Below are positions 1 to 64,000 of a DNA stretch of 64,000 bases, piece after piece (the stretch's first letter is position 1; every line of letters begins with the position of its first letter). Source of the DNA: an uncultured bacterium (lineage in GTDB: Bacteria > Patescibacteriota > Minisyncoccia > Phycocordibacterales > PALSA-1337); NCBI GenBank assembly GCA_903839725.1, contig CAIMDG010000003.1, positions 31,829-95,828 on the forward strand. Direction: 5' to 3'. The position numbers and the translations under genes were made by a program. The notes beneath the pieces were generated by a model, which saw only the letters and a program-made list of their open reading frames with translations, was not told where the DNA came from and searched no databases.

Positions 1-1512
1 ACTCTCTATGCAATTTTTGCAACAAAAGAAAGTAAGAAGTCCCGTATTATTTCCGGCTCTATTATTATTCTTATTATCCTTGCAGGAATTATATTCTGGC
101 AAAATCGTCCCGATCATTTCATCAAGAATAATCAGCCACTCAACAGTCTTGCTACATATATCCAAAATCACGAAGTCCTGAATCGACTCGCAACTATTTC
201 GTGGGAAGATAACAAGACTCAAGCCCGCGGGTATATCTGGCCGATGGCAATAAAGGGGGGAATGGAACGCCCACTCTTTGGTTGGGGTCAAGAAAATTTC
301 AACTATATCTTTAATGCAAACTATGAACCAAAGATGTGGTCACAGGAACAATGGTTTGATCGTGCTCACAGTGTGTTTATAGACTGGTTTGTCGCTTCCG
401 GACTTATTGGTTTGATCGCATATCTTGCATTGTATGTTCTTTTCATTGTTGCTGTATGGCGTTCAAAGATAACAGTTGCTGAGAAAAGTGTATTGACTGG
501 TTTGATTGTGGGGTATGCAGTGCACAACGTATTCGTGTTTGATAACATTGCGAGTTATGTGATGTTCTTTATTATGTTGTCGTGTGCCCATGCTTTGAAT
601 GTTGGTACACCTATCAAATTCCTTGGCACCAAAGAAGTTGGTAATGATGCCGCTGAATATATAGTCGCACCAGTGGCAATCATTGCATTGGTCGTAGTTG
701 TATATTTCTTCGTGCTTCGTCCAGCCCAAGCTAACACTGCACTGATTGCCGCATTACAGTCATGTGGTAGTGATAAACCTGACGTCACGTTGTTCCAAAA
801 TGTATTTGAACTCAATCAGTACACAGCAAACCAAGAATCTCGTGAGCAGCTTATAAATTGTGCAGGACAAATTGTTGCGAAGCAGCAAATTCCTGGTCCT
901 ACTAAACAAGCATTTTCTCAGTTGGCTATGAAGGAGATTCAGGCTCAAATAACTGCAACTCCGCAAGATGCACGTATATATGTCCTTGCAGGAGGAATGT
1001 TGGATAGTATTGGACAGACACAAGAGGCTCAAGTCATATTGGAAAACGCCCATAGACTTACTCCACGTAAACAAGGTGTCATGTTTGAGCTTGCAAATAA
1101 TTATGTTAACAGTGGAAAAACTAATGAAGCAGTTGCATTACTCAAGCAAGCATATGAGCTTGATCCAACGTATCCAGAAGCTCAGGTAGTATATGCCACA
1201 GTCTTAATCATTGCAGGTAAGGAAGATGAGGCGCGTACATTGTTCAAGAGTGATCCTGCTATGTTTGAGACTGTTCGTATGGCGCAAATATACACGTCTG
1301 TCAAAAAATATGACAAGGCTATAGCGATTTATACCAAATTTGTTGCTGCAAGTTCGACTGATGTACAAGCCAAGGTTCAGCTTGCCCAAGTCCAGTTTGC
1401 TGCAGGAATGAAATGGGCAGCCACACAGACTCTCGGTGCTATTATCAAGGATCATCCAGAATTGAAAGATCAGGTTGATGCTGCGATAAAACAGATACAA
1501 TCATCGAAATAG
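1..1512 (+). CDS. O-antigen ligase (Wzy_C)-family polytopic membrane protein with C-terminal TPR repeats; 5' end lies outside the window (frame 1 is open from nt 1)
   Basis: Motif RGYIWPMAIKGGMERPLFGWGQENF matches the Wzy_C/WaaL/PglL loop signature. Several TM helices precede it and multiple TPR-like repeats (AxxxYxxA periodicity) fill the C-terminal ~250 aa. No stop in frame 1 between nt 1 and 244. Confidence 0.6.
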   Translation, partial: TLYAIFATKESKKSRIISGSIIILIILAGIIFWQNRPDHFIKNNQPLNSLATYIQNHEVLNRLATISWEDNKTQARGYIWPMAIKGGMERPLFGWGQENFNYIFNANYEPKMWSQEQWFDRAHSVFIDWFVASGLIGLIAYLALYVLFIVAVWRSKITVAEKSVLTGLIVGYAVHNVFVFDNIASYVMFFIMLSCAHALNVGTPIKFLGTKEVGNDAAEYIVAPVAIIALVVVVYFFVLRPAQANTALIAALQSCGSDKPDVTLFQNVFELNQYTANQESREQLINCAGQIVAKQQIPGPTKQAFSQLAMKEIQAQITATPQDARIYVLAGGMLDSIGQTQEAQVILENAHRLTPRKQGVMFELANNYVNSGKTNEAVALLKQAYELDPTYPEAQVVYATVLIIAGKEDEARTLFKSDPAMFETVRMAQIYTSVKKYDKAIAIYTKFVAASSTDVQAKVQLAQVQFAAGMKWAATQTLGAIIKDHPELKDQVDAAIKQIQSSK

Positions 1513-1525
1513 GGAATTAGATTAG

Positions 1526-1567
1526 GCGCAACAAAAAACTCAACTGATGTTGAGTTTTTTGTTGCGC
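1526..1567. terminator. Bidirectional rho-independent terminator (19-bp perfect stem, loop TGATG, A-run/T-run flanks)
   Basis: GCGCAACAAAAAACTCAAC-TGATG-GTTGAGTTTTTTGTTGCGC lies directly after the stop at 1512. Confidence 0.6.
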
Positions 1568-1729
1568 ATGTGATAAACACATGTTACGCCGACTGATGGC
1601 GAGCGAGTGTGAGCTCCAAATAAAAATGTTTAAATTTTATGAGTACATTCGCCCGCCGTCACTTGGAGCAATCTGGTGTAATTATAACGTGTAAGGTATT
1701 CAGAAAACAAGACGCACAAGATACGTGTT

Positions 1730-1839
1730 GAGATGCATTATCACCCAATAGGGTTTTCTTCCGTCGCCTGCGGGCGCTGATCGCTGGCTACCCATCCTCG
1801 GCGCACTTTAGAAAACCCTATTGGGTGATAATGCATCTC
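1730..1839. repeat. Long palindromic element: 29-bp perfect inverted arms (GAGATGCATTATCACCCAATAGGGTTTTC) around a GC-rich 52-nt core
   Basis: Read directly: arm 1730-1758 is the exact reverse complement of 1811-1839. The core 1759-1810 is ~65% GC against a ~38% GC background. Confidence 0.7.
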
Positions 1840-2054
1840 CTCGTACTTAACCATATTCATCCCCATCTTATTTTCTGAAAGTGACGCACGCCCCATCACG
1901 CAAAAGGCCGCCGAGGGCGGCACTTTGCGAAACATTTATTTTGGAGAGTGCCCACACGGGTACTCATGACAATATTATACCACATTAGGTTGTGATTACA
2001 ACACACATATTCACAGTTCTTGGTTCTTTGCGTGATTATTGCTAGAGTTAAGCT

Positions 2055-3068
2055 ATGTCGATTCAAGAACATATTTCTTTGGCCCAATACACTACTTTCA
2101 AAATAGGTGGTAAAGCTCGATTTTTTTGTTCTGTACACTCTGAAGATGAGCTTGTTGAAGCTGTTCGTTTTGCTCAAGAAAAGTCATTACGTATATTGGT
2201 TATAGGTGGAGGATCAAATATGCTCATATCTGATAAAGGATTTGATGGTTTGGTTATCAGGATGAATATAAAGGGAATCGTCTCAAGTGGAGAACAGTTA
2301 ACTATAGGAGCAGGTGAAGTGTGGGATGATCTAGTCGCGTACACCGTTGATGCTGGCATATATGGATTTGAAAATCTTTCAGCGATTCCTGGAACTGTTG
2401 GTGCGGCACCTGTACAAAATATCGGTGCATATGGCGTCGAAACATCCCGACTCATAGTCTCAGTTCGTGCACTCGATACTCAGACTTTGAAATGTGTTGA
2501 ATTGTCGAATAGTGAATGTACGTTCGGGTATCGTGATAGTTTGTTCAAACATCAAAAGGGGCGTTATATCATTACGAGTGTTACATTTTTTGCCTATAAA
2601 GTTGGTCAGGTACATATTGAATATAAAGATTTGAAAGAGTATTTTAAAAAAGAAATTGAACATAAAGTCACACTCAGTGTGTCTCAGGTTCGTAATGCAG
2701 TAATTTCTATTCGTGCTGCAAAATTGCCTGATTGGAAACAGTGGGGGACTGCGGGTTCATTTTTTAAGAATCCAATTGTTTCTCAAAAAAAGTTTGAAGA
2801 TTTGAAAAAGACGTATCCTGATTTACCTCATTTTGTTGAGCCAGATAATAACGTCAAAATTCCACTAGGTTGGATATTAGATAAAATATGTAACATGAAA
2901 GGTCTGAAACATGGTCGCGTCCGAGTATACGAAAAACAGGCATTAGTCCTCGTAAGTGAGCCAGGTGCAACTGCGGACGAAGTTACAAGTCTCGCACGTA
3001 TACTTATGGATTGTGTTAAAGAAAAAACTGGTATTGAGATTGAGGGTGAAGTGGAATGGGTTAATTAG
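2055..3068 (+). CDS. murB: UDP-N-acetylenolpyruvoylglucosamine reductase
   Basis: FAD-binding N-terminus (KIGGKARFF...LVIGGGSNML), a MurB C-terminal domain, 337 aa. Confidence 0.85.
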   Translation: MSIQEHISLAQYTTFKIGGKARFFCSVHSEDELVEAVRFAQEKSLRILVIGGGSNMLISDKGFDGLVIRMNIKGIVSSGEQLTIGAGEVWDDLVAYTVDAGIYGFENLSAIPGTVGAAPVQNIGAYGVETSRLIVSVRALDTQTLKCVELSNSECTFGYRDSLFKHQKGRYIITSVTFFAYKVGQVHIEYKDLKEYFKKEIEHKVTLSVSQVRNAVISIRAAKLPDWKQWGTAGSFFKNPIVSQKKFEDLKKTYPDLPHFVEPDNNVKIPLGWILDKICNMKGLKHGRVRVYEKQALVLVSEPGATADEVTSLARILMDCVKEKTGIEIEGEVEWVN

Positions 3069-3096
3069 TAAATATGTGATATAGTAGGCCGTACAT

Positions 3097-5688
3097 ATGG
3101 CATTTTTAGATATATTAAAGGGGGGTTCACATACCCAGAATGTAAAGAAATTCCAGCCATTGGTTGGCAAAATTAATGCACTTGAATCAGGTATTAAGGC
3201 TCTTTCTGATATAGAATTAAAGGCAAAAACAGCTGAATTCAAGCAACGACTCGCGAATAAAGAGACTATCAATGATCTTTTACCAGAGGCATTTGCTGTT
3301 GTTCGTGAAGCTTCTAAAAGAACACTAGGACAAAGACATTTTGATGTACAACTTATCGGAGGTATGGTTTTGAATGCTGGAGGTATTGCTGAAATGAGAA
3401 CAGGTGAAGGTAAAACATTGGTTGCAACACTTCCTGCATATTTGAATGCACTTTCTGGTAAAGGTGTTCACGTTGTCACAGTTAACGATTACCTCTCGAG
3501 ACGTGATGCGGTATGGATGGGTCAGATATATGATTTCCTCGGACTTTCAGTTGGTGTAATCGGTAGCGAATCAAGTTTCTTATATGATCCTAAACACAAG
3601 TCTGATGTCACCCCGTCGAAGGACGGGGTCCAGAAGAAAGAACAGGATACATCGTCCGTGACTCTGGATTCCGGCCTCCGCCGGAATGACAAGCAAGAGA
3701 GTGGTTCCGACCCTCTCGACAAAGAACGCGATCAACTTGGTTCATTCAAAGTTGTTCATGAATTCCTACGTCCTGTTCCAAGAAGTGAATCATACAGAGC
3801 TGATATTACCTATGGAACAAATAATGAATTTGGTTTTGATTATCTCCGTGACAACCTTGAATACAGTCCTGATCGTTTGCGTCAACGTGAGCCAAATTAT
3901 GCAATAGTCGACGAAATCGATTCTATTTTGATTGATGAAGCACGTACACCACTTATTATTTCTGCACCAACTCGTAATGCTGAGAATATATACAAACAGT
4001 TTGCTTCTTTGGTTACCGCATTCAAGAAAGATGAGGATTATACAGTTGATGAAAAACACAAATCTATTTCTCTGACTGCAGACGGTATTACCAAGGCTGA
4101 GAAAGAGCTCAATATAGAAAATATCTATACAGACAAAGGCATCAAGTATGTGCACCATTTGGAGACTGCAATCAAAGCTCGTGCCATATATACCAAAGAC
4201 AAAGAATACGTCGTTAAAAATAATGAAATTGTTATTGTTGATGAATTCACCGGACGCCTCCAGCCTGGCCGTCGTTGGTCAGATGGTTTGCACCAAGCAA
4301 TTGAGGCCAAAGAAGGTGTGAATATTCAACAAGAATCACGCACATACGCATCTATTACATTCCAGAACTTTTTTCGTATGTATCCCAAGATGGGAGGTAT
4401 GACTGGTACCGCATCAACGTCAGCTGAAGAGTTTTATAAAGTGTATGGTCTCGAAGTTTATATTGTCCCTACAAATAAATCTGCAGTTCGTATTGATTCC
4501 AATGATCAGATTTTCCGTACGGAAATGGGTAAATTCAAGGCATTGGCGCGTAAGGTCAAAGAATTACACGCAAAAGGTCAACCAGTATTGATTGGTACAG
4601 TTTCTATTGAAAGAAATGAAGTGTTGTCAGCATTTTTGAAAGCTGAGGGCATTCCTCATGAAATTTTGAATGCCAAGAATCATGAACGTGAAGGAGAGAT
4701 TATTGCTCAGGCGGGCAAGAAGGGGGCAGTTACTATTGCTACCAACATGGCAGGACGTGGAGTGGATATCAAACTTGGAGGTAACCCAAACACTCCAGAA
4801 TCTGCTGAAGAGATCAAGAAAGCAGGAGGTTTGTTTGTGATGGGTACTGAACGTCATGAAGCGCGTCGTATCGACAATCAACTTCGTGGTCGTTCGGGTC
4901 GCCAAGGTGATCCAGGCGAGACCCAATTCTTCGTATCACTGGAAGATTCTCTTATGCGTGTATTTGCTTCAGATATGTTGAAGTCTATGATTGGCAAGCT
5001 TGGTATGGCTGAAGACGAAGCAATCGAACATAAACTTATTTCACGTTCTATTGAGAGTGCTCAACAAAAGATCGAAGGATTCAACTTTGATGCCCGTAAG
5101 CATGTCCTTGAATTTGATGACGTTATCAATCATCAACGTTCTTCAGTGTACAAGAATCGCCGTATGCTTCTCCTTGGTTCACTCGAACAAGTTGAAAATT
5201 ATTTACGTGAAATACTCACTGGGGATACTGATGCACTCGCCATGGTTGAAAAGAAAATTGCTGAACATGGTCGTGAAGCTTTCATTTCAGCTGTTCGCAT
5301 TATTTTGCTTCAAGCTATTGATATGTTTTGGGTTGAACACCTCGAGGTTATGGATTATACCCGCTCAAGTGTTAATCTCCGCGCCTACGGTCAACGAGAT
5401 CCATTGGTTGAATACAAGAAAGAAGGCCTTCGTCTATTCAAGGAAATGCAGTTCGCTATGAAGGAGCAAGTTGTTCGCATGATTCCTCATGTGGTACCTA
5501 CCAATAATGGTAAGCCTGTTCAAGCCCCTGAAGAAATGAAAGAAATTCAAACAAATGCACAAGAAATTTCAGGTGGTGATGGTTCAGCAACTCCTACAAA
5601 AAAGAAAGAAGGTGAAGTCGGCAGGAATGATCTCTGTCCTTGTGGAAGCGGTAAAAAGTACAAGAAGTGTCACGGAGCGGGGAAGTAG
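3097..5688 (+). CDS. secA: Preprotein translocase ATPase SecA, with an unusual ~65-aa insertion in NBD1
   Basis: DEAD-like motor motifs (MRTGEGKTLVATLPAYLNAL, ADITYGTNNEFGFDYLRDN, VDEIDSILIDEARTPLIIS) and a C-terminal zinc finger CPCGSGKKYKKCHG. Confidence 0.95.
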   Translation: MAFLDILKGGSHTQNVKKFQPLVGKINALESGIKALSDIELKAKTAEFKQRLANKETINDLLPEAFAVVREASKRTLGQRHFDVQLIGGMVLNAGGIAEMRTGEGKTLVATLPAYLNALSGKGVHVVTVNDYLSRRDAVWMGQIYDFLGLSVGVIGSESSFLYDPKHKSDVTPSKDGVQKKEQDTSSVTLDSGLRRNDKQESGSDPLDKERDQLGSFKVVHEFLRPVPRSESYRADITYGTNNEFGFDYLRDNLEYSPDRLRQREPNYAIVDEIDSILIDEARTPLIISAPTRNAENIYKQFASLVTAFKKDEDYTVDEKHKSISLTADGITKAEKELNIENIYTDKGIKYVHHLETAIKARAIYTKDKEYVVKNNEIVIVDEFTGRLQPGRRWSDGLHQAIEAKEGVNIQQESRTYASITFQNFFRMYPKMGGMTGTASTSAEEFYKVYGLEVYIVPTNKSAVRIDSNDQIFRTEMGKFKALARKVKELHAKGQPVLIGTVSIERNEVLSAFLKAEGIPHEILNAKNHEREGEIIAQAGKKGAVTIATNMAGRGVDIKLGGNPNTPESAEEIKKAGGLFVMGTERHEARRIDNQLRGRSGRQGDPGETQFFVSLEDSLMRVFASDMLKSMIGKLGMAEDEAIEHKLISRSIESAQQKIEGFNFDARKHVLEFDDVINHQRSSVYKNRRMLLLGSLEQVENYLREILTGDTDALAMVEKKIAEHGREAFISAVRIILLQAIDMFWVEHLEVMDYTRSSVNLRAYGQRDPLVEYKKEGLRLFKEMQFAMKEQVVRMIPHVVPTNNGKPVQAPEEMKEIQTNAQEISGGDGSATPTKKKEGEVGRNDLCPCGSGKKYKKCHGAGK
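3565..3790 (+). other. In-frame insertion in secA relative to canonical SecA (between LGLSVGV and YRADITYGTNNEF); its core 3606-3722 is GC-rich and forms two 8-bp GC hairpins
   Basis: ACCCCGTC-GAAG-GACGGGGT (3610-3629) and ATTCCGGC-CTCC-GCCGGAAT (3668-3687). E. coli and B. subtilis SecA have only ~11 aa at this position (recalled from memory). Confidence 0.55.
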
Positions 5689-5689
5689 T

Positions 5690-6013
5690 ATGAAAACACT
5701 CAAATTTTCAACAGAATTAGTACCACTCATCCTTTCAGGAGAAAAGACTTCAACGTGGCGTTTGTTTGATGATAAAGATTTGCGAACTGGAGATATTATA
5801 AGTTTGTTGAATAGTGTGACGAAGAAAGAATTTGCAAAGGCACAGATTCTAGCTATTAAAGAAAAAACACTAGGGCAAATTGGTGATGAAGATTTCGTGG
5901 GGCATGAACGATTTGAGAGTAAAGAAAAAATGTTTGATGTATATAAGTCATATTATGGTAATTCTGTGAATAGGGATACAATTGTTAAGATTGTAGATTT
6001 TAAGCTTAACTAA
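5690..6013 (+). CDS. ASCH (PUA-like) domain protein
   Basis: Small beta-barrel-type sequence (LILSGEKTSTWRL...GDII) typical of the ASCH family. The ATG at 5690 is 1 nt after the secA stop and in-frame with the track ORF that starts at 5555 and overlaps secA. Confidence 0.55.
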   Translation: MKTLKFSTELVPLILSGEKTSTWRLFDDKDLRTGDIISLLNSVTKKEFAKAQILAIKEKTLGQIGDEDFVGHERFESKEKMFDVYKSYYGNSVNRDTIVKIVDFKLN

Positions 6014-6017
6014 ATGT

Positions 6018-6572
6018 ATGGCAGAAAAAATACCTCCACCAATTTCATACGAATCATATATTCAAGAAATACAGCAGATGTGTGCTGAAGATCAGGCGAT
6101 GCGTACTCGAGCTTTAGAAAATGACATGATAATTGAATCAGAAGAAGATAATACTCTTGATGCTCGAAACACAAAGAGAATGAAAGAAATTGTTGCTGAA
6201 ATTGGGTGGCCAACTATTTCAAAGGTGGGAAAAGATATTTCAAATGATGCGTGGTTATTGGTTCAACATGCGGATCATGATCTTGCATTTCAAAAACAGT
6301 GTTTGGAAATGATGAAGCAACAGCCTAAAGTAGATGTTGATAGTAGTAATATTGCATATCTCGAAGATCGTATTCGTGTACATGAAGGCAGGCCTCAATT
6401 ATATGGAACTCAATTTTTCAGTGAAAAGATGGGTGACCCAATGATTCCTAGACCAATTGAAGACCCAAATAATCTGGACGCGAGAAGAAAAGCGGCGGGA
6501 CTTGAGCCTTTTAGTGAGTATGAGAAACATTACAAGGATAAGTATAAAAAATATGATAAACCAAAAGCCTAA
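6018..6572 (+). CDS. Hypothetical protein
   Basis: 184-aa ORF tightly packed between the ASCH and NUDIX genes. I recognise no motif. Confidence 0.45.
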   Translation: MAEKIPPPISYESYIQEIQQMCAEDQAMRTRALENDMIIESEEDNTLDARNTKRMKEIVAEIGWPTISKVGKDISNDAWLLVQHADHDLAFQKQCLEMMKQQPKVDVDSSNIAYLEDRIRVHEGRPQLYGTQFFSEKMGDPMIPRPIEDPNNLDARRKAAGLEPFSEYEKHYKDKYKKYDKPKA

Positions 6573-7050
6573 AAAAATCCTTACTCTCTGTCTGATCGTT
6601 AAAGATACTCGTATCCTCCTCGGTATGAAGAAACGTGGTTTTGGTGAAGGCCGCTGGAATGGTTTCGGTGGGAAACTTGAGCAAGGGGAAACCATCGATG
6701 CTGCCGCACGCAGGGAAGTACAAGAAGAGTCAGGTATTACGGTTACAACCATGAATGAAGTTGGTGTACTCGATTTCGAATTTCAAAGTGATCCGACAAA
6801 GCTTATGGAAGTTCATGTGTTTAAAGTCACTGAATTCAGTGGTGAGGCAATAGAGACCGAAGAAATGAAACCTCAGTGGTTCGAAAAGAATGAGATACCT
6901 TACTCACAGATGTGGTCAGATGATGAACATTGGTTGCCATTATTGCTCGCAGGTAAAAAATTCAAAGGTACTTTTCTGTTCGATAGACCGTCAGATGCAA
7001 CATATTCGGCCAAGATTATCAGTAAGAATTTAGTTGAAGTACAAAAATGA
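6553..7050 (+). CDS. NUDIX hydrolase (MutT-like)
   Basis: Nudix box GKLEQGETIDAAARREVQEESG. The start is chosen at MINQKPKK, which overlaps the stop of the upstream ORF by 20 nt. Confidence 0.8.
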   Translation: MINQKPKKILTLCLIVKDTRILLGMKKRGFGEGRWNGFGGKLEQGETIDAAARREVQEESGITVTTMNEVGVLDFEFQSDPTKLMEVHVFKVTEFSGEAIETEEMKPQWFEKNEIPYSQMWSDDEHWLPLLLAGKKFKGTFLFDRPSDATYSAKIISKNLVEVQK

Positions 7051-7919
7051 TTGAATCATCACCTTCAGCACAAGATCCACAAGCACTTGATATTGAGTCA
7101 CAGGCAAATTTTGAAGGTAATGATAGTGTGCTTTTGATTGAAAGGGTGAATAATCCTGTGATCAAAGCTCAGATAGTTGATCTTTTATACCGTAAAGAAT
7201 TACTTGAAGCTGAACGTATAAAAAAGCTGGTATTCACTCCATTTTCAACGCCAGAACTGAAACATCTAACATGCTTCAAAGACCAACATGGCGTTGTGTA
7301 TACTTCAAGAAATCCAAATTATAATCCAACAAATTACATCCTCACCACTCGGGAGGAAATTGAAAATGAATTAGCTGAATCACTCAAACGGATTACCTCT
7401 GAGACACAGATTAGTTTTACTTCGGAAGAACCGACAGAAAATTTTGTTCCAATCAATTGGACGATTCCTTGGACTTCAGAAAAACCGACACCAAAACAAA
7501 TGAGTATAATTGAAGCTCATGAGAAGGGGCATTCTATACGACCATATGCAGCTTTATGGGATCATTTTTCAAAAGGATTTGACCCATCAAATATTTCATA
7601 CACTCGAAAAGATTTTGAAGTAGATGGTTTGATTAGAAATAATTCAGATCATGATACGAATGTGAGCATCGAGAAGATGAAAGCTGATGTAATAGAGTAT
7701 CTTTTTTCTGGACCAGAAATTGCTGAAAGAATGGCTCAATTGAAAAATTATTTTGGCATGAATGGGTCGGAACAGTTTACAAAAGGGCATCTCGACTATG
7801 CACGCACGCATTATGTCACTGATACTGGAATGGACAATCGTATGACACACTTTTTTCAGGCAATAACACCAGAAACCGAAGCGGCATTTCTTGAACTCAT
7901 CAATTCTTCGGGAATATAG
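7047..7919 (+). CDS. Hypothetical protein with an HExxH (HEKGH) motif; possible zincin-like metallopeptidase
   Basis: 290-aa ORF whose start overlaps the NUDIX stop. Contains EAHEKGHS. Confidence 0.45.
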   Translation: MIESSPSAQDPQALDIESQANFEGNDSVLLIERVNNPVIKAQIVDLLYRKELLEAERIKKLVFTPFSTPELKHLTCFKDQHGVVYTSRNPNYNPTNYILTTREEIENELAESLKRITSETQISFTSEEPTENFVPINWTIPWTSEKPTPKQMSIIEAHEKGHSIRPYAALWDHFSKGFDPSNISYTRKDFEVDGLIRNNSDHDTNVSIEKMKADVIEYLFSGPEIAERMAQLKNYFGMNGSEQFTKGHLDYARTHYVTDTGMDNRMTHFFQAITPETEAAFLELINSSGI

Positions 7920-7962
7920 AAATAAGGCCACAATTCTATAGAAATTAGATAAAAAACCAAAA

Positions 7963-8952
7963 GTGCGCTATGGTATAGCCATTATGGCTTTCGTAGACGA
8001 ATTACAATTCCATGCAAAGGCAGGCAACGGCGGTGGCGGCGTTGTACGTTGGTTGCATGAGAAATTCAAAGAATATGGTGGTGCTGCTGGTGGAAACGGC
8101 GGTGCTGGTGGAGATGTGTATGTTCGTGCGGTTCGCGACATCAATATTCTTGCACGTCACAAAGCAAAGAAAGAATTCGTTGCCGGCAATGGTGACGCTG
8201 GTCAAAATCGTAGTCGACAAGGTAAAGCAGGGGATGATCTCTACATCGATCTTCCTATTGGTTCTATCATCACCAACCATGCTACAGGTCGTGTCGTTGA
8301 ACTTGTCGAAGATGCGCAGATCTCAAAGATTCTTCATGGAGGACATGGTGGACTCGGTAATGAATATTTCAAGGCATCTACTAACATTCGTCCTGAACAA
8401 TCAACCCCTGGTGCAGAAGGTGAAGAAGCTGATTTCACGGTTGAGATCAACCTTATTGCTGATGCAGGACTTATCGGTCTTCCGAATGCCGGCAAATCAA
8501 GTCTCTTGAATGTACTCACCAATGCTCGTGCAAAGGTTGGTAGTTATGCCTTCACCACACTCGATCCGAACCTTGGAGCAATTCACGGTTTCATTCTTGC
8601 CGACATTCCTGGTCTTATCGAAGGAGCTTCAGAAGGTAAGGGTCTTGGTCATAAATTCTTGAAGCACGTGAAGCGTACCAAGATGCTCCTGCACCTGATC
8701 TCTCTTGAAAATGAAGACGTGGTTGCCACGTATAAGACTATTCGTGAAGAGCTCAAGAAATATGATGAGACTTTGGCTGAAAAAGATGAGATGGTTATTC
8801 TCACCAAGACTGACATGGTAGACAAGAAGGTGTTGGCTAAGGCAAAAAAAGATCTCAAGCCATTCTGTAAAAAAATACTTTCAGTTACTATTCTCGATGA
8901 TGATTCGGTCAAGAAGCTATCAGAGGAGATCACAAAAAAGCTCCAGAAGTAA
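7963..8952 (+). CDS. obg: GTPase Obg
   Basis: Gly-rich Obg fold (GNGGGGVVRW, GNGGAGGDVYV) and a G domain (GLPNAGKSSLL, DIPGLIEGA, TKTD). Confidence 0.9.
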   Translation: MRYGIAIMAFVDELQFHAKAGNGGGGVVRWLHEKFKEYGGAAGGNGGAGGDVYVRAVRDINILARHKAKKEFVAGNGDAGQNRSRQGKAGDDLYIDLPIGSIITNHATGRVVELVEDAQISKILHGGHGGLGNEYFKASTNIRPEQSTPGAEGEEADFTVEINLIADAGLIGLPNAGKSSLLNVLTNARAKVGSYAFTTLDPNLGAIHGFILADIPGLIEGASEGKGLGHKFLKHVKRTKMLLHLISLENEDVVATYKTIREELKKYDETLAEKDEMVILTKTDMVDKKVLAKAKKDLKPFCKKILSVTILDDDSVKKLSEEITKKLQK

Positions 8953-8988
8953 TTTGCGTCTTTATACTCAAAACGGTACTATTGTTGC

Positions 8989-10458
8989 ATGAAAGAACAG
9001 AGTGAAATTACATCAAAATATGTCACTACAATTGGCTTGGAAATCCATGCCGAACTCAATACTGCCTCAAAGATGTTTTGTGCGTGTAAGAATGATCCAG
9101 ACGAAGAAAAGCCCAATGCAAATGTATGTTCAGTGTGTCTCGGTCACCCCGGAACACTTCCCGTACTCAATAAGCAAGCCATTTCTAGTGTACTCAAAGT
9201 AGGTGTTGCTGTGAATGGTATCATCGCGGATTTCACCGAATGGGATCGTAAAAACTATTTTTATCCTGATATACCAAAGGGTTACCAGATCAGTCAGTAT
9301 GCATACCCACTTGTTTCAGGCGGTACACTTGCAGGTGTAGAACTTGAACGTATTCACCTCGAAGAAGACACAGCTCAATCGACTCACGATACTCACGAAA
9401 AGAGTCTCGTGAATTTCAATCGTGCCGGAGTTCCACTTATGGAATTAGTTACTAAGCCCGTGATTCACGATGCCGCTACGGCCGTCCGTTTTGCAAAAGA
9501 ACTCCAGTTACTGTTGCGCTATCTTGGTGCCGGTGAAGCAAATATGGAAAAAGGGGAGATGCGTGTTGAAGCAAATATTTCAGTTGCTACTGCCGAGAAT
9601 ACCGCTGCTGGAAAGTTTGGTACCAAAACTGAAGTAAAGAACTTAAATTCATTCCGTGCTGTCGAAGGTGCGATAGAGTACGAAGTTGAACGTCAGATAG
9701 AGATGATAGAGAAAGGGGAGAAGGTTGTTCAGGAAACTCGTGGATGGGATGATTCACATAAAGAAACTTACTCACAACGTTCAAAGGAAAGTGCTCATGA
9801 TTATCGTTATTTCCCAGAGCCTGATATTCCAAAGCTCAAGATTTCTGAGATACCAGAGTTTTCTCACGATGCCTTGAAGAAGGTATTACCAGAATTACCT
9901 TGGGCAAAACGTGAACGTTATGCACGTGACTATGGTATGACAGAGAAGGAGGTTGCAGTGTTTGTTGACTCAGCAATTCTCGCAACATATTTTGATACAG
10001 TCGCTCTTACTCTCAAGAATGATCCAAAGATGATACGTCTCGCAGTAAACTATATGCTCACTGACTATCTCGGTATTTTGAAAAAACAGTTCGGTGAAGC
10101 TACATATATTTCAGAGGTTAATAAAATCCAAGCTCAATCATTTGCCCAACTCATACAACTCATCGCTGGAGGTACCGTCAACTCTCGTGGAGCAAAAGAA
10201 GTTCTCGCTATTATGTATGAAAAGGGAGGTATACCTCAGGAAATTGCAGAAAAGAATGGTTTGATCCAAAAGAATGATGAAGGTGAATTGATCAAGATTA
10301 TCGAGACTATCATCGCCAACAATGCTGCTGTAGTCGCTGAATATAAGGCAGGAAAGGCGGCATCACTCCAGTTCCTCATCGGACAAGGTATGAAAGCTAC
10401 CAAAGGCTCTGCAAACCCTGAGTTGCTCAAGAATATGCTTTTAAGTAAGCTCTCCTAG
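8989..10458 (+). CDS. gatB: Asp/Glu-tRNA amidotransferase subunit B
   Basis: TIGLEIHAELNT, CSVCLGHPGTLPVLN and a GatB/YqeY C-terminal domain. Confidence 0.9.
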   Translation: MKEQSEITSKYVTTIGLEIHAELNTASKMFCACKNDPDEEKPNANVCSVCLGHPGTLPVLNKQAISSVLKVGVAVNGIIADFTEWDRKNYFYPDIPKGYQISQYAYPLVSGGTLAGVELERIHLEEDTAQSTHDTHEKSLVNFNRAGVPLMELVTKPVIHDAATAVRFAKELQLLLRYLGAGEANMEKGEMRVEANISVATAENTAAGKFGTKTEVKNLNSFRAVEGAIEYEVERQIEMIEKGEKVVQETRGWDDSHKETYSQRSKESAHDYRYFPEPDIPKLKISEIPEFSHDALKKVLPELPWAKRERYARDYGMTEKEVAVFVDSAILATYFDTVALTLKNDPKMIRLAVNYMLTDYLGILKKQFGEATYISEVNKIQAQSFAQLIQLIAGGTVNSRGAKEVLAIMYEKGGIPQEIAEKNGLIQKNDEGELIKIIETIIANNAAVVAEYKAGKAASLQFLIGQGMKATKGSANPELLKNMLLSKLS

Positions 10459-10498
10459 CGCTACTCCTATTATCTCGGATGAAATAATCGTAATTCTC

Positions 10499-10616
10499 GC
10501 CCTACAGGAGGCATTGTACTTATTTTTGATACAAGTTTAGAGACACTTACATTACACCGCGTACCTCAATGTTTACAAACTTGTATCAAAAATAAGTACA
10601 ATGTCTCCTGTGGGGC
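10499..10616. repeat. PAL-A element copy A (core 10535-10580, same orientation as copy B)
   Basis: The conserved 46-nt core GTTTAGAGACAC(T/G)TACATTACACCGCGTACC(T/A)C(A/G)ATGTTTACAAAC is flanked by ~36-bp mutually complementary arms (two mismatches). Confidence 0.85.
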
Positions 10617-10653
10617 TGAGTCTATTTGTATATTCATCCGAGATAGCTCTTCA

Positions 10654-10932
10654 CTAAGCGCTATCTCGACCGTCAGTTGATCCGTCTAAATGTTTTACTT
10701 CCAACTTTCGTTTCTTATTCTTCGGAGGTAACTTCGGACGAGCTTCTACATTTGATCCTATAATATCCAAAAGTCTATTGATATCTTCAATTTTGTAAGC
10801 ACGGTAGTTATTGAGCGGATGACGGAGGGGGACTAATTTGCCACTTTTATCCCAATTACGGAGTGTAAGAGGAGTTACACCGAGCATGAGGGCTGCTTCT
10901 TTTATATTGACGAATTTACGAGAGGTATCCAT
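10654..10932 (-). CDS. MerR-type HTH DNA-binding protein
   Basis: IKEAALMLGVTPLTLRNWDKSGKL is a classic MerR/excisionase-like HTH. Basic C-terminal tail. Confidence 0.6.
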   Translation of the reverse strand: MDTSRKFVNIKEAALMLGVTPLTLRNWDKSGKLVPLRHPLNNYRAYKIEDINRLLDIIGSNVEARPKLPPKNKKRKLEVKHLDGSTDGRDSA

Positions 10933-11297
10933 ATGAATAGCATATCATATATCAATTTTCTAGGTAATAGTTTGGTAAACCTTGATAAACTTTTATATTA
11001 AATTAGCAAGCTTTAGTAAGGTTTGGTATAAGACTAGTTGTTATTGGTCTTGATTCGCCTTCAACCATTCGAATAGATTTAGTTTAAAAGGTGGTCTTGA
11101 TGGAAGTGGTAGCTATTACAGTAATTTGATAGTTACTGTGTTTGATTAGATCAGATTTTATCGTTTTTTGTTTAAAGTTGCAGATTTCTGATATGTTGGT
11201 AATTCATATTCGATAACCATCTGAAACTTTGATGTATCAGTTATCAACATCTACGTATCCTCCTTCTAAATTGCTATACTATAGGTACGAAATACTC

Positions 11298-12089
11298 ATG
11301 AAAGATTCAATCATTATAGAAGGAAAAGAATACATCTCGTCTCGCCGAGCATCCGAGATGGCCAAGTATTCCAACGATTATGTCGGACAGCTTTGTCGTA
11401 TGAAAAAGGTTGAGTCACGAAAAGTGGGGCGTATTTGGTTCATAGAGAAAGAGTCCCTTTTGGCACATCAACGTGACGCGGAGGTTATTATTCATTCTGG
11501 TCCATATATCAATCCAGCAAAACCCAAAAGTGATGCTAAGAGTTTCATTAAAATGCCTATTTCTTCTATTGCACCATCGCTTCCCACGACGAAATACTCG
11601 TCAATGAATTTGATGACTCATTCAGCGTCTCAGTTAGCTTCATTTCCCGTCATTGTTCCTGATCTCGAATGGAAAATAACAGATTCGACCTCGACTTCAT
11701 CTATTCAAGGCGTATCTCGAGTACGTGACCCACATGATGCAATACAAAAGATCAAAACTCGCACACGGGGGATTCGTCCAGTATTTCATCATGCGCAAGC
11801 ATTTGGAACCATCGCATTAGCTTTAATGTTTGTTGTTGTTGGAACGTATAGTATGACGCATCCTGAACGTACATTTGGTACTGTTGCTTCGATTGGTCAT
11901 ACTTTTGCTCAAAATTTTGTTTCTTCTAGCAAAGAATTTGGAGTTATGTTTGCTTCCATAGGGACAGATACCATGTCCGCTAGCGCTACGGGCGCGATTG
12001 ACCCATTAAAGGGTAATGTCCTTGATGATTCACGAGTGGGAATAGTCTCATCTTTACTGAAAATAATGGGCGCAGATATTTCTGATTAA
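11298..12089 (+). CDS. Hypothetical protein with an excisionase-family HTH at the N-terminus and a C-terminal TM segment
   Basis: YISSRRASEMAKYSNDYVGQLCRMKKVESRKVGRIWFIEKESL resembles the excisionase/HTH_17 family. The track ORF begins at 11229; the start was chosen at MKDSII. Confidence 0.45.
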   Translation: MKDSIIIEGKEYISSRRASEMAKYSNDYVGQLCRMKKVESRKVGRIWFIEKESLLAHQRDAEVIIHSGPYINPAKPKSDAKSFIKMPISSIAPSLPTTKYSSMNLMTHSASQLASFPVIVPDLEWKITDSTSTSSIQGVSRVRDPHDAIQKIKTRTRGIRPVFHHAQAFGTIALALMFVVVGTYSMTHPERTFGTVASIGHTFAQNFVSSSKEFGVMFASIGTDTMSASATGAIDPLKGNVLDDSRVGIVSSLLKIMGADISD

Positions 12090-12107
12090 ATCTCTCAACA
12101 GAGGCGT

Positions 12108-12136
12108 ACAATGCTGATTGACAATCGACTTTTCCT
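12108..12136 (+). promoter_or_regulatory. Sigma-70-like promoter TTGACA-17-TAAACT upstream of the RRM gene
   Basis: Read directly; ~110-nt 5'UTR containing a TGTACAT/ATGTACG palindrome. Confidence 0.4.
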
Positions 12137-12249
12137 ATGCTAAACTACCCCTGTGTACATTTCTCGTCATGTACGCGTTAGCAATTAAGGACTGAGAGAT
12201 TCCGCTAGCGCGTTTACTGTAAAGTGATCCGTTGCGGGTAATAAAGAAA

Positions 12250-12501
12250 ATGTCAAAGAGACTTTTCGTAGGCAGTCTTGCCTGGGGTACAACAGAAGCC
12301 ACCCTGAAGTCACACTTCGAACAGGCAGGTGCCGTTGAGTCAGCAGCAGTTATCATGGATAAGATGTCAGGCCGTTCAAAGGGCTTTGGCTTCGTTGAAA
12401 TGAGTTCTGATGCAGATGCTGAAGCAGCTATCTCAAAGCTCAATGGTTCAGAACTCGATGGTCGCAAGATCGTTGTTTCTGAAGCTCGCCCAAAGGCATA
12501 A
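12250..12501 (+). CDS. RRM-type RNA-binding protein
   Basis: RNP-2 LFVGSLAW and RNP-1 KGFGFVEM. Start at MSKRLFVG. Confidence 0.8.
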   Translation: MSKRLFVGSLAWGTTEATLKSHFEQAGAVESAAVIMDKMSGRSKGFGFVEMSSDADAEAAISKLNGSELDGRKIVVSEARPKA

Positions 12502-12529
12502 TTGCCTACAGGTGATTACCTAGAAAATT

Positions 12530-12569
12530 CCCGCCTTTGATCTGCATCTGCAGGTCGGCGGGTTTTTTC
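12530..12569 (+). terminator. Rho-independent terminator after the RRM gene
   Basis: CCCGCC...GGCGGG stem followed by TTTTTT. Confidence 0.7.
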
Positions 12570-12621
12570 TTGCGCATTATTGTATTTGATAAAAAATTAC
12601 TCCACCCGACGGGTGGAGTTG

Positions 12622-13029
12622 TTATGTTGAGGAAATGTCCTCAGCACATTTTTCGTAGATAATATTTCTGGCCTGAGCACACACTTCTTCATCGAATTTA
12701 CCACCAAACATTTCTTTGAGGTCAGGCACAAAGCTTTTGGAAGTGAGTATGTATTCGTCAACCGATTTTCCTTCTCGAACTGAGAGCTTGTAGGCTTTTT
12801 CTGTTGCGAGCATGATTTGTGACAGGAGAAAGAATTTGTAAAACAAAAAGCGATATTCTTGGCATGCTTCATGTTGTTCATACAAATCACGAATTCCTGC
12901 CCAAGGCGCTTCCGGATCTTTCATCTTCGCCCAGTATTCTAGGCGTTTTTCTTCTAAAGCCGCTTGGCGTTCCATAACCCGTGAAGGCAGGAACACCTGC
13001 GGAGACGGGTTGGGGTTGTTCATAATCAA
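12622..13029 (-). CDS. Hypothetical protein
   Basis: 135-aa ORF with no recognisable motif. Confidence 0.45.
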   Translation of the reverse strand: MIMNNPNPSPQVFLPSRVMERQAALEEKRLEYWAKMKDPEAPWAGIRDLYEQHEACQEYRFLFYKFFLLSQIMLATEKAYKLSVREGKSVDEYILTSKSFVPDLKEMFGGKFDEEVCAQARNIIYEKCAEDISST

Positions 13030-13102
13030 TAGTTCTGCTGAACCCTATACTATACTTATACGTCCTGAAGTCAAATGGTATATTCTGCGATATACTATTG
13101 TC

Positions 13103-13621
13103 ATGAATTCTCCCAAAATAGTCATTGTTGATGATTTGATGCAGAAGAAGTACCGCTATGAATTGACGGAACCTGTAGGCAAAAATTTTGATCCTGAATT
13201 TAAGCCACAGCTAACTCCTAAAGAAATGTTAGAGCTAGGTGTATTTGGTGGTGTGTACCTTCGAGATTGCAAGAATGAATTTCCGGCTGATTGGTTCGTA
13301 CAAGCGAAGTTCGCGCCCGAGGGTAGTGATGTACATGTTGCATCACTAAATTATTTTGGTGTGAATGCAAGTCAGCCACTTTCAGTTTGGCAGGCTAAAG
13401 GCTGGATACATCCAGACGATCCGCGTGGTTGGTTTCAGTGGTATTGTAGATATTATTTGGGACGTCGACATGCAGATGATGTTCGACAGATCAAACGTTG
13501 GAAAGCAATGGTCCGTCACGTTGCCCAAGTTTCACATAACTGTCGACCACGAGATTATTCATGCCATACCAAGCAACGCCAAGCATTACTACACTGGGCT
13601 TACGATAGTCGTAAGCTCTAG
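13103..13621 (+). CDS. Hypothetical conserved protein (Trp/Arg-rich motif GWIHPDDPRGWFQWYCRYYLGRR)
   Basis: ORF with a start chosen at MNSPK. Family not recognised. Confidence 0.45.
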   Translation: MNSPKIVIVDDLMQKKYRYELTEPVGKNFDPEFKPQLTPKEMLELGVFGGVYLRDCKNEFPADWFVQAKFAPEGSDVHVASLNYFGVNASQPLSVWQAKGWIHPDDPRGWFQWYCRYYLGRRHADDVRQIKRWKAMVRHVAQVSHNCRPRDYSCHTKQRQALLHWAYDSRKL

Positions 13622-13644
13622 TCGTCTGAAGGTTTCCGATAGAA

Positions 13645-14340
13645 TTACCACGGATACTTTTCTCCTTTGAACCAAAACTGTCCTGTCTCTGGTCGAGAAA
13701 TTCCAAGTTCGTAAATATATGCCGCCGCTTCTTCGGGAGTAAGTGGGGCATCAGCTCCACCCATGTCTGTACGGACCCAACCAGGATGAACTGAGGAGAC
13801 GGTAATATTGGTATTCTCATGTCGGAGTCTAAGTGCGAGTGTACGAGTGTACATGTTTAAAGCTGCTTTGGATATCTTGTATGCAGGGTAGCGCAATGGT
13901 GCATGTGAATGTTCAAATACTTCGATATCTTGTAGTGAACCTGCTTGAGAAGATATATTCACGATATGCGCATTATTGGATAGGTGTGGGATTGTGTGTT
14001 CGGTAAAATTAATTGTTCCAATGAGATTAACTTCGAGGGTTGTACGTAACTTTTCTACGATAACCTTCGTTTCATTGTCATCTTCGAGTGTACCAATATT
14101 GTTGATGAGGATGTCTATCTTTGAATTGCGATTTTGTATGAGAGAAGAAATATTTGTTACACATGTTTCAATTGAGTCTGTTGAAGTAATCTCGAGTTTG
14201 AATATGTTTAGGTTTTGGTGTGTATAATCGATGGTTCCATTTTGTGAAGTTCCAATGACAAAGTATCCTTCATCTAGGAATTTATGTGCAAGAGCGCAAC
14301 CTATACCACGACTGATGCCAGTTATGAGGATTGTTTTCAT
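13645..14340 (-). CDS. Short-chain dehydrogenase/reductase (SDR)
   Basis: TGISRGIG Rossmann motif and a catalytic YPAYKISKAAL (YxxxK). Confidence 0.85.
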   Translation of the reverse strand: MKTILITGISRGIGCALAHKFLDEGYFVIGTSQNGTIDYTHQNLNIFKLEITSTDSIETCVTNISSLIQNRNSKIDILINNIGTLEDDNETKVIVEKLRTTLEVNLIGTINFTEHTIPHLSNNAHIVNISSQAGSLQDIEVFEHSHAPLRYPAYKISKAALNMYTRTLALRLRHENTNITVSSVHPGWVRTDMGGADAPLTPEEAAAYIYELGISRPETGQFWFKGEKYPW

Positions 14341-14379
14341 GATGCTATTTTAGCATGATAAGACCTATTCTTGTCGACG

Positions 14380-15606
14380 CTATTCGTATCTCAATGCTTC
14401 GATAGGATTGAGTTTTGAGGCTCTGCGAGCAGGGTAATACCCGAACACTATACCGATAGCTGCTGAAACTCCGAAAGCAAGGAGAATAGAGTTTAATGAT
14501 ATTTGTGTAGCAAGAACACCAAAATAGGTAATACCATAACATACAAGCCAGCCGAGAATAACCCCAATTGTTCCACCGATAACAGTAAGTGCAACTGCTT
14601 CAATGAGAAATTGAATATTGATATCACGAGCTTTTGCTCCAATAGCTTTGCGTAGACCGATCTCTCGAGTTCGTTCTGTTACAGTGGTCAACATCATATT
14701 CATGATGCCAATACCACCAACAACAAGTGATATGCCCGCAACTGCACCAAGAAGTATGGTGAATATACCAGTGACGCTTGAAGCTGCCGAAACAATGTCT
14801 GCTTGATTTAATACATTAAAATCAGCATTTGTAGGATTTGATATTTTGTGTCGGGCAAGGAGGAGTGAAGTGATATCTGCTTGAACTTGAGTCATAACAC
14901 TAGAGTCCGTTGCTGATATATTTATTGAGGTGACATATGTTGAATCACCAAGCAAGAATAATTGAGCACTCGTAAAAGGAATATAGATCATATCATCTTG
15001 ATTTCCAAAACCGGTACCACCTTTTGACTTGGTAACACCAACAACCTTGAATTCCATGCCATTGATACGAATAGATTGACCGACAGCTTCTGCTCCAGTA
15101 CCAAAGAGATCGTCACTTGTAGTTGGTCCTATAACTGCGACTTTACTACGATTTGTGATTTGTTGCTCTGATATGAATTCTCCGTCATTCACGGTGACAT
15201 TGTGCACAGACAAGTATGCTGGAACGACTCCAGTCACAGTAGTGTTTGAATTAGTTCCTTTTGCAGTCACTTGGTATCTATTACTGATTTCAGGAGATAT
15301 TGCGCCAATACTCTGAACTTCTTGGGAGATCGCTGTTACGTCTTCAACTTTGAGGGTTTTTGCTGTACCTCTACCACTCGAAGCTCCATATCCGAAGCTT
15401 CGAGTTGCCCCAGGAGAAACGATGATGAGATTTGAACCAATTGATTGAATACTTGATTGAATCGAGCTTTGAGCACCTTGGCCGATCGAGACCATGATGA
15501 TAACTGAACTAATACCGATGATGATACCGAGCATAGTTAAAGATGTTCGCACTTTATTTGCGGTGAGGGCTGAGATCGTCTCGTGAATGATATCTTTTGT
15601 GGTCAT
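14380..15606 (-). CDS. ABC transporter permease, MacB/FtsX family (YknZ-like)
   Basis: N-terminal TM, a large extracytoplasmic MacB_PCD-like domain, then four C-terminal FtsX helices. Confidence 0.8.
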   Translation of the reverse strand: MTTKDIIHETISALTANKVRTSLTMLGIIIGISSVIIMVSIGQGAQSSIQSSIQSIGSNLIIVSPGATRSFGYGASSGRGTAKTLKVEDVTAISQEVQSIGAISPEISNRYQVTAKGTNSNTTVTGVVPAYLSVHNVTVNDGEFISEQQITNRSKVAVIGPTTSDDLFGTGAEAVGQSIRINGMEFKVVGVTKSKGGTGFGNQDDMIYIPFTSAQLFLLGDSTYVTSINISATDSSVMTQVQADITSLLLARHKISNPTNADFNVLNQADIVSAASSVTGIFTILLGAVAGISLVVGGIGIMNMMLTTVTERTREIGLRKAIGAKARDINIQFLIEAVALTVIGGTIGVILGWLVCYGITYFGVLATQISLNSILLAFGVSAAIGIVFGYYPARRASKLNPIEALRYE

Positions 15607-15617
15607 AAAATAATGAA

Positions 15618-16334
15618 TTACGCTTTCTTTTTTGCGTGCTGAATTATACGTTTATTGTGGCTATTACCATCCTCGACAATTTTTCCATCTTTAATATATA
15701 TAATCCTGTCTGCGTGTTCAGCTACTTCTCGTTCATGTGTAATGAGAATGATTGTACGATTGAGTTCTTTATTTAATTTCTGAAAAGTTCCAAGAACGAT
15801 ATCTCCTGTCTGAGAATCAAGGTTTCCGGTGGGCTCGTCAGCAAGAATAAGTGACGGGTTATTGACCAAAGCTCTCGCAATAGCCACACGCTGGATTTGT
15901 CCTCCAGATAACTGGTTTGACATATGATTGTAGCGATCTTCATCGAGGCCTGCGCTTGATAGGGCAGCGTGAGCTCGTTTGATTCTCTCGGCTTCAGGAA
16001 CTTCGGCGTAGATAAGAGGTAGCGTAACATTTCTCAAAACAGTAGCTCGAGAAAGGAGATTGAATGATTGGAAAACAAAACCAATACGATCGCGGCGTAT
16101 GTCAGCGAGTTCATCATCAGAGAGGGTAGAAACATCATGCCCGTCCAAGAAATACGTTCCTGATGTAGGTGTATCGAGTGCTCCGAGTATGTGCATGAGT
16201 GTTGATTTCCCAGAACCAGACGGTCCCATAATTGCAACAAACTCACCGTCTTTGATGGTAAACGAAACCCCGCGAAGTGCATGAGTTTCGTTGTCACCAT
16301 TTATATATGTTTTAGTTATATTTTTTATTTCTAT
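15618..16334 (-). CDS. ABC transporter ATP-binding protein (MacB/LolD-type, YknY-like)
   Basis: Walker [10 protein letters not shown], signature [15 protein letters not shown], Walker [12 protein letters not shown]. Start chosen at MIEIKNITK; the track ORF extends further upstream. Confidence 0.85.
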
Positions 16335-16374
16335 CATAGAGGTAAAACGACTAGCTGCAGTATTCTCATTCGCA

Positions 16375-18108
16375 TTAATTACCCATTCGTGCTCCTGTGG
16401 CTCCAGTACGAGCTCCTCCTGTTGTCCCACGTTGCGCACCAAGACTACTGAGGATACTTGGTGCTGCGGTTGCTGTTGTTCCGCCAGCGGCAACTGTCTT
16501 TGTTATAACAAACTGACCACGAGTCAAACCATCAATTATTTCTGTATTCGCATCATCAGCATCTCCGATTGTTACAATAATTTGAGTAGGTATTGCTGCA
16601 GTTGATAATGTAATGCCTTTTCCTGTGCCACCTGTTCTTGATCCAAAACTTCGAGTAGATGAGCTTGTCGTTGCGTTTGATGTAGGCAATGATAGTGTTT
16701 CAACATAATGTATATTACCGCTTGTTTTTATTGCACCTGATGGAATAATGGTGACACCATCGATTTGTTTGGTAATGATACTTGTATTTATACTCATGCC
16801 TGGCTTAATTCGTGCATCAGAAGTACCAATGATGATTTTGACTCCATATGAAACGACTCCACTGGTAACAGTTCCCACCTGATCAACGGAACTCACAGTA
16901 CCTGTCGCAGCAAGTCCATCGATAGCATCAAAAGTTATATTGACGTTTTGGCCAGCTTGAACTTTTGCGGCATCAACTTCATTTAGAGATATATTTGAGA
17001 TTTTTTGATCACCGACGATTGTAGCGATGACGCTCGAACCACTCGCTTGGTCATATATATTGACGGGAATACGACCAACAGTTCCATCGAAGGGTGCACG
17101 GATAAAATAATTATTGTAGGCTTGTTGTTTCTGTTGAAGTGATAATGCTTGAGATTGAACATCGAGAGCGTCGGCGCCAGTTACAAGTGTGTCCAATGTA
17201 TTCTTACTACTTGAGATTGAGTTTTGTGCCGAAAGAATAGATGCAAGATCAGAATTAATTTGATTTGACCAAGTTGCAATATTTGCGTTGGCAGTCACTG
17301 AATCTTTTGGATAATATTCAGGTTGACTCGTGATAATAAAATTTATAGCATTTTGAGTATTTTGTAATGCTGTAGCAATATTCTTTGTCAAAGAATATGT
17401 GTTAGCGACGAGCTGTTCTATGCTTGAAGTTGCACTTGTCCGACTTAAGTTCTTGTATTCGTTTATGACAACGGCGTATTGATTTGCTGCTATATCATAG
17501 TTTGCACTAGCTTCATTACGATATCGTAGGCCTGTTACTGTGAGGTGTGATGAATTTTGATCACTTAAAAAAGCTCCTTGTCCATAGAGCAAATCTTTCA
17601 TCCCTGATGTAATCGAAGATAGGTCGATAAATGTTGTTGATACAGCACCAAATCCATCGTTGTAAGCCTTAGTAAGATTATTCGTAGCATTTGACATATC
17701 AGCAAGTTTTGCAGGCTGAGTTAATTTTGCATAAGCAATTCGTGCGTTGGCGAGATCAAGAGAGGCTGTTGTTGAATCAATCGTAGCGAGAAGGTCTCCT
17801 TTTTGTACATGTTGACCAACTGATACTTTGATTGATTCAATCGTTCCCGATACCTGACTTTTAACATCAGTTTGATTGGAAGAAGAAACCTGACCACTAC
17901 CTGTTACTGTTTGTATGATTGATCCTATACGAACAGGAGAAAGGGTATATTGTGGAACAGCAGCAGGCACAAATAGAGCTCGATATGAGTAATATCCAAT
18001 AATGATGATACCTATGAGTATGGCAGTGGAATACCACTTGTGTTTCAGTGTCCAATTTTTTGAAATAGAAAATGAAGAAGAAAATATTTTTTTCATATAT
18101 GTTTTCAA
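16375..18108 (-). CDS. HlyD/MacA-family periplasmic adaptor (YknX-like) with a long Gly/Thr/Ala-rich C-terminal tail
   Basis: N-terminal TM, coiled-coil hairpin, beta-barrel region (LATIDS...GDLLATI). The last ~100 aa are low-complexity. Confidence 0.7.
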
Positions 18109-18113
18109 AATTA

Positions 18114-18647
18114 TTATTGTGGATACATCATTCCAGGGCCTTTGTTGATACGTGGGGGGATGGGGAATGTACTTGTTGAAGTAGTAGCAAACATCATAGG
18201 GGGAGGCATGATGCGGATAAGTCGAGCATCTATTTGGCCACGTGAATTTGGTGTACCAATAACAATAATAAAGTCATTCAATCGAACACTCGTAGATGCT
18301 ATTGATTCTCGTGCACTACGAATAATGGTTTCGTTATTTATAATTATACTTTTTTCTAGACCGGTAGCGTCGGAAACAAGTATGTTGGGGAAGTTAACAC
18401 TAATAACTTTTCCTGCAGCACCATGACCACTCACGAGATCATCAGCGTCAGGGCCACCCATCATTGTGATAGGAGAATTCATGTGTTTACCAAATGCATT
18501 GTAGTATCTATCCCCAAATTGAGCAGAGAATTGTGCTTTGTGATACCCGACAAATATTCCTGCTAAAAATATAATAAGAGCTACAAATAACAATCCAATT
18601 GTGTATATAATCGGTGCGTATTTCTTTGAATTAAGTAGTTCTTTCAT
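18114..18647 (-). CDS. Hypothetical membrane-anchored exported protein
   Basis: N-terminal TM helix. Operon position between the putative anti-sigma and the adaptor. Confidence 0.45.
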   Translation of the reverse strand: MKELLNSKKYAPIIYTIGLLFVALIIFLAGIFVGYHKAQFSAQFGDRYYNAFGKHMNSPITMMGGPDADDLVSGHGAAGKVISVNFPNILVSDATGLEKSIIINNETIIRSARESIASTSVRLNDFIIVIGTPNSRGQIDARLIRIMPPPMMFATTSTSTFPIPPRINKGPGMMYPQ

Positions 18648-18663
18648 ATTTTTGTATTATGTA

Positions 18664-19077
18664 TTAAGCGAATGTTTTTATACTAATCTTGGGGACATAT
18701 TTGATGCCTCTAAAAATAGAATTTACACATATAAATAATGCTCCTACGCATGCAATACTTCCGATAACGGGTAGTGATTCTGCAATTAAAAGACTGAACT
18801 CTTTCCAATTATTCATTACCAATGTGCCATCGGAAATGATAAGTGAAACGTATTGCATAAATCCTGAATTAACTGATTCGGTAGTTACGTATTGTATTGC
18901 AGGAATAAAGGCAATAATTGCTATTGCAGTGAATGAAATATGCACAGTGAGATATATACGAGCCTGAACTGCTCTGTAATGTTCAATACGGTGTGTTACT
19001 GCATCAAATACACCCTCAGGTTCTTGTTCCTGAGTGATGTTAGTAAAAAGTCTTTTATAAGATGTTTCAGTAGTCAT
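18664..19077 (-). CDS. Membrane protein immediately downstream of the ECF sigma; putative anti-sigma factor (assigned by position only)
   Basis: 137 aa with a cytoplasmic N-terminus and two TM helices. Sits 45 nt after the sigma gene. Confidence 0.35.
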   Translation of the reverse strand: MTTETSYKRLFTNITQEQEPEGVFDAVTHRIEHYRAVQARIYLTVHISFTAIAIIAFIPAIQYVTTESVNSGFMQYVSLIISDGTLVMNNWKEFSLLIAESLPVIGSIACVGALFICVNSIFRGIKYVPKISIKTFA

Positions 19078-19122
19078 TGTTGTATAGTACGAAGAATATG
19101 GATAATTTGGTGCAAAGGGGCT

Positions 19123-19689
19123 TTATTTCTTCTTCTTTTCCCAATATTCTCTCATTTTAATAAGTGATCTACGGTGCCAACTTTTGACAGTATTCATCGG
19201 TATTTGGATCGTCTTCGATATTTCCTCGAAGGTCATATCTTCATGGTAATACATAAGCATAATTGCTCGATGGTCCGGATGAAGGATCGTGAGCGCTTCA
19301 CGTAATTCCTCAACTATCTCTTTGCGTTCAAATAGCTCTGGCGGAAGTGGTTCAGTGTCAGTGAGAGTATCAGAAAATTCCGTATCATCTTCTCGATTAT
19401 CAAGTTCAGAGAAACGAATAGTTTTTTTCTTTTTTATATGATCAAGTGCGGTATTTCTCGCAATGGTATACATCCACGACTTGAATGTATTGCCAGCCTT
19501 AAATTTTTTGGCATGTTTCCATGCTTTATATAATGCATCCTGCGTCGCATCTTCTGCATCAGCCTCAGTTTTTATGTATTGTCTGACAAAATTGTAAATT
19601 GGTTTGATGTATCTACGCATGAGCTCTGAAAAAGCGGTATCATCGCCTTGTTTGCAAAGAAAAATTAATTCTTCATCAGTCTGGAGCAT
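19123..19689 (-). CDS. ECF-type RNA polymerase sigma-70 factor
   Basis: Region 2 (YIKPIYNFVRQYI...DATQDALYKAW) and region 4 HTH (FEEISKTIQIPMNTVKSWHRRS). Confidence 0.85.
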   Translation of the reverse strand: MLQTDEELIFLCKQGDDTAFSELMRRYIKPIYNFVRQYIKTEADAEDATQDALYKAWKHAKKFKAGNTFKSWMYTIARNTALDHIKKKKTIRFSELDNREDDTEFSDTLTDTEPLPPELFERKEIVEELREALTILHPDHRAIMLMYYHEDMTFEEISKTIQIPMNTVKSWHRRSLIKMREYWEKKKK

Positions 19690-19855
19690 AGATATATCAT
19701 ACTACAGATTCAGTTGATGATATTTAAGTATAAAAATTAAAATGTATACGTTTAGCTTCAAATAAGGTATACTTATTTCATTATGGCAAAAAGAGCATCA
19801 GTTCAAATCAAGGCATCACGTTCACGCAAGACTGCAAAGCGTCTCGCAAAGAAGC

Positions 19856-20419
19856 ATGCTTGGAGAAACAAGAAATAATCACGAAGTGGCAGTATTCGCC
19901 AATGGATGTTTCTGGTGTACAGAAGCAGTTTTTTTGTCGTTGAAGGGTATTTCCTCAGTTACTTCTGGGTATAGTGGTGGGATAGTGCCACATCCAACGT
20001 ATGAACAAGTAAGTAGTGGTAATACCGGACACGCTGAATGTATTAAAATAGAATTTGATTCCTCAGTTATTTCATACGATGATTTACTCGCGGTATTTTT
20101 TAATACACACAACCCGACAACATTAAATAGACAAGGGAACGACGTCGGCACTCAATATCGATCAGCTATTTTTTACACAAGTGAAGATCAAAAACAAAAA
20201 GCTCTTGGATTGGTTGCGGAACTGAATTCATCGAAAGCATACGATATGCTAGTAGTTACTGAGGTTGTGCCATTGCAAGAATTCTATTCAGCAGAAGAAT
20301 ATCATGCGCAGTATTACGCAAAGCATTCAAGCCAGCCGTATTGTCAGCTTGTTATTGCACCAAAGTTAGAGAAATTGCAAAAACAATTTGCGAATTTATT
20401 GAAAGTATCTAGTAATTAA
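19856..20419 (+). CDS. msrA: Peptide methionine-S-sulfoxide reductase
   Basis: GCFWC active site. Confidence 0.9.
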   Translation: MLGETRNNHEVAVFANGCFWCTEAVFLSLKGISSVTSGYSGGIVPHPTYEQVSSGNTGHAECIKIEFDSSVISYDDLLAVFFNTHNPTTLNRQGNDVGTQYRSAIFYTSEDQKQKALGLVAELNSSKAYDMLVVTEVVPLQEFYSAEEYHAQYYAKHSSQPYCQLVIAPKLEKLQKQFANLLKVSSN

Positions 20420-20446
20420 CTTTTGTAATTTTGGTATACTACTTAT

Positions 20447-20854
20447 ATGAACGAAGAAGAACTCAAAAAGAAATTAACACCTGAGCAATATCGTGTACTT
20501 CGTGAAAAGGGAACGGAGCTTCCATTTTATGGTAAGTATGTTCACGAGACTGCTGATGGTATGTATGTGTGTGTTGTGTGTGGCAATCAACTTTTTTCTT
20601 CAAAAGCGAAATTTGATTCAGGGACAGGGTGGCCATCATTCGATCAAGCATTACCGGGAGCTGTTATTCTCAAAACGGATACGTCACATGGCATGAATCG
20701 CACAGAAGTGCTTTGCTCAGGTTGTGCGTCTCATCTCGGACATCTATTCAATGATGGTCCTACAGCAACGGGTCAGAGATATTGTATGAATTCAGTGTGT
20801 TTTGATCTTGTGCCAAAAGACACGAAACCTCGGGGAAAAACTGTGGAATTATAG
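20447..20854 (+). CDS. msrB: Peptide methionine-R-sulfoxide reductase
   Basis: Two CxxC zinc motifs (CVVCGNQLF, CSGCASHLGHLF) and a SelR domain. Confidence 0.9.
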   Translation: MNEEELKKKLTPEQYRVLREKGTELPFYGKYVHETADGMYVCVVCGNQLFSSKAKFDSGTGWPSFDQALPGAVILKTDTSHGMNRTEVLCSGCASHLGHLFNDGPTATGQRYCMNSVCFDLVPKDTKPRGKTVEL

Positions 20855-20883
20855 CTGCCCCCTAGGTACGAAATATATTGAAA

Positions 20884-21825
20884 TTAATTAAGCGGAATCT
20901 GACACGCAGTCTTTAGTTCTGTAATGTCGGCAGTTGTTGGTGTATCATTTTCGCTCGAATTTAGCTTGTACATGATGGCCTTTGGATCATCGACATGGTT
21001 GAGACCGAGTGCATGTCCAAGTTCATGTGCAAGGACTCGAATAAGGCGAGCCTTAGTATCAAATTGGTATATAGCGATAGTCCTCGTACCATTATCTTCA
21101 ATATATTCTCCCTCATTAAACTCTTTTCCAGTTGATGCTCCAATAGTATTGTATGTTTGTACTTTTGTATTCAAGTCAAGTGCCATTCGGTTCAATTTCT
21201 CAGCCAATGAATTAACATCCTGGATCAATTGATTGAGTGTTTGTTGTAAATTTTGAATAGAGGCCATATCTTGTTCCAGATTCATTTTTTTATTTTGTAA
21301 CAAAGCATATTGATTTTTGTCTGCTCCACCACGACTATTCCAGTAAGATACTTCTTGTTCATATGTAGCATTATCTGCTTGGAATGAGGACATGGCATTT
21401 TCTACTGATATTTTTTGTCTCGCATATTCAGCAACTTTTTTTTGATATGTTGCATTGAGTACGTCGTAATTTGTTTTATTTGCATCGATAACGGTCCCGA
21501 TAGTATCTAGTGTATCTGTTGTTTGTTGTCGGGCATCGTAGATGAGATTGATCTCTACACTTCCAGAGTTTGAATATGCAAATAGTTTTCTATTCAACGT
21601 TTTTTCCCATATAGTTGCAGCAGTGTTGATGTCATCAGTAAACTCACTCTGACTTACATTGAAACCTGAATCAATTGATCCAATATGGTATGTGAGAGGT
21701 TTCGTGCAAGGTTGAAAAGATACAAAAATATTTTGATATTGTTGTATCAGAGAGTTTCGAAAAAAATATCCGATACCAAGTATGACGATGACAACTACAA
21801 GTGTCCTCTGGAGATTTTTATTCAT
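20884..21825 (-). CDS. Membrane-anchored metzincin (matrixin-like) zinc metalloprotease
   Basis: HELGHALGLNH (HExxHxxGxxH) followed by a Met-turn (AIMY). N-terminal TM helix. Confidence 0.7.
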   Translation of the reverse strand: MNKNLQRTLVVVIVILGIGYFFRNSLIQQYQNIFVSFQPCTKPLTYHIGSIDSGFNVSQSEFTDDINTAATIWEKTLNRKLFAYSNSGSVEINLIYDARQQTTDTLDTIGTVIDANKTNYDVLNATYQKKVAEYARQKISVENAMSSFQADNATYEQEVSYWNSRGGADKNQYALLQNKKMNLEQDMASIQNLQQTLNQLIQDVNSLAEKLNRMALDLNTKVQTYNTIGASTGKEFNEGEYIEDNGTRTIAIYQFDTKARLIRVLAHELGHALGLNHVDDPKAIMYKLNSSENDTPTTADITELKTACQIPLN

Positions 21826-21904
21826 AGGAGTGTACTACAAGTATACCGTGAAGAACCTCAAAACATAATAGTGAGTTGCGTGTTTCTGTGTATAAAATAT
21901 TGAT

Positions 21905-22285
21905 TTATACAAAATAATAGAGAAGGACCACCACTATAACGATACTCAAGAATAGATACACCGTTGGCTTGAACCCTTTGTCATACACAGCAAGCTCAAC
22001 AGGGCGGTCTCCAGGAAGAAGTAATGAAGGAATATATTCATCAACAATAAGACCAAGACCAAGACCGAGCAGTGCCCAGATGTACATATTTTGGGTATGT
22101 GTCAGTAACATGATGATGACAGCAATCATGGTGAATACTACTCCGAAGTGAAGATGGTGAACCTGGAGACCGCTCTTTGTTCTGGTGAATGGAGTGTTGA
22201 ATGTATGCTTTGCGATATAGAAGAGAGTTCTCCAATAAATCATTGGTGCACAGAAAGCAATCAAGAACAGTAATACGGTGTTCAT
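21905..22285 (-). CDS. Hypothetical membrane protein
   Basis: 126 aa, four predicted TM helices. Confidence 0.45.
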   Translation of the reverse strand: MNTVLLFLIAFCAPMIYWRTLFYIAKHTFNTPFTRTKSGLQVHHLHFGVVFTMIAVIIMLLTHTQNMYIWALLGLGLGLIVDEYIPSLLLPGDRPVELAVYDKGFKPTVYLFLSIVIVVVLLYYFV

Positions 22286-22292
22286 GTATAGC

Positions 22293-23711
22293 TTAATTTC
22301 GCTTCTTCTTTAGCTCAATACCCAATTCTTTGAGTTGTCGGTCAGCGATGATCGAAGGTGCTTCCATCATAAGGTCTTTACCTTCTCCTGTTTTTGCAAA
22401 AGCGATAACTTCACGAATAGAAGATTCATTGTTGAGTAAGGTGACAAGACGATCCAATCCCCATGCAATACCACCGTGTGGAGGAGTTCCTGATGCGAGT
22501 GCGCGAAGCATGTGGCCGAAGTTTGATTCAATTTGTTCATTGGGATATCCCATGATCTCAAAAACACGCTTCAAGGCTTCTGGATTGTGGTTACGAATAC
22601 TTCCACCACCTATCTCAAAACCATTCAAGACAACGTCGTATTGAGTTGTGAGAATTGATCCAACATCCTGTTTACTCATGAGTTTGTCTGCATGCTCAGG
22701 TTGAGGTGCTGAAAATGGGTTGTGTGTGAATGTCCAACCTCCTTCCTCAGTCTTTTCGAAGAATGGGAAATCAATAACCCAACAAAATGCAAGAAGATTT
22801 GGATCATTTTTGTCAGTACGAATATCTGGACGGTCAGATTTGTATTTTTCCATTGCTTCCTTATAGGTGATACGAGGGAATGGAAGAGATTGTATTTTTT
22901 TGTGAGGAAAAAGTTTGGTGACAATTTCGATGAGAAGTTTTTCATTCACAGCCATAACATCTTCACGATCAACGAAACTCATTTCGAGGTCCATTTGTGT
23001 GAACTCTGGCTGACGGTCTGAGCGAGTATCTTCATCACGGAAACAGCGGGCGATCTGGAAGTATTTTTCGAATCCAGCAACCATGAGTAGTTGTTTGTAT
23101 TGCTGAGGTGATTGAGGAAGGGCATAGAATTTACCATTTTCAAGACGAGATGGAACTACATAGTCACGTGCACCTTCAGGAGTTGATTTTGTGAGGATAG
23201 GAGTTTCGATTTCAGTGAATCCTTCTGTATCAAGAAAATCTCGAACATATTTGATGATCTTGTGGCGTGTACGAATATTGTGTTGTGCGCGAGGACGGCG
23301 TAAGTCGAGGTAACGATACTTGAGTCTTGTTTCTTCATTGATATCATCTCCATTACCATGAATATCAAATACTGGAGTTTCTGCTTCGTTCAAAACTTCG
23401 AGTTTTTTTAATTCGATTTCAATGTCACCGTTCATTTCGATTTCGCCAGTCTCTTTGTTCTTTGAGATCATGCGCTCTGGACGTTTGTTGATGATGCCTG
23501 TTACACGGACGACCCATTCTGAGCGAACCTTGTTTGCAACTTCATGAGCTTCTTTATTGTTCGGCAATGCCACTGACTGAACTTTACCTGTCATATCTCT
23601 GAAATCAATAAAAATAAGCTTTCCATGGTCGCGACGAACGTCAACCCAGCCAGAAACTGAGACTTCTTGACCTACGTGATCTTTGAGATCTTTGATATAT
23701 GTTCTTTTCAT
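22293..23711 (-). CDS. aspS: Aspartyl-tRNA synthetase (short archaeal/eukaryal-type; presumably non-discriminating given gatB)
   Basis: Class II motifs (FEKYFQIARCFRDED, GGGSIR) and an N-terminal OB fold. Confidence 0.9.
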   Translation of the reverse strand: MKRTYIKDLKDHVGQEVSVSGWVDVRRDHGKLIFIDFRDMTGKVQSVALPNNKEAHEVANKVRSEWVVRVTGIINKRPERMISKNKETGEIEMNGDIEIELKKLEVLNEAETPVFDIHGNGDDINEETRLKYRYLDLRRPRAQHNIRTRHKIIKYVRDFLDTEGFTEIETPILTKSTPEGARDYVVPSRLENGKFYALPQSPQQYKQLLMVAGFEKYFQIARCFRDEDTRSDRQPEFTQMDLEMSFVDREDVMAVNEKLLIEIVTKLFPHKKIQSLPFPRITYKEAMEKYKSDRPDIRTDKNDPNLLAFCWVIDFPFFEKTEEGGWTFTHNPFSAPQPEHADKLMSKQDVGSILTTQYDVVLNGFEIGGGSIRNHNPEALKRVFEIMGYPNEQIESNFGHMLRALASGTPPHGGIAWGLDRLVTLLNNESSIREVIAFAKTGEGKDLMMEAPSIIADRQLKELGIELKKKRN

Positions 23712-23771
23712 GAGATGTACTATAGCATTTTACGTCTAAAGCTCAAAGATGAGAGGTGATATACTGTATAT

Positions 23772-24062
23772 ATGAATAATGATTCAAAAAAGGAACTTTG
23801 GTTTAGGGCAAAGCGCTATGGTTGGGGCTGGTATCCTATTAGTTGGCAAGGATGGGTTATTACGATCCTATATATTCTTATATTGATTCGATACGGCATA
23901 CGTGCAGATAATTATGCTCATTCGAATAGTGATTTTTTGATAGGTTTTTCCATCCCATTTATTATCTCGACAGTTCTTTTTCTCGTTGTATGTTATTGGA
24001 AAGGTGAGTATCCACATTGGAGTTGGGGTGATTCAAAAAAGGATACTGATACAAATACATAA
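23772..24062 (+). CDS. Small hypothetical membrane protein
   Basis: 96 aa, two TM helices, Trp-rich. Confidence 0.35.
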   Translation: MNNDSKKELWFRAKRYGWGWYPISWQGWVITILYILILIRYGIRADNYAHSNSDFLIGFSIPFIISTVLFLVVCYWKGEYPHWSWGDSKKDTDTNT

Positions 24063-24073
24063 GTGCATTTTGT

Positions 24074-24841
24074 ATGAAAAGGACATCCGCAACCAATTCT
24101 CGGCACACTCCTCATGCATTACGAGCAGAATCAGTGCTCGCTGAACTCAAGAAGCACGCTGATCCTATTAAAGCAAAAATTCTCTCTGGATTTTTCAAGA
24201 CAGGGAAAGGGGAATACGGTGAAGGAGATCAATTCTTGGGTATAACAGTCCCTATTCAAAGAAAGATTGCACAAGAATACAAAGATATAGAATTACGTGA
24301 AGTTGAGAAACTTATGCAAAGCCCATTCCATGAAGCGCGATTGACTGGTCTTCTTATTCTCGTCTATAAAATAAAGAATTCGAATGAATTGACGCACAAA
24401 GCAGTTTTTGATTTTTATTTGCGTCATACTGCATCCGTAAATAATTGGGATTTGGTTGATAGTACCGCTCGAGATATCGTTGGTGGGTATATATTTGAAT
24501 ATACAAAAGATAAAAAGATACTTTACAAACTGGTCCGATCAAAACAGATATGGGAACGACGCATTGCTATTATTGCTACATTTTATTTCATAGCAAGAAA
24601 TGATTTTGAGGATACGATCAAGATTTCAGAGATATTAATGAGTGACACTCATGATTTGATTCACAAGGCTGTTGGATGGATGCTCCGAGAAATGGGAAAG
24701 CGTGATCAAAAAATATTGATTTCATTTCTAGAAAAACACGCACATAAAATGCCGCGAACAATGCTGAGATATTCAATTGAAAGATTTTCACCAGATATCA
24801 GACGAACATATTTACGTGCTACATCTAGTATAATCAAGTAA
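24074..24841 (+). CDS. DNA alkylation repair protein (AlkD/AlkC-like HEAT-repeat glycosylase family)
   Basis: LKKHADPIKAKILSGFFKTGKGEYGEGDQFLGITVP is characteristic of the DNA_alkylation family. Confidence 0.7.
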   Translation: MKRTSATNSRHTPHALRAESVLAELKKHADPIKAKILSGFFKTGKGEYGEGDQFLGITVPIQRKIAQEYKDIELREVEKLMQSPFHEARLTGLLILVYKIKNSNELTHKAVFDFYLRHTASVNNWDLVDSTARDIVGGYIFEYTKDKKILYKLVRSKQIWERRIAIIATFYFIARNDFEDTIKISEILMSDTHDLIHKAVGWMLREMGKRDQKILISFLEKHAHKMPRTMLRYSIERFSPDIRRTYLRATSSIIK

Positions 24842-25299
24842 TGAAAAAAACAATCTTAATTATTGTTGCGATTATTCTGGTAATTGTTGTAGGCATTATT
24901 TTGCTAACAAACAAACCATTAAAGCAGAGTGAAATCCTGACCGTTCATTATTCTGGTACAAATGCTAGTACATCTATACTGGTTGATTCCATAGCTCCTG
25001 GAGATTTTATATCATCTCCATTGAATATAACTGGCAAAGCTCGCGGCTGGTATTTTGAAGGAAGTTTTCCGGTGTCTCTTGTTGATGGTGACGGACTCAT
25101 AATTGCAAATGGCATTGCTCAAGCAAAAGGAGATTGGATGACCAGTGAGTTTGTGCCTTTTGAAACAAAAATCGTCTTCGTAAAGCCAGCCAATGCAAGT
25201 GCTTTTGGAAATAGAGGATCACTCATTCTAAAAAAAGATAATCCTTCAGGAATGCCAGCATATGATGCGTCGATTGAGATTCCTGTTAAATTCAAGTAG
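24841..25299 (+). CDS. Gmad2 immunoglobulin-like domain protein (membrane-anchored)
   Basis: N-terminal TM followed by a Gmad2-like beta domain (ITGKARGWYFEGSFPVSL). Confidence 0.55.
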   Translation: MKKTILIIVAIILVIVVGIILLTNKPLKQSEILTVHYSGTNASTSILVDSIAPGDFISSPLNITGKARGWYFEGSFPVSLVDGDGLIIANGIAQAKGDWMTSEFVPFETKIVFVKPANASAFGNRGSLILKKDNPSGMPAYDASIEIPVKFK

Positions 25300-25308
25300 A
25301 CTAGCACT

Positions 25309-26322
25309 ATGGATATTTCACCAATAATTAAAGAGAAGTCAGCTTCTATTCTCGCAGAAATAAAGAAAGCAAAATCAGTATTACTGCACTGCCACCCATC
25401 ACCAGATCCTGATTCTGTATGTTCTGTATTAGCTATGAAATCAGCACTCGAGCAATTGGGTGTGCACGCAACAATCATTCGCGGGGATTCCACTTCTATT
25501 TCAGGTGGTTTCACTCAGTTTCCTGGAATAGAGACTATTGTTCCTAAAAGTTTTTCAGAAGTTGATCTCAAAGAATTTGATTTGTTCATCATTCTTGATA
25601 GTGGATCACCGAGCATGATTTCGTACAAGAATACTCCCGTATTTCCATTGTCGATCAAAACTATCGCAATTGACCATCATAAGTCGAATCAATCGTATGC
25701 AGATATTAATCTAGTCGATGTGTGTTCATCTACGGCATTTATTCTGCTTCAGTTGTTCATGGAATGGAATATTACAATCACCCGCGATATCGCCTTGAAT
25801 ATCTTTATGGGTATGTACACTGATAGTGGTGGATTCAAGTATGCACCAATTGATTATCGTGTCTTTGAGGCGTGTGCAGCATTGGTCAAAATCGCACCAG
25901 AATATCCTGAGGTGATATTTCACATGGAAAATAGTAATAATAAAGGGTCTGTGTACTTCGAGGCATTAGCATTGAACTCAATTGAACAATTTTTGAATGA
26001 TAATATTGCAATAGCTTCCGTATCATTCAAGCAACTTCAAGAAAAATCGATAGCGCCTGAAGATACGCATAGTGAAATTCCCAATAAACTAAAATCAGTT
26101 GTTGGGTGGAATATCGGTATGGTTCTTACTGAACGAGAGCCTCGATATATTACGGTAAGTATGCGCAGTCGGGATGTGGAAAAGTTTGATGTTTCAAAAT
26201 TAGCAGCAGCTCTTGGCGGAGGAGGTCATCGTGCTGCTGCTGGTATCAGATTTACCGATACGTCACTCGATGATGCAAAGAAGGCAATAGTTGCAAAAGC
26301 CAAAGAATTATATGGCTTGTAA
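25309..26322 (+). CDS. DHH/DHHA1 phosphoesterase (NrnA-like nanoRNase/pAp phosphatase)
   Basis: DHH motif (IDHHKSN) and DHHA1 motif GGGGHRAAAG. Confidence 0.8.
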   Translation: MDISPIIKEKSASILAEIKKAKSVLLHCHPSPDPDSVCSVLAMKSALEQLGVHATIIRGDSTSISGGFTQFPGIETIVPKSFSEVDLKEFDLFIILDSGSPSMISYKNTPVFPLSIKTIAIDHHKSNQSYADINLVDVCSSTAFILLQLFMEWNITITRDIALNIFMGMYTDSGGFKYAPIDYRVFEACAALVKIAPEYPEVIFHMENSNNKGSVYFEALALNSIEQFLNDNIAIASVSFKQLQEKSIAPEDTHSEIPNKLKSVVGWNIGMVLTEREPRYITVSMRSRDVEKFDVSKLAAALGGGGHRAAAGIRFTDTSLDDAKKAIVAKAKELYGL

Positions 26323-26364
26323 AAAATGAGAATCAGAGTGTAAAATAGAGTACGTAATTTTTTA

Positions 26365-27057
26365 TTGAGTAAACATATGAATAAAACAAATATATTGGTA
26401 TGGGGTATTATTATCGTGATTATTGTTCTCGCGGGAATTCAGTGGGTACAGAATTCTAAAGTAAGAGAAACAGTGCCTATTATTTCAAATTCGAGCACTA
26501 CTTTATCAACGGCAACATCATCTAGTACTGATCAATTAATAGCAACTACTACTAAAACTACATCTATGAATCCACAATCAGCTCACACGGTTACTATCGA
26601 GACAAATAAGGGAATTATCGTTATTGAAACATATGATACCGATGCACCAAAGACTGTGCAGAATTTTATTACGTTGGCTCAAAAGGGATTTTATAATGGA
26701 GTGATTTTCCACCGTGTTATCGAAGGTTTCATGATTCAAGGTGGCGATCCAACAGGTACAGGAATGGGTGGGGCAGGATATACAATTCCTGATGAACTTA
26801 ATCCAAATGCACCATCATTTAAGAACGGATATGTTCGTGGTGTAGTCGCTATGGCGAATACTGGCCGACCAAATACTGGTGGTAGTCAATTCTTCATTAT
26901 GCACAAGGATTATCAATTACCTAATACCTATTCAATTTTTGGAAAAGTTATTTCAGGAATGGATGTTGTTGATGCAATTGCAACTACACAAACTGGTCCC
27001 GGAGATAAGCCGGTGAGTGATATTGTGATGAAGAAGGTGACTGTGGCGGCAAAGTAA
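26365..27057 (+). CDS. Cyclophilin-type peptidyl-prolyl cis-trans isomerase, membrane-anchored with a Ser/Thr-rich linker
   Basis: VIFHRVIEGFMIQGGDPTGTGMGG. Confidence 0.9.
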   Translation: MSKHMNKTNILVWGIIIVIIVLAGIQWVQNSKVRETVPIISNSSTTLSTATSSSTDQLIATTTKTTSMNPQSAHTVTIETNKGIIVIETYDTDAPKTVQNFITLAQKGFYNGVIFHRVIEGFMIQGGDPTGTGMGGAGYTIPDELNPNAPSFKNGYVRGVVAMANTGRPNTGGSQFFIMHKDYQLPNTYSIFGKVISGMDVVDAIATTQTGPGDKPVSDIVMKKVTVAAK

Positions 27058-27075
27058 TACATTCAATATTTTTTA

Positions 27076-27107
27076 AAAACAGTAGTTCAGTGAGCTACTG
27101 TTTTTAA
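27076..27107. terminator. Bidirectional terminator hairpin after the PPIase gene
   Basis: AAAAACAGTAG-TTCAGTGAG-CTACTGTTTTT. Confidence 0.6.
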
Positions 27108-27126
27108 TTGGGAACATGCGACAGAA

Positions 27127-27243
27127 CCCCTCCACAACAGCCTGAATAAAACATCCGTGACGATATTAGATACGTGCCTGAAGAATAACGTAATGAGACG
27201 ATATCCCGCTGGGAATTGTTTTATTCAGGCTGTTGTGGAGAGG
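27127..27243. repeat. Long palindromic element: 24-bp perfect inverted arms (CCTCCACAACAGCCTGAATAAAACA) around a ~63-nt core containing a GACGATAT direct repeat
   Basis: Read directly: 27129-27153 against 27217-27240 (plus imperfect extensions). Confidence 0.7.
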
Positions 27244-27280
27244 TTCTTTACACTTGTTATATTTTATTGTAGGATTTGAT

Positions 27281-27670
27281 ATGAAAGGACATATCATGCT
27301 AAAAATCAATACATTCTTTGTGGAAATGTCGGGGACCATTCTTAACAGCCGGATTGCTGAATTGCTTGGGTCAGACGCTAGTGAACTCGCGTGTTCCAAG
27401 CGCCACGCACTAAATGACAAAGAGATTCAAGTATATCCTCTCGACCTCGAGAAGATGAAAAAACTTGAAGAGAGTCGCGTCTCTGAAGGTTTCAAGTTTG
27501 TTGCATACCGTGAAATCCGGGACAGTGGCAAAATTATTGAAATCGAACATCTCGGCAAATATTTGAGTGCCACCTCACAGGCCTCTGAAAATGCTGTTAT
27601 CAGAAGGACTGAATCTCAGTTGCGTAAAGTTTTGAAGCGTCGCAAGAAAAAGCTGCGCACTACCGTCTGA
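27281..27670 (+). CDS. Hypothetical protein with a basic C-terminus
   Basis: The track ORF begins inside the palindrome arm at 27233; the start was moved to MKGHIM. Followed by a terminator. Confidence 0.4.
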   Translation: MKGHIMLKINTFFVEMSGTILNSRIAELLGSDASELACSKRHALNDKEIQVYPLDLEKMKKLEESRVSEGFKFVAYREIRDSGKIIEIEHLGKYLSATSQASENAVIRRTESQLRKVLKRRKKKLRTTV

Positions 27671-27686
27671 ATTAGCCAGCTCGAAT

Positions 27687-27716
27687 TTCAACCCCATCGC
27701 CCAGAAGCGACGGGGT
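27687..27716 (+). terminator. Rho-independent terminator
   Basis: CCCCATCGC-CCAGAA-GCGACGGGG (one mismatch) followed by TATTTTTTT. Confidence 0.65.
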
Positions 27717-27816
27717 ATTTTTTTGGTTATCAACAAATGATGAACATCAGAATATACCGTAATGTGATAATCTACATGTATAAGCGTCATTATTCTAATA
27801 AATTATATCTACATAT

Positions 27817-29019
27817 ATGGATCAAAATCCTTCAGAGCAAGTAAATCCAGCGCCAGTAATAAGTGCCACGCCTCCAATAAGTCCAAAAGCAAAGGGTAAT
27901 ACGATGAAGGAGCTCATATTGATCATAGTTCTCTTGGTGGTTTTGGCCGGAGTCTCATATGGGTCATATTGGGGCTACAGTGTGTATCAAACAAAGCAGA
28001 TTACGCTGAGTAAGGTATTCACCACCATGGCGAATCATATCAAGAATGGTGATATCAAGAGTGCAGAGATTACATCTGCTATTGAAGTTACTGTTGCTGG
28101 AGGAAATTCTGTTGGTGCAGATTCAAGTAGTCAATATTCAGAAGCACTCTCTCAGATAAATAACATAAAAACAAATATTTCTTTTAACGGTATCTTGGAT
28201 GGAACCACAAAAGGATCTGTTAATTCATATGGTAAGTTAACAATAGATTTGAACATTGATGCAAAATCAGGTTCACCATATGCCTCAATATCTGGAGCAG
28301 GACCACTCGCAATTGAACTTGAATATTATGCATTTCCCGGTTCAACATACTTTAAAATAAATAAAGTTCCTTCTTTTGCAGGTATGTATCTTGCTATGGT
28401 TGGTATCAATCTTTCAGAATATCTCAATACGTGGATTCTCGTCGATCAAAAGAGTGTCGATGCTTTCAGTAAAAGTTTTGTGAAAAATGACACTAAGATG
28501 TCTATTGAAGAGGCTGAAAAGGTTCAGGGTGCAGTTGTAGAATTCTTGGATAGAAGTGGGGCTTTCAGTATTACTGATACAAAAGATGAAACAACAGTAG
28601 ATGGTAAGTCTGTCACCGCATTGTATATATCAATGAATAATGAAAAGTTTTTGACGGGGCTTGTTAAGTTGGTAAAAGATATGAAAGAAATATTCCCAAC
28701 AGAGTTGGCAACTGTTGATACTGAAAAATTATCGGATAGTCCAGAGTTACTGAAGAGTTTGAAAGATATTTCTATTACCAACTTTAAGTTACTTGTTGGT
28801 TCTGATGGATATTTCTACGGAAACAGTGCTCTGGTTACTATTGCTGCCTCTGGTTCAACTCCTCTTATTACGGAATCATTGAGTGACAGTATTACGAATT
28901 ACAATAAAGAATTTAATTTGCAAAAACCTGCAGGCGCTAGAGATATCAATTTGATATTGATGGAGATTCAAGCTGCAATGCAGAAGAGTTCAGTAAAGGC
29001 GTCAGTTATAAAGAAATAA
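27817..29019 (+). CDS. Hypothetical membrane-anchored extracytoplasmic protein
   Basis: 400 aa. An N-terminal Pro-rich segment, one TM helix, then a beta-rich Ser/Thr/Asn-rich ectodomain. Confidence 0.5.
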   Translation: MDQNPSEQVNPAPVISATPPISPKAKGNTMKELILIIVLLVVLAGVSYGSYWGYSVYQTKQITLSKVFTTMANHIKNGDIKSAEITSAIEVTVAGGNSVGADSSSQYSEALSQINNIKTNISFNGILDGTTKGSVNSYGKLTIDLNIDAKSGSPYASISGAGPLAIELEYYAFPGSTYFKINKVPSFAGMYLAMVGINLSEYLNTWILVDQKSVDAFSKSFVKNDTKMSIEEAEKVQGAVVEFLDRSGAFSITDTKDETTVDGKSVTALYISMNNEKFLTGLVKLVKDMKEIFPTELATVDTEKLSDSPELLKSLKDISITNFKLLVGSDGYFYGNSALVTIAASGSTPLITESLSDSITNYNKEFNLQKPAGARDINLILMEIQAAMQKSSVKASVIKK

Positions 29020-29028
29020 AAACGGTTT

Positions 29029-29066
29029 ATAAAAATCCCACATCAATAGAGATGTGGGATTTTTAT
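29029..29066 (+). terminator. Rho-independent terminator (15-bp perfect stem)
   Basis: ATAAAAATCCCACAT-CAATAGAG-ATGTGGGATTTTTAT. Confidence 0.65.
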
Positions 29067-29094
29067 ATACATTTAATAATGATAGAATACCTTC

Positions 29095-29862
29095 ATGTCA
29101 GACTATTACAATTCTCGCCGAACCAAATATCTCTTTGATCCAAAGAGCACAGAACCATTCAAAGTCAGTCGTTCAAAGATTGATCTATTCATGAATTGTC
29201 CGATGTGCTTTTATCTTGATTGTAGGCTTGGTGTAGGACGTCCACCAGGTTTTCCATTCGCGCTCAACTCGGCCGTAGATACTCTACTTAAGAAGGAGTT
29301 TGATATTCATCGTGCCAAGAAGCGCCCGCATCCTCTGATGCACGCATACGGCTTGAAAGACGTGGTTCCGTTCATGCACGAAGACCTCGATATCTGGAGA
29401 AGTAACTTCAAGGGTATTCGATATGTCCATGAACCAAGTAATTTGTTGGTAACTGGTGCGGTTGATGATGTGTGGGTTGATTCAAAAGGGGAATTGATGA
29501 TCGTTGATTATAAGTCGACAAGCAAAGAAGAAAAGGTGAATCTCGACAAAGAATGGCAGATTGGTTACAAGCGCCAGATGGAAGTATATCAATGGCTTTT
29601 TAGAAATAATGGTTTCAAGGTTTCTTCAACGGGATATTTTGTCTATTGCAACGGCAAAACTGATCGCGAAGCATTCGATGCGAAACTCGAGTTTGATATA
29701 GATGTTATTCCATACACAGGAGATTGTTCATGGGTAGATGAAGTATTGCCCAACATTCGTGCGTGCCTCATGGCCCCAAAACCACCAAAGCCTTCACCTG
29801 TGTGTGATTATTGTTCATATAGAAAATCTTCACGAGATGTACAGGTTGATATCAAGAAATAA
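29095..29862 (+). CDS. PD-(D/E)XK nuclease family protein with Cas4/AddB-like cysteine clusters
   Basis: A D...(I/V)VDYK motif (GAVDDVWVD...LMIVDYKST), an N-terminal CPMCFYLDC and a C-terminal CDYCSYRK. Confidence 0.65.
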   Translation: MSDYYNSRRTKYLFDPKSTEPFKVSRSKIDLFMNCPMCFYLDCRLGVGRPPGFPFALNSAVDTLLKKEFDIHRAKKRPHPLMHAYGLKDVVPFMHEDLDIWRSNFKGIRYVHEPSNLLVTGAVDDVWVDSKGELMIVDYKSTSKEEKVNLDKEWQIGYKRQMEVYQWLFRNNGFKVSSTGYFVYCNGKTDREAFDAKLEFDIDVIPYTGDCSWVDEVLPNIRACLMAPKPPKPSPVCDYCSYRKSSRDVQVDIKK

Positions 29863-29891
29863 AAGATGTTGTATCAAGTAAAAACTATAGT

Positions 29892-30413
29892 ATGAAGAAA
29901 ATTATTTCAGTAATATTTTTTTGTATAGGATGTATCGTCCTCTATTTTGTCGCGCAGCATCTGATAACTACTCGAGTAGTTCCACCACTCAATGAGTTTA
30001 TAGCAAGTAGTACTCCGATGATTGCATCATCTACTTCAAGTTCATTTTTTCCATCCATGAAAGTTGTGACGATTCATGCCTCTAGTTCAGAAATATATGC
30101 AGTGGTTGCTGATACTGACGCAAGTAGAGCACAGGGATTGAGTGGAATTGTTACATTACCAGATAAAAATGGCATGCTATTTACGTTTTCTAACCCAGGA
30201 ATGTATGGTTTCTGGATGAAAGACATGAATATTCCACTTGATATGGTTTGGATTGATGATGCAAAGAAAGTTATCAGTATTTCAGAGAATGTTGAACCAA
30301 AAACATTTCCAAAGTCATTCTATCCCGCATCTCCCGCTTCATATGTTCTTGAAATCAATGCACATAGTGCACAAAAATTTGGTATAGCCACAGGAACCAT
30401 ACTTTCTTTTTAA
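29892..30413 (+). CDS. DUF192 domain protein (exported)
   Basis: Signal/TM segment and a DUF192-like core (GMLFTFSNPGMYGFWMKDMNIPLDMVWID). Confidence 0.65.
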   Translation: MKKIISVIFFCIGCIVLYFVAQHLITTRVVPPLNEFIASSTPMIASSTSSSFFPSMKVVTIHASSSEIYAVVADTDASRAQGLSGIVTLPDKNGMLFTFSNPGMYGFWMKDMNIPLDMVWIDDAKKVISISENVEPKTFPKSFYPASPASYVLEINAHSAQKFGIATGTILSF

Positions 30414-30802
30414 TTTTTATTGATATTGTGTTACGTACGAATGTCTTAAATGCATCCACTTATTTTTTGTAATGAAAAATATGTGGATAAAGTTGTTTTT
30501 ATCAAACAATTCTCTGAAATGTAGTAAAAATATTTTTTGTCATTAGTATTTTTATAAAAATGTATCTCCGAAACACTAGAAAACACACCTTCGTACAGCG
30601 ACGCTCTTCACGGAATGTTTTTTTTACTTTAGAGTAGGGAAATATCTGTACATATGTCTTGTGAGTAGCATATCGACACGTTACAATGTAATTAAATACA
30701 TAATCTTTGTTGTCATCTCGAGCAGTTCGAATACATCAAAGCAAGTACACGTTCGATTATAAAAATTAGTAGCACTAAGAAACGCATCGCCTGCGTACTC
30801 AT

Positions 30803-33127
30803 ATGCCAAAGAAAAAGAAAACCGCTTCTGGAGCAGCGGCTAAGACTCCAACCATCCCCACGATTATAAAAAGAGACGGTCGTATCGTCCCATTTGATGC
30901 TGAAAAGATTGCTGTTGCCGTCTTGAAGGGCATGACTACAGTTGGCGAGGGAACTATTGATGACGCACGCATCGTTGCACAGCAAGTTTTTGCTGAACTT
31001 TTGCGTATCAAGCGTAAGTTCGACAACTTTGTTCCTACCGTTGAAGGTGTTCAGGATATTGTTGAACAAGAACTTATGCGTGCTGACTATGTGAAGACAG
31101 CAAAGCACTACGTGCTCTATCGTGAAGACCGTGCACAGCTCCGTGCAAAGGGCATTGAAGTTCCTGAGGCAGTTCGTAAGCTTGCTACTGATTCAAAAAA
31201 ATATTTTAGAAATGCACTTGGTGAATTTGTATACTATCGATCATATTCACGTTGGATAGATAGTGAGAGTCGCCGTGAGACATGGATTGAGACCGTCAAT
31301 CGCTACATGGAATTCATGAAAGAAAATCTCGGTGCCAAACTCAAGGATGCTGAATACAAAGAAGTTCGTGAAGCTATTTTGAAACAGGAGGCTATGCCAT
31401 CAATGCGTTTGCTCCAATTCGCAGGCAAGCCAGCTCGTGGAACAAATGTGTGTGCATATAACTGTTCATTCATTGCTCCAGAATCATTCCAGGATCTTGC
31501 AGAAGTTATGTACATCTCTATGTGCGGAACTGGTGCAGGATGGTCAGTTGAAAGTACCAACGTTGAAAAGTTTCCTCAGATACAAATGCAGACAGGTGAC
31601 AAACTTGGATTGCATGTGATTCCTGATAGCAAAGAAGGATGGGCAGATTCATTGGCAATCGGTATGACTGCGTGGGCAGCTGGCAAGGATGTTGAATTTG
31701 ATTTCTCACAACTCCGTCCTGAAGGTGCTCGCTTGAAGACTATGGGTGGCAAATCATCTGGCCCAGCTCCACTTATGCGCTTACTTTCATTTACTCGTCA
31801 AATCATGCTTGCTCGTCAAGGTAAGCGTCTCCGCACTATCGATCTTCATGATATCCTTTGTATGATCGGTGATTGCGTGGTTTCTGGAGGTGTACGTCGT
31901 AGTGCCATGATTTCTTTGTCAGATCTCGGTGATGAACAGATTCGTGATGCAAAGAAAGGTGCGTTCTACGTTACACACCCTCATCGTATGTTGGCCAATA
32001 ACTCAGCTGTATATATCAACAAGCCAACAAATGAAGAATTTTTGAAGGAGTGGATGGCTCTTGTTGAAAGTAGATCAGGTGAACGTGGTATTTTCAACCG
32101 CGGTTCTCTCGCAGCAACTCTTCCTGCACGTCGTATCAAGGCTCTCAAGGAATATAAGGGATACTTTGATCCATCAGGACAGCATATCGTCGGTCCCATC
32201 GGTACAAACCCTTGTGGTGAAATCATCTTGCAATCAAAGCAGTTCTGTAATCTTTCAGAGATAGTTGCACGTTCAACTGATACAGAGAAGTCACTTTTGA
32301 GAAAGATGCGTGTTGCAGCGATTCTCGGAACATATCAGTCGTCTCTTACGAATTTCCCCTATCTTTCAAAGGAATGGAAAGAACACTGTGAACGTGAACG
32401 TCTCCTCGGAGTCTCGATCACTGGTCAGTGGGATTCTCCTGCAGTTCGTAAGCCAGAAGTTATGCGCAAACTCCGTGATGAAGCTATCAAAGTTAACAAA
32501 GAATTTGCAAAGCGTTTTGGTATCGGAGAGTCAACAGCGATCACATGTGTGAAGCCATCAGGAACATTGTCACAAACAGTTGATTGTTCGTCTGGTATGC
32601 ACCCACGTCACTCAAAGTATTACATCAGACGTGTTCGTATCTCAGCGACGGATTCTCTTTTCAGAATGCTCAAGGACCAAGGTGTTCCATATCACCCAGA
32701 AGTTGGTCAGAATGCAGATACTGCTACGACATATGTTCTTGAATTCCCAGTGATGGCTCCAAGTGGTTCAATATTCCGTGATGACCTCTCAGGTATCGAG
32801 CAACTCGAATACTGGAAGATGGTGAAGGAAAATTATACAGAACACAATCCTTCTATCACTATCTCTGTTGGTAATGATGAATGGATAGAAGTTGCAAACT
32901 GGGTGTACAAGAATTGGGATATTGTTGGTGGTCTTTCATTCTTGCCTCGTGAAGATACGGTTTACAAGCTCGCTCCATATGAATCAATCGACGAGAAGAC
33001 ATTCAAGGAACTCTCAAAGCGTATGGAACATGTTGATTACTCAAAGATCATTACCTACGAGAAGCAAAATGAAACTGATCTCAAGAAAGAGTTGGCGTGT
33101 GCGGGTGGGGTTTGTGAGATAGTGTAG
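30803..33127 (+). CDS. nrdJ: Adenosylcobalamin-dependent (class II) ribonucleotide reductase with an N-terminal ATP-cone
   Basis: ATP-cone (IIKRDGRIVPFDAEKIAVAV), the active-site region (CAYNCSF, NPCGEI) and the C-terminal thiol pair CAGGVCEIV. 774 aa. Confidence 0.8.
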   Translation: MPKKKKTASGAAAKTPTIPTIIKRDGRIVPFDAEKIAVAVLKGMTTVGEGTIDDARIVAQQVFAELLRIKRKFDNFVPTVEGVQDIVEQELMRADYVKTAKHYVLYREDRAQLRAKGIEVPEAVRKLATDSKKYFRNALGEFVYYRSYSRWIDSESRRETWIETVNRYMEFMKENLGAKLKDAEYKEVREAILKQEAMPSMRLLQFAGKPARGTNVCAYNCSFIAPESFQDLAEVMYISMCGTGAGWSVESTNVEKFPQIQMQTGDKLGLHVIPDSKEGWADSLAIGMTAWAAGKDVEFDFSQLRPEGARLKTMGGKSSGPAPLMRLLSFTRQIMLARQGKRLRTIDLHDILCMIGDCVVSGGVRRSAMISLSDLGDEQIRDAKKGAFYVTHPHRMLANNSAVYINKPTNEEFLKEWMALVESRSGERGIFNRGSLAATLPARRIKALKEYKGYFDPSGQHIVGPIGTNPCGEIILQSKQFCNLSEIVARSTDTEKSLLRKMRVAAILGTYQSSLTNFPYLSKEWKEHCERERLLGVSITGQWDSPAVRKPEVMRKLRDEAIKVNKEFAKRFGIGESTAITCVKPSGTLSQTVDCSSGMHPRHSKYYIRRVRISATDSLFRMLKDQGVPYHPEVGQNADTATTYVLEFPVMAPSGSIFRDDLSGIEQLEYWKMVKENYTEHNPSITISVGNDEWIEVANWVYKNWDIVGGLSFLPREDTVYKLAPYESIDEKTFKELSKRMEHVDYSKIITYEKQNETDLKKELACAGGVCEIV

Positions 33128-33140
33128 GCGTTGGAAATAT

Positions 33141-33166
33141 AAAATCCCCCTTTAAAGGGGGATTTT
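33141..33166. terminator. Bidirectional terminator (perfect 13-bp palindrome AAAATCCCCCTTT/AAAGGGGGATTTT)
   Basis: Directly after the nrdJ stop. Confidence 0.65.
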
Positions 33167-33233
33167 GTATTGTAGGGGAGTGATTGACATTGAAAGCCTA
33201 AAACTATACTGTTTCCTTAGATCCCTAACAATT

Positions 33234-33776
33234 ATGAAAAAATCAAAAGCTCTCATACTACCGGTTATCACACTTGGCCACCCGACTCTTCGCAAGGTAG
33301 CGAAGAAAGTCAAAAATCCACTCAGCTCTGAAATTCAAGAATTTATTCCGAGCCTGGTTGCTACGATCAATAGCTTCGGGGGAGTTGGCATCGCCGCACC
33401 GCAAGTTAATCGATCACTTCGGATCATTGTGGTTGCCTCAAAGCCGGTGCCACGATATCCGAATGCTCCTCTGATGACGCCGACGGTTATGATCAACCCG
33501 GTTATCGCCAAACGTTCTTCTCGACTCGTCAAAGATTGGGAAGGATGCGGGTCTCTCCTCGGTGTTCGAGCCTTGATTCCACGGTATGTTTGGATTGATG
33601 TATCATATCTTGATCAAGGTGGCCGGCCTCAACAGGTGCGCTTGCAAGATTTTCCGGCGCGTATTGCCCAACACGAGATTGACCATTTGGACGGAATTAT
33701 GTTCGTCGACGGAGTTGCTTCCTCGAAGCTCGTTGCTGATCAGTATTTTCAGGAAGTTATTCTCAAGAAGAAATAA
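33234..33776 (+). CDS. def: Peptide deformylase
   Basis: The three Def motifs: GIAAPQV, EGCGSLLG, HEIDHLDG. Confidence 0.9.
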   Translation: MKKSKALILPVITLGHPTLRKVAKKVKNPLSSEIQEFIPSLVATINSFGGVGIAAPQVNRSLRIIVVASKPVPRYPNAPLMTPTVMINPVIAKRSSRLVKDWEGCGSLLGVRALIPRYVWIDVSYLDQGGRPQQVRLQDFPARIAQHEIDHLDGIMFVDGVASSKLVADQYFQEVILKKK

Positions 33777-33796
33777 GCGACCGCTATCCCTTTCAA

Positions 33797-33823
33797 GCCG
33801 ACCATGTTCATGGTCGGCTTTTC
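33797..33823 (+). terminator. Rho-independent terminator after def
   Basis: AAGCCGACCATG-TTC-ATGGTCGGCTT followed by TTCTTATTT. Confidence 0.65.
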
Positions 33824-33848
33824 TTATTTGAGACTTAATTTCTAAATA

Positions 33849-33877
33849 TTGTCAACATTCATTCCGTATGGTATTAT
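33849..33877 (+). promoter_or_regulatory. Sigma-70-like promoter TTGTCA-17-TATTAT for rnpB
   Basis: Read directly; ~8 nt upstream of the inferred RNase P RNA 5' end. Confidence 0.5.
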
Positions 33878-33885
33878 ATATGCTG

Positions 33886-34200
33886 TCGTATAGACAACTG
33901 CGTTCATCTTCGGATGAATGAGGAAAGTCCGAACACCGGCAAAATTTATTTTGCAGAAGGGTAGCGGGTAATTCCCGTCTGGGCAATCCACGAGGTGCGA
34001 ACAGTGACGCCTAAGTCGAAAGGCAAAGGCTCCGTCGCAAGACGGATGAATCTCATGGCAACATGAGGGTGCAACGGCTAAATCCTTACTTCGGTGCAAG
34101 ATCGTGCTCATCGCAAGATGAGAGAATCGCTTGAGGTGTGTGGTAACGCACATCCTAGATAAATGGTTGTCTTCAACAGAATTCGGCTTATGTACGACGA
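33886..34200 (+). ncRNA. rnpB: RNase P RNA (bacterial type A, compact)
   Basis: The universally conserved P4 strands are present: GAGGAAAGTCCG (33920-33931) and ACAGAATTCGGCTTAT (34176-34191). P1 pairing GTCGTAT...ATGTACGAC. Preceded by a promoter and followed by a terminator. The antisense track ORF 33842..34153 is an artefact. Confidence 0.85.
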
Positions 34201-34204
34201 CATG

Positions 34205-34236
34205 TTAACACCCCGCGATGAGCGGGGTGTTTTCTG
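34205..34236 (+). terminator. Rho-independent terminator after rnpB
   Basis: ACACCCCGC-GATGA-GCGGGGTGT followed by TTTCT. Confidence 0.65.
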
Positions 34237-34317
34237 TATCTATTTTGAGATACGGCTTTTATTTCTTGGTTCTTGTATAGAAGGTAAGGTATAATACAGC
34301 TTCAAATAACAGAGCAT

Positions 34318-35997
34318 ATGGTAAAAAAATGGTTTGCAACTATTGGTAAAGAAATACGAGGCCTTCATGAGGCTGCATACCTTCTCGCTATTTTCGCATT
34401 CCTTTCACAAATATTGGCTTTGGTACGCGACAAACTTCTCGCATTTTACTTTGGTGCAGGACATTCACTTGATGTGTATTATGCTTCATTCCGAATCCCT
34501 GATTTGATTTTCGTATCTGTCGGTTCACTTGTTTCCGCCTCGATCTTGTTGCCGTACTTCATTCAACGTTTTGAAAGTGGTAAAGAGCAAGGTGTTTCAT
34601 TTTCAAATAGTATATTCAGTATATTTTTTGGGCTGATGGTTATTGTGAGTGGACTTGCATATGTTCTGGCACCATGGCTCGTCCCTCATCTCGTTCCTGG
34701 TTTTGCCAACGATAGTGCTTTACCAGAGTTGATACTTTCAATGAGAATTATGCTCTTGTCACCATTCTTCTTGGGACTTTCAAATCTTTTTTCGAGTCTG
34801 ACACAGATGAATCACCGCTTCTTGGTATATGCAGCAAGTCCTGTTGTATATAACGTTGGTATCATTGTTGGTGTTATATTCCTGTATCCACTATTCGGTA
34901 CACACGGTTTAGCTATCGGTGTGGCACTCGGTGCATTCTTGCACATGATCATTCAAGTTCCTTTTATCATGAGTGAACGTTTGATGCCTCGTCTCACTAC
35001 TGTTATTCACTGGGTTGATGTAAAGAATATTGTTTTCACTGCGCTACCACGTATGATCACATTGTCAGCAAATCAAATCGCTTCGTTCGTATTGGTATCT
35101 CTCGCATCACTTATGACAGTCGGTTCTATTTCAATATTTACATTCGCCTTCAATCTTCAAGCGTTTCCGATGACAATTATTGGAGTGAGTTATTCATCCG
35201 CTGTATTTCCGACATTGTCACGTCTGTATGTGAAGGGAAATTTGCAAGAATTTCTTTCAAAAATGATTGCTTCAGCACAGCATATTATTTTTTGGTCAAT
35301 GCCGATTTCAATTTTGTTTATTGTATTGCGTGCGCAAATTGTTCGAACCGTCTTGGGTGCAGGTAAGTTTGATTGGGCTGATACTCGTCTAACCGCTGCG
35401 ACATTTGCACTTTTTACCATTTCTACTATAGGACAGAGTCTTATTATTTTATTTGTTCGTGCATTTTATGCAGAAGGTAAGACCGCACGGCCTTTGTATA
35501 TCAACGCATTGTCGGCGACCGTTATTGTAGGTTCAGGATATTTTCTCACGAAAGCATTTTACCTTTACCCAACATTTAGATATTTCCTTGAAGATTTATT
35601 GAAGGTTGATGGTCAGAGTGGTACAGCAGTTCTTGTACTCGCATTGGCGTATACAATTGGTGTTATACTCAACCTCATTCTTCATTGGTGGATGTTTGAA
35701 CGTACGTACAGAGGATTTACCAGACCCGTTCTTTCTACGATGTTCCACAGTTTCTCAGCTTCGGTCATTATGGGATATGCGGCATTCTTATCACTTCGTA
35801 TTTTTGCGGGAATATTTCCGCTTACCAAGGTGTGGGGAATATTCTTGCAAGGTTTTTGTTCGGGAATTATTGGTTTGATTGTACTTGTGTTGGTATTAGT
35901 TATCTTACAAAACAAAGAGTTGTTGGTTGTATGGAAAACACTTCACAGTAAGATTTGGAAGGCGAGTGTTCCTCCTGCGGAAGTTGAGCACCTCTAG
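34318..35997 (+). CDS. murJ: Lipid II flippase MurJ (MviN family)
   Basis: ~14 TM helices; N-terminal LVRDKLLAFYFGAGHSLDVYYASFRIPD is typical of MurJ. Confidence 0.85.
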   Translation: MVKKWFATIGKEIRGLHEAAYLLAIFAFLSQILALVRDKLLAFYFGAGHSLDVYYASFRIPDLIFVSVGSLVSASILLPYFIQRFESGKEQGVSFSNSIFSIFFGLMVIVSGLAYVLAPWLVPHLVPGFANDSALPELILSMRIMLLSPFFLGLSNLFSSLTQMNHRFLVYAASPVVYNVGIIVGVIFLYPLFGTHGLAIGVALGAFLHMIIQVPFIMSERLMPRLTTVIHWVDVKNIVFTALPRMITLSANQIASFVLVSLASLMTVGSISIFTFAFNLQAFPMTIIGVSYSSAVFPTLSRLYVKGNLQEFLSKMIASAQHIIFWSMPISILFIVLRAQIVRTVLGAGKFDWADTRLTAATFALFTISTIGQSLIILFVRAFYAEGKTARPLYINALSATVIVGSGYFLTKAFYLYPTFRYFLEDLLKVDGQSGTAVLVLALAYTIGVILNLILHWWMFERTYRGFTRPVLSTMFHSFSASVIMGYAAFLSLRIFAGIFPLTKVWGIFLQGFCSGIIGLIVLVLVLVILQNKELLVVWKTLHSKIWKASVPPAEVEHL

Positions 35998-36071
35998 TGT
36001 CATCGTTATGTATTCTCGGTTACCGTCTGCATGTTGGTAAAAACCCTTATTTCTGCTATATTCTCTACACA

Positions 36072-37868
36072 ATGAACCCAGAGCATATACGTAACTTCTC
36101 TATCATCGCCCACATCGATCACGGCAAGTCCACACTTGCTGATCGTTTGCTTGAAATAACAGGTACTATTGAGAAGCGTAAGATGCAAGAACAGGTTCTC
36201 GATTCTATGGAATTGGAGCGTGAACGTGGCATCACTATCAAGATGCAGCCGGTGCGTATGAAGTATAAGCTCAATGGTCAAGAATATATTTTGAACTTGA
36301 TCGATACACCAGGTCATATCGATTTTTCATATGAAGTCTCACGATCTCTCAAAGCTGTTGAAGGTTCTATTTTGCTGGTTGACGCTACTCAAGGTGTTCA
36401 AGCACAAACACTTACAACATTGAACATGGCTCGTGAAGCAGGGCTCAAGATTATTCCAACAGTCAGTAAGATCGATTCTCCATTGGCCCGTACCGAAGAA
36501 GTCATTCATGAAGTGTGTCAGTTGCTCGAATGTTCACCAGAAGAAGTGTTGAGAGTTTCTGGTAAAACAGGTGAAGGTGTCGACACATTGCTTGCTGAAG
36601 TTATTAAGCGTGTACCGCCACCAAGTTCTCCAGATGTAACGAAAGAATTTCGTTCTCTCATTTTTGATTTCCAATACTCGAACCATACTGGTGTCATTGT
36701 GTATATTCGTGTCATGAATGGATCGGTTAAACGTCACGATAAGCTCATATTCAAGATTTCTGAACGAACATTCGAATCTATTGAAGTCGGTATATTCTCG
36801 CCAGACAATATCCCCATGGAATCACTTTCAGCTGGTGAGATTGGCTATATTGTCACAGGAATAAAAGAGCCCGGTGTTGCTTCGGTTGGAGACACTGTTG
36901 CAAGTTTGCGCGATACCATTCCTGCACTTCCTGGATACAAGAGTCCACGACCAGTCGTGTGGGCTTCAATATATCCTGAAAGTCAGGATGATCTTACGTT
37001 ACTCCGCCAGGCGCTCGGACGACTTCGTTTGTCTGATTCATCGTTTACCTACGAAGAAGAATCTTCAGGCACACTCGGTAAAGGATTCCGTTGCGGCTTC
37101 CTCGGTATGCTCCACATGGAAATTATTACTGAACGTTTGCATCGTGAATTTAATCTCGATCTTGTGGTTACATCTCCAAGTATTACTTATGTTGTGGAGC
37201 TCAAAAATGAAAAGAAGGTTACCGTATATTCTCCCGCACTTTTTCCTGATGACGGTGATATCAAGAGTGTCTCTGAACCGATGGTTACCATGAAGATCAT
37301 TACGCCGCCGGCATATTTGAGTGGCATGATGAAAGCATTGTATGAACATGAAGGTGAAGTGCTTGGTACAGAAAACTTTGGTGATAATCGCACCATGCTC
37401 ACACTTTCTATGCCACTCCGTGAATTGATGCGCAACTTCTTCGATGAAGCAAAAAGTATTTCTTCTGGCTATGCATCTATTTCATATGACATTACCGAGA
37501 ATCGTAAAGCGGACGTGGTACGTGTTGATATTCTGGTCGCCGATGAACCAGTTGTCGCATTTACTCGTGTGATCTCACGACGCCGTGTCGAACAAGAAGC
37601 TGAGCAAGTTGTTGAAAAGTTGTATCAAATATTACCTCGTGAATTGTTTAGTTTCAAAGTTCAAGCCAAAGCATTGGGTCGTATCATTTCTTCACGCACT
37701 GTTTCTGGAAAGAGAAAAGATGCTGCAGGAACTCTTTCTGGTGGAGATATTACACGCAAAATGAAACTACGCGAAAAGCAGAAGGAGGGTCGCAAGCGTT
37801 TGAAGGAACATGGATCAGTTAATATTCCTCAAGAAGTATTTGTGAAGATGATGAGAAGTGGAGAGTAG
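36072..37868 (+). CDS. lepA: Elongation factor 4
   Basis: IRNFSIIAHIDHGKSTLADRLL, DTPGHIDF, and the LepA C-terminal domain. The track ORF begins upstream at 35997. Confidence 0.95.
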   Translation: MNPEHIRNFSIIAHIDHGKSTLADRLLEITGTIEKRKMQEQVLDSMELERERGITIKMQPVRMKYKLNGQEYILNLIDTPGHIDFSYEVSRSLKAVEGSILLVDATQGVQAQTLTTLNMAREAGLKIIPTVSKIDSPLARTEEVIHEVCQLLECSPEEVLRVSGKTGEGVDTLLAEVIKRVPPPSSPDVTKEFRSLIFDFQYSNHTGVIVYIRVMNGSVKRHDKLIFKISERTFESIEVGIFSPDNIPMESLSAGEIGYIVTGIKEPGVASVGDTVASLRDTIPALPGYKSPRPVVWASIYPESQDDLTLLRQALGRLRLSDSSFTYEEESSGTLGKGFRCGFLGMLHMEIITERLHREFNLDLVVTSPSITYVVELKNEKKVTVYSPALFPDDGDIKSVSEPMVTMKIITPPAYLSGMMKALYEHEGEVLGTENFGDNRTMLTLSMPLRELMRNFFDEAKSISSGYASISYDITENRKADVVRVDILVADEPVVAFTRVISRRRVEQEAEQVVEKLYQILPRELFSFKVQAKALGRIISSRTVSGKRKDAAGTLSGGDITRKMKLREKQKEGRKRLKEHGSVNIPQEVFVKMMRSGE

Positions 37869-37886
37869 AGATAGTGAAAAATGAAA

Positions 37887-37940
37887 AGTGCAAAGTTAAA
37901 AGTTCAGCCACAGATGTGGCTGAACTTTTAACTTTGCACT
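37887..37940. repeat. 26-bp-arm near-perfect palindrome directly after the lepA stop (possible very long terminator hairpin)
   Basis: AGTGCAAAGTTAAAAGTTCAGCCACA with its reverse complement TGTGGCTGAACTTTTAACTTTGCACT, centred near 37913. Confidence 0.6.
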
Positions 37941-38095
37941 ATAAACTTTTAACTATTTTACTATCTCCAAATAGCAGGGAAATAGAGCAATATCATACTG
38001 ATAATAACGAGCACTGCAATCACGGTGAATCCTACACCTGCGAACTTTCTTGTTTTTTCATGAAATAACATAATAAATCTAGTATACTGTGAGAT

Positions 38096-38479
38096 ATGAA
38101 ATACGGCAACCGTCCTCTATGGCAACGAATAGTACGATCACCACTTATGATGATTGTTGCAATTGTATTGTTTGTCATTCTTGCGAAGGCTGCATGGAAT
38201 ATTCATGAAAAGGCGGCATTGAGTGGTGCACGTTTGGAACAGGCTCATAATGAATTGTTGAAGTTACAAGCTCGACAACAGGATCTTTCGGGTAAAGTTG
38301 CTTTCCTATCGACTGATCAAGGTGTTGAATCAGAGCTCCGTACTAAGTATTTGGCTGTGAAAGACGATGAATCAGTTGCAGTTATTACGGATCCAGATGT
38401 TAGTACGACGAGTACAAGTACTCCTGTAGTTATGCAGGAAGGTTGGTTTACGAGATTCTTGCACGCGCTGGGTCTGTAG
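38096..38479 (+). CDS. FtsB/DivIC-like septum formation initiator (N-terminal TM plus coiled coil)
   Basis: TM helix followed by a leucine-zipper-like coiled coil (LEQAHNELLKLQARQQDL) and the DivIC-family tail motif ELRTKYLAVKDDESVAV. Confidence 0.5.
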   Translation: MKYGNRPLWQRIVRSPLMMIVAIVLFVILAKAAWNIHEKAALSGARLEQAHNELLKLQARQQDLSGKVAFLSTDQGVESELRTKYLAVKDDESVAVITDPDVSTTSTSTPVVMQEGWFTRFLHALGL

Positions 38480-38614
38480 AGGTAAGATATGAGAAAATTT
38501 TGGTCTCGATGTGGGTCTGAAGTACGTTAGAATGTAGAAAAATTCTGGTCTCGATTTAGCTTTGGCTACGCCAAAGCTAAATCTCGATCCGAATTTTCTT
38601 AGGAGAGAAAATTC
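38470..38614 (+). promoter_or_regulatory. tRNA leader module copy 1: tandem ~42-nt repeat each ending AAAATT(T/C)TGGTCTCGAT, a 13-bp hairpin (loop TAC), CTCGATCCGAATTTT, then AAATTC immediately 5' of tRNA-Gly
   Basis: Read directly. The same ordered modules recur upstream of tRNA-Thr at 53321-53429. Confidence 0.6.
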
Positions 38615-38685
38615 GCGGGTGTGGTTTAGTGGCAGGACGCGACCTTCCCAAGGTTGAGGCCCGAGTTCGATTCTCGGCACCCGCA
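38615..38685 (+). tRNA. tRNA-Gly (anticodon CCC)
   Basis: Cloverleaf by hand. Acceptor GCGGGTG/CACCCGC, anticodon stem CGACC/GGTTG with loop TTCCCAA, T-arm CCGAG-TTCGATT-CTCGG, discriminator A. CCA is not encoded. Confidence 0.9.
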
Positions 38686-38862
38686 CAATGATCCGTAAGG
38701 ACTGCTAAACGCAGTCCGAGCGGAGCATCATTGCGACGAGGTGCCGAGAATCGAACGCCGGAACGTGCGAGCTCTAGCAAGAGCGAGCCGTGAGGCGGTG
38801 CCCAGACCGAGCCGAACTGGTGAGGCGAGAGTCGCGGGCGATTCTCGGCACCCGCACACAAA
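38686..38862. repeat. GC-rich ~150-bp segment carrying an inverted copy (38730-38746) and a direct 20-nt copy (38843-38862, CGATTCTCGGCACCCGCACA) of the tRNA-Gly T-arm/3' end. It looks like an att site or integration/excision scar, or a tRNA-derived MITE
   Basis: Read directly. GC ~60% against a ~38% background. The antisense track ORFs 38372..38686 and 38577..38873 are artefacts. Confidence 0.5.
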
Positions 38863-38863
38863 A

Positions 38864-38893
38864 AGAAAGGCATAAGCCTTTCTTTTTTGTGCT
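38864..38893. terminator. Bidirectional terminator (perfect 11-bp stem AAAAGAAAGGC-ATAA-GCCTTTCTTTT)
   Basis: Lies between the tRNA region and the convergent nrdH-like gene. Confidence 0.7.
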
Positions 38894-38910
38894 TACACTT
38901 TTTGCAATTC

Positions 38911-39147
38911 TTATTTTATTTTGAGAACTGACTTAATTTTCTCTTCATTGAAACCAATGACCACTTCACTACCGAGATCAATGACAGGAACACCCATTTG
39001 ACCAGTCTTGTCGATCATGACTTTGCGAGCTTCGAGATCTGATGCGACATTGAGTTCAGTAAAAGGAACATTGTTTGCTTTGAAGAATGACTTTGCCATA
39101 TTGCAGTATGTGCAAGTAGGGGTCGAATAAATAGTTACGTTAGGCAT
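38911..39147 (-). CDS. Glutaredoxin-like protein (NrdH-type redoxin)
   Basis: CTYC active site in a ~79-aa thioredoxin fold. Start chosen at MPNVTIYS. Confidence 0.7.
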   Translation of the reverse strand: MPNVTIYSTPTCTYCNMAKSFFKANNVPFTELNVASDLEARKVMIDKTGQMGVPVIDLGSEVVIGFNEEKIKSVLKIK

Positions 39148-39243
39148 GTATTGTGAGATTGTTATGTTATTTATAAATATCAACCGAAATGTATTGGTAT
39201 TGTAGCATATCTGTATATTACGCAAGTGAACAATATGTTATAA

Positions 39244-40521
39244 TTGGCATTCATGGGATATACACATATTTTCTCGGTCATTGTTAGCCATGTCGAAGCT
39301 ATTATTCTTGCAGGAGGGTATCCCTTTTTGTTTTTGACGGTTCTATTGGAAGGTTTGCCACTTATTGGTACCGTAGTTCCTGGCCACGTCACCATCATTG
39401 CAGGAGGCTTCTTGGCGAGAATTGGCATATTGAATATTTGGTGGGTACTTGGCCTCGCTATTGCAGCTGCTATTCTCGGTGATTTTATTGGATTTAGTTT
39501 GGGTCGTAAATACGGCATGCCCCTCATTGATCGTCTACGTAAGTATTTTTTTATCAAAGATTCTCATATTGCCAAAGTTAACAATTTGCTCGCAAAACAT
39601 ACTGGTAAAGCAATGATTATTGGACGATTCAGTCCGCTTACGAGAGCATTGATGCCTTTTATTGTTGGTACAAGTAAAACTCACGTCAATCGTTTTTGGC
39701 TTTTTAATATTATCGGCGCAGTGAGCTGGATAGGTCTGTCAGTATTGCTCGGATATGCATTTGGGGCTGGATATCATGCGATTGCGGGATATTTTGGTAA
39801 AGTTGTTCTCGTCGCTCTCATTGCAGCAATATTGATAATTTGGGGGTACCGTTTCGTGAATGTTCGTTTTCATATTTTTAGAAGATATGAATTATTTGTG
39901 CTCGGACTCAACCTTGTGGCATTGTATGAACTCGCAAGAATGGTCCAGGATAGAATAAGCGCGAATTCATTCATGGCTAATTTTGATATTTGGGTAAATG
40001 TATTCATGAGTACACACATAACACCTTTACTACAGACATGTGCTACATGGATAAGTGCAGCTACTGATATTGCACCTATGGCTTCGATTGCGATTATTGT
40101 GTCAGCTATCTTTGCTTTGAAACAGAAGTGGCGTTCATCGGCTATTATGTTTTTATCTATTGGTCTGACTGCCTTTTTTGTGGGGTTTATGAAAGTATTT
40201 TTTGCGAGTGCACGACCAGACAATGCACTTCAGTTTCTTACGGATTATAGTTTTCCAAGTGGCCATAGTGCAGTCGCCGCAGCATTTTTCATGATTGTGG
40301 CATATCTTGCAGCTTCAAAAATAAAATCATGGGTATGGCGTGAATTGATCATGGTGGGTTGTGTCGGAGCAGTCATCGTTGTCGGGTTGTCACGATTGGT
40401 TTTGAATGTTCACTGGGCATCTGATGTCATTGCTGGTTGGGCACTTGGTATATTCTTGGCGACAGCTTCTATCTTGTTTGTACGGTATGTTGCAGGAATT
40501 ATATTGCGCAAAGTTGAATAA
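39244..40521 (+). CDS. Fusion protein: DedA/VTT-family membrane domain plus PAP2 phosphatase (undecaprenyl-diphosphatase/PgpB-like)
   Basis: The N-terminal half has the DedA signature (GYPFLFLTVLLEGLPLIGTVVPGHVTIIAGGFLA). The C-terminal half has PAP2 motifs KVFFASARPDN, PSGHS and SRLVLNVHWASDVIAG. Confidence 0.7.
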   Translation: MAFMGYTHIFSVIVSHVEAIILAGGYPFLFLTVLLEGLPLIGTVVPGHVTIIAGGFLARIGILNIWWVLGLAIAAAILGDFIGFSLGRKYGMPLIDRLRKYFFIKDSHIAKVNNLLAKHTGKAMIIGRFSPLTRALMPFIVGTSKTHVNRFWLFNIIGAVSWIGLSVLLGYAFGAGYHAIAGYFGKVVLVALIAAILIIWGYRFVNVRFHIFRRYELFVLGLNLVALYELARMVQDRISANSFMANFDIWVNVFMSTHITPLLQTCATWISAATDIAPMASIAIIVSAIFALKQKWRSSAIMFLSIGLTAFFVGFMKVFFASARPDNALQFLTDYSFPSGHSAVAAAFFMIVAYLAASKIKSWVWRELIMVGCVGAVIVVGLSRLVLNVHWASDVIAGWALGIFLATASILFVRYVAGIILRKVE

Positions 40522-40522
40522 A

Positions 40523-40558
40523 AAAGAGTCGAACATGTATTTGTTCGACTCTTTTTTA
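40523..40558. terminator. Bidirectional terminator between convergent genes
   Basis: AAAAAAGAGTCGAACA-TGTATTT-GTTCGACTCTTTTTT. Confidence 0.7.
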
Positions 40559-40565
40559 TTAATTA

Positions 40566-42092
40566 TTATTTGATGAGTGTTTTTCCTGTCATCGCTTTTG
40601 GTGTAGCTATGCCAAGTAGAGCGAGTGTTGTTGGGGCAAGATCTGAAAGCTCACCATCTCTTATGGTAAGTTTTGTGTCAGTGATGATACAAGGGACTGG
40701 ATTTGTCGTGTGGGCTGTATGTTTTATTCCTGTTATTGGATCAATGTTTGTTTCTGCATTTCCATGATCTGCAGTTATGAGTGCAATACCCCCTTTTGCT
40801 TCAAGGACAGTGATAACACGACCCAATTGTGTATCTACTGTCTCAACAGCAGTAATAATTGCTGGAACATTTGCTGTATGCCCAACCATATCAGGGTTTG
40901 CAAAATTGATGAAAATAAAATCAGTTCCATTATTTATTTCAGCAATTGCAGCATCAGCAATACCCTCGGCACGCATTTCTGGTGCTTGGTCATGTGTCTG
41001 AATATCCTTACGACTTGGGAGCATGATATCTTTTTCTCCAGTATACGCTGCTTCACGGCCACCGTTCAAGAAATAGGTGGCGTGAGCAAACTTTTCTGTT
41101 TCTGCAATGCGAGCCTGAGTCATTCCGGCATTTGAAACCTCCTGGCCAAGTGTCGTTTCTATTTTCATTGGAGGGAAGGCGGTAATACAGGTGAAGTCAA
41201 CACAATATTCAGTAAGTGTTACGAATAGAACGTCTTGTTCTTTTGGAATAGCTATCATCTTTTCTGACATCATACGCGCGCGATCTGCACGGAAATTGAA
41301 GAAGAAGACGGCATCACCTTTTTCAATAGCACAACCAACACCGTAAGGATTTGAACAAACAGTAGGTTCGAGTAGTTCATCTTTTTTGCCATCTTTGTAT
41401 TGCTGTTCTAGATAGAGTGAAGGCTCTATAGGGCAGACATTACCGGTACATTTGAATAGAACCTCCTCAACTTTTTTGAGACGATCCCAATTGTTATCAC
41501 GATCCATAGCGTAGAAGCGTCCAGAAATTGTTGCAATGAAAAATCGTGGGGCAGTTGGAGGTTCATTTGTATTTAGTTCCGCGATAACCGCTTCCAGTTC
41601 TTTGATGTATTCCGCGGCACTTTGTGGAGGTGTATCACGACCATCAGTAAATACGTGAATAGCGACTTTTGGGATATTGTTTTTCTTGGCAAGGCGTAGG
41701 AAAGCGTAGAGGTGACGTTGATGACTGTGAACGCCACCAGGAGAAAGAAGACCTTCGACGTGAAGTGTTGAGTTGTTTTTCTTTACATGCTCAAAAAGAC
41801 TGATGAATGCTTGATTTGTGTCGAAGTTCCCATCCTCGATTGCTTTGTCGATACGTACGAGATCAGTATCAGCAGGACGTCCTGTGCCGATGGTTGTATG
41901 TCCTACCTCACTGTTACCCATCTGACCTTCAGGAAGTCCGACAGCATTACCTGCTGCTTTGAGCAGGGAATGAGGGTATGTGCTCCAGAGTTTATCAAAG
42001 TTTGGTTTCTTCGCTGCGGCAATGGCGTTATTTTTTGTGTCTTCTCGAGAGCCCCATCCATCGAGAACAATAAGCATAATGGTTTTTTTCAT
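40566..42092 (-). CDS. gpmI: 2,3-bisphosphoglycerate-independent phosphoglycerate mutase
   Basis: MKKTIMLIVLDGWG N-terminus and iPGM metal-binding motifs. Start chosen at the internal Met (track ORF 40566..42146). Confidence 0.9.
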   Translation of the reverse strand: MKKTIMLIVLDGWGSREDTKNNAIAAAKKPNFDKLWSTYPHSLLKAAGNAVGLPEGQMGNSEVGHTTIGTGRPADTDLVRIDKAIEDGNFDTNQAFISLFEHVKKNNSTLHVEGLLSPGGVHSHQRHLYAFLRLAKKNNIPKVAIHVFTDGRDTPPQSAAEYIKELEAVIAELNTNEPPTAPRFFIATISGRFYAMDRDNNWDRLKKVEEVLFKCTGNVCPIEPSLYLEQQYKDGKKDELLEPTVCSNPYGVGCAIEKGDAVFFFNFRADRARMMSEKMIAIPKEQDVLFVTLTEYCVDFTCITAFPPMKIETTLGQEVSNAGMTQARIAETEKFAHATYFLNGGREAAYTGEKDIMLPSRKDIQTHDQAPEMRAEGIADAAIAEINNGTDFIFINFANPDMVGHTANVPAIITAVETVDTQLGRVITVLEAKGGIALITADHGNAETNIDPITGIKHTAHTTNPVPCIITDTKLTIRDGELSDLAPTTLALLGIATPKAMTGKTLIK

Positions 42093-42152
42093 AGGAGAAC
42101 ATTGTAACACACAATAGTGATTTGGTGAAATAGGTTTCGATGACAAAAAAAG

Positions 42153-42186
42153 ACCACATAATGAGTGGTCTTTTTTGGAATCTGTT
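42153..42186. terminator. Bidirectional terminator after eno
   Basis: AAAAAAAGACCAC-ATAATGA-GTGGTCTTTTTT. Confidence 0.7.
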
Positions 42187-42190
42187 AGAT

Positions 42191-43480
<1,290 letters not shown>

Positions 43481-43641
43481 TTATTTAATAAATATAATTG
43501 AGTCTCTATTATATGTTTTTTTGGCGAAGATTCAACCCGGTAGGCGAATGTGCCATTTGGAAATAAATGTGGTTTGATTTAGATAGGCTATAAGAAAAAA
43601 AGCCACTCGACTGTTCGAGTAGCTTTGGAAAGATTGCAGTG

Positions 43642-43989
43642 TTAAATTTCTTCGATTCGGCAAGCAGGTGCTCGCTGGCTGATACACCGGACACCTCGTT
43701 GCATTGGGTCTTCAAAAAGAAGTTTCCAACCGACGCCGGGGATGAAGGCGAATTCATCAATTTGTTTTGTTTCCAAGGACTTGATCGTGATCTTGGTCTT
43801 GGTTCCACTGGTAAACGACATCACGACCGCTTTGCAGATAGGACCTTCAGGGTCACTAATCTGAACTTTAACACTGGTTTTGATTGGCATTGCGTTCAGT
43901 GGCACATCCACAGTTGTTGAACGTTTGGGTTTCAGTGAGGATCGGGATACTTTTCCTTTTCCACGTTGTCCGCGTTTTTTTGTTGTCAT
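43642..43989 (-). CDS. Hypothetical small protein with a highly basic N-terminus
   Basis: 115-aa ORF. A terminator-like hairpin plus T-run lies downstream on the minus strand (~43595-43618). Confidence 0.4.
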   Translation of the reverse strand: MTTKKRGQRGKGKVSRSSLKPKRSTTVDVPLNAMPIKTSVKVQISDPEGPICKAVVMSFTSGTKTKITIKSLETKQIDEFAFIPGVGWKLLFEDPMQRGVRCISQRAPACRIEEI

Positions 43990-44095
43990 AGAGTATTCAA
44001 GTGTTGAAGGCTATTTAAGCTGATATTAACAACTAATTATTTGTTTTGTCAATATGCATCACAGAATTAAATCGTATCTCATTTTGGATAATTAA

Positions 44096-44142
44096 AAACC
44101 GCCCGCGAACACAAGGTCGATTTTTGTGTTGCGAGCGGAGAG
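44096..44142 (-). terminator. Rho-independent terminator for the minus-strand operon ending at 44150
   Basis: On the minus strand, CCGCTCGCAACAC...GTGTTCGCGGGCGG followed by TTTTT. Confidence 0.6.
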
Positions 44143-44149
44143 ATAGACG

Positions 44150-44449
44150 TTACTTCTTGATTTCCCAGAGCAATGTGCAGACTGCATCGTCTTCGCCGGT
44201 TTGAGTGGCAAAAGATTTTCCTTCCGTCACCAATGTTTCCACGAATGGACGAAGTGCTTCGTCATCCGCAATGAAGTCAAATTCCGAAGTGATACTCGGA
44301 ATATAATCAGGCTCGATAGATCCGATGATTTCACGACCGTCCCAAAGATCGATTCTAACAGCAACCAATCCACGTGACTCTCCATCGGTGTTACCAGCGG
44401 CAATCGCATCTACCAATTCGGTCATGTTTTCAACACGATATTTTGTCAT
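44150..44449 (-). CDS. Hypothetical protein
   Basis: Start chosen at MTKYRVEN, which gives a 4-nt overlap with the upstream gene. Confidence 0.4.
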   Translation of the reverse strand: MTKYRVENMTELVDAIAAGNTDGESRGLVAVRIDLWDGREIIGSIEPDYIPSITSEFDFIADDEALRPFVETLVTEGKSFATQTGEDDAVCTLLWEIKK

Positions 44450-44451
44450 AA

Positions 44452-44730
44452 TTATTCCTTCGCTGTGGCTTTGTTTGTGTTTTCCGATAGAGTTGACCAC
44501 CCATCAGTGAGTGGTAAACCAGCCTCTCGGTTTTGTTTGATTTTTTCAATTATCGCTTTCAGAAGGGCGCAGGTCTTTGCAATATCTTCCTTCTGCGCGG
44601 CAACTGTTTGTTTGAGTTCGATATTTTCTTGCCGGAGAGCAGAATATTGCGCTCCTAGACTAACTATTCCAGTAGCAATACACATGTAGAGCAGAACCAG
44701 AATTACCCAAAATGTTTTTTGTTTATTCAT
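44452..44730 (-). CDS. Small membrane protein with a coiled coil (DivIC/FtsL-like architecture)
   Basis: N-terminal TM helix followed by a heptad-repeat segment (RQENIELKQTVAAQKEDIAK). Confidence 0.35.
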   Translation of the reverse strand: MNKQKTFWVILVLLYMCIATGIVSLGAQYSALRQENIELKQTVAAQKEDIAKTCALLKAIIEKIKQNREAGLPLTDGWSTLSENTNKATAKE

Positions 44731-44890
44731 TTTTATTGTGTTGTTTGTGGTTGACCGTATCTTTCAAGGCACGAAAATGCCCTCAAAGATACCGTCAAAT
44801 AAACAACATATGTCAAAGACCCAGTAGAGCCGTACAATAGCACTTTTTGATATACTTGTCAATATATAGAGAATATGCTACGGTTAAGCC

Positions 44891-45658
44891 ATGAAAGTAA
44901 CACAAACCTCATGGGGTGGCGTAGCTGACTGGTATGATGATGTCGTGAATAGCTCCGACTCATACCAGAAGAATGTGCTCATGCCCAACATTGTTCGTAT
45001 CGTTGAGCCCAAGAAAGGCATGACGGTTGTTGATGTTGCATGTGGACAAGGATACTTTTCTCGCGCATTCGCAAGTGCTGGTGCTACTGTTATTGCCTCA
45101 GATATTTCTTCAGAACTTATCAAGATTGCAGAACAGCAAAAAGGTGAAAAGATTGAGTATCATGTCGCATCAGCTGATCTACTTCCATTTGTAAAAGATT
45201 CAAGTGTCGATGTCGTAACAATCATTCTCGCTTTGCAAAATATCGAACGTCTTTCAGAAACTATGGCCGAAGCCGCACGAGTCCTCAAGCTCGGTGGTCG
45301 TTTTGTTATTGTTATCAATCACCCCGCATTTCGCATACCACAAAAATCAGATTGGGGTTGGGATGAAAAGCTTGGAAAACAATTCCGTAAACTGTTTTCA
45401 TACATGTCTGATGATTCTATCAAGATCGATATGACCCCTGGTGAAAAAATAGCATCAAAGAAAAAATTCACTATTTCATTCCATAGACCATTGCAATCAT
45501 ATTTCAAAGCCTTCGCCAAGAATGGATTTGGTGTTGTTCGTCTCGAAGAATGGATTTCTCACAAAAAGAGTCAGGTTGGTCCACGTGCCGCCGAGGAAGA
45601 TCGTAGTAGAAAAGAGATACCGATGTTTATTTGTATTGAGGCTGTTAAGTTATACTAG
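44891..45658 (+). CDS. Class I SAM-dependent methyltransferase
   Basis: VVDVACGQGYFSRAFA (motif I) and LKLGGRFVIV (post-I/II). Confidence 0.8.
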   Translation: MKVTQTSWGGVADWYDDVVNSSDSYQKNVLMPNIVRIVEPKKGMTVVDVACGQGYFSRAFASAGATVIASDISSELIKIAEQQKGEKIEYHVASADLLPFVKDSSVDVVTIILALQNIERLSETMAEAARVLKLGGRFVIVINHPAFRIPQKSDWGWDEKLGKQFRKLFSYMSDDSIKIDMTPGEKIASKKKFTISFHRPLQSYFKAFAKNGFGVVRLEEWISHKKSQVGPRAAEEDRSRKEIPMFICIEAVKLY

Positions 45659-45662
45659 TAGT

Positions 45663-45911
45663 ATGAATATTATTCTGTATACAAAAACAGGTTGTCCGTG
45701 GTGTATAGGAGTTCTTGATCTATTCAAGGAAAAAAATGTGAAGTTTGAAGAACGTGAAGTTCGCAGCAATCCTGTATACTTCGCCGAACTTGTTGCAAAG
45801 TCAGGTCAGAATAAAACACCAACATTCGATATTGATGGTGAAATCATCGCCGACTCAGACAAAGAACAAATCTCTGCTTTTCTCAAGAAGAAAAATTACC
45901 CTGGTTTCTAG
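45663..45911 (+). CDS. Glutaredoxin
   Basis: CPWC active site, ~82 aa. Start at MNIILYT. Confidence 0.8.
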   Translation: MNIILYTKTGCPWCIGVLDLFKEKNVKFEEREVRSNPVYFAELVAKSGQNKTPTFDIDGEIIADSDKEQISAFLKKKNYPGF

Positions 45912-45924
45912 CGAAATCTCGGTC

Positions 45925-46050
45925 CGAACACAGGAGGAACTGTGCATACTCATTTTCCACAGAAGTTTAGAGACACGTACATTACACCGCGTACCACGAT
46001 GTTTACAAACTTCTGTGGAAAATGAGTATGCACAGTTCCTCCTGTGTTCG
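45925..46050. repeat. PAL-A element copy B (core 45965-46010; arms a perfect 40-bp complement)
   Basis: Read directly. The track ORF start at 46022 lies inside this element. Confidence 0.9.
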
Positions 46051-46081
46051 CCCCTCAAAACGATATGGTATAATTATCCCC

Positions 46082-48874
46082 ATGAACGCGCCTCGCTTTG
46101 AGCAGCAGACAAAAACCGAAACACCGGAGCAAGAACTTTCTCGTATTCGTGAAGTTGCTTCGAAACATGTTGAAACTTCTCGTGAAAGTGGTATTGAAAT
46201 AAGTCCACGCACTGCTACCCATGAAGTCGTCAAAGCATATGCCGATACGATCACCAGTGAGGTATTGCATCCTAACTACGCTCTTGAGCACAAGGAAGTT
46301 GAAGCTATTACATTACAACTATCTCCGGAACCTCATGATAAACAAATAGAACAACTCCTCGGCATTATGGAAGAAAAGGGTATTAAGAATGCCTTGAATG
46401 TTGCCATGAAGATGAAAAATCCTCATTTACTTGATGATTTTTTTCGTGTACTCGTACAATGCGTTGCTTCCGGTTTTCCTATTCATGGACTTACAGAATC
46501 TGATCCACTCTGGAGACCGCTTCACATGACCCTATTCGAAGTCAGTCTTCCTGAGACATCAGAAGATGACAAGAAGAAACAGCTCAAAGAATTGATTTCG
46601 GGCATGCAGCAATTTTATGCTGGCATGATGACTGTATCCTCAGATGCGTGGTTCACTATTGAAATTGCAAATTCAAATGGAAGCGAAGAATCCATCTTCT
46701 ATGTTTCGGTGCCGACGATTCACGAAGAATTGTTCGAAAAACAAATTATTTCAATCTTTCCTGACGCTACACTTCGTGAGCATAAAAATGATTACAATAT
46801 TTTCAATGAATCAGGAATTTCGGTTGGTTCATATGCGACACTCGCCAAGCATCCACTATATCCGCTCAAACCTTACGAAGAGTTTGATGTCGATCCACTT
46901 AACTCACTATTAAGTAGTTTTTCAAAGATAAATAAAGACGGCGAAGGAGCCGCAATACAACTTGTTATTGGTGACAAGAGAGATACGTATGCCAAACAAG
47001 GCGCCAAAGTGCTCGAAAAGATTCGCAAGGGTGAAAAAGTCAAAGATGCACTGAGTGATGTGTACAGTGGTATTGCTCGTACATTTTTTAAAGAAGTTGG
47101 GTACATGTTCAAGAGTCAGGAAAAAATTGATAAGGAAAAAAGTGAGAAAGAAAAGCGTGCAAGTGCAGTCGATCAGATATCGATTGATCAATTTACAGAA
47201 AAATTGAAGTCACCATTTGTGTCAGTGAATATCCGTATCGTTGCATCAGCAGCAACTGTTGATGAATCAACTGGTCTGTTGCTCGATTTGCAATCAAGTT
47301 TCCATCAGTTCGAGAATGGTCACGGCAATGCCTTGAATTGGAAAGCGGTTAGTCCAGCTGTGTTGCCGGATTTCTTGGAAGAATTTTCATTGCGTACGTT
47401 CAGTAAAGAAGAAGAGATTATTCTCAGTCTCAAGGAAATGACAACATGTATCCATTTCCCAGCTTCTACTGTCGGTCGTGCCGCACCTGGTCTCAAGCAG
47501 AGCAAGGCCGGTACATCTCCTGTTCCTTTGGAAATTTCGAAACAAGGAACACTTATTGGTTTGAATAAACATCGCGGTGTTGAGTCAAAGGTATATATTG
47601 CCCCTGAGGATCGTATGCGTCACTTCTATGTGATCGGTCAAACTGGTACCGGTAAAACTGGCTTGCTCAAAAATATGATTGTTCAAGATATCCAAGCAGG
47701 ACACGGTGTCTGTTTCATCGATCCACACGGTTCGGATATTATGGATATTTTGGCGAATATTCCGCCAGAACGTTATGAAGATGTTATCTATTTTGATCCC
47801 GCATCTGTTGATCGTCCGATGGCACTTAATATGCTCGAGTATGATCGCTCATCTCCTGAGCAGAAGACATTCGTGGTCAATGAAATGTTTAGTATATTCC
47901 AGAAGCTCTACGGGGCTACACCTGAGTCCATGGGTCCAATGTTCGAACAATATTTCCGTAACGCTACGATGTTGGTGATCGAGGATCCTGATACTGGTTG
48001 TACATTGCTCGACGTATCTCGTGTTATGTCGAACAAAGCATTTCGTGATTTGAAGATAGCCAATTGTAAGAACCCGGTTATCGTTCAATTCTGGAAAGAG
48101 ATTGCCGAAAAAGCTGGAGGTGAAGCATCTCTTGCAAATATTGTGCCATATATCGTTTCAAAGTTCGACGTCTTCTTGGCGAATGAAATCATGCGACCAA
48201 TCATTGCTCAAGAAAAGTCATCATTCAATATGCGTGACGTGATGGATAATAAAAAGATTTTGCTCGTGAATCTCGCAAAGGGAAGACTCGGCGATATCAA
48301 CTCACATTTGATTGGTCTTATTCTCGTCGGAAAAATTTTGATGGCAGCATTGTCACGTGTTGATTCATTTGGTAAGCCAATGTCTGATTTCTTCTTGTAT
48401 TTGGACGAGTTCCAGAATATCACCACTGATTCGATCGCTACGATTCTTTCTGAAGCTCGTAAGTATCGTTTGTCGATGACTATCGCGCACCAATTCGTTG
48501 CACAACTCGAAGATAAGATCAAAGATGCTGTATTCGGTAACGTCGGTTCGATGGCGGTATTCCGTGTAGGTACCGAAGATGCTGAATTCTTCGAAAAACA
48601 GTTTACGCCAACATTCAAGCAGAACGACATCATCAATCTCGACAATCGTAATGCCTATGTGCGCCTATTGTCTGGTGGACGTCCAACCAAACCGTTCAAT
48701 ATTGTGACTGTGCAAGCAGAAAAAGGTGATCCAGCTCAAGTAGACAAGTTGAAAGAACTCTCATCATTGATTTTTGGTAGACCACGCGCTGAGGTTGAAG
48801 AAGAAGTCATGAAGAAGTACAATTCTATGAAGAAGCCGTTGGCTATACCAGAAGTGCCTCTTGCTAGAAAATAA
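46082..48874 (+). CDS. TraD/VirD4-like (TrwB/TraG family) P-loop NTPase with a ~500-aa N-terminal domain of unknown function
   Basis: Walker A YVIGQTGTGKTG, then FIDPHGSDIMD and a Walker B-like FFLYLDEFQNI, resembling T4SS coupling-protein/DUF87-type ATPases. Start chosen at MNAPRFEQ, downstream of PAL-A copy B. Confidence 0.5.
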   Translation: MNAPRFEQQTKTETPEQELSRIREVASKHVETSRESGIEISPRTATHEVVKAYADTITSEVLHPNYALEHKEVEAITLQLSPEPHDKQIEQLLGIMEEKGIKNALNVAMKMKNPHLLDDFFRVLVQCVASGFPIHGLTESDPLWRPLHMTLFEVSLPETSEDDKKKQLKELISGMQQFYAGMMTVSSDAWFTIEIANSNGSEESIFYVSVPTIHEELFEKQIISIFPDATLREHKNDYNIFNESGISVGSYATLAKHPLYPLKPYEEFDVDPLNSLLSSFSKINKDGEGAAIQLVIGDKRDTYAKQGAKVLEKIRKGEKVKDALSDVYSGIARTFFKEVGYMFKSQEKIDKEKSEKEKRASAVDQISIDQFTEKLKSPFVSVNIRIVASAATVDESTGLLLDLQSSFHQFENGHGNALNWKAVSPAVLPDFLEEFSLRTFSKEEEIILSLKEMTTCIHFPASTVGRAAPGLKQSKAGTSPVPLEISKQGTLIGLNKHRGVESKVYIAPEDRMRHFYVIGQTGTGKTGLLKNMIVQDIQAGHGVCFIDPHGSDIMDILANIPPERYEDVIYFDPASVDRPMALNMLEYDRSSPEQKTFVVNEMFSIFQKLYGATPESMGPMFEQYFRNATMLVIEDPDTGCTLLDVSRVMSNKAFRDLKIANCKNPVIVQFWKEIAEKAGGEASLANIVPYIVSKFDVFLANEIMRPIIAQEKSSFNMRDVMDNKKILLVNLAKGRLGDINSHLIGLILVGKILMAALSRVDSFGKPMSDFFLYLDEFQNITTDSIATILSEARKYRLSMTIAHQFVAQLEDKIKDAVFGNVGSMAVFRVGTEDAEFFEKQFTPTFKQNDIINLDNRNAYVRLLSGGRPTKPFNIVTVQAEKGDPAQVDKLKELSSLIFGRPRAEVEEEVMKKYNSMKKPLAIPEVPLARK

Positions 48875-48903
48875 AGCGTTTTATACATAATCAATTAAAT
48901 TTT

Positions 48904-49482
48904 ATGACTATTGAAGACCAGCAAAATAGTATTGAAGGTGAAGTAGCAATTCTTTCCTTGCAAGCAATACAAGCATCATTGGAAAGCGGTAAACCTATCG
49001 AGGTCAAAGTTAAACGTTCTGATGGCAAGATTGAATCGGGGTGGAGTATCGTGCAAATGTTTTTGGGCGAAGGGGATGAACCAGTAAAAGTGAAAGTCGT
49101 TGGTGAATCTGGTTCAAAGATTGTCTCGCTTGATAGTGTACAAAAATGGAATAATCCGGAAGAGGTTCCAAGAGGAAAGGAAGCTATCCTTACTCCAGAA
49201 TCGATCCATGATTTACTCGGAAAAAATCAAGACATAGAAGTGAGTGTCAAACGTTCTTCTGGTGAAATAGAGCCAGGATGGAAGGTTACCGATCTATATG
49301 TTGGGGTTGGCAATGAACCAGTAAGAGTTAAAGTTGTGAACGGTCTAGCATCAAAAATTGTTTCACTTAATGATTTGAAGGAATGGAACATTCAAGATGA
49401 AATTGATAATGCTGAAGAACGACCGGCACGTGACTTTAATGTTCGTCCACCAACTGAAGGAGAAATAAATAGGGGAGTATAA
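48904..49482 (+). CDS. Hypothetical protein with a tandem-duplicated ~70-aa domain
   Basis: The internal repeat IEVKVKRSDGKIESGWSIVQMFLGEGDEPVKVKVVGESGSKIVSLDSVQKWN aligns with IEVSVKRSSGEIEPGWKVTDLYVGVGNEPVRVKVVNGLASKIVSLNDLKEWN. Confidence 0.5.
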   Translation: MTIEDQQNSIEGEVAILSLQAIQASLESGKPIEVKVKRSDGKIESGWSIVQMFLGEGDEPVKVKVVGESGSKIVSLDSVQKWNNPEEVPRGKEAILTPESIHDLLGKNQDIEVSVKRSSGEIEPGWKVTDLYVGVGNEPVRVKVVNGLASKIVSLNDLKEWNIQDEIDNAEERPARDFNVRPPTEGEINRGV

Positions 49483-49514
49483 TGAAGAATAAATAAGTTT
49501 GTATAAAAAAGTAC

Positions 49515-49545
49515 GGCGAGCAGGTTTTGAAGTCTGCTCGCCGGG
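49515..49545. terminator. Bidirectional terminator hairpin (GGCGAGCAG...CTGCTCGCC) between convergent genes
   Basis: Read directly. Confidence 0.5.
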
Positions 49546-49546
49546 G

Positions 49547-49795
49547 TTACAGTTTGTTGTGCAACCAAGTGCACAGTTCCGCGATTGTCTTAAGGACTCC
49601 CTTAAGAAACAGTCGCCCGATGTTGATTAGGCTCTTGAGGATCGGCTTTCCGATTTTCTTCAAGAATTTGAGTTCCCAATCAGCGATTTTCTTGCCTCTA
49701 CCTATCCCACACCCCCTGAGGACCAGTGCGAGGGCTACGGATATGAATAGCAGGGCAAGACCTGCTCGGACGAGTTCGGCGAAAAGAGCGTTCAT
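49547..49795 (-). CDS. Small cationic protein with one hydrophobic helix and Lys-rich amphipathic helices (holin- or bacteriocin-like features)
   Basis: AGLALLFISVALALVL is followed by KKIADWELKFLKKIGKPILKSLINIGRLFLKGVLKTI. Confidence 0.3.
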   Translation of the reverse strand: MNALFAELVRAGLALLFISVALALVLRGCGIGRGKKIADWELKFLKKIGKPILKSLINIGRLFLKGVLKTIAELCTWLHNKL

Positions 49796-49867
49796 TTGGT
49801 AAAATTATAGCATATTATATATGCTATTGTCAATCTCCATATTTTAGATTAAATATATAGGGTTTTT

Positions 49868-50000
49868 GGGAGCAGACTCCACAGGAGGTGCTGTACTCAT
49901 TTTCTGCACAAGTTTGTAAACATTGTGGTACGCGGTGTAATGTACATGTCTCTAAACTTGTGCAGAAAATGAGTACAGCACCTCCTGTAGGGTCTGCTTC
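49868..50000. repeat. PAL-A element copy C (core 49912-49957, inverted relative to copies A and B)
   Basis: Read directly. Ends 19 nt before the 3' end of the MFS gene. Confidence 0.9.
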
Positions 50001-50018
50001 AACTGACTAATATGGAAA

Positions 50019-51188
50019 TTATTTTACCTCCTTCATCGTCATGATCGGATAGATGGCGACAAAACAGAATAGACCGACGAGTACGAATACATATTCATGT
50101 GTAGTGAACATGAGACCGATGCCGGTAATAAGAGGTGCTAGAAAATATGAAATAGGACGAGTGATGCGGAATGCACCAAGAATAGGAGCATCCTTTAGAG
50201 AAACTTTTTTAAAGAAATATGATTCGATCATAATCTCTGCACTCGCTGCACCGACGCGAGTTATGAATAGGAAGATTGCCCATATGATGACACTTTTGGC
50301 AGTGATGAGGGCGAGTGCGATCGTTGATATACCCATGATTATAAAACCCCATGACATGATTTTCTTTTCACCGATCTTGTCAGACATGACACCGAGAGGA
50401 TATTGGATGAGTGGAAATGGGATAAGCATGATAACGAGAATGATACCGATGTCTTCCCAGGTGAATCCAATAACTGTATTCAAATAAATAGGACTGTAAA
50501 TAACCATCCATGCATAAAATGTCTGAAGGATGGTGTTCACTGAAAACAGTCTGACCCAATTTGCATCTGAACCGATATGTCTCACGAGTTGTAATGGAGA
50601 TGGGTGGTCATACTTTGGATCCTTGAATCGAGGAAAGTTGCGATATATAAGGTATAGAAGTGGGAAAAGCATCGCTAATGCTGCTACGTATGTATTGTGG
50701 TAGTTATAGTTACCATTGATGAGCATTGTTCCGAGTAGAGGTGCAATAACCCATGAAGCATTGAGAGTTGCAGTATATAGACCACGGATTTTCCCGACAT
50801 GAATACCATCCGTATAGGCTTCAAGGAATAAGTCGAGTGTAAATCCTATAAGTGAGACAACGGCATATTGTAGTATAAAGGCTATGACAATGATTGTTGG
50901 ATCTGATGCAGTTATGAGAACCCATAGAAGTAGTATCTGTATACATACAAGCCACAATGAGGCTGTATAATTGCCCACGCGGCGAATCATGTGTGGGGTA
51001 AAAAGAAAACCGAGTATTGAAAGAGCAGAACCAATCATGTAGATAAACCCAACAGTTCGTTCGTCGGCAAAGAGAGAGAGGAAACTTGAGTTCGAATACA
51101 TCGGTATGACCAGATGCAATGTATAGATAAAACCAATGATAGCGATTGTATAAATAATGTGACTTCGGGGGATTCGTGGAGTAGACAT
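50019..51188 (-). CDS. MFS transporter
   Basis: 12 TM helices with the MFS loop motif between TM2 and TM3 (GFLFTPHMIRRVG). Confidence 0.75.
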   Translation of the reverse strand: MSTPRIPRSHIIYTIAIIGFIYTLHLVIPMYSNSSFLSLFADERTVGFIYMIGSALSILGFLFTPHMIRRVGNYTASLWLVCIQILLLWVLITASDPTIIVIAFILQYAVVSLIGFTLDLFLEAYTDGIHVGKIRGLYTATLNASWVIAPLLGTMLINGNYNYHNTYVAALAMLFPLLYLIYRNFPRFKDPKYDHPSPLQLVRHIGSDANWVRLFSVNTILQTFYAWMVIYSPIYLNTVIGFTWEDIGIILVIMLIPFPLIQYPLGVMSDKIGEKKIMSWGFIIMGISTIALALITAKSVIIWAIFLFITRVGAASAEIMIESYFFKKVSLKDAPILGAFRITRPISYFLAPLITGIGLMFTTHEYVFVLVGLFCFVAIYPIMTMKEVK

Positions 51189-51206
51189 GAGAATAGTATA
51201 TCAGAG

Positions 51207-51338
51207 TATCAAAACCGTGGCAGGGGTGTGTACTCATTTTCTGCATAGGTTTGTAAACATTGAGGTACGCGGTGTAATGTACGTGTCTCTAAACTTATGC
51301 AGAAAATGAGTACACACCCCTGCCACGGTTTTGAGATA
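51207..51338. repeat. PAL-A element copy D (core 51249-51294, same orientation as copy C)
   Basis: Read directly. Begins 19 nt beyond the MFS start codon. Confidence 0.9.
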
Positions 51339-51393
51339 TGGTGCTGTAAACGGTTGACTTTGAGGCAATATATTGATAAGCTAGCCTTCACCT

Positions 51394-52080
51394 ATGGAAA
51401 CAAAGAAAACTATTGAAGCTATGTTCGGAGCAGGAGCTCATTTCGGTCTTGGCCGCTCACGCCGTCATCCGACTGTAGCACCATTTATTTTCGGTACGAA
51501 AAACAGCACAGATATCTTCGATCTTGAAAAGACCGAGGTTCTTCTTGCAAAAGTAAAGCTACATATCGCTCAATTAGCAAAAGAAGGTAAGACTATTTTG
51601 TTTGTTGGAGGCAAGAAAGAGGCTGCGGCTGCTATCAAGGCTTCTGCTGATGCTCTCAATATGCCGTATGTCGATGGTCGCTTCATCGGAGGTACTATGA
51701 CAAACTTCGGACAAGTTCGTAAGCGTGTTGAACGTTACGAAAAACTCATTTCTGATCGTGAGAAGGGTGAATTGCTCAAATATACCAAGCGTGAACGTGC
51801 ACTTCTCGACAAAGAGATTGCAAAGCTCGAAAAAATGTTCCTCGGCATCGTTTCTTTGAAGAGAATGCCTGATGTCCTTTTTGTTATCGATCCTCGCCGT
51901 GAAAAGAATGCCGTCAAAGAGGCTGCTGATATGAATATTCCCGTTATTGCTCTTGCAGGATCAGACTGTGATATTAGAGAAGTCAAATATCCTATCGTTG
52001 GAAATGATTCATCAAAGGCAAGTATTCAGTTTTTCATCGAAGAGATCGCAAGTGCCTACAAGAAAGCAAAGGTCGCTTAG
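51394..52080 (+). CDS. rpsB: 30S ribosomal protein S2
   Basis: MFGAGAHFGLGRSRRHP and conserved S2 core blocks. Confidence 0.95.
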   Translation: METKKTIEAMFGAGAHFGLGRSRRHPTVAPFIFGTKNSTDIFDLEKTEVLLAKVKLHIAQLAKEGKTILFVGGKKEAAAAIKASADALNMPYVDGRFIGGTMTNFGQVRKRVERYEKLISDREKGELLKYTKRERALLDKEIAKLEKMFLGIVSLKRMPDVLFVIDPRREKNAVKEAADMNIPVIALAGSDCDIREVKYPIVGNDSSKASIQFFIEEIASAYKKAKVA

Positions 52081-52278
52081 TCTGTCGGTTAGCTTAACTA
52101 TTCCTATTATCGGACAATTACCATGATCAGCCCATTTTTTTTGTGGCAACGAGGTCAGAAAAAACCTATTCAGCCCAAAGTTCCAGATACGTCACATAAA
52201 GGGAAACAGATCGAAGAAAAGAAGCCAGTTCAATCCACATCACAACCATTAGTAGCGCAATCACATAAAACATCATCT

Positions 52279-52866
52279 ATGATCACTACAGACCAAATCA
52301 AGAATCTTCGAGACCAAACAGGTATTTCTGTTATGCAGTGTAAGAAAGCCCTTGAAGAGGCTGGAGGCGACATGGAAAAGGCTCTCGTTATTCTTCGTAA
52401 GAAGAGTGGTGAACTTTCTGCAAAGAAGGCAGATCGTACATTTGGTTCTGGAACTATTCAAGCCTATGTTCACGCAAATGGTAATGTTGCCGCACTCGTT
52501 GAACTCAACTGCGAAACTGATTTCGTTTCAGGAAATGATGAATTCAAGACACTTGCACGCGATATCGCTATGCATATCACCGCTTCGAACCCAAAGTTTT
52601 TGAAGAAAGAAGATATTACTGAGGCTGATCTTAACGTTGCTCGTTCAGTATTTGCTGAAGAGGTCAAGAATAAGCCTGCTGCAATGCAAGAAAAAATTCT
52701 CCAAGGTAAACTCGATACTTATTTTGCTGAAATGGTATTGCTCAATCAGCCATTTATCAAGAATCCAGAAATTACTATTCAAGGACTTATCGATGCTGCT
52801 GTTCAGAAATTTGGAGAAAAGACAGCAATTGCTCGTTTCAAGAGATTCAAAGTTCTCGAGAATTAA
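52279..52866 (+). CDS. tsf: Elongation factor Ts
   Basis: UBA-like N-terminus IKNLRDQTGISVMQCKKALEEAGGDMEKAL. The track ORF begins at 52123; the Met that aligns with canonical EF-Ts N-termini was chosen instead. Confidence 0.85.
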   Translation: MITTDQIKNLRDQTGISVMQCKKALEEAGGDMEKALVILRKKSGELSAKKADRTFGSGTIQAYVHANGNVAALVELNCETDFVSGNDEFKTLARDIAMHITASNPKFLKKEDITEADLNVARSVFAEEVKNKPAAMQEKILQGKLDTYFAEMVLLNQPFIKNPEITIQGLIDAAVQKFGEKTAIARFKRFKVLEN

Positions 52867-52890
52867 TTTGCAAGTTGGTGTGTTCACCCT

Positions 52891-53268
52891 ATGTATACAC
52901 TTATTACATTATTCTATCTCTCATTCTTGATCATGATCGTCATGGTTTGGAACAAGAGGCGTGAGCTACACACGGGTCATCCGAGCATGGCCTCTCGTTT
53001 GGGTGTAAAAACGGATCATATATTTCAGAAGGCGCATGTCACTACCAAGAAGGGACTTTCATATATTAATAAACATACATTCATTGCCTTGGCGCAATGG
53101 ATGGCTTTTCATGTACTTGTACGTGTGCGAAAAGTATATGTTCAGCTCAAGCACCACTTCATATCAAACCCACATGGTAAACGTATGATCGATGCAGTAC
53201 GTGGTCGTGGGGAAATAAAGAAACATGGTGCATCTTTCTATTTGAGAAGGATTTCAGGAGAAAAGTAG
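52891..53268 (+). CDS. Hypothetical small membrane protein
   Basis: ORF with an N-terminal TM helix and a basic remainder. Confidence 0.3.
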   Translation: MYTLITLFYLSFLIMIVMVWNKRRELHTGHPSMASRLGVKTDHIFQKAHVTTKKGLSYINKHTFIALAQWMAFHVLVRVRKVYVQLKHHFISNPHGKRMIDAVRGRGEIKKHGASFYLRRISGEK

Positions 53269-53320
53269 GAAGGAGGTTGCTGATATTGTGAAAATAAGTT
53301 AATCTAGGGAGCAGTAGAAA

Positions 53321-53429
53321 TAGGGAAAATCTGGTCTCGCTTTCCCTGGGAGAGGAAATTCTGGTCTCGTCTTCATCATTGCTTACGCAATAATGAAGAC
53401 TCGATCCGAATTTCGCAAAGCCGAAATTC
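53321..53429 (+). promoter_or_regulatory. tRNA leader module copy 2: GGGAAAATCTGGTCTCG, GAGGAAATTCTGGTCTCG, a 14-bp hairpin (loop TTAC), TCGATCCGAATTTC, then GAAATTC immediately 5' of tRNA-Thr
   Basis: Same order and spacing as the module upstream of tRNA-Gly. Confidence 0.6.
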
Positions 53430-53502
53430 GCCACCTTAGCTCAGTTGGTAGAGCAACGCTTTTGTAAAGCGAAGGTCCCCAGTTCAAGTCTGGGAGGTGG
53501 CT
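53430..53502 (+). tRNA. tRNA-Thr (anticodon TGT)
   Basis: Cloverleaf by hand. Acceptor GCCACCT/AGGTGGC, D-arm GCTC-AGTTGGTA-GAGC, anticodon loop TTTGTAA, T-arm CCCAG-TTCAAGT-CTGGG, discriminator T. Confidence 0.9.
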
Positions 53503-53546
53503 CAGAAACAAATACTTTTAAGTAGCCCGTATGTTAAAATGGCTAC

Positions 53547-54329
53547 ATGGAGAGAATACGTAAGGGAAAAGAAAATATGGCAACCATTTTCGCTTTGAGC
53601 TATCAGATGGCGAAGGCCAATTTTAAAGTACGAAATGAAGGTAGTTATTTGGGTGTCATCTGGTACCTATTGAATCCGATATCATATTTCGTTGTGCTAT
53701 TGTTTTTGGGTGGTTCTATTTATAACAATTCGATACCGTATTATCCTGCATATCTTTTGCTTGGTTTGATCATGTTCAATTTCTTTTTATCAGTTACCGG
53801 ATCTTCTTCTTTGGTTATTTCGGGTAATAAAAATTTTATTAAATCAATAAAAATTAATCCTCTTACGTTCATATTTGCGAATATTCTCACCAATATTTTT
53901 TCTCACGCAATTGAAGTTATTCTTTTTATAATTGTGCTTCTGTTCCTTCATATAAATCCTATTTTTGTAGTATTTTATCCTTTGATATTTTTATGTTTGT
54001 GTTTATTTACGACTGGTATTTCGCTTATATTTGCCACTATTGGAGTATATGTTTCTGATTGGCAGAATGTGTGGAAAGTGCTTGGAAGTTTGTTGTGGTT
54101 CGTTACACCAGTATTTTATGTTATTAAGAAAGCAGATAGTGCTATCGGACACATAAACTACGTTAATCCATTCTTTCATTTCTTGACGATTGCTCGCAAT
54201 CTGATCATATATGAAAAGGCACCAACACTATTCTCGGTATGTGGCATTATTGCTTTTGGTATAGTAACTTTTGTAGTTGGTTTGTATATTTTTAATAAGA
54301 AGGCCCGTTCATTTGCTGAGAATATCTAA
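53547..54329 (+). CDS. ABC-2 type polysaccharide/teichoic-acid exporter permease (Wzm/TagG-like)
   Basis: Six TM helices and the N-terminal block YLGVIWYLLNP typical of ABC-2 permeases. Confidence 0.75.
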   Translation: MERIRKGKENMATIFALSYQMAKANFKVRNEGSYLGVIWYLLNPISYFVVLLFLGGSIYNNSIPYYPAYLLLGLIMFNFFLSVTGSSSLVISGNKNFIKSIKINPLTFIFANILTNIFSHAIEVILFIIVLLFLHINPIFVVFYPLIFLCLCLFTTGISLIFATIGVYVSDWQNVWKVLGSLLWFVTPVFYVIKKADSAIGHINYVNPFFHFLTIARNLIIYEKAPTLFSVCGIIAFGIVTFVVGLYIFNKKARSFAENI

Positions 54330-54330
54330 T

Positions 54331-55086
54331 ATGAATACACAAGCACATAAAAATAGAATAGAAGTGCAGGACGTCTCAAAGGTTTTCCGAGTCAAAACCA
54401 AAGGTACAGATGTAGCCCTATCTCATCTCGCTCATTTTTTTCAAGATAGTAAAAAGAAGTCATATATTCGGGTACTCAATAATATTTCTTTTACTGTTGC
54501 ACCTGGTGAAATTTTGGGGATCATAGGCAAGAATGGGTCGGGGAAAAGTACATTATTACAGATTATGGCAGATGTATATTCACCAAATTCAGGATCTATC
54601 GTACGTAATGGTGAGGTATTTTATTTAACGTCTATGGGTATAGGTATTATAGAAAAATTATCAATGAAAGATAATATCTTCTTGGTGGGAGCTATTATGG
54701 GTATGAGTCAGAAAAAGATTAAAGATATATACAATCAAATTGTGGATTTTTCTGAACTTGGCGACTTTGTTGATATGAAGGTATGTCATTTTTCCAAAGG
54801 TATGATTGGTCGTCTCGGTTTCTCAATAAGTGTTTTCTGTTTACAGAATAGAATGACAGAAATATTACTTCTCGATGAAGTGTTCGGCTCAGGTGCGGAC
54901 TTCGAATTTGAGAAAAAAGCTATAAAAAAGATGGAAGAACTCATACAAGGAGGAGCAACTGTTGTTATGGTGAGTCATAGTTTACCAACTATTGAAAAAT
55001 ATTGTGACCGAGTTATTTGGCTCGATAAAGGGAATATCAAAGCGATAGGAGCCGCACAGGATGTGATTAGTAAATATGTTGCATAA
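54331..55086 (+). CDS. ABC exporter ATP-binding protein (Wzt/TagH-like)
   Basis: Walker A GKNGSGKSTLL, signature FSKGMIGRLGFS, Walker B LLLDEV. Confidence 0.8.
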   Translation: MNTQAHKNRIEVQDVSKVFRVKTKGTDVALSHLAHFFQDSKKKSYIRVLNNISFTVAPGEILGIIGKNGSGKSTLLQIMADVYSPNSGSIVRNGEVFYLTSMGIGIIEKLSMKDNIFLVGAIMGMSQKKIKDIYNQIVDFSELGDFVDMKVCHFSKGMIGRLGFSISVFCLQNRMTEILLLDEVFGSGADFEFEKKAIKKMEELIQGGATVVMVSHSLPTIEKYCDRVIWLDKGNIKAIGAAQDVISKYVA

Positions 55087-55092
55087 TATCGC

Positions 55093-56061
55093 ATGATTTT
55101 TCTTAAGAAAAAACCGATTTCGCAAGATAGGTATTTGATTGTAAAAGGCAATAGTGGCTTTGGTAACAGGATATCTCTGGTAATAAAAGCAATGCTATAT
55201 GCCGAAATTACAGATCGGCGAGTTGTTATTGATTGGAGAGATGGAATGTATGCTGATAAGGGGATAAATTCATTCTTTCTTGCCTTTGACGTTGAAGGAG
55301 TTACGCCTTTTGAAGAAGATGGTAACTATGGAAAAGATGTATTTCCTCGTATATGGGTACGAAATATGGAAAAGGATGTTCACGACATTATGGATGAGTA
55401 TTATCCCAATACATATCCTTTGATTGATAAGACAGGGATTGATCCTTTTAAACTGGATTATGAGGAAAAAGTAGTTGTTATGACAGGTTTTGGTATGTCT
55501 GGTGAAGAGTTTGAATTTTACAAAAAAAATAGCAATGGAAAGATTGCAGATGGGAATATGTATGAGTGCATGACACGTATATTGCAGTCGAACATCAAAC
55601 TAAAACCATTGTTGAAAAAAGAGATTGAAGATTACGTAAAACAAAATTTTGTTGGAGAAACTATCGGTGTGCATATTCGTAACACTGATTGTGCTGCAAT
55701 AATGAAAGAAGATGGTGGTAAATTGACCAATGACTCAACATATACAGCAGTGCATATGATGGCTCACGCGCATCCACACGCTCAGATATTTATTGCTACA
55801 GACAGTGTAGAAGTCTTGAATAGCTATATCGATATATATAAAGATAGGGTTATATATATTGATAAATATTTTAATGATGATCCCAAGAAACCTATACACT
55901 TCTTTAATGAAGATACAGAGAAATCATTTTTTGAAGCTTTAAAAGATTTGTATCTTCTTGCACAGTCAGAGTATCTTATTTATTCTCATCGCACTTCTTT
56001 TGGTAGAATTGCACGATTACTGTCGAAAACTAGTAAAGATAAGATTATTAAGATAGTATAG
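55093..56061 (+). CDS. Hypothetical; possible GT-B glycosyltransferase of the fucosyltransferase-like superfamily
   Basis: N-terminal block GNSGFGNRISLVIKA resembles the G-(G/F)-GN-(Q/R) motif of GT11/O-FucT-like enzymes. Weak. Confidence 0.3.
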   Translation: MIFLKKKPISQDRYLIVKGNSGFGNRISLVIKAMLYAEITDRRVVIDWRDGMYADKGINSFFLAFDVEGVTPFEEDGNYGKDVFPRIWVRNMEKDVHDIMDEYYPNTYPLIDKTGIDPFKLDYEEKVVVMTGFGMSGEEFEFYKKNSNGKIADGNMYECMTRILQSNIKLKPLLKKEIEDYVKQNFVGETIGVHIRNTDCAAIMKEDGGKLTNDSTYTAVHMMAHAHPHAQIFIATDSVEVLNSYIDIYKDRVIYIDKYFNDDPKKPIHFFNEDTEKSFFEALKDLYLLAQSEYLIYSHRTSFGRIARLLSKTSKDKIIKIV

Positions 56062-56079
56062 GTTTTCACGTTTGAAGTT

Positions 56080-59070
56080 ATGAAAAAAGATTCAGTTGCA
56101 GTAATAATAGGCATTAAAAACAGATATGACTACAGAATAGTCAATGCCTTGAAGAGTATCCGAAATCAAGACTACGATGCAGATCTTATTGAAATTATTC
56201 TGGTTGATTATGGTAGTGAGGAGAAGTACAAGGAGTATTTTGACTCACTGTGTCAAAAATTTAATATACATGGTATTTGGATCGGAGTTGATAAAGTCTG
56301 GAATAAATCAAACTGTCTCAATATAGGCATAAAAAATTCCTCTTCTGAATACTTGTTGAATAGTGACGTTGATATTGTATTTAGTCGTGATTATATATCT
56401 TCCTGCATAAAAATTATTAAAGAAAATGAGCGACAAGCCCTATATTGTAAAATGCTCGATTCGCACAAAGATGATATAACCGCTGAAATACATGTGTCAG
56501 ATGTACCGATACTTAAGGAAAAGTGTTTCTATAGAGATAGAGGAGGAGGATTTAAATATGGATCAAGTATTATTTTCTTGAAGAAGACATATTTCGAAGA
56601 AATTAATGGATATGATGAATTTTACAAGATGTGGGGCAATGAAGATGGTGACTTTATCTTTAGATTGTCAAAAATTGGTCTTGATTTGAATGAAATAAGT
56701 GATATTACATATCATATACATCAGTGGCACCCAAAATTTGAAGGTGTTGGTCACGTTGAAGGATTCGATGAAGTAAAAGAAGCTAATAGTTTATATTATA
56801 GAAAAAATTATTCGATTATCAGAAATCTCAATGGGTGTGGGCAGATAGAGAATCCTGCAGAACAGCAGATAGTCGAGAAGCGACCACAGAAACTCGAAGG
56901 TACGATATGGGGGATTACGACCTTTTTCAACCCAACACAATATACTATTAAATATGAAAACTATAAGATATTTCGAGAAAAAACAAAAAGACAAGGACTT
57001 AAGCTCATAGCTGTAGAATTGGTATTTGGAAATACTCCTTTTGAATTAAAAAATCAAGATGCAGATATCGTAATTCGACTGAGAACAGATAAAGACAATA
57101 TATTGTGGCAGAAGGAAGCAATGTTAAATTGCGCCTTGAAAAGATTACCTAGAAATTGTGACAAAATTGTATGGATTGATTGTGATGTTATTTTCAAAAA
57201 TGAAAATTGGCTTACAGAGACATGTGCTCTTTTGGAGCAATACGTTGTAGTTCAACCGTTTGAAAAAGTTGTGAGATTGAAAAAAGGTAAAACTGACATC
57301 AGTGTATTCCGAAAAATTCCAGAAGGTACAGGCGATGGTCATATGTATCAGGGTATTGCATATGGCATGATCAATAGTAATGGGGGAATTATTGAGTCCA
57401 AATGGACAGGTCTCACTGGTTTCGCGTGGGCCGCTCGAAGAAGTATATTTAAGGATCAGACATTCTATGACCGAATGATTTTGGGTGGAGGTGATTTGTT
57501 GATGGCCAATGCCTTTTACGGATTGAATAACTTTAGAAAAAATGCAGATCACCCATTCGGTATGGTTCTGCTTGAAGATTCGTGGATATATGCAATGTAT
57601 CAAAAAGTAAAAGGAAGTGTGTATTATACGAATGGCAATGTATTGCACCTATGGCATGGAAATCAAAAAAATAAAGCCTATACAGCCAGAGATTCTGTAC
57701 TAAGGTTATATGATTTCGAACCTCGAGAAGATGTGAAGATCGATGATGATGGTGTGTTGGTATGGAATACAGATAAATATGATTTGCGAGATGCGGTACG
57801 TACATATTTTTGGAGCAGAAATGAAGATGGAAGTTTCGTGAGATATGTTACATCAGTCGCACATCATGCATCGGGGGTACAAGATAAACATAAGATTGAA
57901 TATACACCTCGGCCTGCACTGGTTCCTCATCAATATCCAGAAAAACTTCCAGGAACTATCTGGGGTATAACAACCTTTTTTAATCCTGCAGGATATGAAA
58001 ATAAATACGAGAATTTCAAGATATTCAGACAACACATAAAGAGACAAGGACTAAAATTATTGGTTGTTGAACTTTCTTTTGAAAAAAATTCCTTTGAGTT
58101 GAAATATACTGATGCTGATATAGTGATACGGGTTCAGGGGGATGCAAAAAATATTATGTGGCAGAAAGAAGCCTTGCTTAATATTGGCTTAGATAATTTG
58201 CCTAAAAAATGTGATAAATTTGTGTGGCTTGATGGCGACATTATATTTCAGGATAATGAGTGGGTTATAGAAACAAAAAGACTTCTTGAAAAATATCGTG
58301 TTGTTCAGCCGTATAGTTTGTCAGTTATGATGAAAAAAGGGCAAAAAATTGAACGTGTAAAGCCGGAACATTTGAAATATGGTGATTCGTTGAATACGAA
58401 AAGATATGGGTATGCATATACAAGGACCAATCTTCATGATCGAACAGGTCACCCCGGTCTTGCGTGGGCAGCACGAAGAAGTGTATTTAAGGATATAAAA
58501 CTATATGACAAAATGATACTCGGTTCAGCTGATGTCGTTATAGCAGATTCAATGTACTCATCACATATTGGTCTCTATAAAGAATTTTACTCGCACCCCA
58601 TGATAGCTGACATAAAAGAGTGGATGGTACATTCATTTGAAAAAATTGGTGGGAGCGTATTTTATAGAAAAGGAACAGTGTTGCATCTGTGGCATGGTAA
58701 TCCGCGTAAACGTCAGTACATGGAAAGAAATCTTGTTCTTAGGAAGAATGATTTTAATCCAAAAAGCGATATTATAAAAAATCGTGCAGGTATCTGGCAG
58801 TGGAAAACAAAAAAAGATACCATTGTTGCATACGTGAAGTCGTATTTCTTTTTGAGAAATGAAGAGAATTCATTTTCTCCATCATATCTGCGTCTCTATT
58901 TTCAATTTTTGATTGGTAGAATACGACAAGGTCGTATGCGTAGGGTTCTGAATCTCAAGAAGGATAGATTACTGGGAAATACTGGATATGTAATAAAAAA
59001 AATAAGTCCACGTATGTACAGGTTCCTTGTTAAGAGGAAGCCTGGATGGGCGCAACCTCTCAATTATTAG
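56080..59070 (+). CDS. Multi-domain glycosyltransferase: N-terminal GT2-like domain plus two tandem homologous ~300-aa GT-A-like domains with DxD motifs
   Basis: GT2-like N-terminus (VIIGIKNRYDY...LVDYGSEE). Internal repeats at ~aa 268-560 and ~aa 625-915 both begin GTIWGITTFFNP and contain DADIVIR, WQKEA(M/L)LN, W(I/L)D(C/G)D(V/I)IF and VVQP(F/Y). Confidence 0.65.
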   Translation: MKKDSVAVIIGIKNRYDYRIVNALKSIRNQDYDADLIEIILVDYGSEEKYKEYFDSLCQKFNIHGIWIGVDKVWNKSNCLNIGIKNSSSEYLLNSDVDIVFSRDYISSCIKIIKENERQALYCKMLDSHKDDITAEIHVSDVPILKEKCFYRDRGGGFKYGSSIIFLKKTYFEEINGYDEFYKMWGNEDGDFIFRLSKIGLDLNEISDITYHIHQWHPKFEGVGHVEGFDEVKEANSLYYRKNYSIIRNLNGCGQIENPAEQQIVEKRPQKLEGTIWGITTFFNPTQYTIKYENYKIFREKTKRQGLKLIAVELVFGNTPFELKNQDADIVIRLRTDKDNILWQKEAMLNCALKRLPRNCDKIVWIDCDVIFKNENWLTETCALLEQYVVVQPFEKVVRLKKGKTDISVFRKIPEGTGDGHMYQGIAYGMINSNGGIIESKWTGLTGFAWAARRSIFKDQTFYDRMILGGGDLLMANAFYGLNNFRKNADHPFGMVLLEDSWIYAMYQKVKGSVYYTNGNVLHLWHGNQKNKAYTARDSVLRLYDFEPREDVKIDDDGVLVWNTDKYDLRDAVRTYFWSRNEDGSFVRYVTSVAHHASGVQDKHKIEYTPRPALVPHQYPEKLPGTIWGITTFFNPAGYENKYENFKIFRQHIKRQGLKLLVVELSFEKNSFELKYTDADIVIRVQGDAKNIMWQKEALLNIGLDNLPKKCDKFVWLDGDIIFQDNEWVIETKRLLEKYRVVQPYSLSVMMKKGQKIERVKPEHLKYGDSLNTKRYGYAYTRTNLHDRTGHPGLAWAARRSVFKDIKLYDKMILGSADVVIADSMYSSHIGLYKEFYSHPMIADIKEWMVHSFEKIGGSVFYRKGTVLHLWHGNPRKRQYMERNLVLRKNDFNPKSDIIKNRAGIWQWKTKKDTIVAYVKSYFFLRNEENSFSPSYLRLYFQFLIGRIRQGRMRRVLNLKKDRLLGNTGYVIKKISPRMYRFLVKRKPGWAQPLNY

Positions 59071-60176
59071 ATTTTCTCGATACGCTTTCTTATTTTCTCT
59101 GTGAATAGAGTGAGGTCAAACTGTTGAGCATGTTGCATGCAGATATCTTTGTATTTCAGTGGTTCACGAGATAATTCATCTCCAAGTTTTTGTATTGTCG
59201 TCAGCAGTTTTTCTACATCGATATCCTGTATCAATATTCCTGTCTTACCATCAAGTACTGTTTCTTTGTAGCCACCTTCATTTGGCGCAATAACTGGTTT
59301 TCCTGAAGCCAATGCTTCAACTACACTTAAACCGAAATCTTCATCTTTCGATGTGGTAATAAAGCCCTTACAATTAGCATAGAGTCGAATGAGCTCTTCG
59401 CGAGAAACCCAGCTTCGTATTTCAACGTTAGGTGTTTTGATTGTATTGCAGTGCTCGGCATATTCAGTGAAGTGGCGGGCCTGTTCATAGCTGCCAACAA
59501 TAATAAGTTTTTCATGGGGAAGTCGCGCGAATGCTCCAAGCTGCACATCGATCCTTTTCATATTGAGTAAACGATTGACTGAAAGCCAATAATCTCCTGT
59601 TTTCCCAAAATAGAAATCGGATGTTTTTACAGGAGGATGTATGACTTCTGCTTCTTTACCCAAGTATTTTTTTACTCGATTTTTTGTATTTACTGAATTA
59701 CATACAAGGGTGCCTACTTTTTCTGTATATTTTTTGTTGAGATATCTATTGTACCTAACCCATACGTCGAATATTGGACGAAGAATCCAAGGCACATTAT
59801 TGTTGCGAACATATTCATATAGATCCCATATCTCGCGAATAGGTGAGTGGACATACCAGAGGTTCGGTTGATTGTTCACTGCTCCCGACATGGCCCAGTC
59901 GCCATCAATGATATAAAAATCATATGCTGATTTGAGATTGAGTAGTCGAAATTTCCAGAGTGCGAATTGTTGTTTGAAAGGGGCACTGATAGGAATAGTT
60001 CCTATCGAATGTATTCTCGGTAATACATCTTTGAAGCCCATTTTTTTAATTTGTTCAGGGTTTATATTTGTCGTGTAGATATCGGCATTGAATTCACGAG
60101 CAAGATATAGTGCCACCATCTCAGCACCTCCGATATTGTCCATGTAATTGTGGAATAGAGCGATTTTTTTGTTCAT
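59067..60176 (-). CDS. Glycosyltransferase family 4 (GT-B)
   Basis: EDFGLSVVEALASGKPVIAPNEGGYKETV (E-x7-E motif). Confidence 0.8.
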   Translation of the reverse strand: MNKKIALFHNYMDNIGGAEMVALYLAREFNADIYTTNINPEQIKKMGFKDVLPRIHSIGTIPISAPFKQQFALWKFRLLNLKSAYDFYIIDGDWAMSGAVNNQPNLWYVHSPIREIWDLYEYVRNNNVPWILRPIFDVWVRYNRYLNKKYTEKVGTLVCNSVNTKNRVKKYLGKEAEVIHPPVKTSDFYFGKTGDYWLSVNRLLNMKRIDVQLGAFARLPHEKLIIVGSYEQARHFTEYAEHCNTIKTPNVEIRSWVSREELIRLYANCKGFITTSKDEDFGLSVVEALASGKPVIAPNEGGYKETVLDGKTGILIQDIDVEKLLTTIQKLGDELSREPLKYKDICMQHAQQFDLTLFTEKIRKRIEKI

Positions 60177-60187
60177 ATAGTGCAGTA

Positions 60188-61315
60188 TTATTTTTCTTTG
60201 ATGGCTAGAATACTCAACATAAATGCGGATGATATGGTTTGAACACCGATAACAAGCAATATAAGACCAAAAATTGATCCTTGTATTCCGTTATTGTATA
60301 TCTCATTTAAAATCCCGATGATGAGAAAGAGCATACCAATAATACCAGCTCTTTCGAGGGTGATATAGTTGAATAATTTTTCAAATAATATATTTTTTTC
60401 ACCAAGATGAGTGATGGCGTAAATCTTTGCGAAAAAAGTGAAGTATATAAGTTGATATCCGATAATAGTACAACCCGCTGATAGGAAAAGCTGATGAAGA
60501 TATACTGATGCATTCAAGGTACTTATAATTCCAATAAGAAATATAACTATTCCTGGAATTAAAAAAATAACCATAGGGGAATAGATAAGAATAAACCGTA
60601 GATGCCTCCAGCCGTCTTGGAATGAATTGAGTTTGGAAGAACCGAAACGCTCAGTATATGTCACTGGAATTTCCGAGATACTAAGATGTGATTTGGTAGC
60701 CTTGATAATCATTTCAGAAGCAAATTCCATACCGCGAGCCTTCAAGTTTAGTGTAACTAGTTTTTCTTTTGTTATAGCGCGAATACCACAGTGTATATCT
60801 TTTATTTTTACACCAAAGAAAAGACGAACAAGTCCTGAAAGCACCGGGTTCCCAATGTATTTGTGATGCCATGGCATAGAGCCGAGTTTGTTCGTAGTAT
60901 TTTTTTCAGTAACTTTCGCAAAACGATTTCCAATAATCAAATCATTTCCTTTTTTTAGTAGATCAATGAATTTTGGTATATCCCTGAAATCATATGTGCC
61001 ATCGAGGTCGGCCATGAATATATATGTTCCTCGAGCAATTGAAAAACCTTTTTGGTATGCAGATCCATATCCACGAATTGGTTCATGTACTAATTTCATA
61101 TCTACCAAAGAGGTATGTTTATTGGCTTCTATTATTTTTTGTATAATAGAAATACTCGCATCCTTTGAGCCATTATCAACAATAATAATCTCCATGGAAA
61201 TAGCATATGTTTGTATCGTGTGGATGATTTGATCAATACACGTTTCTATAGCTTTTTCCTCATCGAGACAAGGGAGGACTATGCTTAATTCAATTTTTTT
61301 ATTTGTAACAGGCAT
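60188..61315 (-). CDS. Glycosyltransferase family 2 with C-terminal TM helices (polyprenyl-phosphate sugar transferase/GtrB-like)
   Basis: IVLPCLDEE...IIVDNGSKD, a DLD motif (MADLDGTYD), then ~4 C-terminal TM helices. Confidence 0.8.
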   Translation of the reverse strand: MPVTNKKIELSIVLPCLDEEKAIETCIDQIIHTIQTYAISMEIIIVDNGSKDASISIIQKIIEANKHTSLVDMKLVHEPIRGYGSAYQKGFSIARGTYIFMADLDGTYDFRDIPKFIDLLKKGNDLIIGNRFAKVTEKNTTNKLGSMPWHHKYIGNPVLSGLVRLFFGVKIKDIHCGIRAITKEKLVTLNLKARGMEFASEMIIKATKSHLSISEIPVTYTERFGSSKLNSFQDGWRHLRFILIYSPMVIFLIPGIVIFLIGIISTLNASVYLHQLFLSAGCTIIGYQLIYFTFFAKIYAITHLGEKNILFEKLFNYITLERAGIIGMLFLIIGILNEIYNNGIQGSIFGLILLVIGVQTISSAFMLSILAIKEK

Positions 61316-61329
61316 AGTATACTTGGCTT

Positions 61330-63117
61330 ATGGTTTTAACTTTCGGGATAATCCTTCTCTGTGCACCTTTTGTATTGGTATTTCTGTATTCTAATACATT
61401 TAAGGATAGTATACGAATGATAGGTTCTATCGCTGCATTTCATGTAACTGTTTGTTTTTTGACACAACTTTTTCATGTATTTAATTACCCAGTTATATTC
61501 ATACTCAATATTGGGTTCATTGTTTCGCTGTATTATCTTTCGGGGGGAATATTGAACAAAAAGTCATGGAGTGTATTCAAAGATAATTGGTTTGTATTTC
61601 TTGTCCTTGTTGTCATTATTTTACAATTGGTATCAATACGTTTTTCTTATACTGGTCCAGTGCAAACCATGAGAGGAACAACACAAGTTGAGAATAGCAA
61701 TTACCCATACCCATATTTTTCTGATGAATGGGTAAATGTATCCCTCATCAAATACTGTATTTCGAACCATTCATTGTCTACAGTGAATCCACTGTATCAT
61801 GATGTGTCTTCGCCAAATATTTTATTTATTTTTACGGGAACAATTTCAGAATTTTTTGTATTGACCGGACTTGATCCACTTACTGCGTATGCTATTTTGC
61901 AGATGCTTGTTGTATTGGCTATATGTATATCGTTTTATATTTTATTGCGATATTACGGTATTTCTATGTATATCGCGGCCGTAACAGTTATAGGCTTCAT
62001 GTATATAACAAATAGTGGCAATTTACCGGCAATGTGGTCTCTGCTACCTGTTACATTGTCCGCCCTATTCTTGCCATGGATCATTCTTGCTCAGAAACAC
62101 AATATGAAAATATGGGCAATGGTATACAGTCTATTTGCGCTCATTATATATCCACCGATGCTTGTGTTTGTTGTGCCCATTCTAGGTATTGAGTTATATA
62201 CGTTGTATGTTCAGAAAAGTAAAAAAGAGTATATGGCATATCTTATAAAATTGTCTGGAATTGGTCTAGGAGCATTCATCGTTATTTTCTCTGTAGCATT
62301 TTTCCATTTTCATGTGTCTATTGGACAATTTTTCAGTAGATATATCGTTCGTTCAAATTTGGATTTCGGGATCCCTGATTATTCGTTTTGGCACGTATTA
62401 CCAGTGTTGATTATTTTGTGTTCTCTGTGCGGGATCTATGTTGCTTATAAGAAAAAATATTCTGAGATACTTATTCCAACTGTAGTTGGTGGCATCTTCT
62501 GGATAATGTATCTCTTTACTAGTAAGGTTTTTATCATAGAATATCCTCGAGTCGTTTTTATTACATCAATATTTCTTGTTGTTCTTGCCGGGTTCGGTAT
62601 TGAATATTTAGTTAGCGAATCGATTCGTAGAATACATATTGTGAAGGTAGATGCGGGTATGTATCGATATGTCGGTATGTTTATTCTTGTTCTGTATGTA
62701 GTACTTCTTGCAACGTATCCAACACAAGCTTCTTGGCAAGGAATAAATTCACGATTTCAAGACAGTCAAGGAAGCATACATATAATCCCGCCTGCCAATA
62801 TACTAAATAGATACCTACAAGATGATGATATGAAGATCTTCAAAGATATTCATGAGGTAAATTTTATTTCGATTCCGTGGAAGGCATTGGTCGTCGGGTC
62901 AGCAACACATAATTTCCCTCTAGAATCAAAATCTTCCACTATTTCAAGTCAGATATATTCATTTGCAAAATTTATGAATTTGAATTGTGCTCAAAAAGCT
63001 GAAATGGCAGGTACATACAAGGTTGCTTATGTCTATTCAGGACCATTCTCGTGCCCAAATTTCAAAGAGGTAACAAGAAGTGGTGAAGGTTTTGTATTAT
63101 ATTCATCTACTCACTAA
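61330..63117 (+). CDS. Large polytopic membrane protein (>=12 TM helices) with a C-terminal soluble domain; candidate GT-C-type glycosyltransferase or polymerase
   Basis: Topology only; family not recognised. Confidence 0.4.
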   Translation: MVLTFGIILLCAPFVLVFLYSNTFKDSIRMIGSIAAFHVTVCFLTQLFHVFNYPVIFILNIGFIVSLYYLSGGILNKKSWSVFKDNWFVFLVLVVIILQLVSIRFSYTGPVQTMRGTTQVENSNYPYPYFSDEWVNVSLIKYCISNHSLSTVNPLYHDVSSPNILFIFTGTISEFFVLTGLDPLTAYAILQMLVVLAICISFYILLRYYGISMYIAAVTVIGFMYITNSGNLPAMWSLLPVTLSALFLPWIILAQKHNMKIWAMVYSLFALIIYPPMLVFVVPILGIELYTLYVQKSKKEYMAYLIKLSGIGLGAFIVIFSVAFFHFHVSIGQFFSRYIVRSNLDFGIPDYSFWHVLPVLIILCSLCGIYVAYKKKYSEILIPTVVGGIFWIMYLFTSKVFIIEYPRVVFITSIFLVVLAGFGIEYLVSESIRRIHIVKVDAGMYRYVGMFILVLYVVLLATYPTQASWQGINSRFQDSQGSIHIIPPANILNRYLQDDDMKIFKDIHEVNFISIPWKALVVGSATHNFPLESKSSTISSQIYSFAKFMNLNCAQKAEMAGTYKVAYVYSGPFSCPNFKEVTRSGEGFVLYSSTH

Positions 63118-63205
63118 TATTCCTTGTTACCAGAGCAACTACTTGAGCACGGTACTATTTTCAAAGCTGTCCACACTTGTACGGTAAATTATGGGGGGTA
63201 TTTTG

Positions 63206-63214
63206 TGATATAAT
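63206..63214 (+). promoter_or_regulatory. Extended -10 element TGATATAAT 10 nt upstream of the Ser/Thr-rich protein start
   Basis: Read directly. Confidence 0.3.
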
Positions 63215-63223
63215 CTGGGTAAT

Positions 63224-64000
63224 ATGGTAGCCAAACTCCTCAATTTACGCCCTGAACCCAAGCCAATCATCATCGAAAAGGTGATACAGGTAAAACGAAT
63301 ATGGTGGCTGGAAATATTGAAGATGGTTACAGTCATTACTGTGGTCTCTAGTATCGTATATGGTATCTCCAAGGCTGACATAACTATCCCAACTTCATCA
63401 GTACAAAGCTTCAGTGCATTCGGTACTGTATCTGACATGTCTCCGGAAGTTATTTCTATTGAAAATGCACGATCCTCTGAAAAAGCAGGAGCAGTTTCAT
63501 ATACCTTCAAACTGACAGATGTTAAGAAGATTGAAAATCGTATACACGTAGCACTCCTCATGTCTGATATCCATGTTGGTGACAAAATTGTTGCTATGGG
63601 TATGTCGAATGATGGTGCAGTGACCATCAACCGAATTATTTCATTCTCATCTACTGCCACAACTAGTGATGTAGTTGCAATTCCACTCACAGCAAGTACC
63701 ACTGCTACATCAACTCTTGAAAATGCAACTTCAACAGCATCAACTACTTCAGTGGTAGCTACTTCTACTGCAACATCTACCGCATCTTCAACTCAATCGG
63801 GAGATTCAGTAAACATTTCAACAACCACCGCATCAACAACTCTTGAGATTGCAAGTTCAACAGCATCAACTACTCCAGTAGTGGCTACATCTACAGCTAC
63901 TACAACTGATAGCACCGCGACAACAACTCCAAGTAGTGCTACTTCAACAGATACAACAAATATTTCGACGACTACTTCCTCGGGATCAACGGCTCCTGCA
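63224..64000 (+). CDS. Ser/Thr-rich surface protein (N-terminal TM/signal anchor, small folded domain, then a long ATSTASTT-type low-complexity region); runs off the window end
   Basis: Frame open from the ATG at 63224 to nt 64000. Absent from the track because it has no stop. The antisense track ORF 63139..63702 is probably an artefact. Confidence 0.6.
   Translation, partial: MVAKLLNLRPEPKPIIIEKVIQVKRIWWLEILKMVTVITVVSSIVYGISKADITIPTSSVQSFSAFGTVSDMSPEVISIENARSSEKAGAVSYTFKLTDVKKIENRIHVALLMSDIHVGDKIVAMGMSNDGAVTINRIISFSSTATTSDVVAIPLTASTTATSTLENATSTASTTSVVATSTATSTASSTQSGDSVNISTTTASTTLEIASSTASTTPVVATSTATTTDSTATTTPSSATSTDTTNISTTTSSGSTAPA

Follow-up and report, generated by a model that had tools for sequence, protein, structure and literature searches.

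The window, the 64-kb stretch of DNA analyzed here, carries at positions 53547-64000 a cluster of real genes for sugar-chain assembly and export. Comparison with related loci suggests that selection acts on a core of five genes, which encode a GT-C membrane glycosyltransferase, a polyprenyl-phosphate GT2, a GT4 and the exporter components Wzm and Wzt, and that this module occurs in many ultra-small bacteria (CPR) and archaea (DPANN). Its defining component is a 595-aa membrane protein which, judged from its sequence and a structural model, appears to found a small, uncharacterized GT-C family that is new here. Gene identities, folds, the five-gene linkage, its cross-domain spread and the statistics of its neighbors were established directly. 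For the function of the module we tentatively favor a mechanism, still short of probable, in which a lipid-linked glycan would be made inside the cell, exported by Wzm/Wzt and put by the GT-C on surface proteins. Under this mechanism, the uncharacterized GT-C would glycosylate surface proteins whose genes lie beside its own.

All open reading frames that an earlier note on this DNA had named, both at 53547-64000 and at nt 1-1512, were found in place, and each of its gene assignments held in profile searches, the AF2 model and Foldseek comparisons. The 5' edge of the cluster is marked by tRNA-Thr(TGT) (53430..53503, + strand; ARAGORN and Rfam), a possible island boundary, and GC content falls from ~0.41 to 0.36 on crossing the cluster. 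Gene context upstream varies, with tsf in the window and trmD in the relatives L001 and L087. Since the gene order of the cluster itself recurs in L001, L087 and the P0003 contig, its arrangement is not due to chance.

Linkage was counted across 84 GT-C loci, 41 of which were fully flanked. Among these 41, GT2 was present in 38, GT4 in 35, Wzt in 31 and Wzm in 29. The GT-C gene directly adjoined GT2 in 39 of the 84 loci and Wzm/Wzt in 22, ~13 of which displayed the order GT-C, Wzm, Wzt, spaced 0-9 bp apart, suggesting that GT-C is often translationally coupled to the exporter. GT2 followed by GT4 in tandem was found in 40 of the 53 loci having both. The glycan genes of the minimal locus, L017, are the five core genes alone, and GT2 and GT4 are therefore its sole cytoplasmic glycosyltransferases. 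It is this association of GT-C with GT2, GT4 and Wzm/Wzt across the 84 loci that defines the core, a grouping which the earlier note had missed.

The GT-C gene (61330..63117, + strand) encodes a protein with a ~125-aa extracytoplasmic C-terminal domain that matched neither Pfam nor NCBIfam; 3 of 35 relatives matched DUF6541 weakly. The GT-C-like topology guessed for it previously was borne out by an AF2 model (pLDDT 91.3) with a GT-C fold. In Foldseek searches the closest folds were STT3 (1e-7), AftA (6e-6) and PglB (7.5e-6), followed by DPY19 (4e-4) and AglB (4.8e-4). That STT3 and PglB are the best solved neighbors of this fold supports transfer by the GT-C. TM-scores were ~0.5 to both STT3 and AftA, and AftA transfers single sugars. 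The WWDYG motif is absent from the family, as is an STT3 Pfam signal from the 595-aa protein and the relatives examined; these absences, together with the equal closeness of AftA, count against the favored mechanism. Residues D132-E133-W134, R407, C553 and C575 are invariant in the family. The acidic D132-E133 motif, a putative counterpart of the known GT-C catalytic loop, lies after the fourth predicted helix and not the first, which likewise counts against that mechanism. Among 1.84 billion proteins the family comprises 699 cluster representatives (50% identity), carried by CPR bacteria and DPANN archaea.

The GT2 (60188..61315, - strand) bears four C-terminal TM helices and was identified through PDB and NCBIfam matches. 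Among solved structures it comes closest to Pyrococcus DPMS (5mlz, 6.4e-15 over residues 8-266), with GtrB and ArnC next, and its best NCBIfam match is AglJ (1.5e-33), at 116 bits versus an equivalog cutoff of 325; PpgS was also matched under cutoff (4.9e-18), and PF26629 GT2_TM_C was found in its homologues. These matches suggest a DPMS/AglJ/GtrB/ArnC-like polyprenyl-phosphate glycosyltransferase, in agreement with the earlier guess of a polyprenyl-phosphate sugar transferase.

The GT4 (59067..60176, - strand; PF00534 8e-26) is transcribed directly after GT2. Its NCBIfam matches include the glycolipid-anchor synthases IagA/BgsA and MGlcDAG synthase, all far under cutoffs, and, weakly, SdgA (1.4e-12) and GtfA (4.8e-06). 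The last two, together with the adjacent Ser/Thr-rich protein, could be taken to mean that GT4 O-glycosylates this protein in the cytoplasm before secretion, in the style of GtfA/B or SdgA/B and by analogy to serine-rich-repeat adhesins, with the rest of the cluster making an unrelated polysaccharide. We regard this as very improbable: the SdgA and GtfA matches are at a generic GT4 level, far under the model cutoffs (46.9 bits versus 800), GT4 is kept in loci devoid of a Ser/Thr-rich protein and is coupled to GT2, and no accessory Sec genes are present.

Wzm (53547..54329, + strand; PF01061 ABC2_membrane 7e-16) is the ABC-2 permease of a glycan or lipid-linked-glycan exporter, with galactan Wzm/RfbD as its best NCBIfam match, under cutoff. 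Wzt, the ABC ATPase (54313 or 54331..55086, + strand; PF00005 ABC_tran 2.8e-17), is 251-269 aa long depending on the start codon, 257 aa in the public gene call, and has TagH, of teichoic-acid exporters, and galactan Wzt as its best NCBIfam matches; the window's Wzt is without a C-terminal carbohydrate-binding domain. In 6 loci without Wzm/Wzt a Wzx/MOP flippase was present and Wzy was not seen, which is consistent with a short lipid-linked glycan being flipped.

Two further transferases are variable. A putative fucosyltransferase of the NodZ/FUT8-like, GT23 type (55093..56061, + strand; PF05830 2.4e-15, PF19745 4.6e-07; NodZ match 56.7 bits versus a Pfam cutoff of 28.3) is kept in L001 and L005, with other glycosyltransferases instead in P0003, L087 and L088. 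The 996-aa cytoplasmic enzyme (56080..59070, + strand; Pfam GT2 and Glyco_transf_7C) consists of a GT2 domain (~aa 1-255) and two tandem GT-A domains (~aa 263-600 and 616-960), 47% identical to each other, which appear to represent an unclassified family. The repeat adopts a GT-A fold (AF2 pLDDT 93.6) matched in Foldseek by WrtF, TarP and chondroitin synthase, its DxD motif (D103-x-D105) is invariant, and stand-alone homologues of ~330 aa without a Pfam match are widespread. Accessory transferases thus differ between close relatives, as expected for a surface glycan, which supports that part of the favored mechanism.

In the mechanism we favor, the membrane-anchored GT2 would put the first sugar on polyprenyl phosphate at the cytoplasmic face, and GT4 would lengthen the lipid-linked sugar, to be extended further here by the NodZ/FUT8-like and 996-aa triple GT-A enzymes. 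Wzm/Wzt, apparently replaced by the Wzx/MOP flippase in some relatives, would carry the glycan on its lipid to the outer face, where the GT-C would transfer it to extracytoplasmic acceptors via Asp132-Glu133 in its first large outer loop. From the data above we infer which lipid carries the glycan, in what order these steps occur, that transfer is en bloc and what the acceptor is. To our knowledge, characterized bacterial GtrB/ArnC-type GT2s all make monosaccharide donors and not primers, characterized Wzm/Wzt systems all export polyprenyl-diphosphate-linked polymers, and en bloc glycan transfer among GT-C enzymes is limited to GT66, all of which count against the proposal.

The main rival, possible although doubtful, is that Wzm/Wzt exports a polyprenyl-diphosphate-linked polymer which GT2 and GT-C merely decorate outside. 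Here a phosphoglycosyltransferase encoded elsewhere would make the primer, the GT4, NodZ-like and 996-aa enzymes would build the polymer, GT2 would supply a polyprenyl-P-monosaccharide, the GT-C would add side chains, or sugars to Ser/Thr in a PMT-like manner, and another enzyme would perform the final attachment, as in the pathways for group A carbohydrate or for mycobacterial arabinogalactan. As far as we know, such decoration is the role of every characterized bacterial GT2/GT-C pair, ArnC/ArnT, CsbB/YfhO and PpgS/Rv3779 being examples, and multi-domain glycosyltransferases such as the 996-aa enzyme are typical polymerases of ABC-dependent pathways. The pair GacI/GacL acts in this manner within an ABC-exporter cluster (10.1101/180810). 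The matches of the window's GT2 to ArnC, GtrB and PpgS, those of Wzm/Wzt to galactan and teichoic-acid exporters and the structural nearness of AftA all point the same way. However, minimal loci hold one cytoplasmic glycosyltransferase besides GT2, namely GT4, and a monosaccharide-lipid flippase, a primer enzyme or a ligase was never linked to the module in the loci examined. Moreover, the coupling of GT-C to Wzm/Wzt in ~13 loci and the tight GT2-then-GT4 order suggest one linear pathway, and some loci have Wzx in place of Wzm/Wzt without a Wzy polymerase. No LCP or phosphoglycosyltransferase gene lies within the 64-kb window and none recurs in module loci, which supports the mechanism we favor; with 64 kb visible, such a gene may lie elsewhere in the genome, and this counts against it.

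The most likely acceptors would be the downstream surface proteins, here the mucin-like Ser/Thr-rich protein and the giant protein behind it. The former (63224..64000, + strand; identified from its translation) is encoded by a gene that runs past the window end and is 286 aa at full length on the public contig, where a 2305-aa protein is encoded next downstream. It comprises an N-terminal TM anchor, a ~100-aa domain and an ATSTASTT-type tract, with Ser and Thr accounting for 36% overall. In the close clade the genes for this protein and for a giant one come after GT-C, a point in favor of the proposed acceptors. Adjacency of this gene to the cluster, as the earlier note had described it, is conserved in the window, L001 and L087, where homologues immediately follow GT-C, and does not extend beyond the close clade (at least 53% identity), outside which no homologue was detectable; on the P0003 contig a 300-aa no-Pfam gene occupies the slot (annotation, not DNA). 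This confinement counts against the favored mechanism. Outside the close clade, pilins or giant anchored proteins take its place, with pilin genes no more than 310 bp from GT-C in 6 loci. Surface-type proteins were immediate GT-C neighbors in 11/78 cases versus 30/779 (odds ratio 4.1, p = 6e-4, with kinship ignored). N-x-S/T was not enriched over composition in the close clade's neighboring proteins.

The full module is also present on archaeal contigs, for example L026, which carries L7Ae and Kae1. DPANN archaea possess neither peptidoglycan nor LPS, and this spread argues against either as the acceptor, in line with the previous view that classical LPS O-antigen is not the product of this locus. 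A protein acceptor is favored because pilins and large anchored surface proteins recur beside GT-C in other lineages, because the whole module occurs in DPANN archaea, and because LCP and phosphoglycosyltransferase genes are absent in and near the loci. To that extent the previous suggestion of a protein O-glycosylation or S-layer-glycan-type pathway is supported; protein glycosylation itself we infer.

It is unlikely, in our estimation, that the product is instead a teichoic-acid- or rhamnan-like secondary cell-wall polymer, or a lipid-anchored lipoglycan, with peptidoglycan or a membrane lipid as the final anchor of the glycan and with coincidental surface-protein neighbors. Such a product would agree with the Wzt matches to teichoic-acid and galactan exporters, the far sub-cutoff GT4 matches to glycolipid-anchor synthases, the Gram-positive-like wall of CPR cells and the restriction of the Ser/Thr-rich neighbor to one clade. 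Set against it are the entire module in archaea that lack peptidoglycan, the enrichment of pilins and surface proteins beside GT-C, and the finding that LCP ligase, TagO/WecA-type and TagF-type genes were not linked to the module in the loci examined. A lipid-anchored product would be compatible with all three.

The earlier note had linked a Wzy_C-TPR protein (1..1512, + strand; PF04932; 5'-truncated by the window start) to the pathway. In the model that follows from this, the protein would act as a PglL/PilO- or WsaB/WsfB-like ligase, transferring the Wzm/Wzt-exported glycan en bloc to Ser/Thr with the GT-C as an accessory. Of its Wzy_C domain the window holds the C-terminal third, along with TPR repeats; this part covers profile positions 91-149 and scores above the Pfam cutoff (33.8 versus 31.7 bits), and the protein bears Arg- and His-containing motifs of what we take to be the ligase kind. 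There is also precedent in the ABC-dependent S-layer O-glycosylation of Geobacillus and Paenibacillus, which employs a Wzy_C ligase. The gene is nevertheless 52 kb from the glycan cluster, and no Wzy_C-TPR-like gene was found within 10 kb of GT-C in 82 of the 84 loci. In the exceptions, L043 and L050, which belong to one clade, GT-C, Wzm and Wzt are directly preceded by a gene for a Wzy_C-TPR protein with 13 TM helices, and this counts against the mechanism we favor; the truncated membrane part of the window's protein had no detectable similarity to these counterparts. Ligation by Wzy_C would also leave the GT-C unexplained as the exporter's invariant partner. We therefore consider this role quite improbable, and do not count the gene as a module member, given its distance and the adjacency of a Wzy_C-TPR gene to the module in just L043 and L050. 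Within the core, the modeled GT-C, and not Wzy_C, would be the obvious extracytoplasmic transferase.

The module resembles several known systems in part. In Geobacillus and Paenibacillus (WsaB/WsfB), Wzm/Wzt exports a finished lipid-linked glycan, which is then transferred to Ser/Thr/Tyr of surface proteins. These and PglL/PilO systems share a Wzy_C-family gene with the window, but Wzy_C is unlinked to the module in 82/84 loci, and they are without the GT-C and polyprenyl-phosphate GT2 that are its invariant partners. The haloarchaeal Agl N-glycosylation pathway (AglJ, AglG/I/E, flippase, AglB) is like the module in its start by a DPMS-like GT2 on polyprenyl monophosphate, and AglJ-type enzymes of Haloferax start glycan assembly on dolichol phosphate (PMC3871713). 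There too, soluble glycosyltransferases extend the glycan, which is flipped in lipid-linked form and transferred by a GT-C of STT3-type fold to surface proteins (PMC3871713), and the module likewise occurs in archaea. In contrast, the module's GT-C has no WWDYG or STT3 sequence signal, its flippase is a Wzm/Wzt ABC pair, its hosts are mostly bacteria, its likely target is Ser/Thr-rich and not sequon-rich, and the AglJ score of the window's GT2 is far under the equivalog cutoff.

In Pseudomonas aeruginosa, the GT-C TfpW is encoded beside its type IV pilin substrate, uses a cytoplasm-made polyprenyl-phosphate-linked sugar to place oligosaccharides on Ser/Thr, and is proposed to be a dual polymerase and oligosaccharyltransferase (10.1101/2020.04.19.049825). 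In 6 loci the module's GT-C family is likewise abutted by pilin genes. TfpW and this family showed no detectable relationship in sequence, the donor pathway comprises DprE1/E2 and a GtrA-like protein there whereas the module has GT2, GT4 and Wzm/Wzt, and the window's neighbor is a Ser/Thr-rich anchored protein instead of a pilin.

Streptococcal group A carbohydrate/rhamnan loci (side-chain branch GacI-GacL, ABC exporter GacDE), with which the GtrA/GtrB/GtrC three-component scheme forms a wider parallel, combine, as does the module, an exporter of the Wzm/Wzt type with GT2 and GT4 enzymes of the cytoplasm, a polyprenyl-phosphate GT2 and an outside GT-C (10.1101/180810). Unlike these loci, the module has no equivalents of GtrA, GacK or GacJ, no rhamnose genes and neither a WecA-type primer nor an LCP ligase nearby; its GT-C is unrelated in sequence and often coupled translationally to Wzm/Wzt, and the module is found in archaea too. 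The mycobacterial galactan export locus (Rv3779 GT-C, Rv3781/Rv3783 Wzt/Wzm, GlfT1, PpgS donor synthase) differs in its peptidoglycan-linked polymer target, impossible in archaeal carriers of the module, which is without arabinogalactan context and scores far under the equivalog cutoffs. Still, GT-C adjoins Wzm/Wzt and GT2s in both, galactan Wzm/Wzt and PpgS are among the window's best NCBIfam matches, and L005 encodes a GT2-UDP-galactopyranose mutase fusion.

The ORF listing and translations agreed with all of the genes that the earlier note had described, among them a 595-aa protein (61330-63117) without a Pfam or NCBIfam match. An AF2 model of this protein, built with 35 homologues (pLDDT 91.3, pTM 0.91), was compared with the PDB using Foldseek, which returned 18 matches at E <= 1e-3, GT-C enzymes without exception, with TM-scores of ~0.5. 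These included STT3 (1e-7), PglB, AftA (6e-6), DPY19 and AglB, together with weaker matches to ALG6/9, Pmt4 and EmbB; neither WaaL nor a transporter was matched. The fold and these matches support the GT-C-like topology that had been proposed from the sequence alone, and the protein as modelled is a member of the GT-C superfamily, with the fold common to STT3, PglB, ArnT, PMT and Aft/Emb. Residues D132-E133-W134, invariant in the 35 homologues, include candidate catalytic acids; they lie after the fourth predicted helix in the first large outer loop, which the positive-inside rule places outside. Also invariant were R407 and, within the ~125-aa C-terminal domain, a pair of Cys residues.

Membership of GT66 (STT3/PglB/AglB) was not supported, since a WWDYG-like motif was absent from all 35 family members examined and no sequence match was obtained: STT3 (PF02516) matched none of the 35, and solved structures gave no match at E <= 10, either to the single sequence by phmmer or to a profile of the 35. 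The Pfam search at E <= 1 gave DUF6541 (PF20176) alone, and weakly. Membership of this family was also rejected, as the window protein did not match it and just 3 of the 35 relatives did so weakly (best 4.3e-07); judged by these scores, DUF6541 is a distant relative at most. An exhaustive profile search (1.84 billion entries) recovered 699 cluster representatives of the GT-C family, 320 of them at E <= 1e-30. The family is small, discrete and uncharacterised.

Divergently transcribed from the GT-C gene is that for a 375-aa GT2 (60188-61315, minus strand), which ends in four TM helices; beside it lies a GT4 gene (59067-60176, minus strand). The GT2 and GT-C start codons are 14 bp apart (61315-61330), so both promoters must fall within neighbouring coding sequence; when the cluster was scanned for consensus promoters and terminators, fewer sites turned up than in shuffles, which made the scan uninformative. 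The nearest solved structure to the membrane GT2 was the Pyrococcus dolichol-phosphate mannose synthase 5mlz (6.4e-15 over residues 8-266), which has four C-terminal TM helices as well, followed by GtrB (1.2e-7) and ArnC (1.5e-7), and its homologues matched PF26629 (GT2_TM_C). Orthology to AglJ, PpgS or ArnC was rejected because every NCBIfam score fell below its equivalog cutoff (116 bits against 325 for AglJ, the best; 65 against 370 for PpgS; 49 against 529 for ArnC). The homology to DPMS, GtrB and ArnC and the C-terminal TM anchor bear out the earlier guess of a polyprenyl-phosphate glycosyltransferase, predicted here to be of the DPMS/GtrB/ArnC/AglJ type. For the GT-C, linkage to this DPMS/GtrB-like GT2 alone points to a polyprenyl-phosphate-linked sugar as the predicted donor.

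Wzm (53547-54329; PF01061, with galactan Wzm as the best NCBIfam match) and Wzt (~54313-55086; PF00005, best NCBIfam matches TagH and galactan Wzt) are by their domains an adjacent ABC-2 permease and ABC ATPase pair of the Wzm/Wzt/TagGH type. Wzt is short and lacks a C-terminal carbohydrate-binding extension. Neither a primer enzyme (WecA/TagO/WbaP) nor a polymer-terminating or chain-length system was found in the 64-kb window, and none recurred within 10 kb in 84 loci of relatives carrying GT-C homologues; phosphoglycosyltransferase, LCP ligase and teichoic-acid genes were also absent from the window and recurrent nowhere across the loci. The earlier note had set orthology to teichoic-acid or capsule loci against its protein-glycosylation reading. 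Such orthology was not established, because the family-level TagH and galactan Wzt matches were sub-threshold and no TagF, TagO, LCP or capsule genes accompanied them. A wall- or lipid-linked polymer as the product of the locus, to which these TagH-type matches and missing genes both pertain, is less supported than the pathway favoured below, and we consider it improbable. In six loci without Wzm/Wzt (L024, L025, L027, L034, L052 and L067), a Wzx/MOP (Polysacc_synt) flippase was encoded near GT-C, GT2 and GT4; the exporter appears interchangeable. Extra polytopic proteins with 10-12 TM helices and no Pfam match (L003 3029-4630, L021 5247-6896, L022 2222-4054, L043 13407-15179) occurred mostly in archaeal loci without Wzm/Wzt; each could be either an alternative flippase or a second GT-C.

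The remaining transferases of the cluster are a NodZ/FUT8-type protein (55093-56061), which scored above its Pfam cutoff, and a 996-aa protein (56080-59070) with an N-terminal GT2 recognised by Pfam and NCBIfam. The latter carries two C-terminal segments that are 47% identical to one another (56866-58960). The AF2 model of the repeat domain (pLDDT 93.6) adopts a GT-A fold, with WrtF fucosyltransferase, TarP, chondroitin synthase and ppGalNAc-T as nearest folds; Foldseek returned 259 PDB matches at E <= 1e-3, and the best 50 of 259 were mostly GT-A enzymes, along with a small number of nucleotidyltransferases that share this fold. D103-x-D105 and H254/H257 are invariant in the repeat family. 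Since a GT2 is joined to two GT-A-fold repeats with an invariant DxD, the earlier description as a three-domain glycosyltransferase was correct. The repeats were assigned to no CAZy or Pfam family, a weak GT8 match (0.0024) being the sole signal. Their relatives (196 matches) are widespread stand-alone proteins of ~330 aa without a Pfam model, found in Omnitrophica, Acidobacteria, Azospirillum and archaea and at times fused to NAD-dependent epimerases, making this a candidate unclassified glycosyltransferase family. Variable even between close relatives were NodZ, the GT-A repeat family, GT8, GT10, GT11, GT25, a GT2-UDP-galactopyranose mutase fusion and epimerases.

A one-genome-per-species scan yielded 107 relatives; 80 loci were retrieved, and loci from exact look-up were added to them; linkage was then counted in 84 non-redundant loci, using the window proteins as phmmer queries against six-frame ORFs. 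GT-C lay directly beside the polyprenyl-phosphate GT2 in 39 of the 84 and directly beside Wzm/Wzt in 22, with the order GT-C, Wzm, Wzt and gaps of 0-9 bp in ~13 loci. GT4 came straight after GT2 in 40 of the 53 loci having both genes. Among 41 fully flanked loci, GT2 was present in 38, GT4 in 35, Wzt in 31 and Wzm in 29, and one clean minimal locus (L017) held exactly the five core glycan genes. Bacterial hosts were Patescibacteria (Paceibacterota, Nomura-, Taylor-, Staskawicz-, Falkow-, Andersen- and Levyibacteria), and archaeal hosts were DPANN (Woese-, Pace- and Nanoarchaeia). The archaeal-labelled loci (L003 10001-11779, L026 7788-9560, L019, L059 and others) often contained the whole five-gene module, and the archaeal identity of L003 and L026 was checked by flanking L7Ae, S28e, L24e and Kae1 genes. 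Occurrence of the GT-C family, often with the full module, in both DPANN and CPR implies transfer of an envelope pathway between domains. Taken together, these findings firmly support the view that the cluster serves surface-glycan assembly and export, that GT-C, the polyprenyl-phosphate GT2, GT4 and Wzm/Wzt form its conserved unit, and that the GT-C is its extracytoplasmic transferase, tied to the lipid-sugar synthase as well as to the exporter.

The earlier note had proposed as ligase of the pathway a Wzy_C-TPR protein, the 3' part of whose gene occupies nt 1-1512. PF04932 matched at 33.8 bits against a cutoff of 31.7, covering profile positions 91-149 only, as the window begins inside the gene. 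The visible fragment contains 'QARGYIWP...PLFGWG' and 'RAHSVFIDW', which resemble the ligase motifs that carry Arg and His, although two thirds of the domain, on its N-terminal side, fall outside the window; alignment of the fragment with solved WaaL gave no match. The gene lies 52 kb from the glycan cluster, and the phmmer linkage test was negative across the 84 loci bar an unrelated-looking pair. In that pair, the related loci L043 (3432-5840) and L050 (522-2732), the gene directly upstream of GT-C, Wzm and Wzt codes for a 13-TM Wzy_C-like protein that ends in TPR repeats. Given this distance and an adjacency limited to 2 of 84 loci, a link of the Wzy_C protein to the pathway was not supported, and we regard a model in which it acts as the ligase as decidedly improbable. 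The protein-glycosylation part of that interpretation, however, remains plausible and was strengthened.

Candidate acceptors adjoin the GT-C. In the window, a protein that carries an N-terminal anchor and an ATSTASTT-type tract begins at 63224 and runs past the window end; on the public contig it measures 286 aa and is followed by a 2305-aa protein, two small genes and FtsW/RodA. A sequence search with its N-terminal domain found no homologues at E <= 0.01, and conservation could therefore be read from neighbouring contigs alone. Relatives with a 53-60% identical GT-C have a Ser/Thr-rich gene directly after it, then a giant LamG-type protein (L001, L087 and, to judge from where the gene sits and how long it is, the P0003 contig). 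The gene was absent from more distant loci; its conservation beside the cluster holds within the close clade only. Cytoplasmic glycosylation by the GT4, of the GtfA/SdgA type, was rejected as scarcely credible, since the GT4 shows no more than generic similarity and is kept where there is no Ser/Thr-rich gene. Elsewhere the slot next to GT-C is often taken by different N-terminally anchored surface proteins. Three loci had prepilin-type genes within 2.5 kb of GT-C, and six others had them no more than 310 bp away. The six, all bacterial, have prepilin-like genes with GFTLIELLVV N-termini abutting GT-C (L009 7317-7880, L013 2247-2714, L029 11993-12577, L037 9405-9890, L040 2991-3539, L044 11705-12151), an adjacency that recalls tfpW/pilA and tfpO/pilA. 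Genes resembling pilM/N/O occurred just before Wzm in L017 (1447-4118) and ~1.5 kb downstream of GT-C in L008, with one more pilM-type gene in L056. Other loci encode PG_binding_1- and BNR-domain proteins 700-1850 aa long (L007, L012, L018, L028, L041), an untyped anchored protein of 1702 aa (L055) or an S8 peptidase (L088). With the window and L001 left out and kinship between loci ignored, surface-type proteins made up 11 of 78 immediate GT-C neighbours compared to 30 of the 779 other genes in those loci (odds ratio 4.1, p = 6e-4). N-linkage in the window's clade gained no support, as N-x-S/T sequons in the neighbouring proteins were not enriched over composition (z <= 2); the one extreme case was a single archaeal neighbour. 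This 1296-aa protein, encoded right after GT-C in a Woesearchaeota locus (L019 12049-15939), has 105 N-x-S/T (8.1 per 100 aa, z = 15.8 vs shuffles), and from its sequence looks like a heavily N-glycosylated surface protein.

We tentatively favour a single linear pathway, in which GT2 would prime polyprenyl phosphate, GT4 and the variable transferases would lengthen the glycan, Wzm/Wzt or Wzx would flip it in lipid-linked form, and GT-C would pass it to surface proteins. This scheme is preferred because it uses all five core genes with none missing, fits the minimal loci, the GT2-then-GT4 and GT-C-then-Wzm/Wzt orders and the substitution by Wzx, and accounts for the module in both domains. The haloarchaeal AglJ-to-AglB route is a precedent (PMC3871713), and TfpW a partial one (10.1101/2020.04.19.049825). 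Its main rival, a decoration scheme of the GacI/GacL type (10.1101/180810), agrees with all characterised bacterial GT2/GT-C pairs but requires several unlinked genes; we hold it possible, if doubtful. In the most far-reaching reading, the core might constitute an unrecognised, self-contained protein-glycosylation pathway of CPR and DPANN, with polyprenyl-monophosphate priming by the DPMS/AglJ-like GT2, extension by GT4 and the variable transferases, flipping by the Wzm/Wzt pair and en bloc transfer by GT-C onto pilins as well as Ser/Thr-rich and giant adhesin-like proteins, a proposal that we consider unlikely as it stands. If true, it would add to GT66 and Wzy_C-type PglL/PilO a third kind of oligosaccharyltransferase, a GT-C with the STT3/PglB-type fold and none of its motifs, exchanged between both domains of ultra-small episymbionts.

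CPR bacteria and DPANN archaea are attached to host cells, and attachment proceeds via surface proteins and pili. To our knowledge, nothing has been established on whether or how their surfaces are glycosylated, and a recent study of Saccharibacteria pili termed such processes unexplored (PMC11623550). The components described here are of known kinds (GT-C, polyprenyl-phosphate GT2 and Wzm/Wzt). In the literature searched, we found no description of the GT-C family, of the fixed five-gene combination or of its CPR/DPANN distribution, and no mention of DUF6541 or of GT-C enzymes in Patescibacteria. The locus points to a five-gene module that is compact, widespread and portable for experiments; a new GT-C family forms its core, and candidate protein substrates are encoded beside it. 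As both domains carry the module, it is a clear-cut example of an envelope pathway shared between them. Were the GT-C the terminal transferase, it would represent a new enzyme class for bacterial and archaeal protein glycosylation and a possible glyco-engineering tool. Even under the decoration scheme, this would be the main surface-glycan locus of many Patescibacteria, and the GT-C and the ~330-aa GT-A repeat would each define a transferase family that is so far unclassified.

The cluster has a GC content of 0.36 (52001-64000), 4-5 points lower than the ~0.41 of the rest of the window, and a tRNA-Thr gene (53430-53503) stands at its 5' edge, directly upstream of Wzm. The insertion site also differs, the cluster following trmD in relatives and tsf/tRNA-Thr in the window. 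The tRNA-Thr edge, low GC and differing insertion site suggest a mobile or recombining glycan island. Apart from the cluster, the window encodes a 950-aa VirD4/TraG-like coupling ATPase (46022-48874), and in L002 (9211-11925) the GT-C locus is succeeded by several T4SS_pilin genes in a row; both belong to conjugation- or T4SS-like surface machinery. A DedA(VTT)-PAP2 fusion protein and MurJ are encoded 3.2 kb apart (39244-40521 and 34318-35997); the fusion is a candidate for polyprenyl-phosphate recycling, paired with the lipid II flippase, and bears on supply of the glycan carrier lipid. The window also contains a bacterial class A RNase P RNA (33882-34205, 107.5 bits) and a tRNA-Gly(CCC) (38615-38686).
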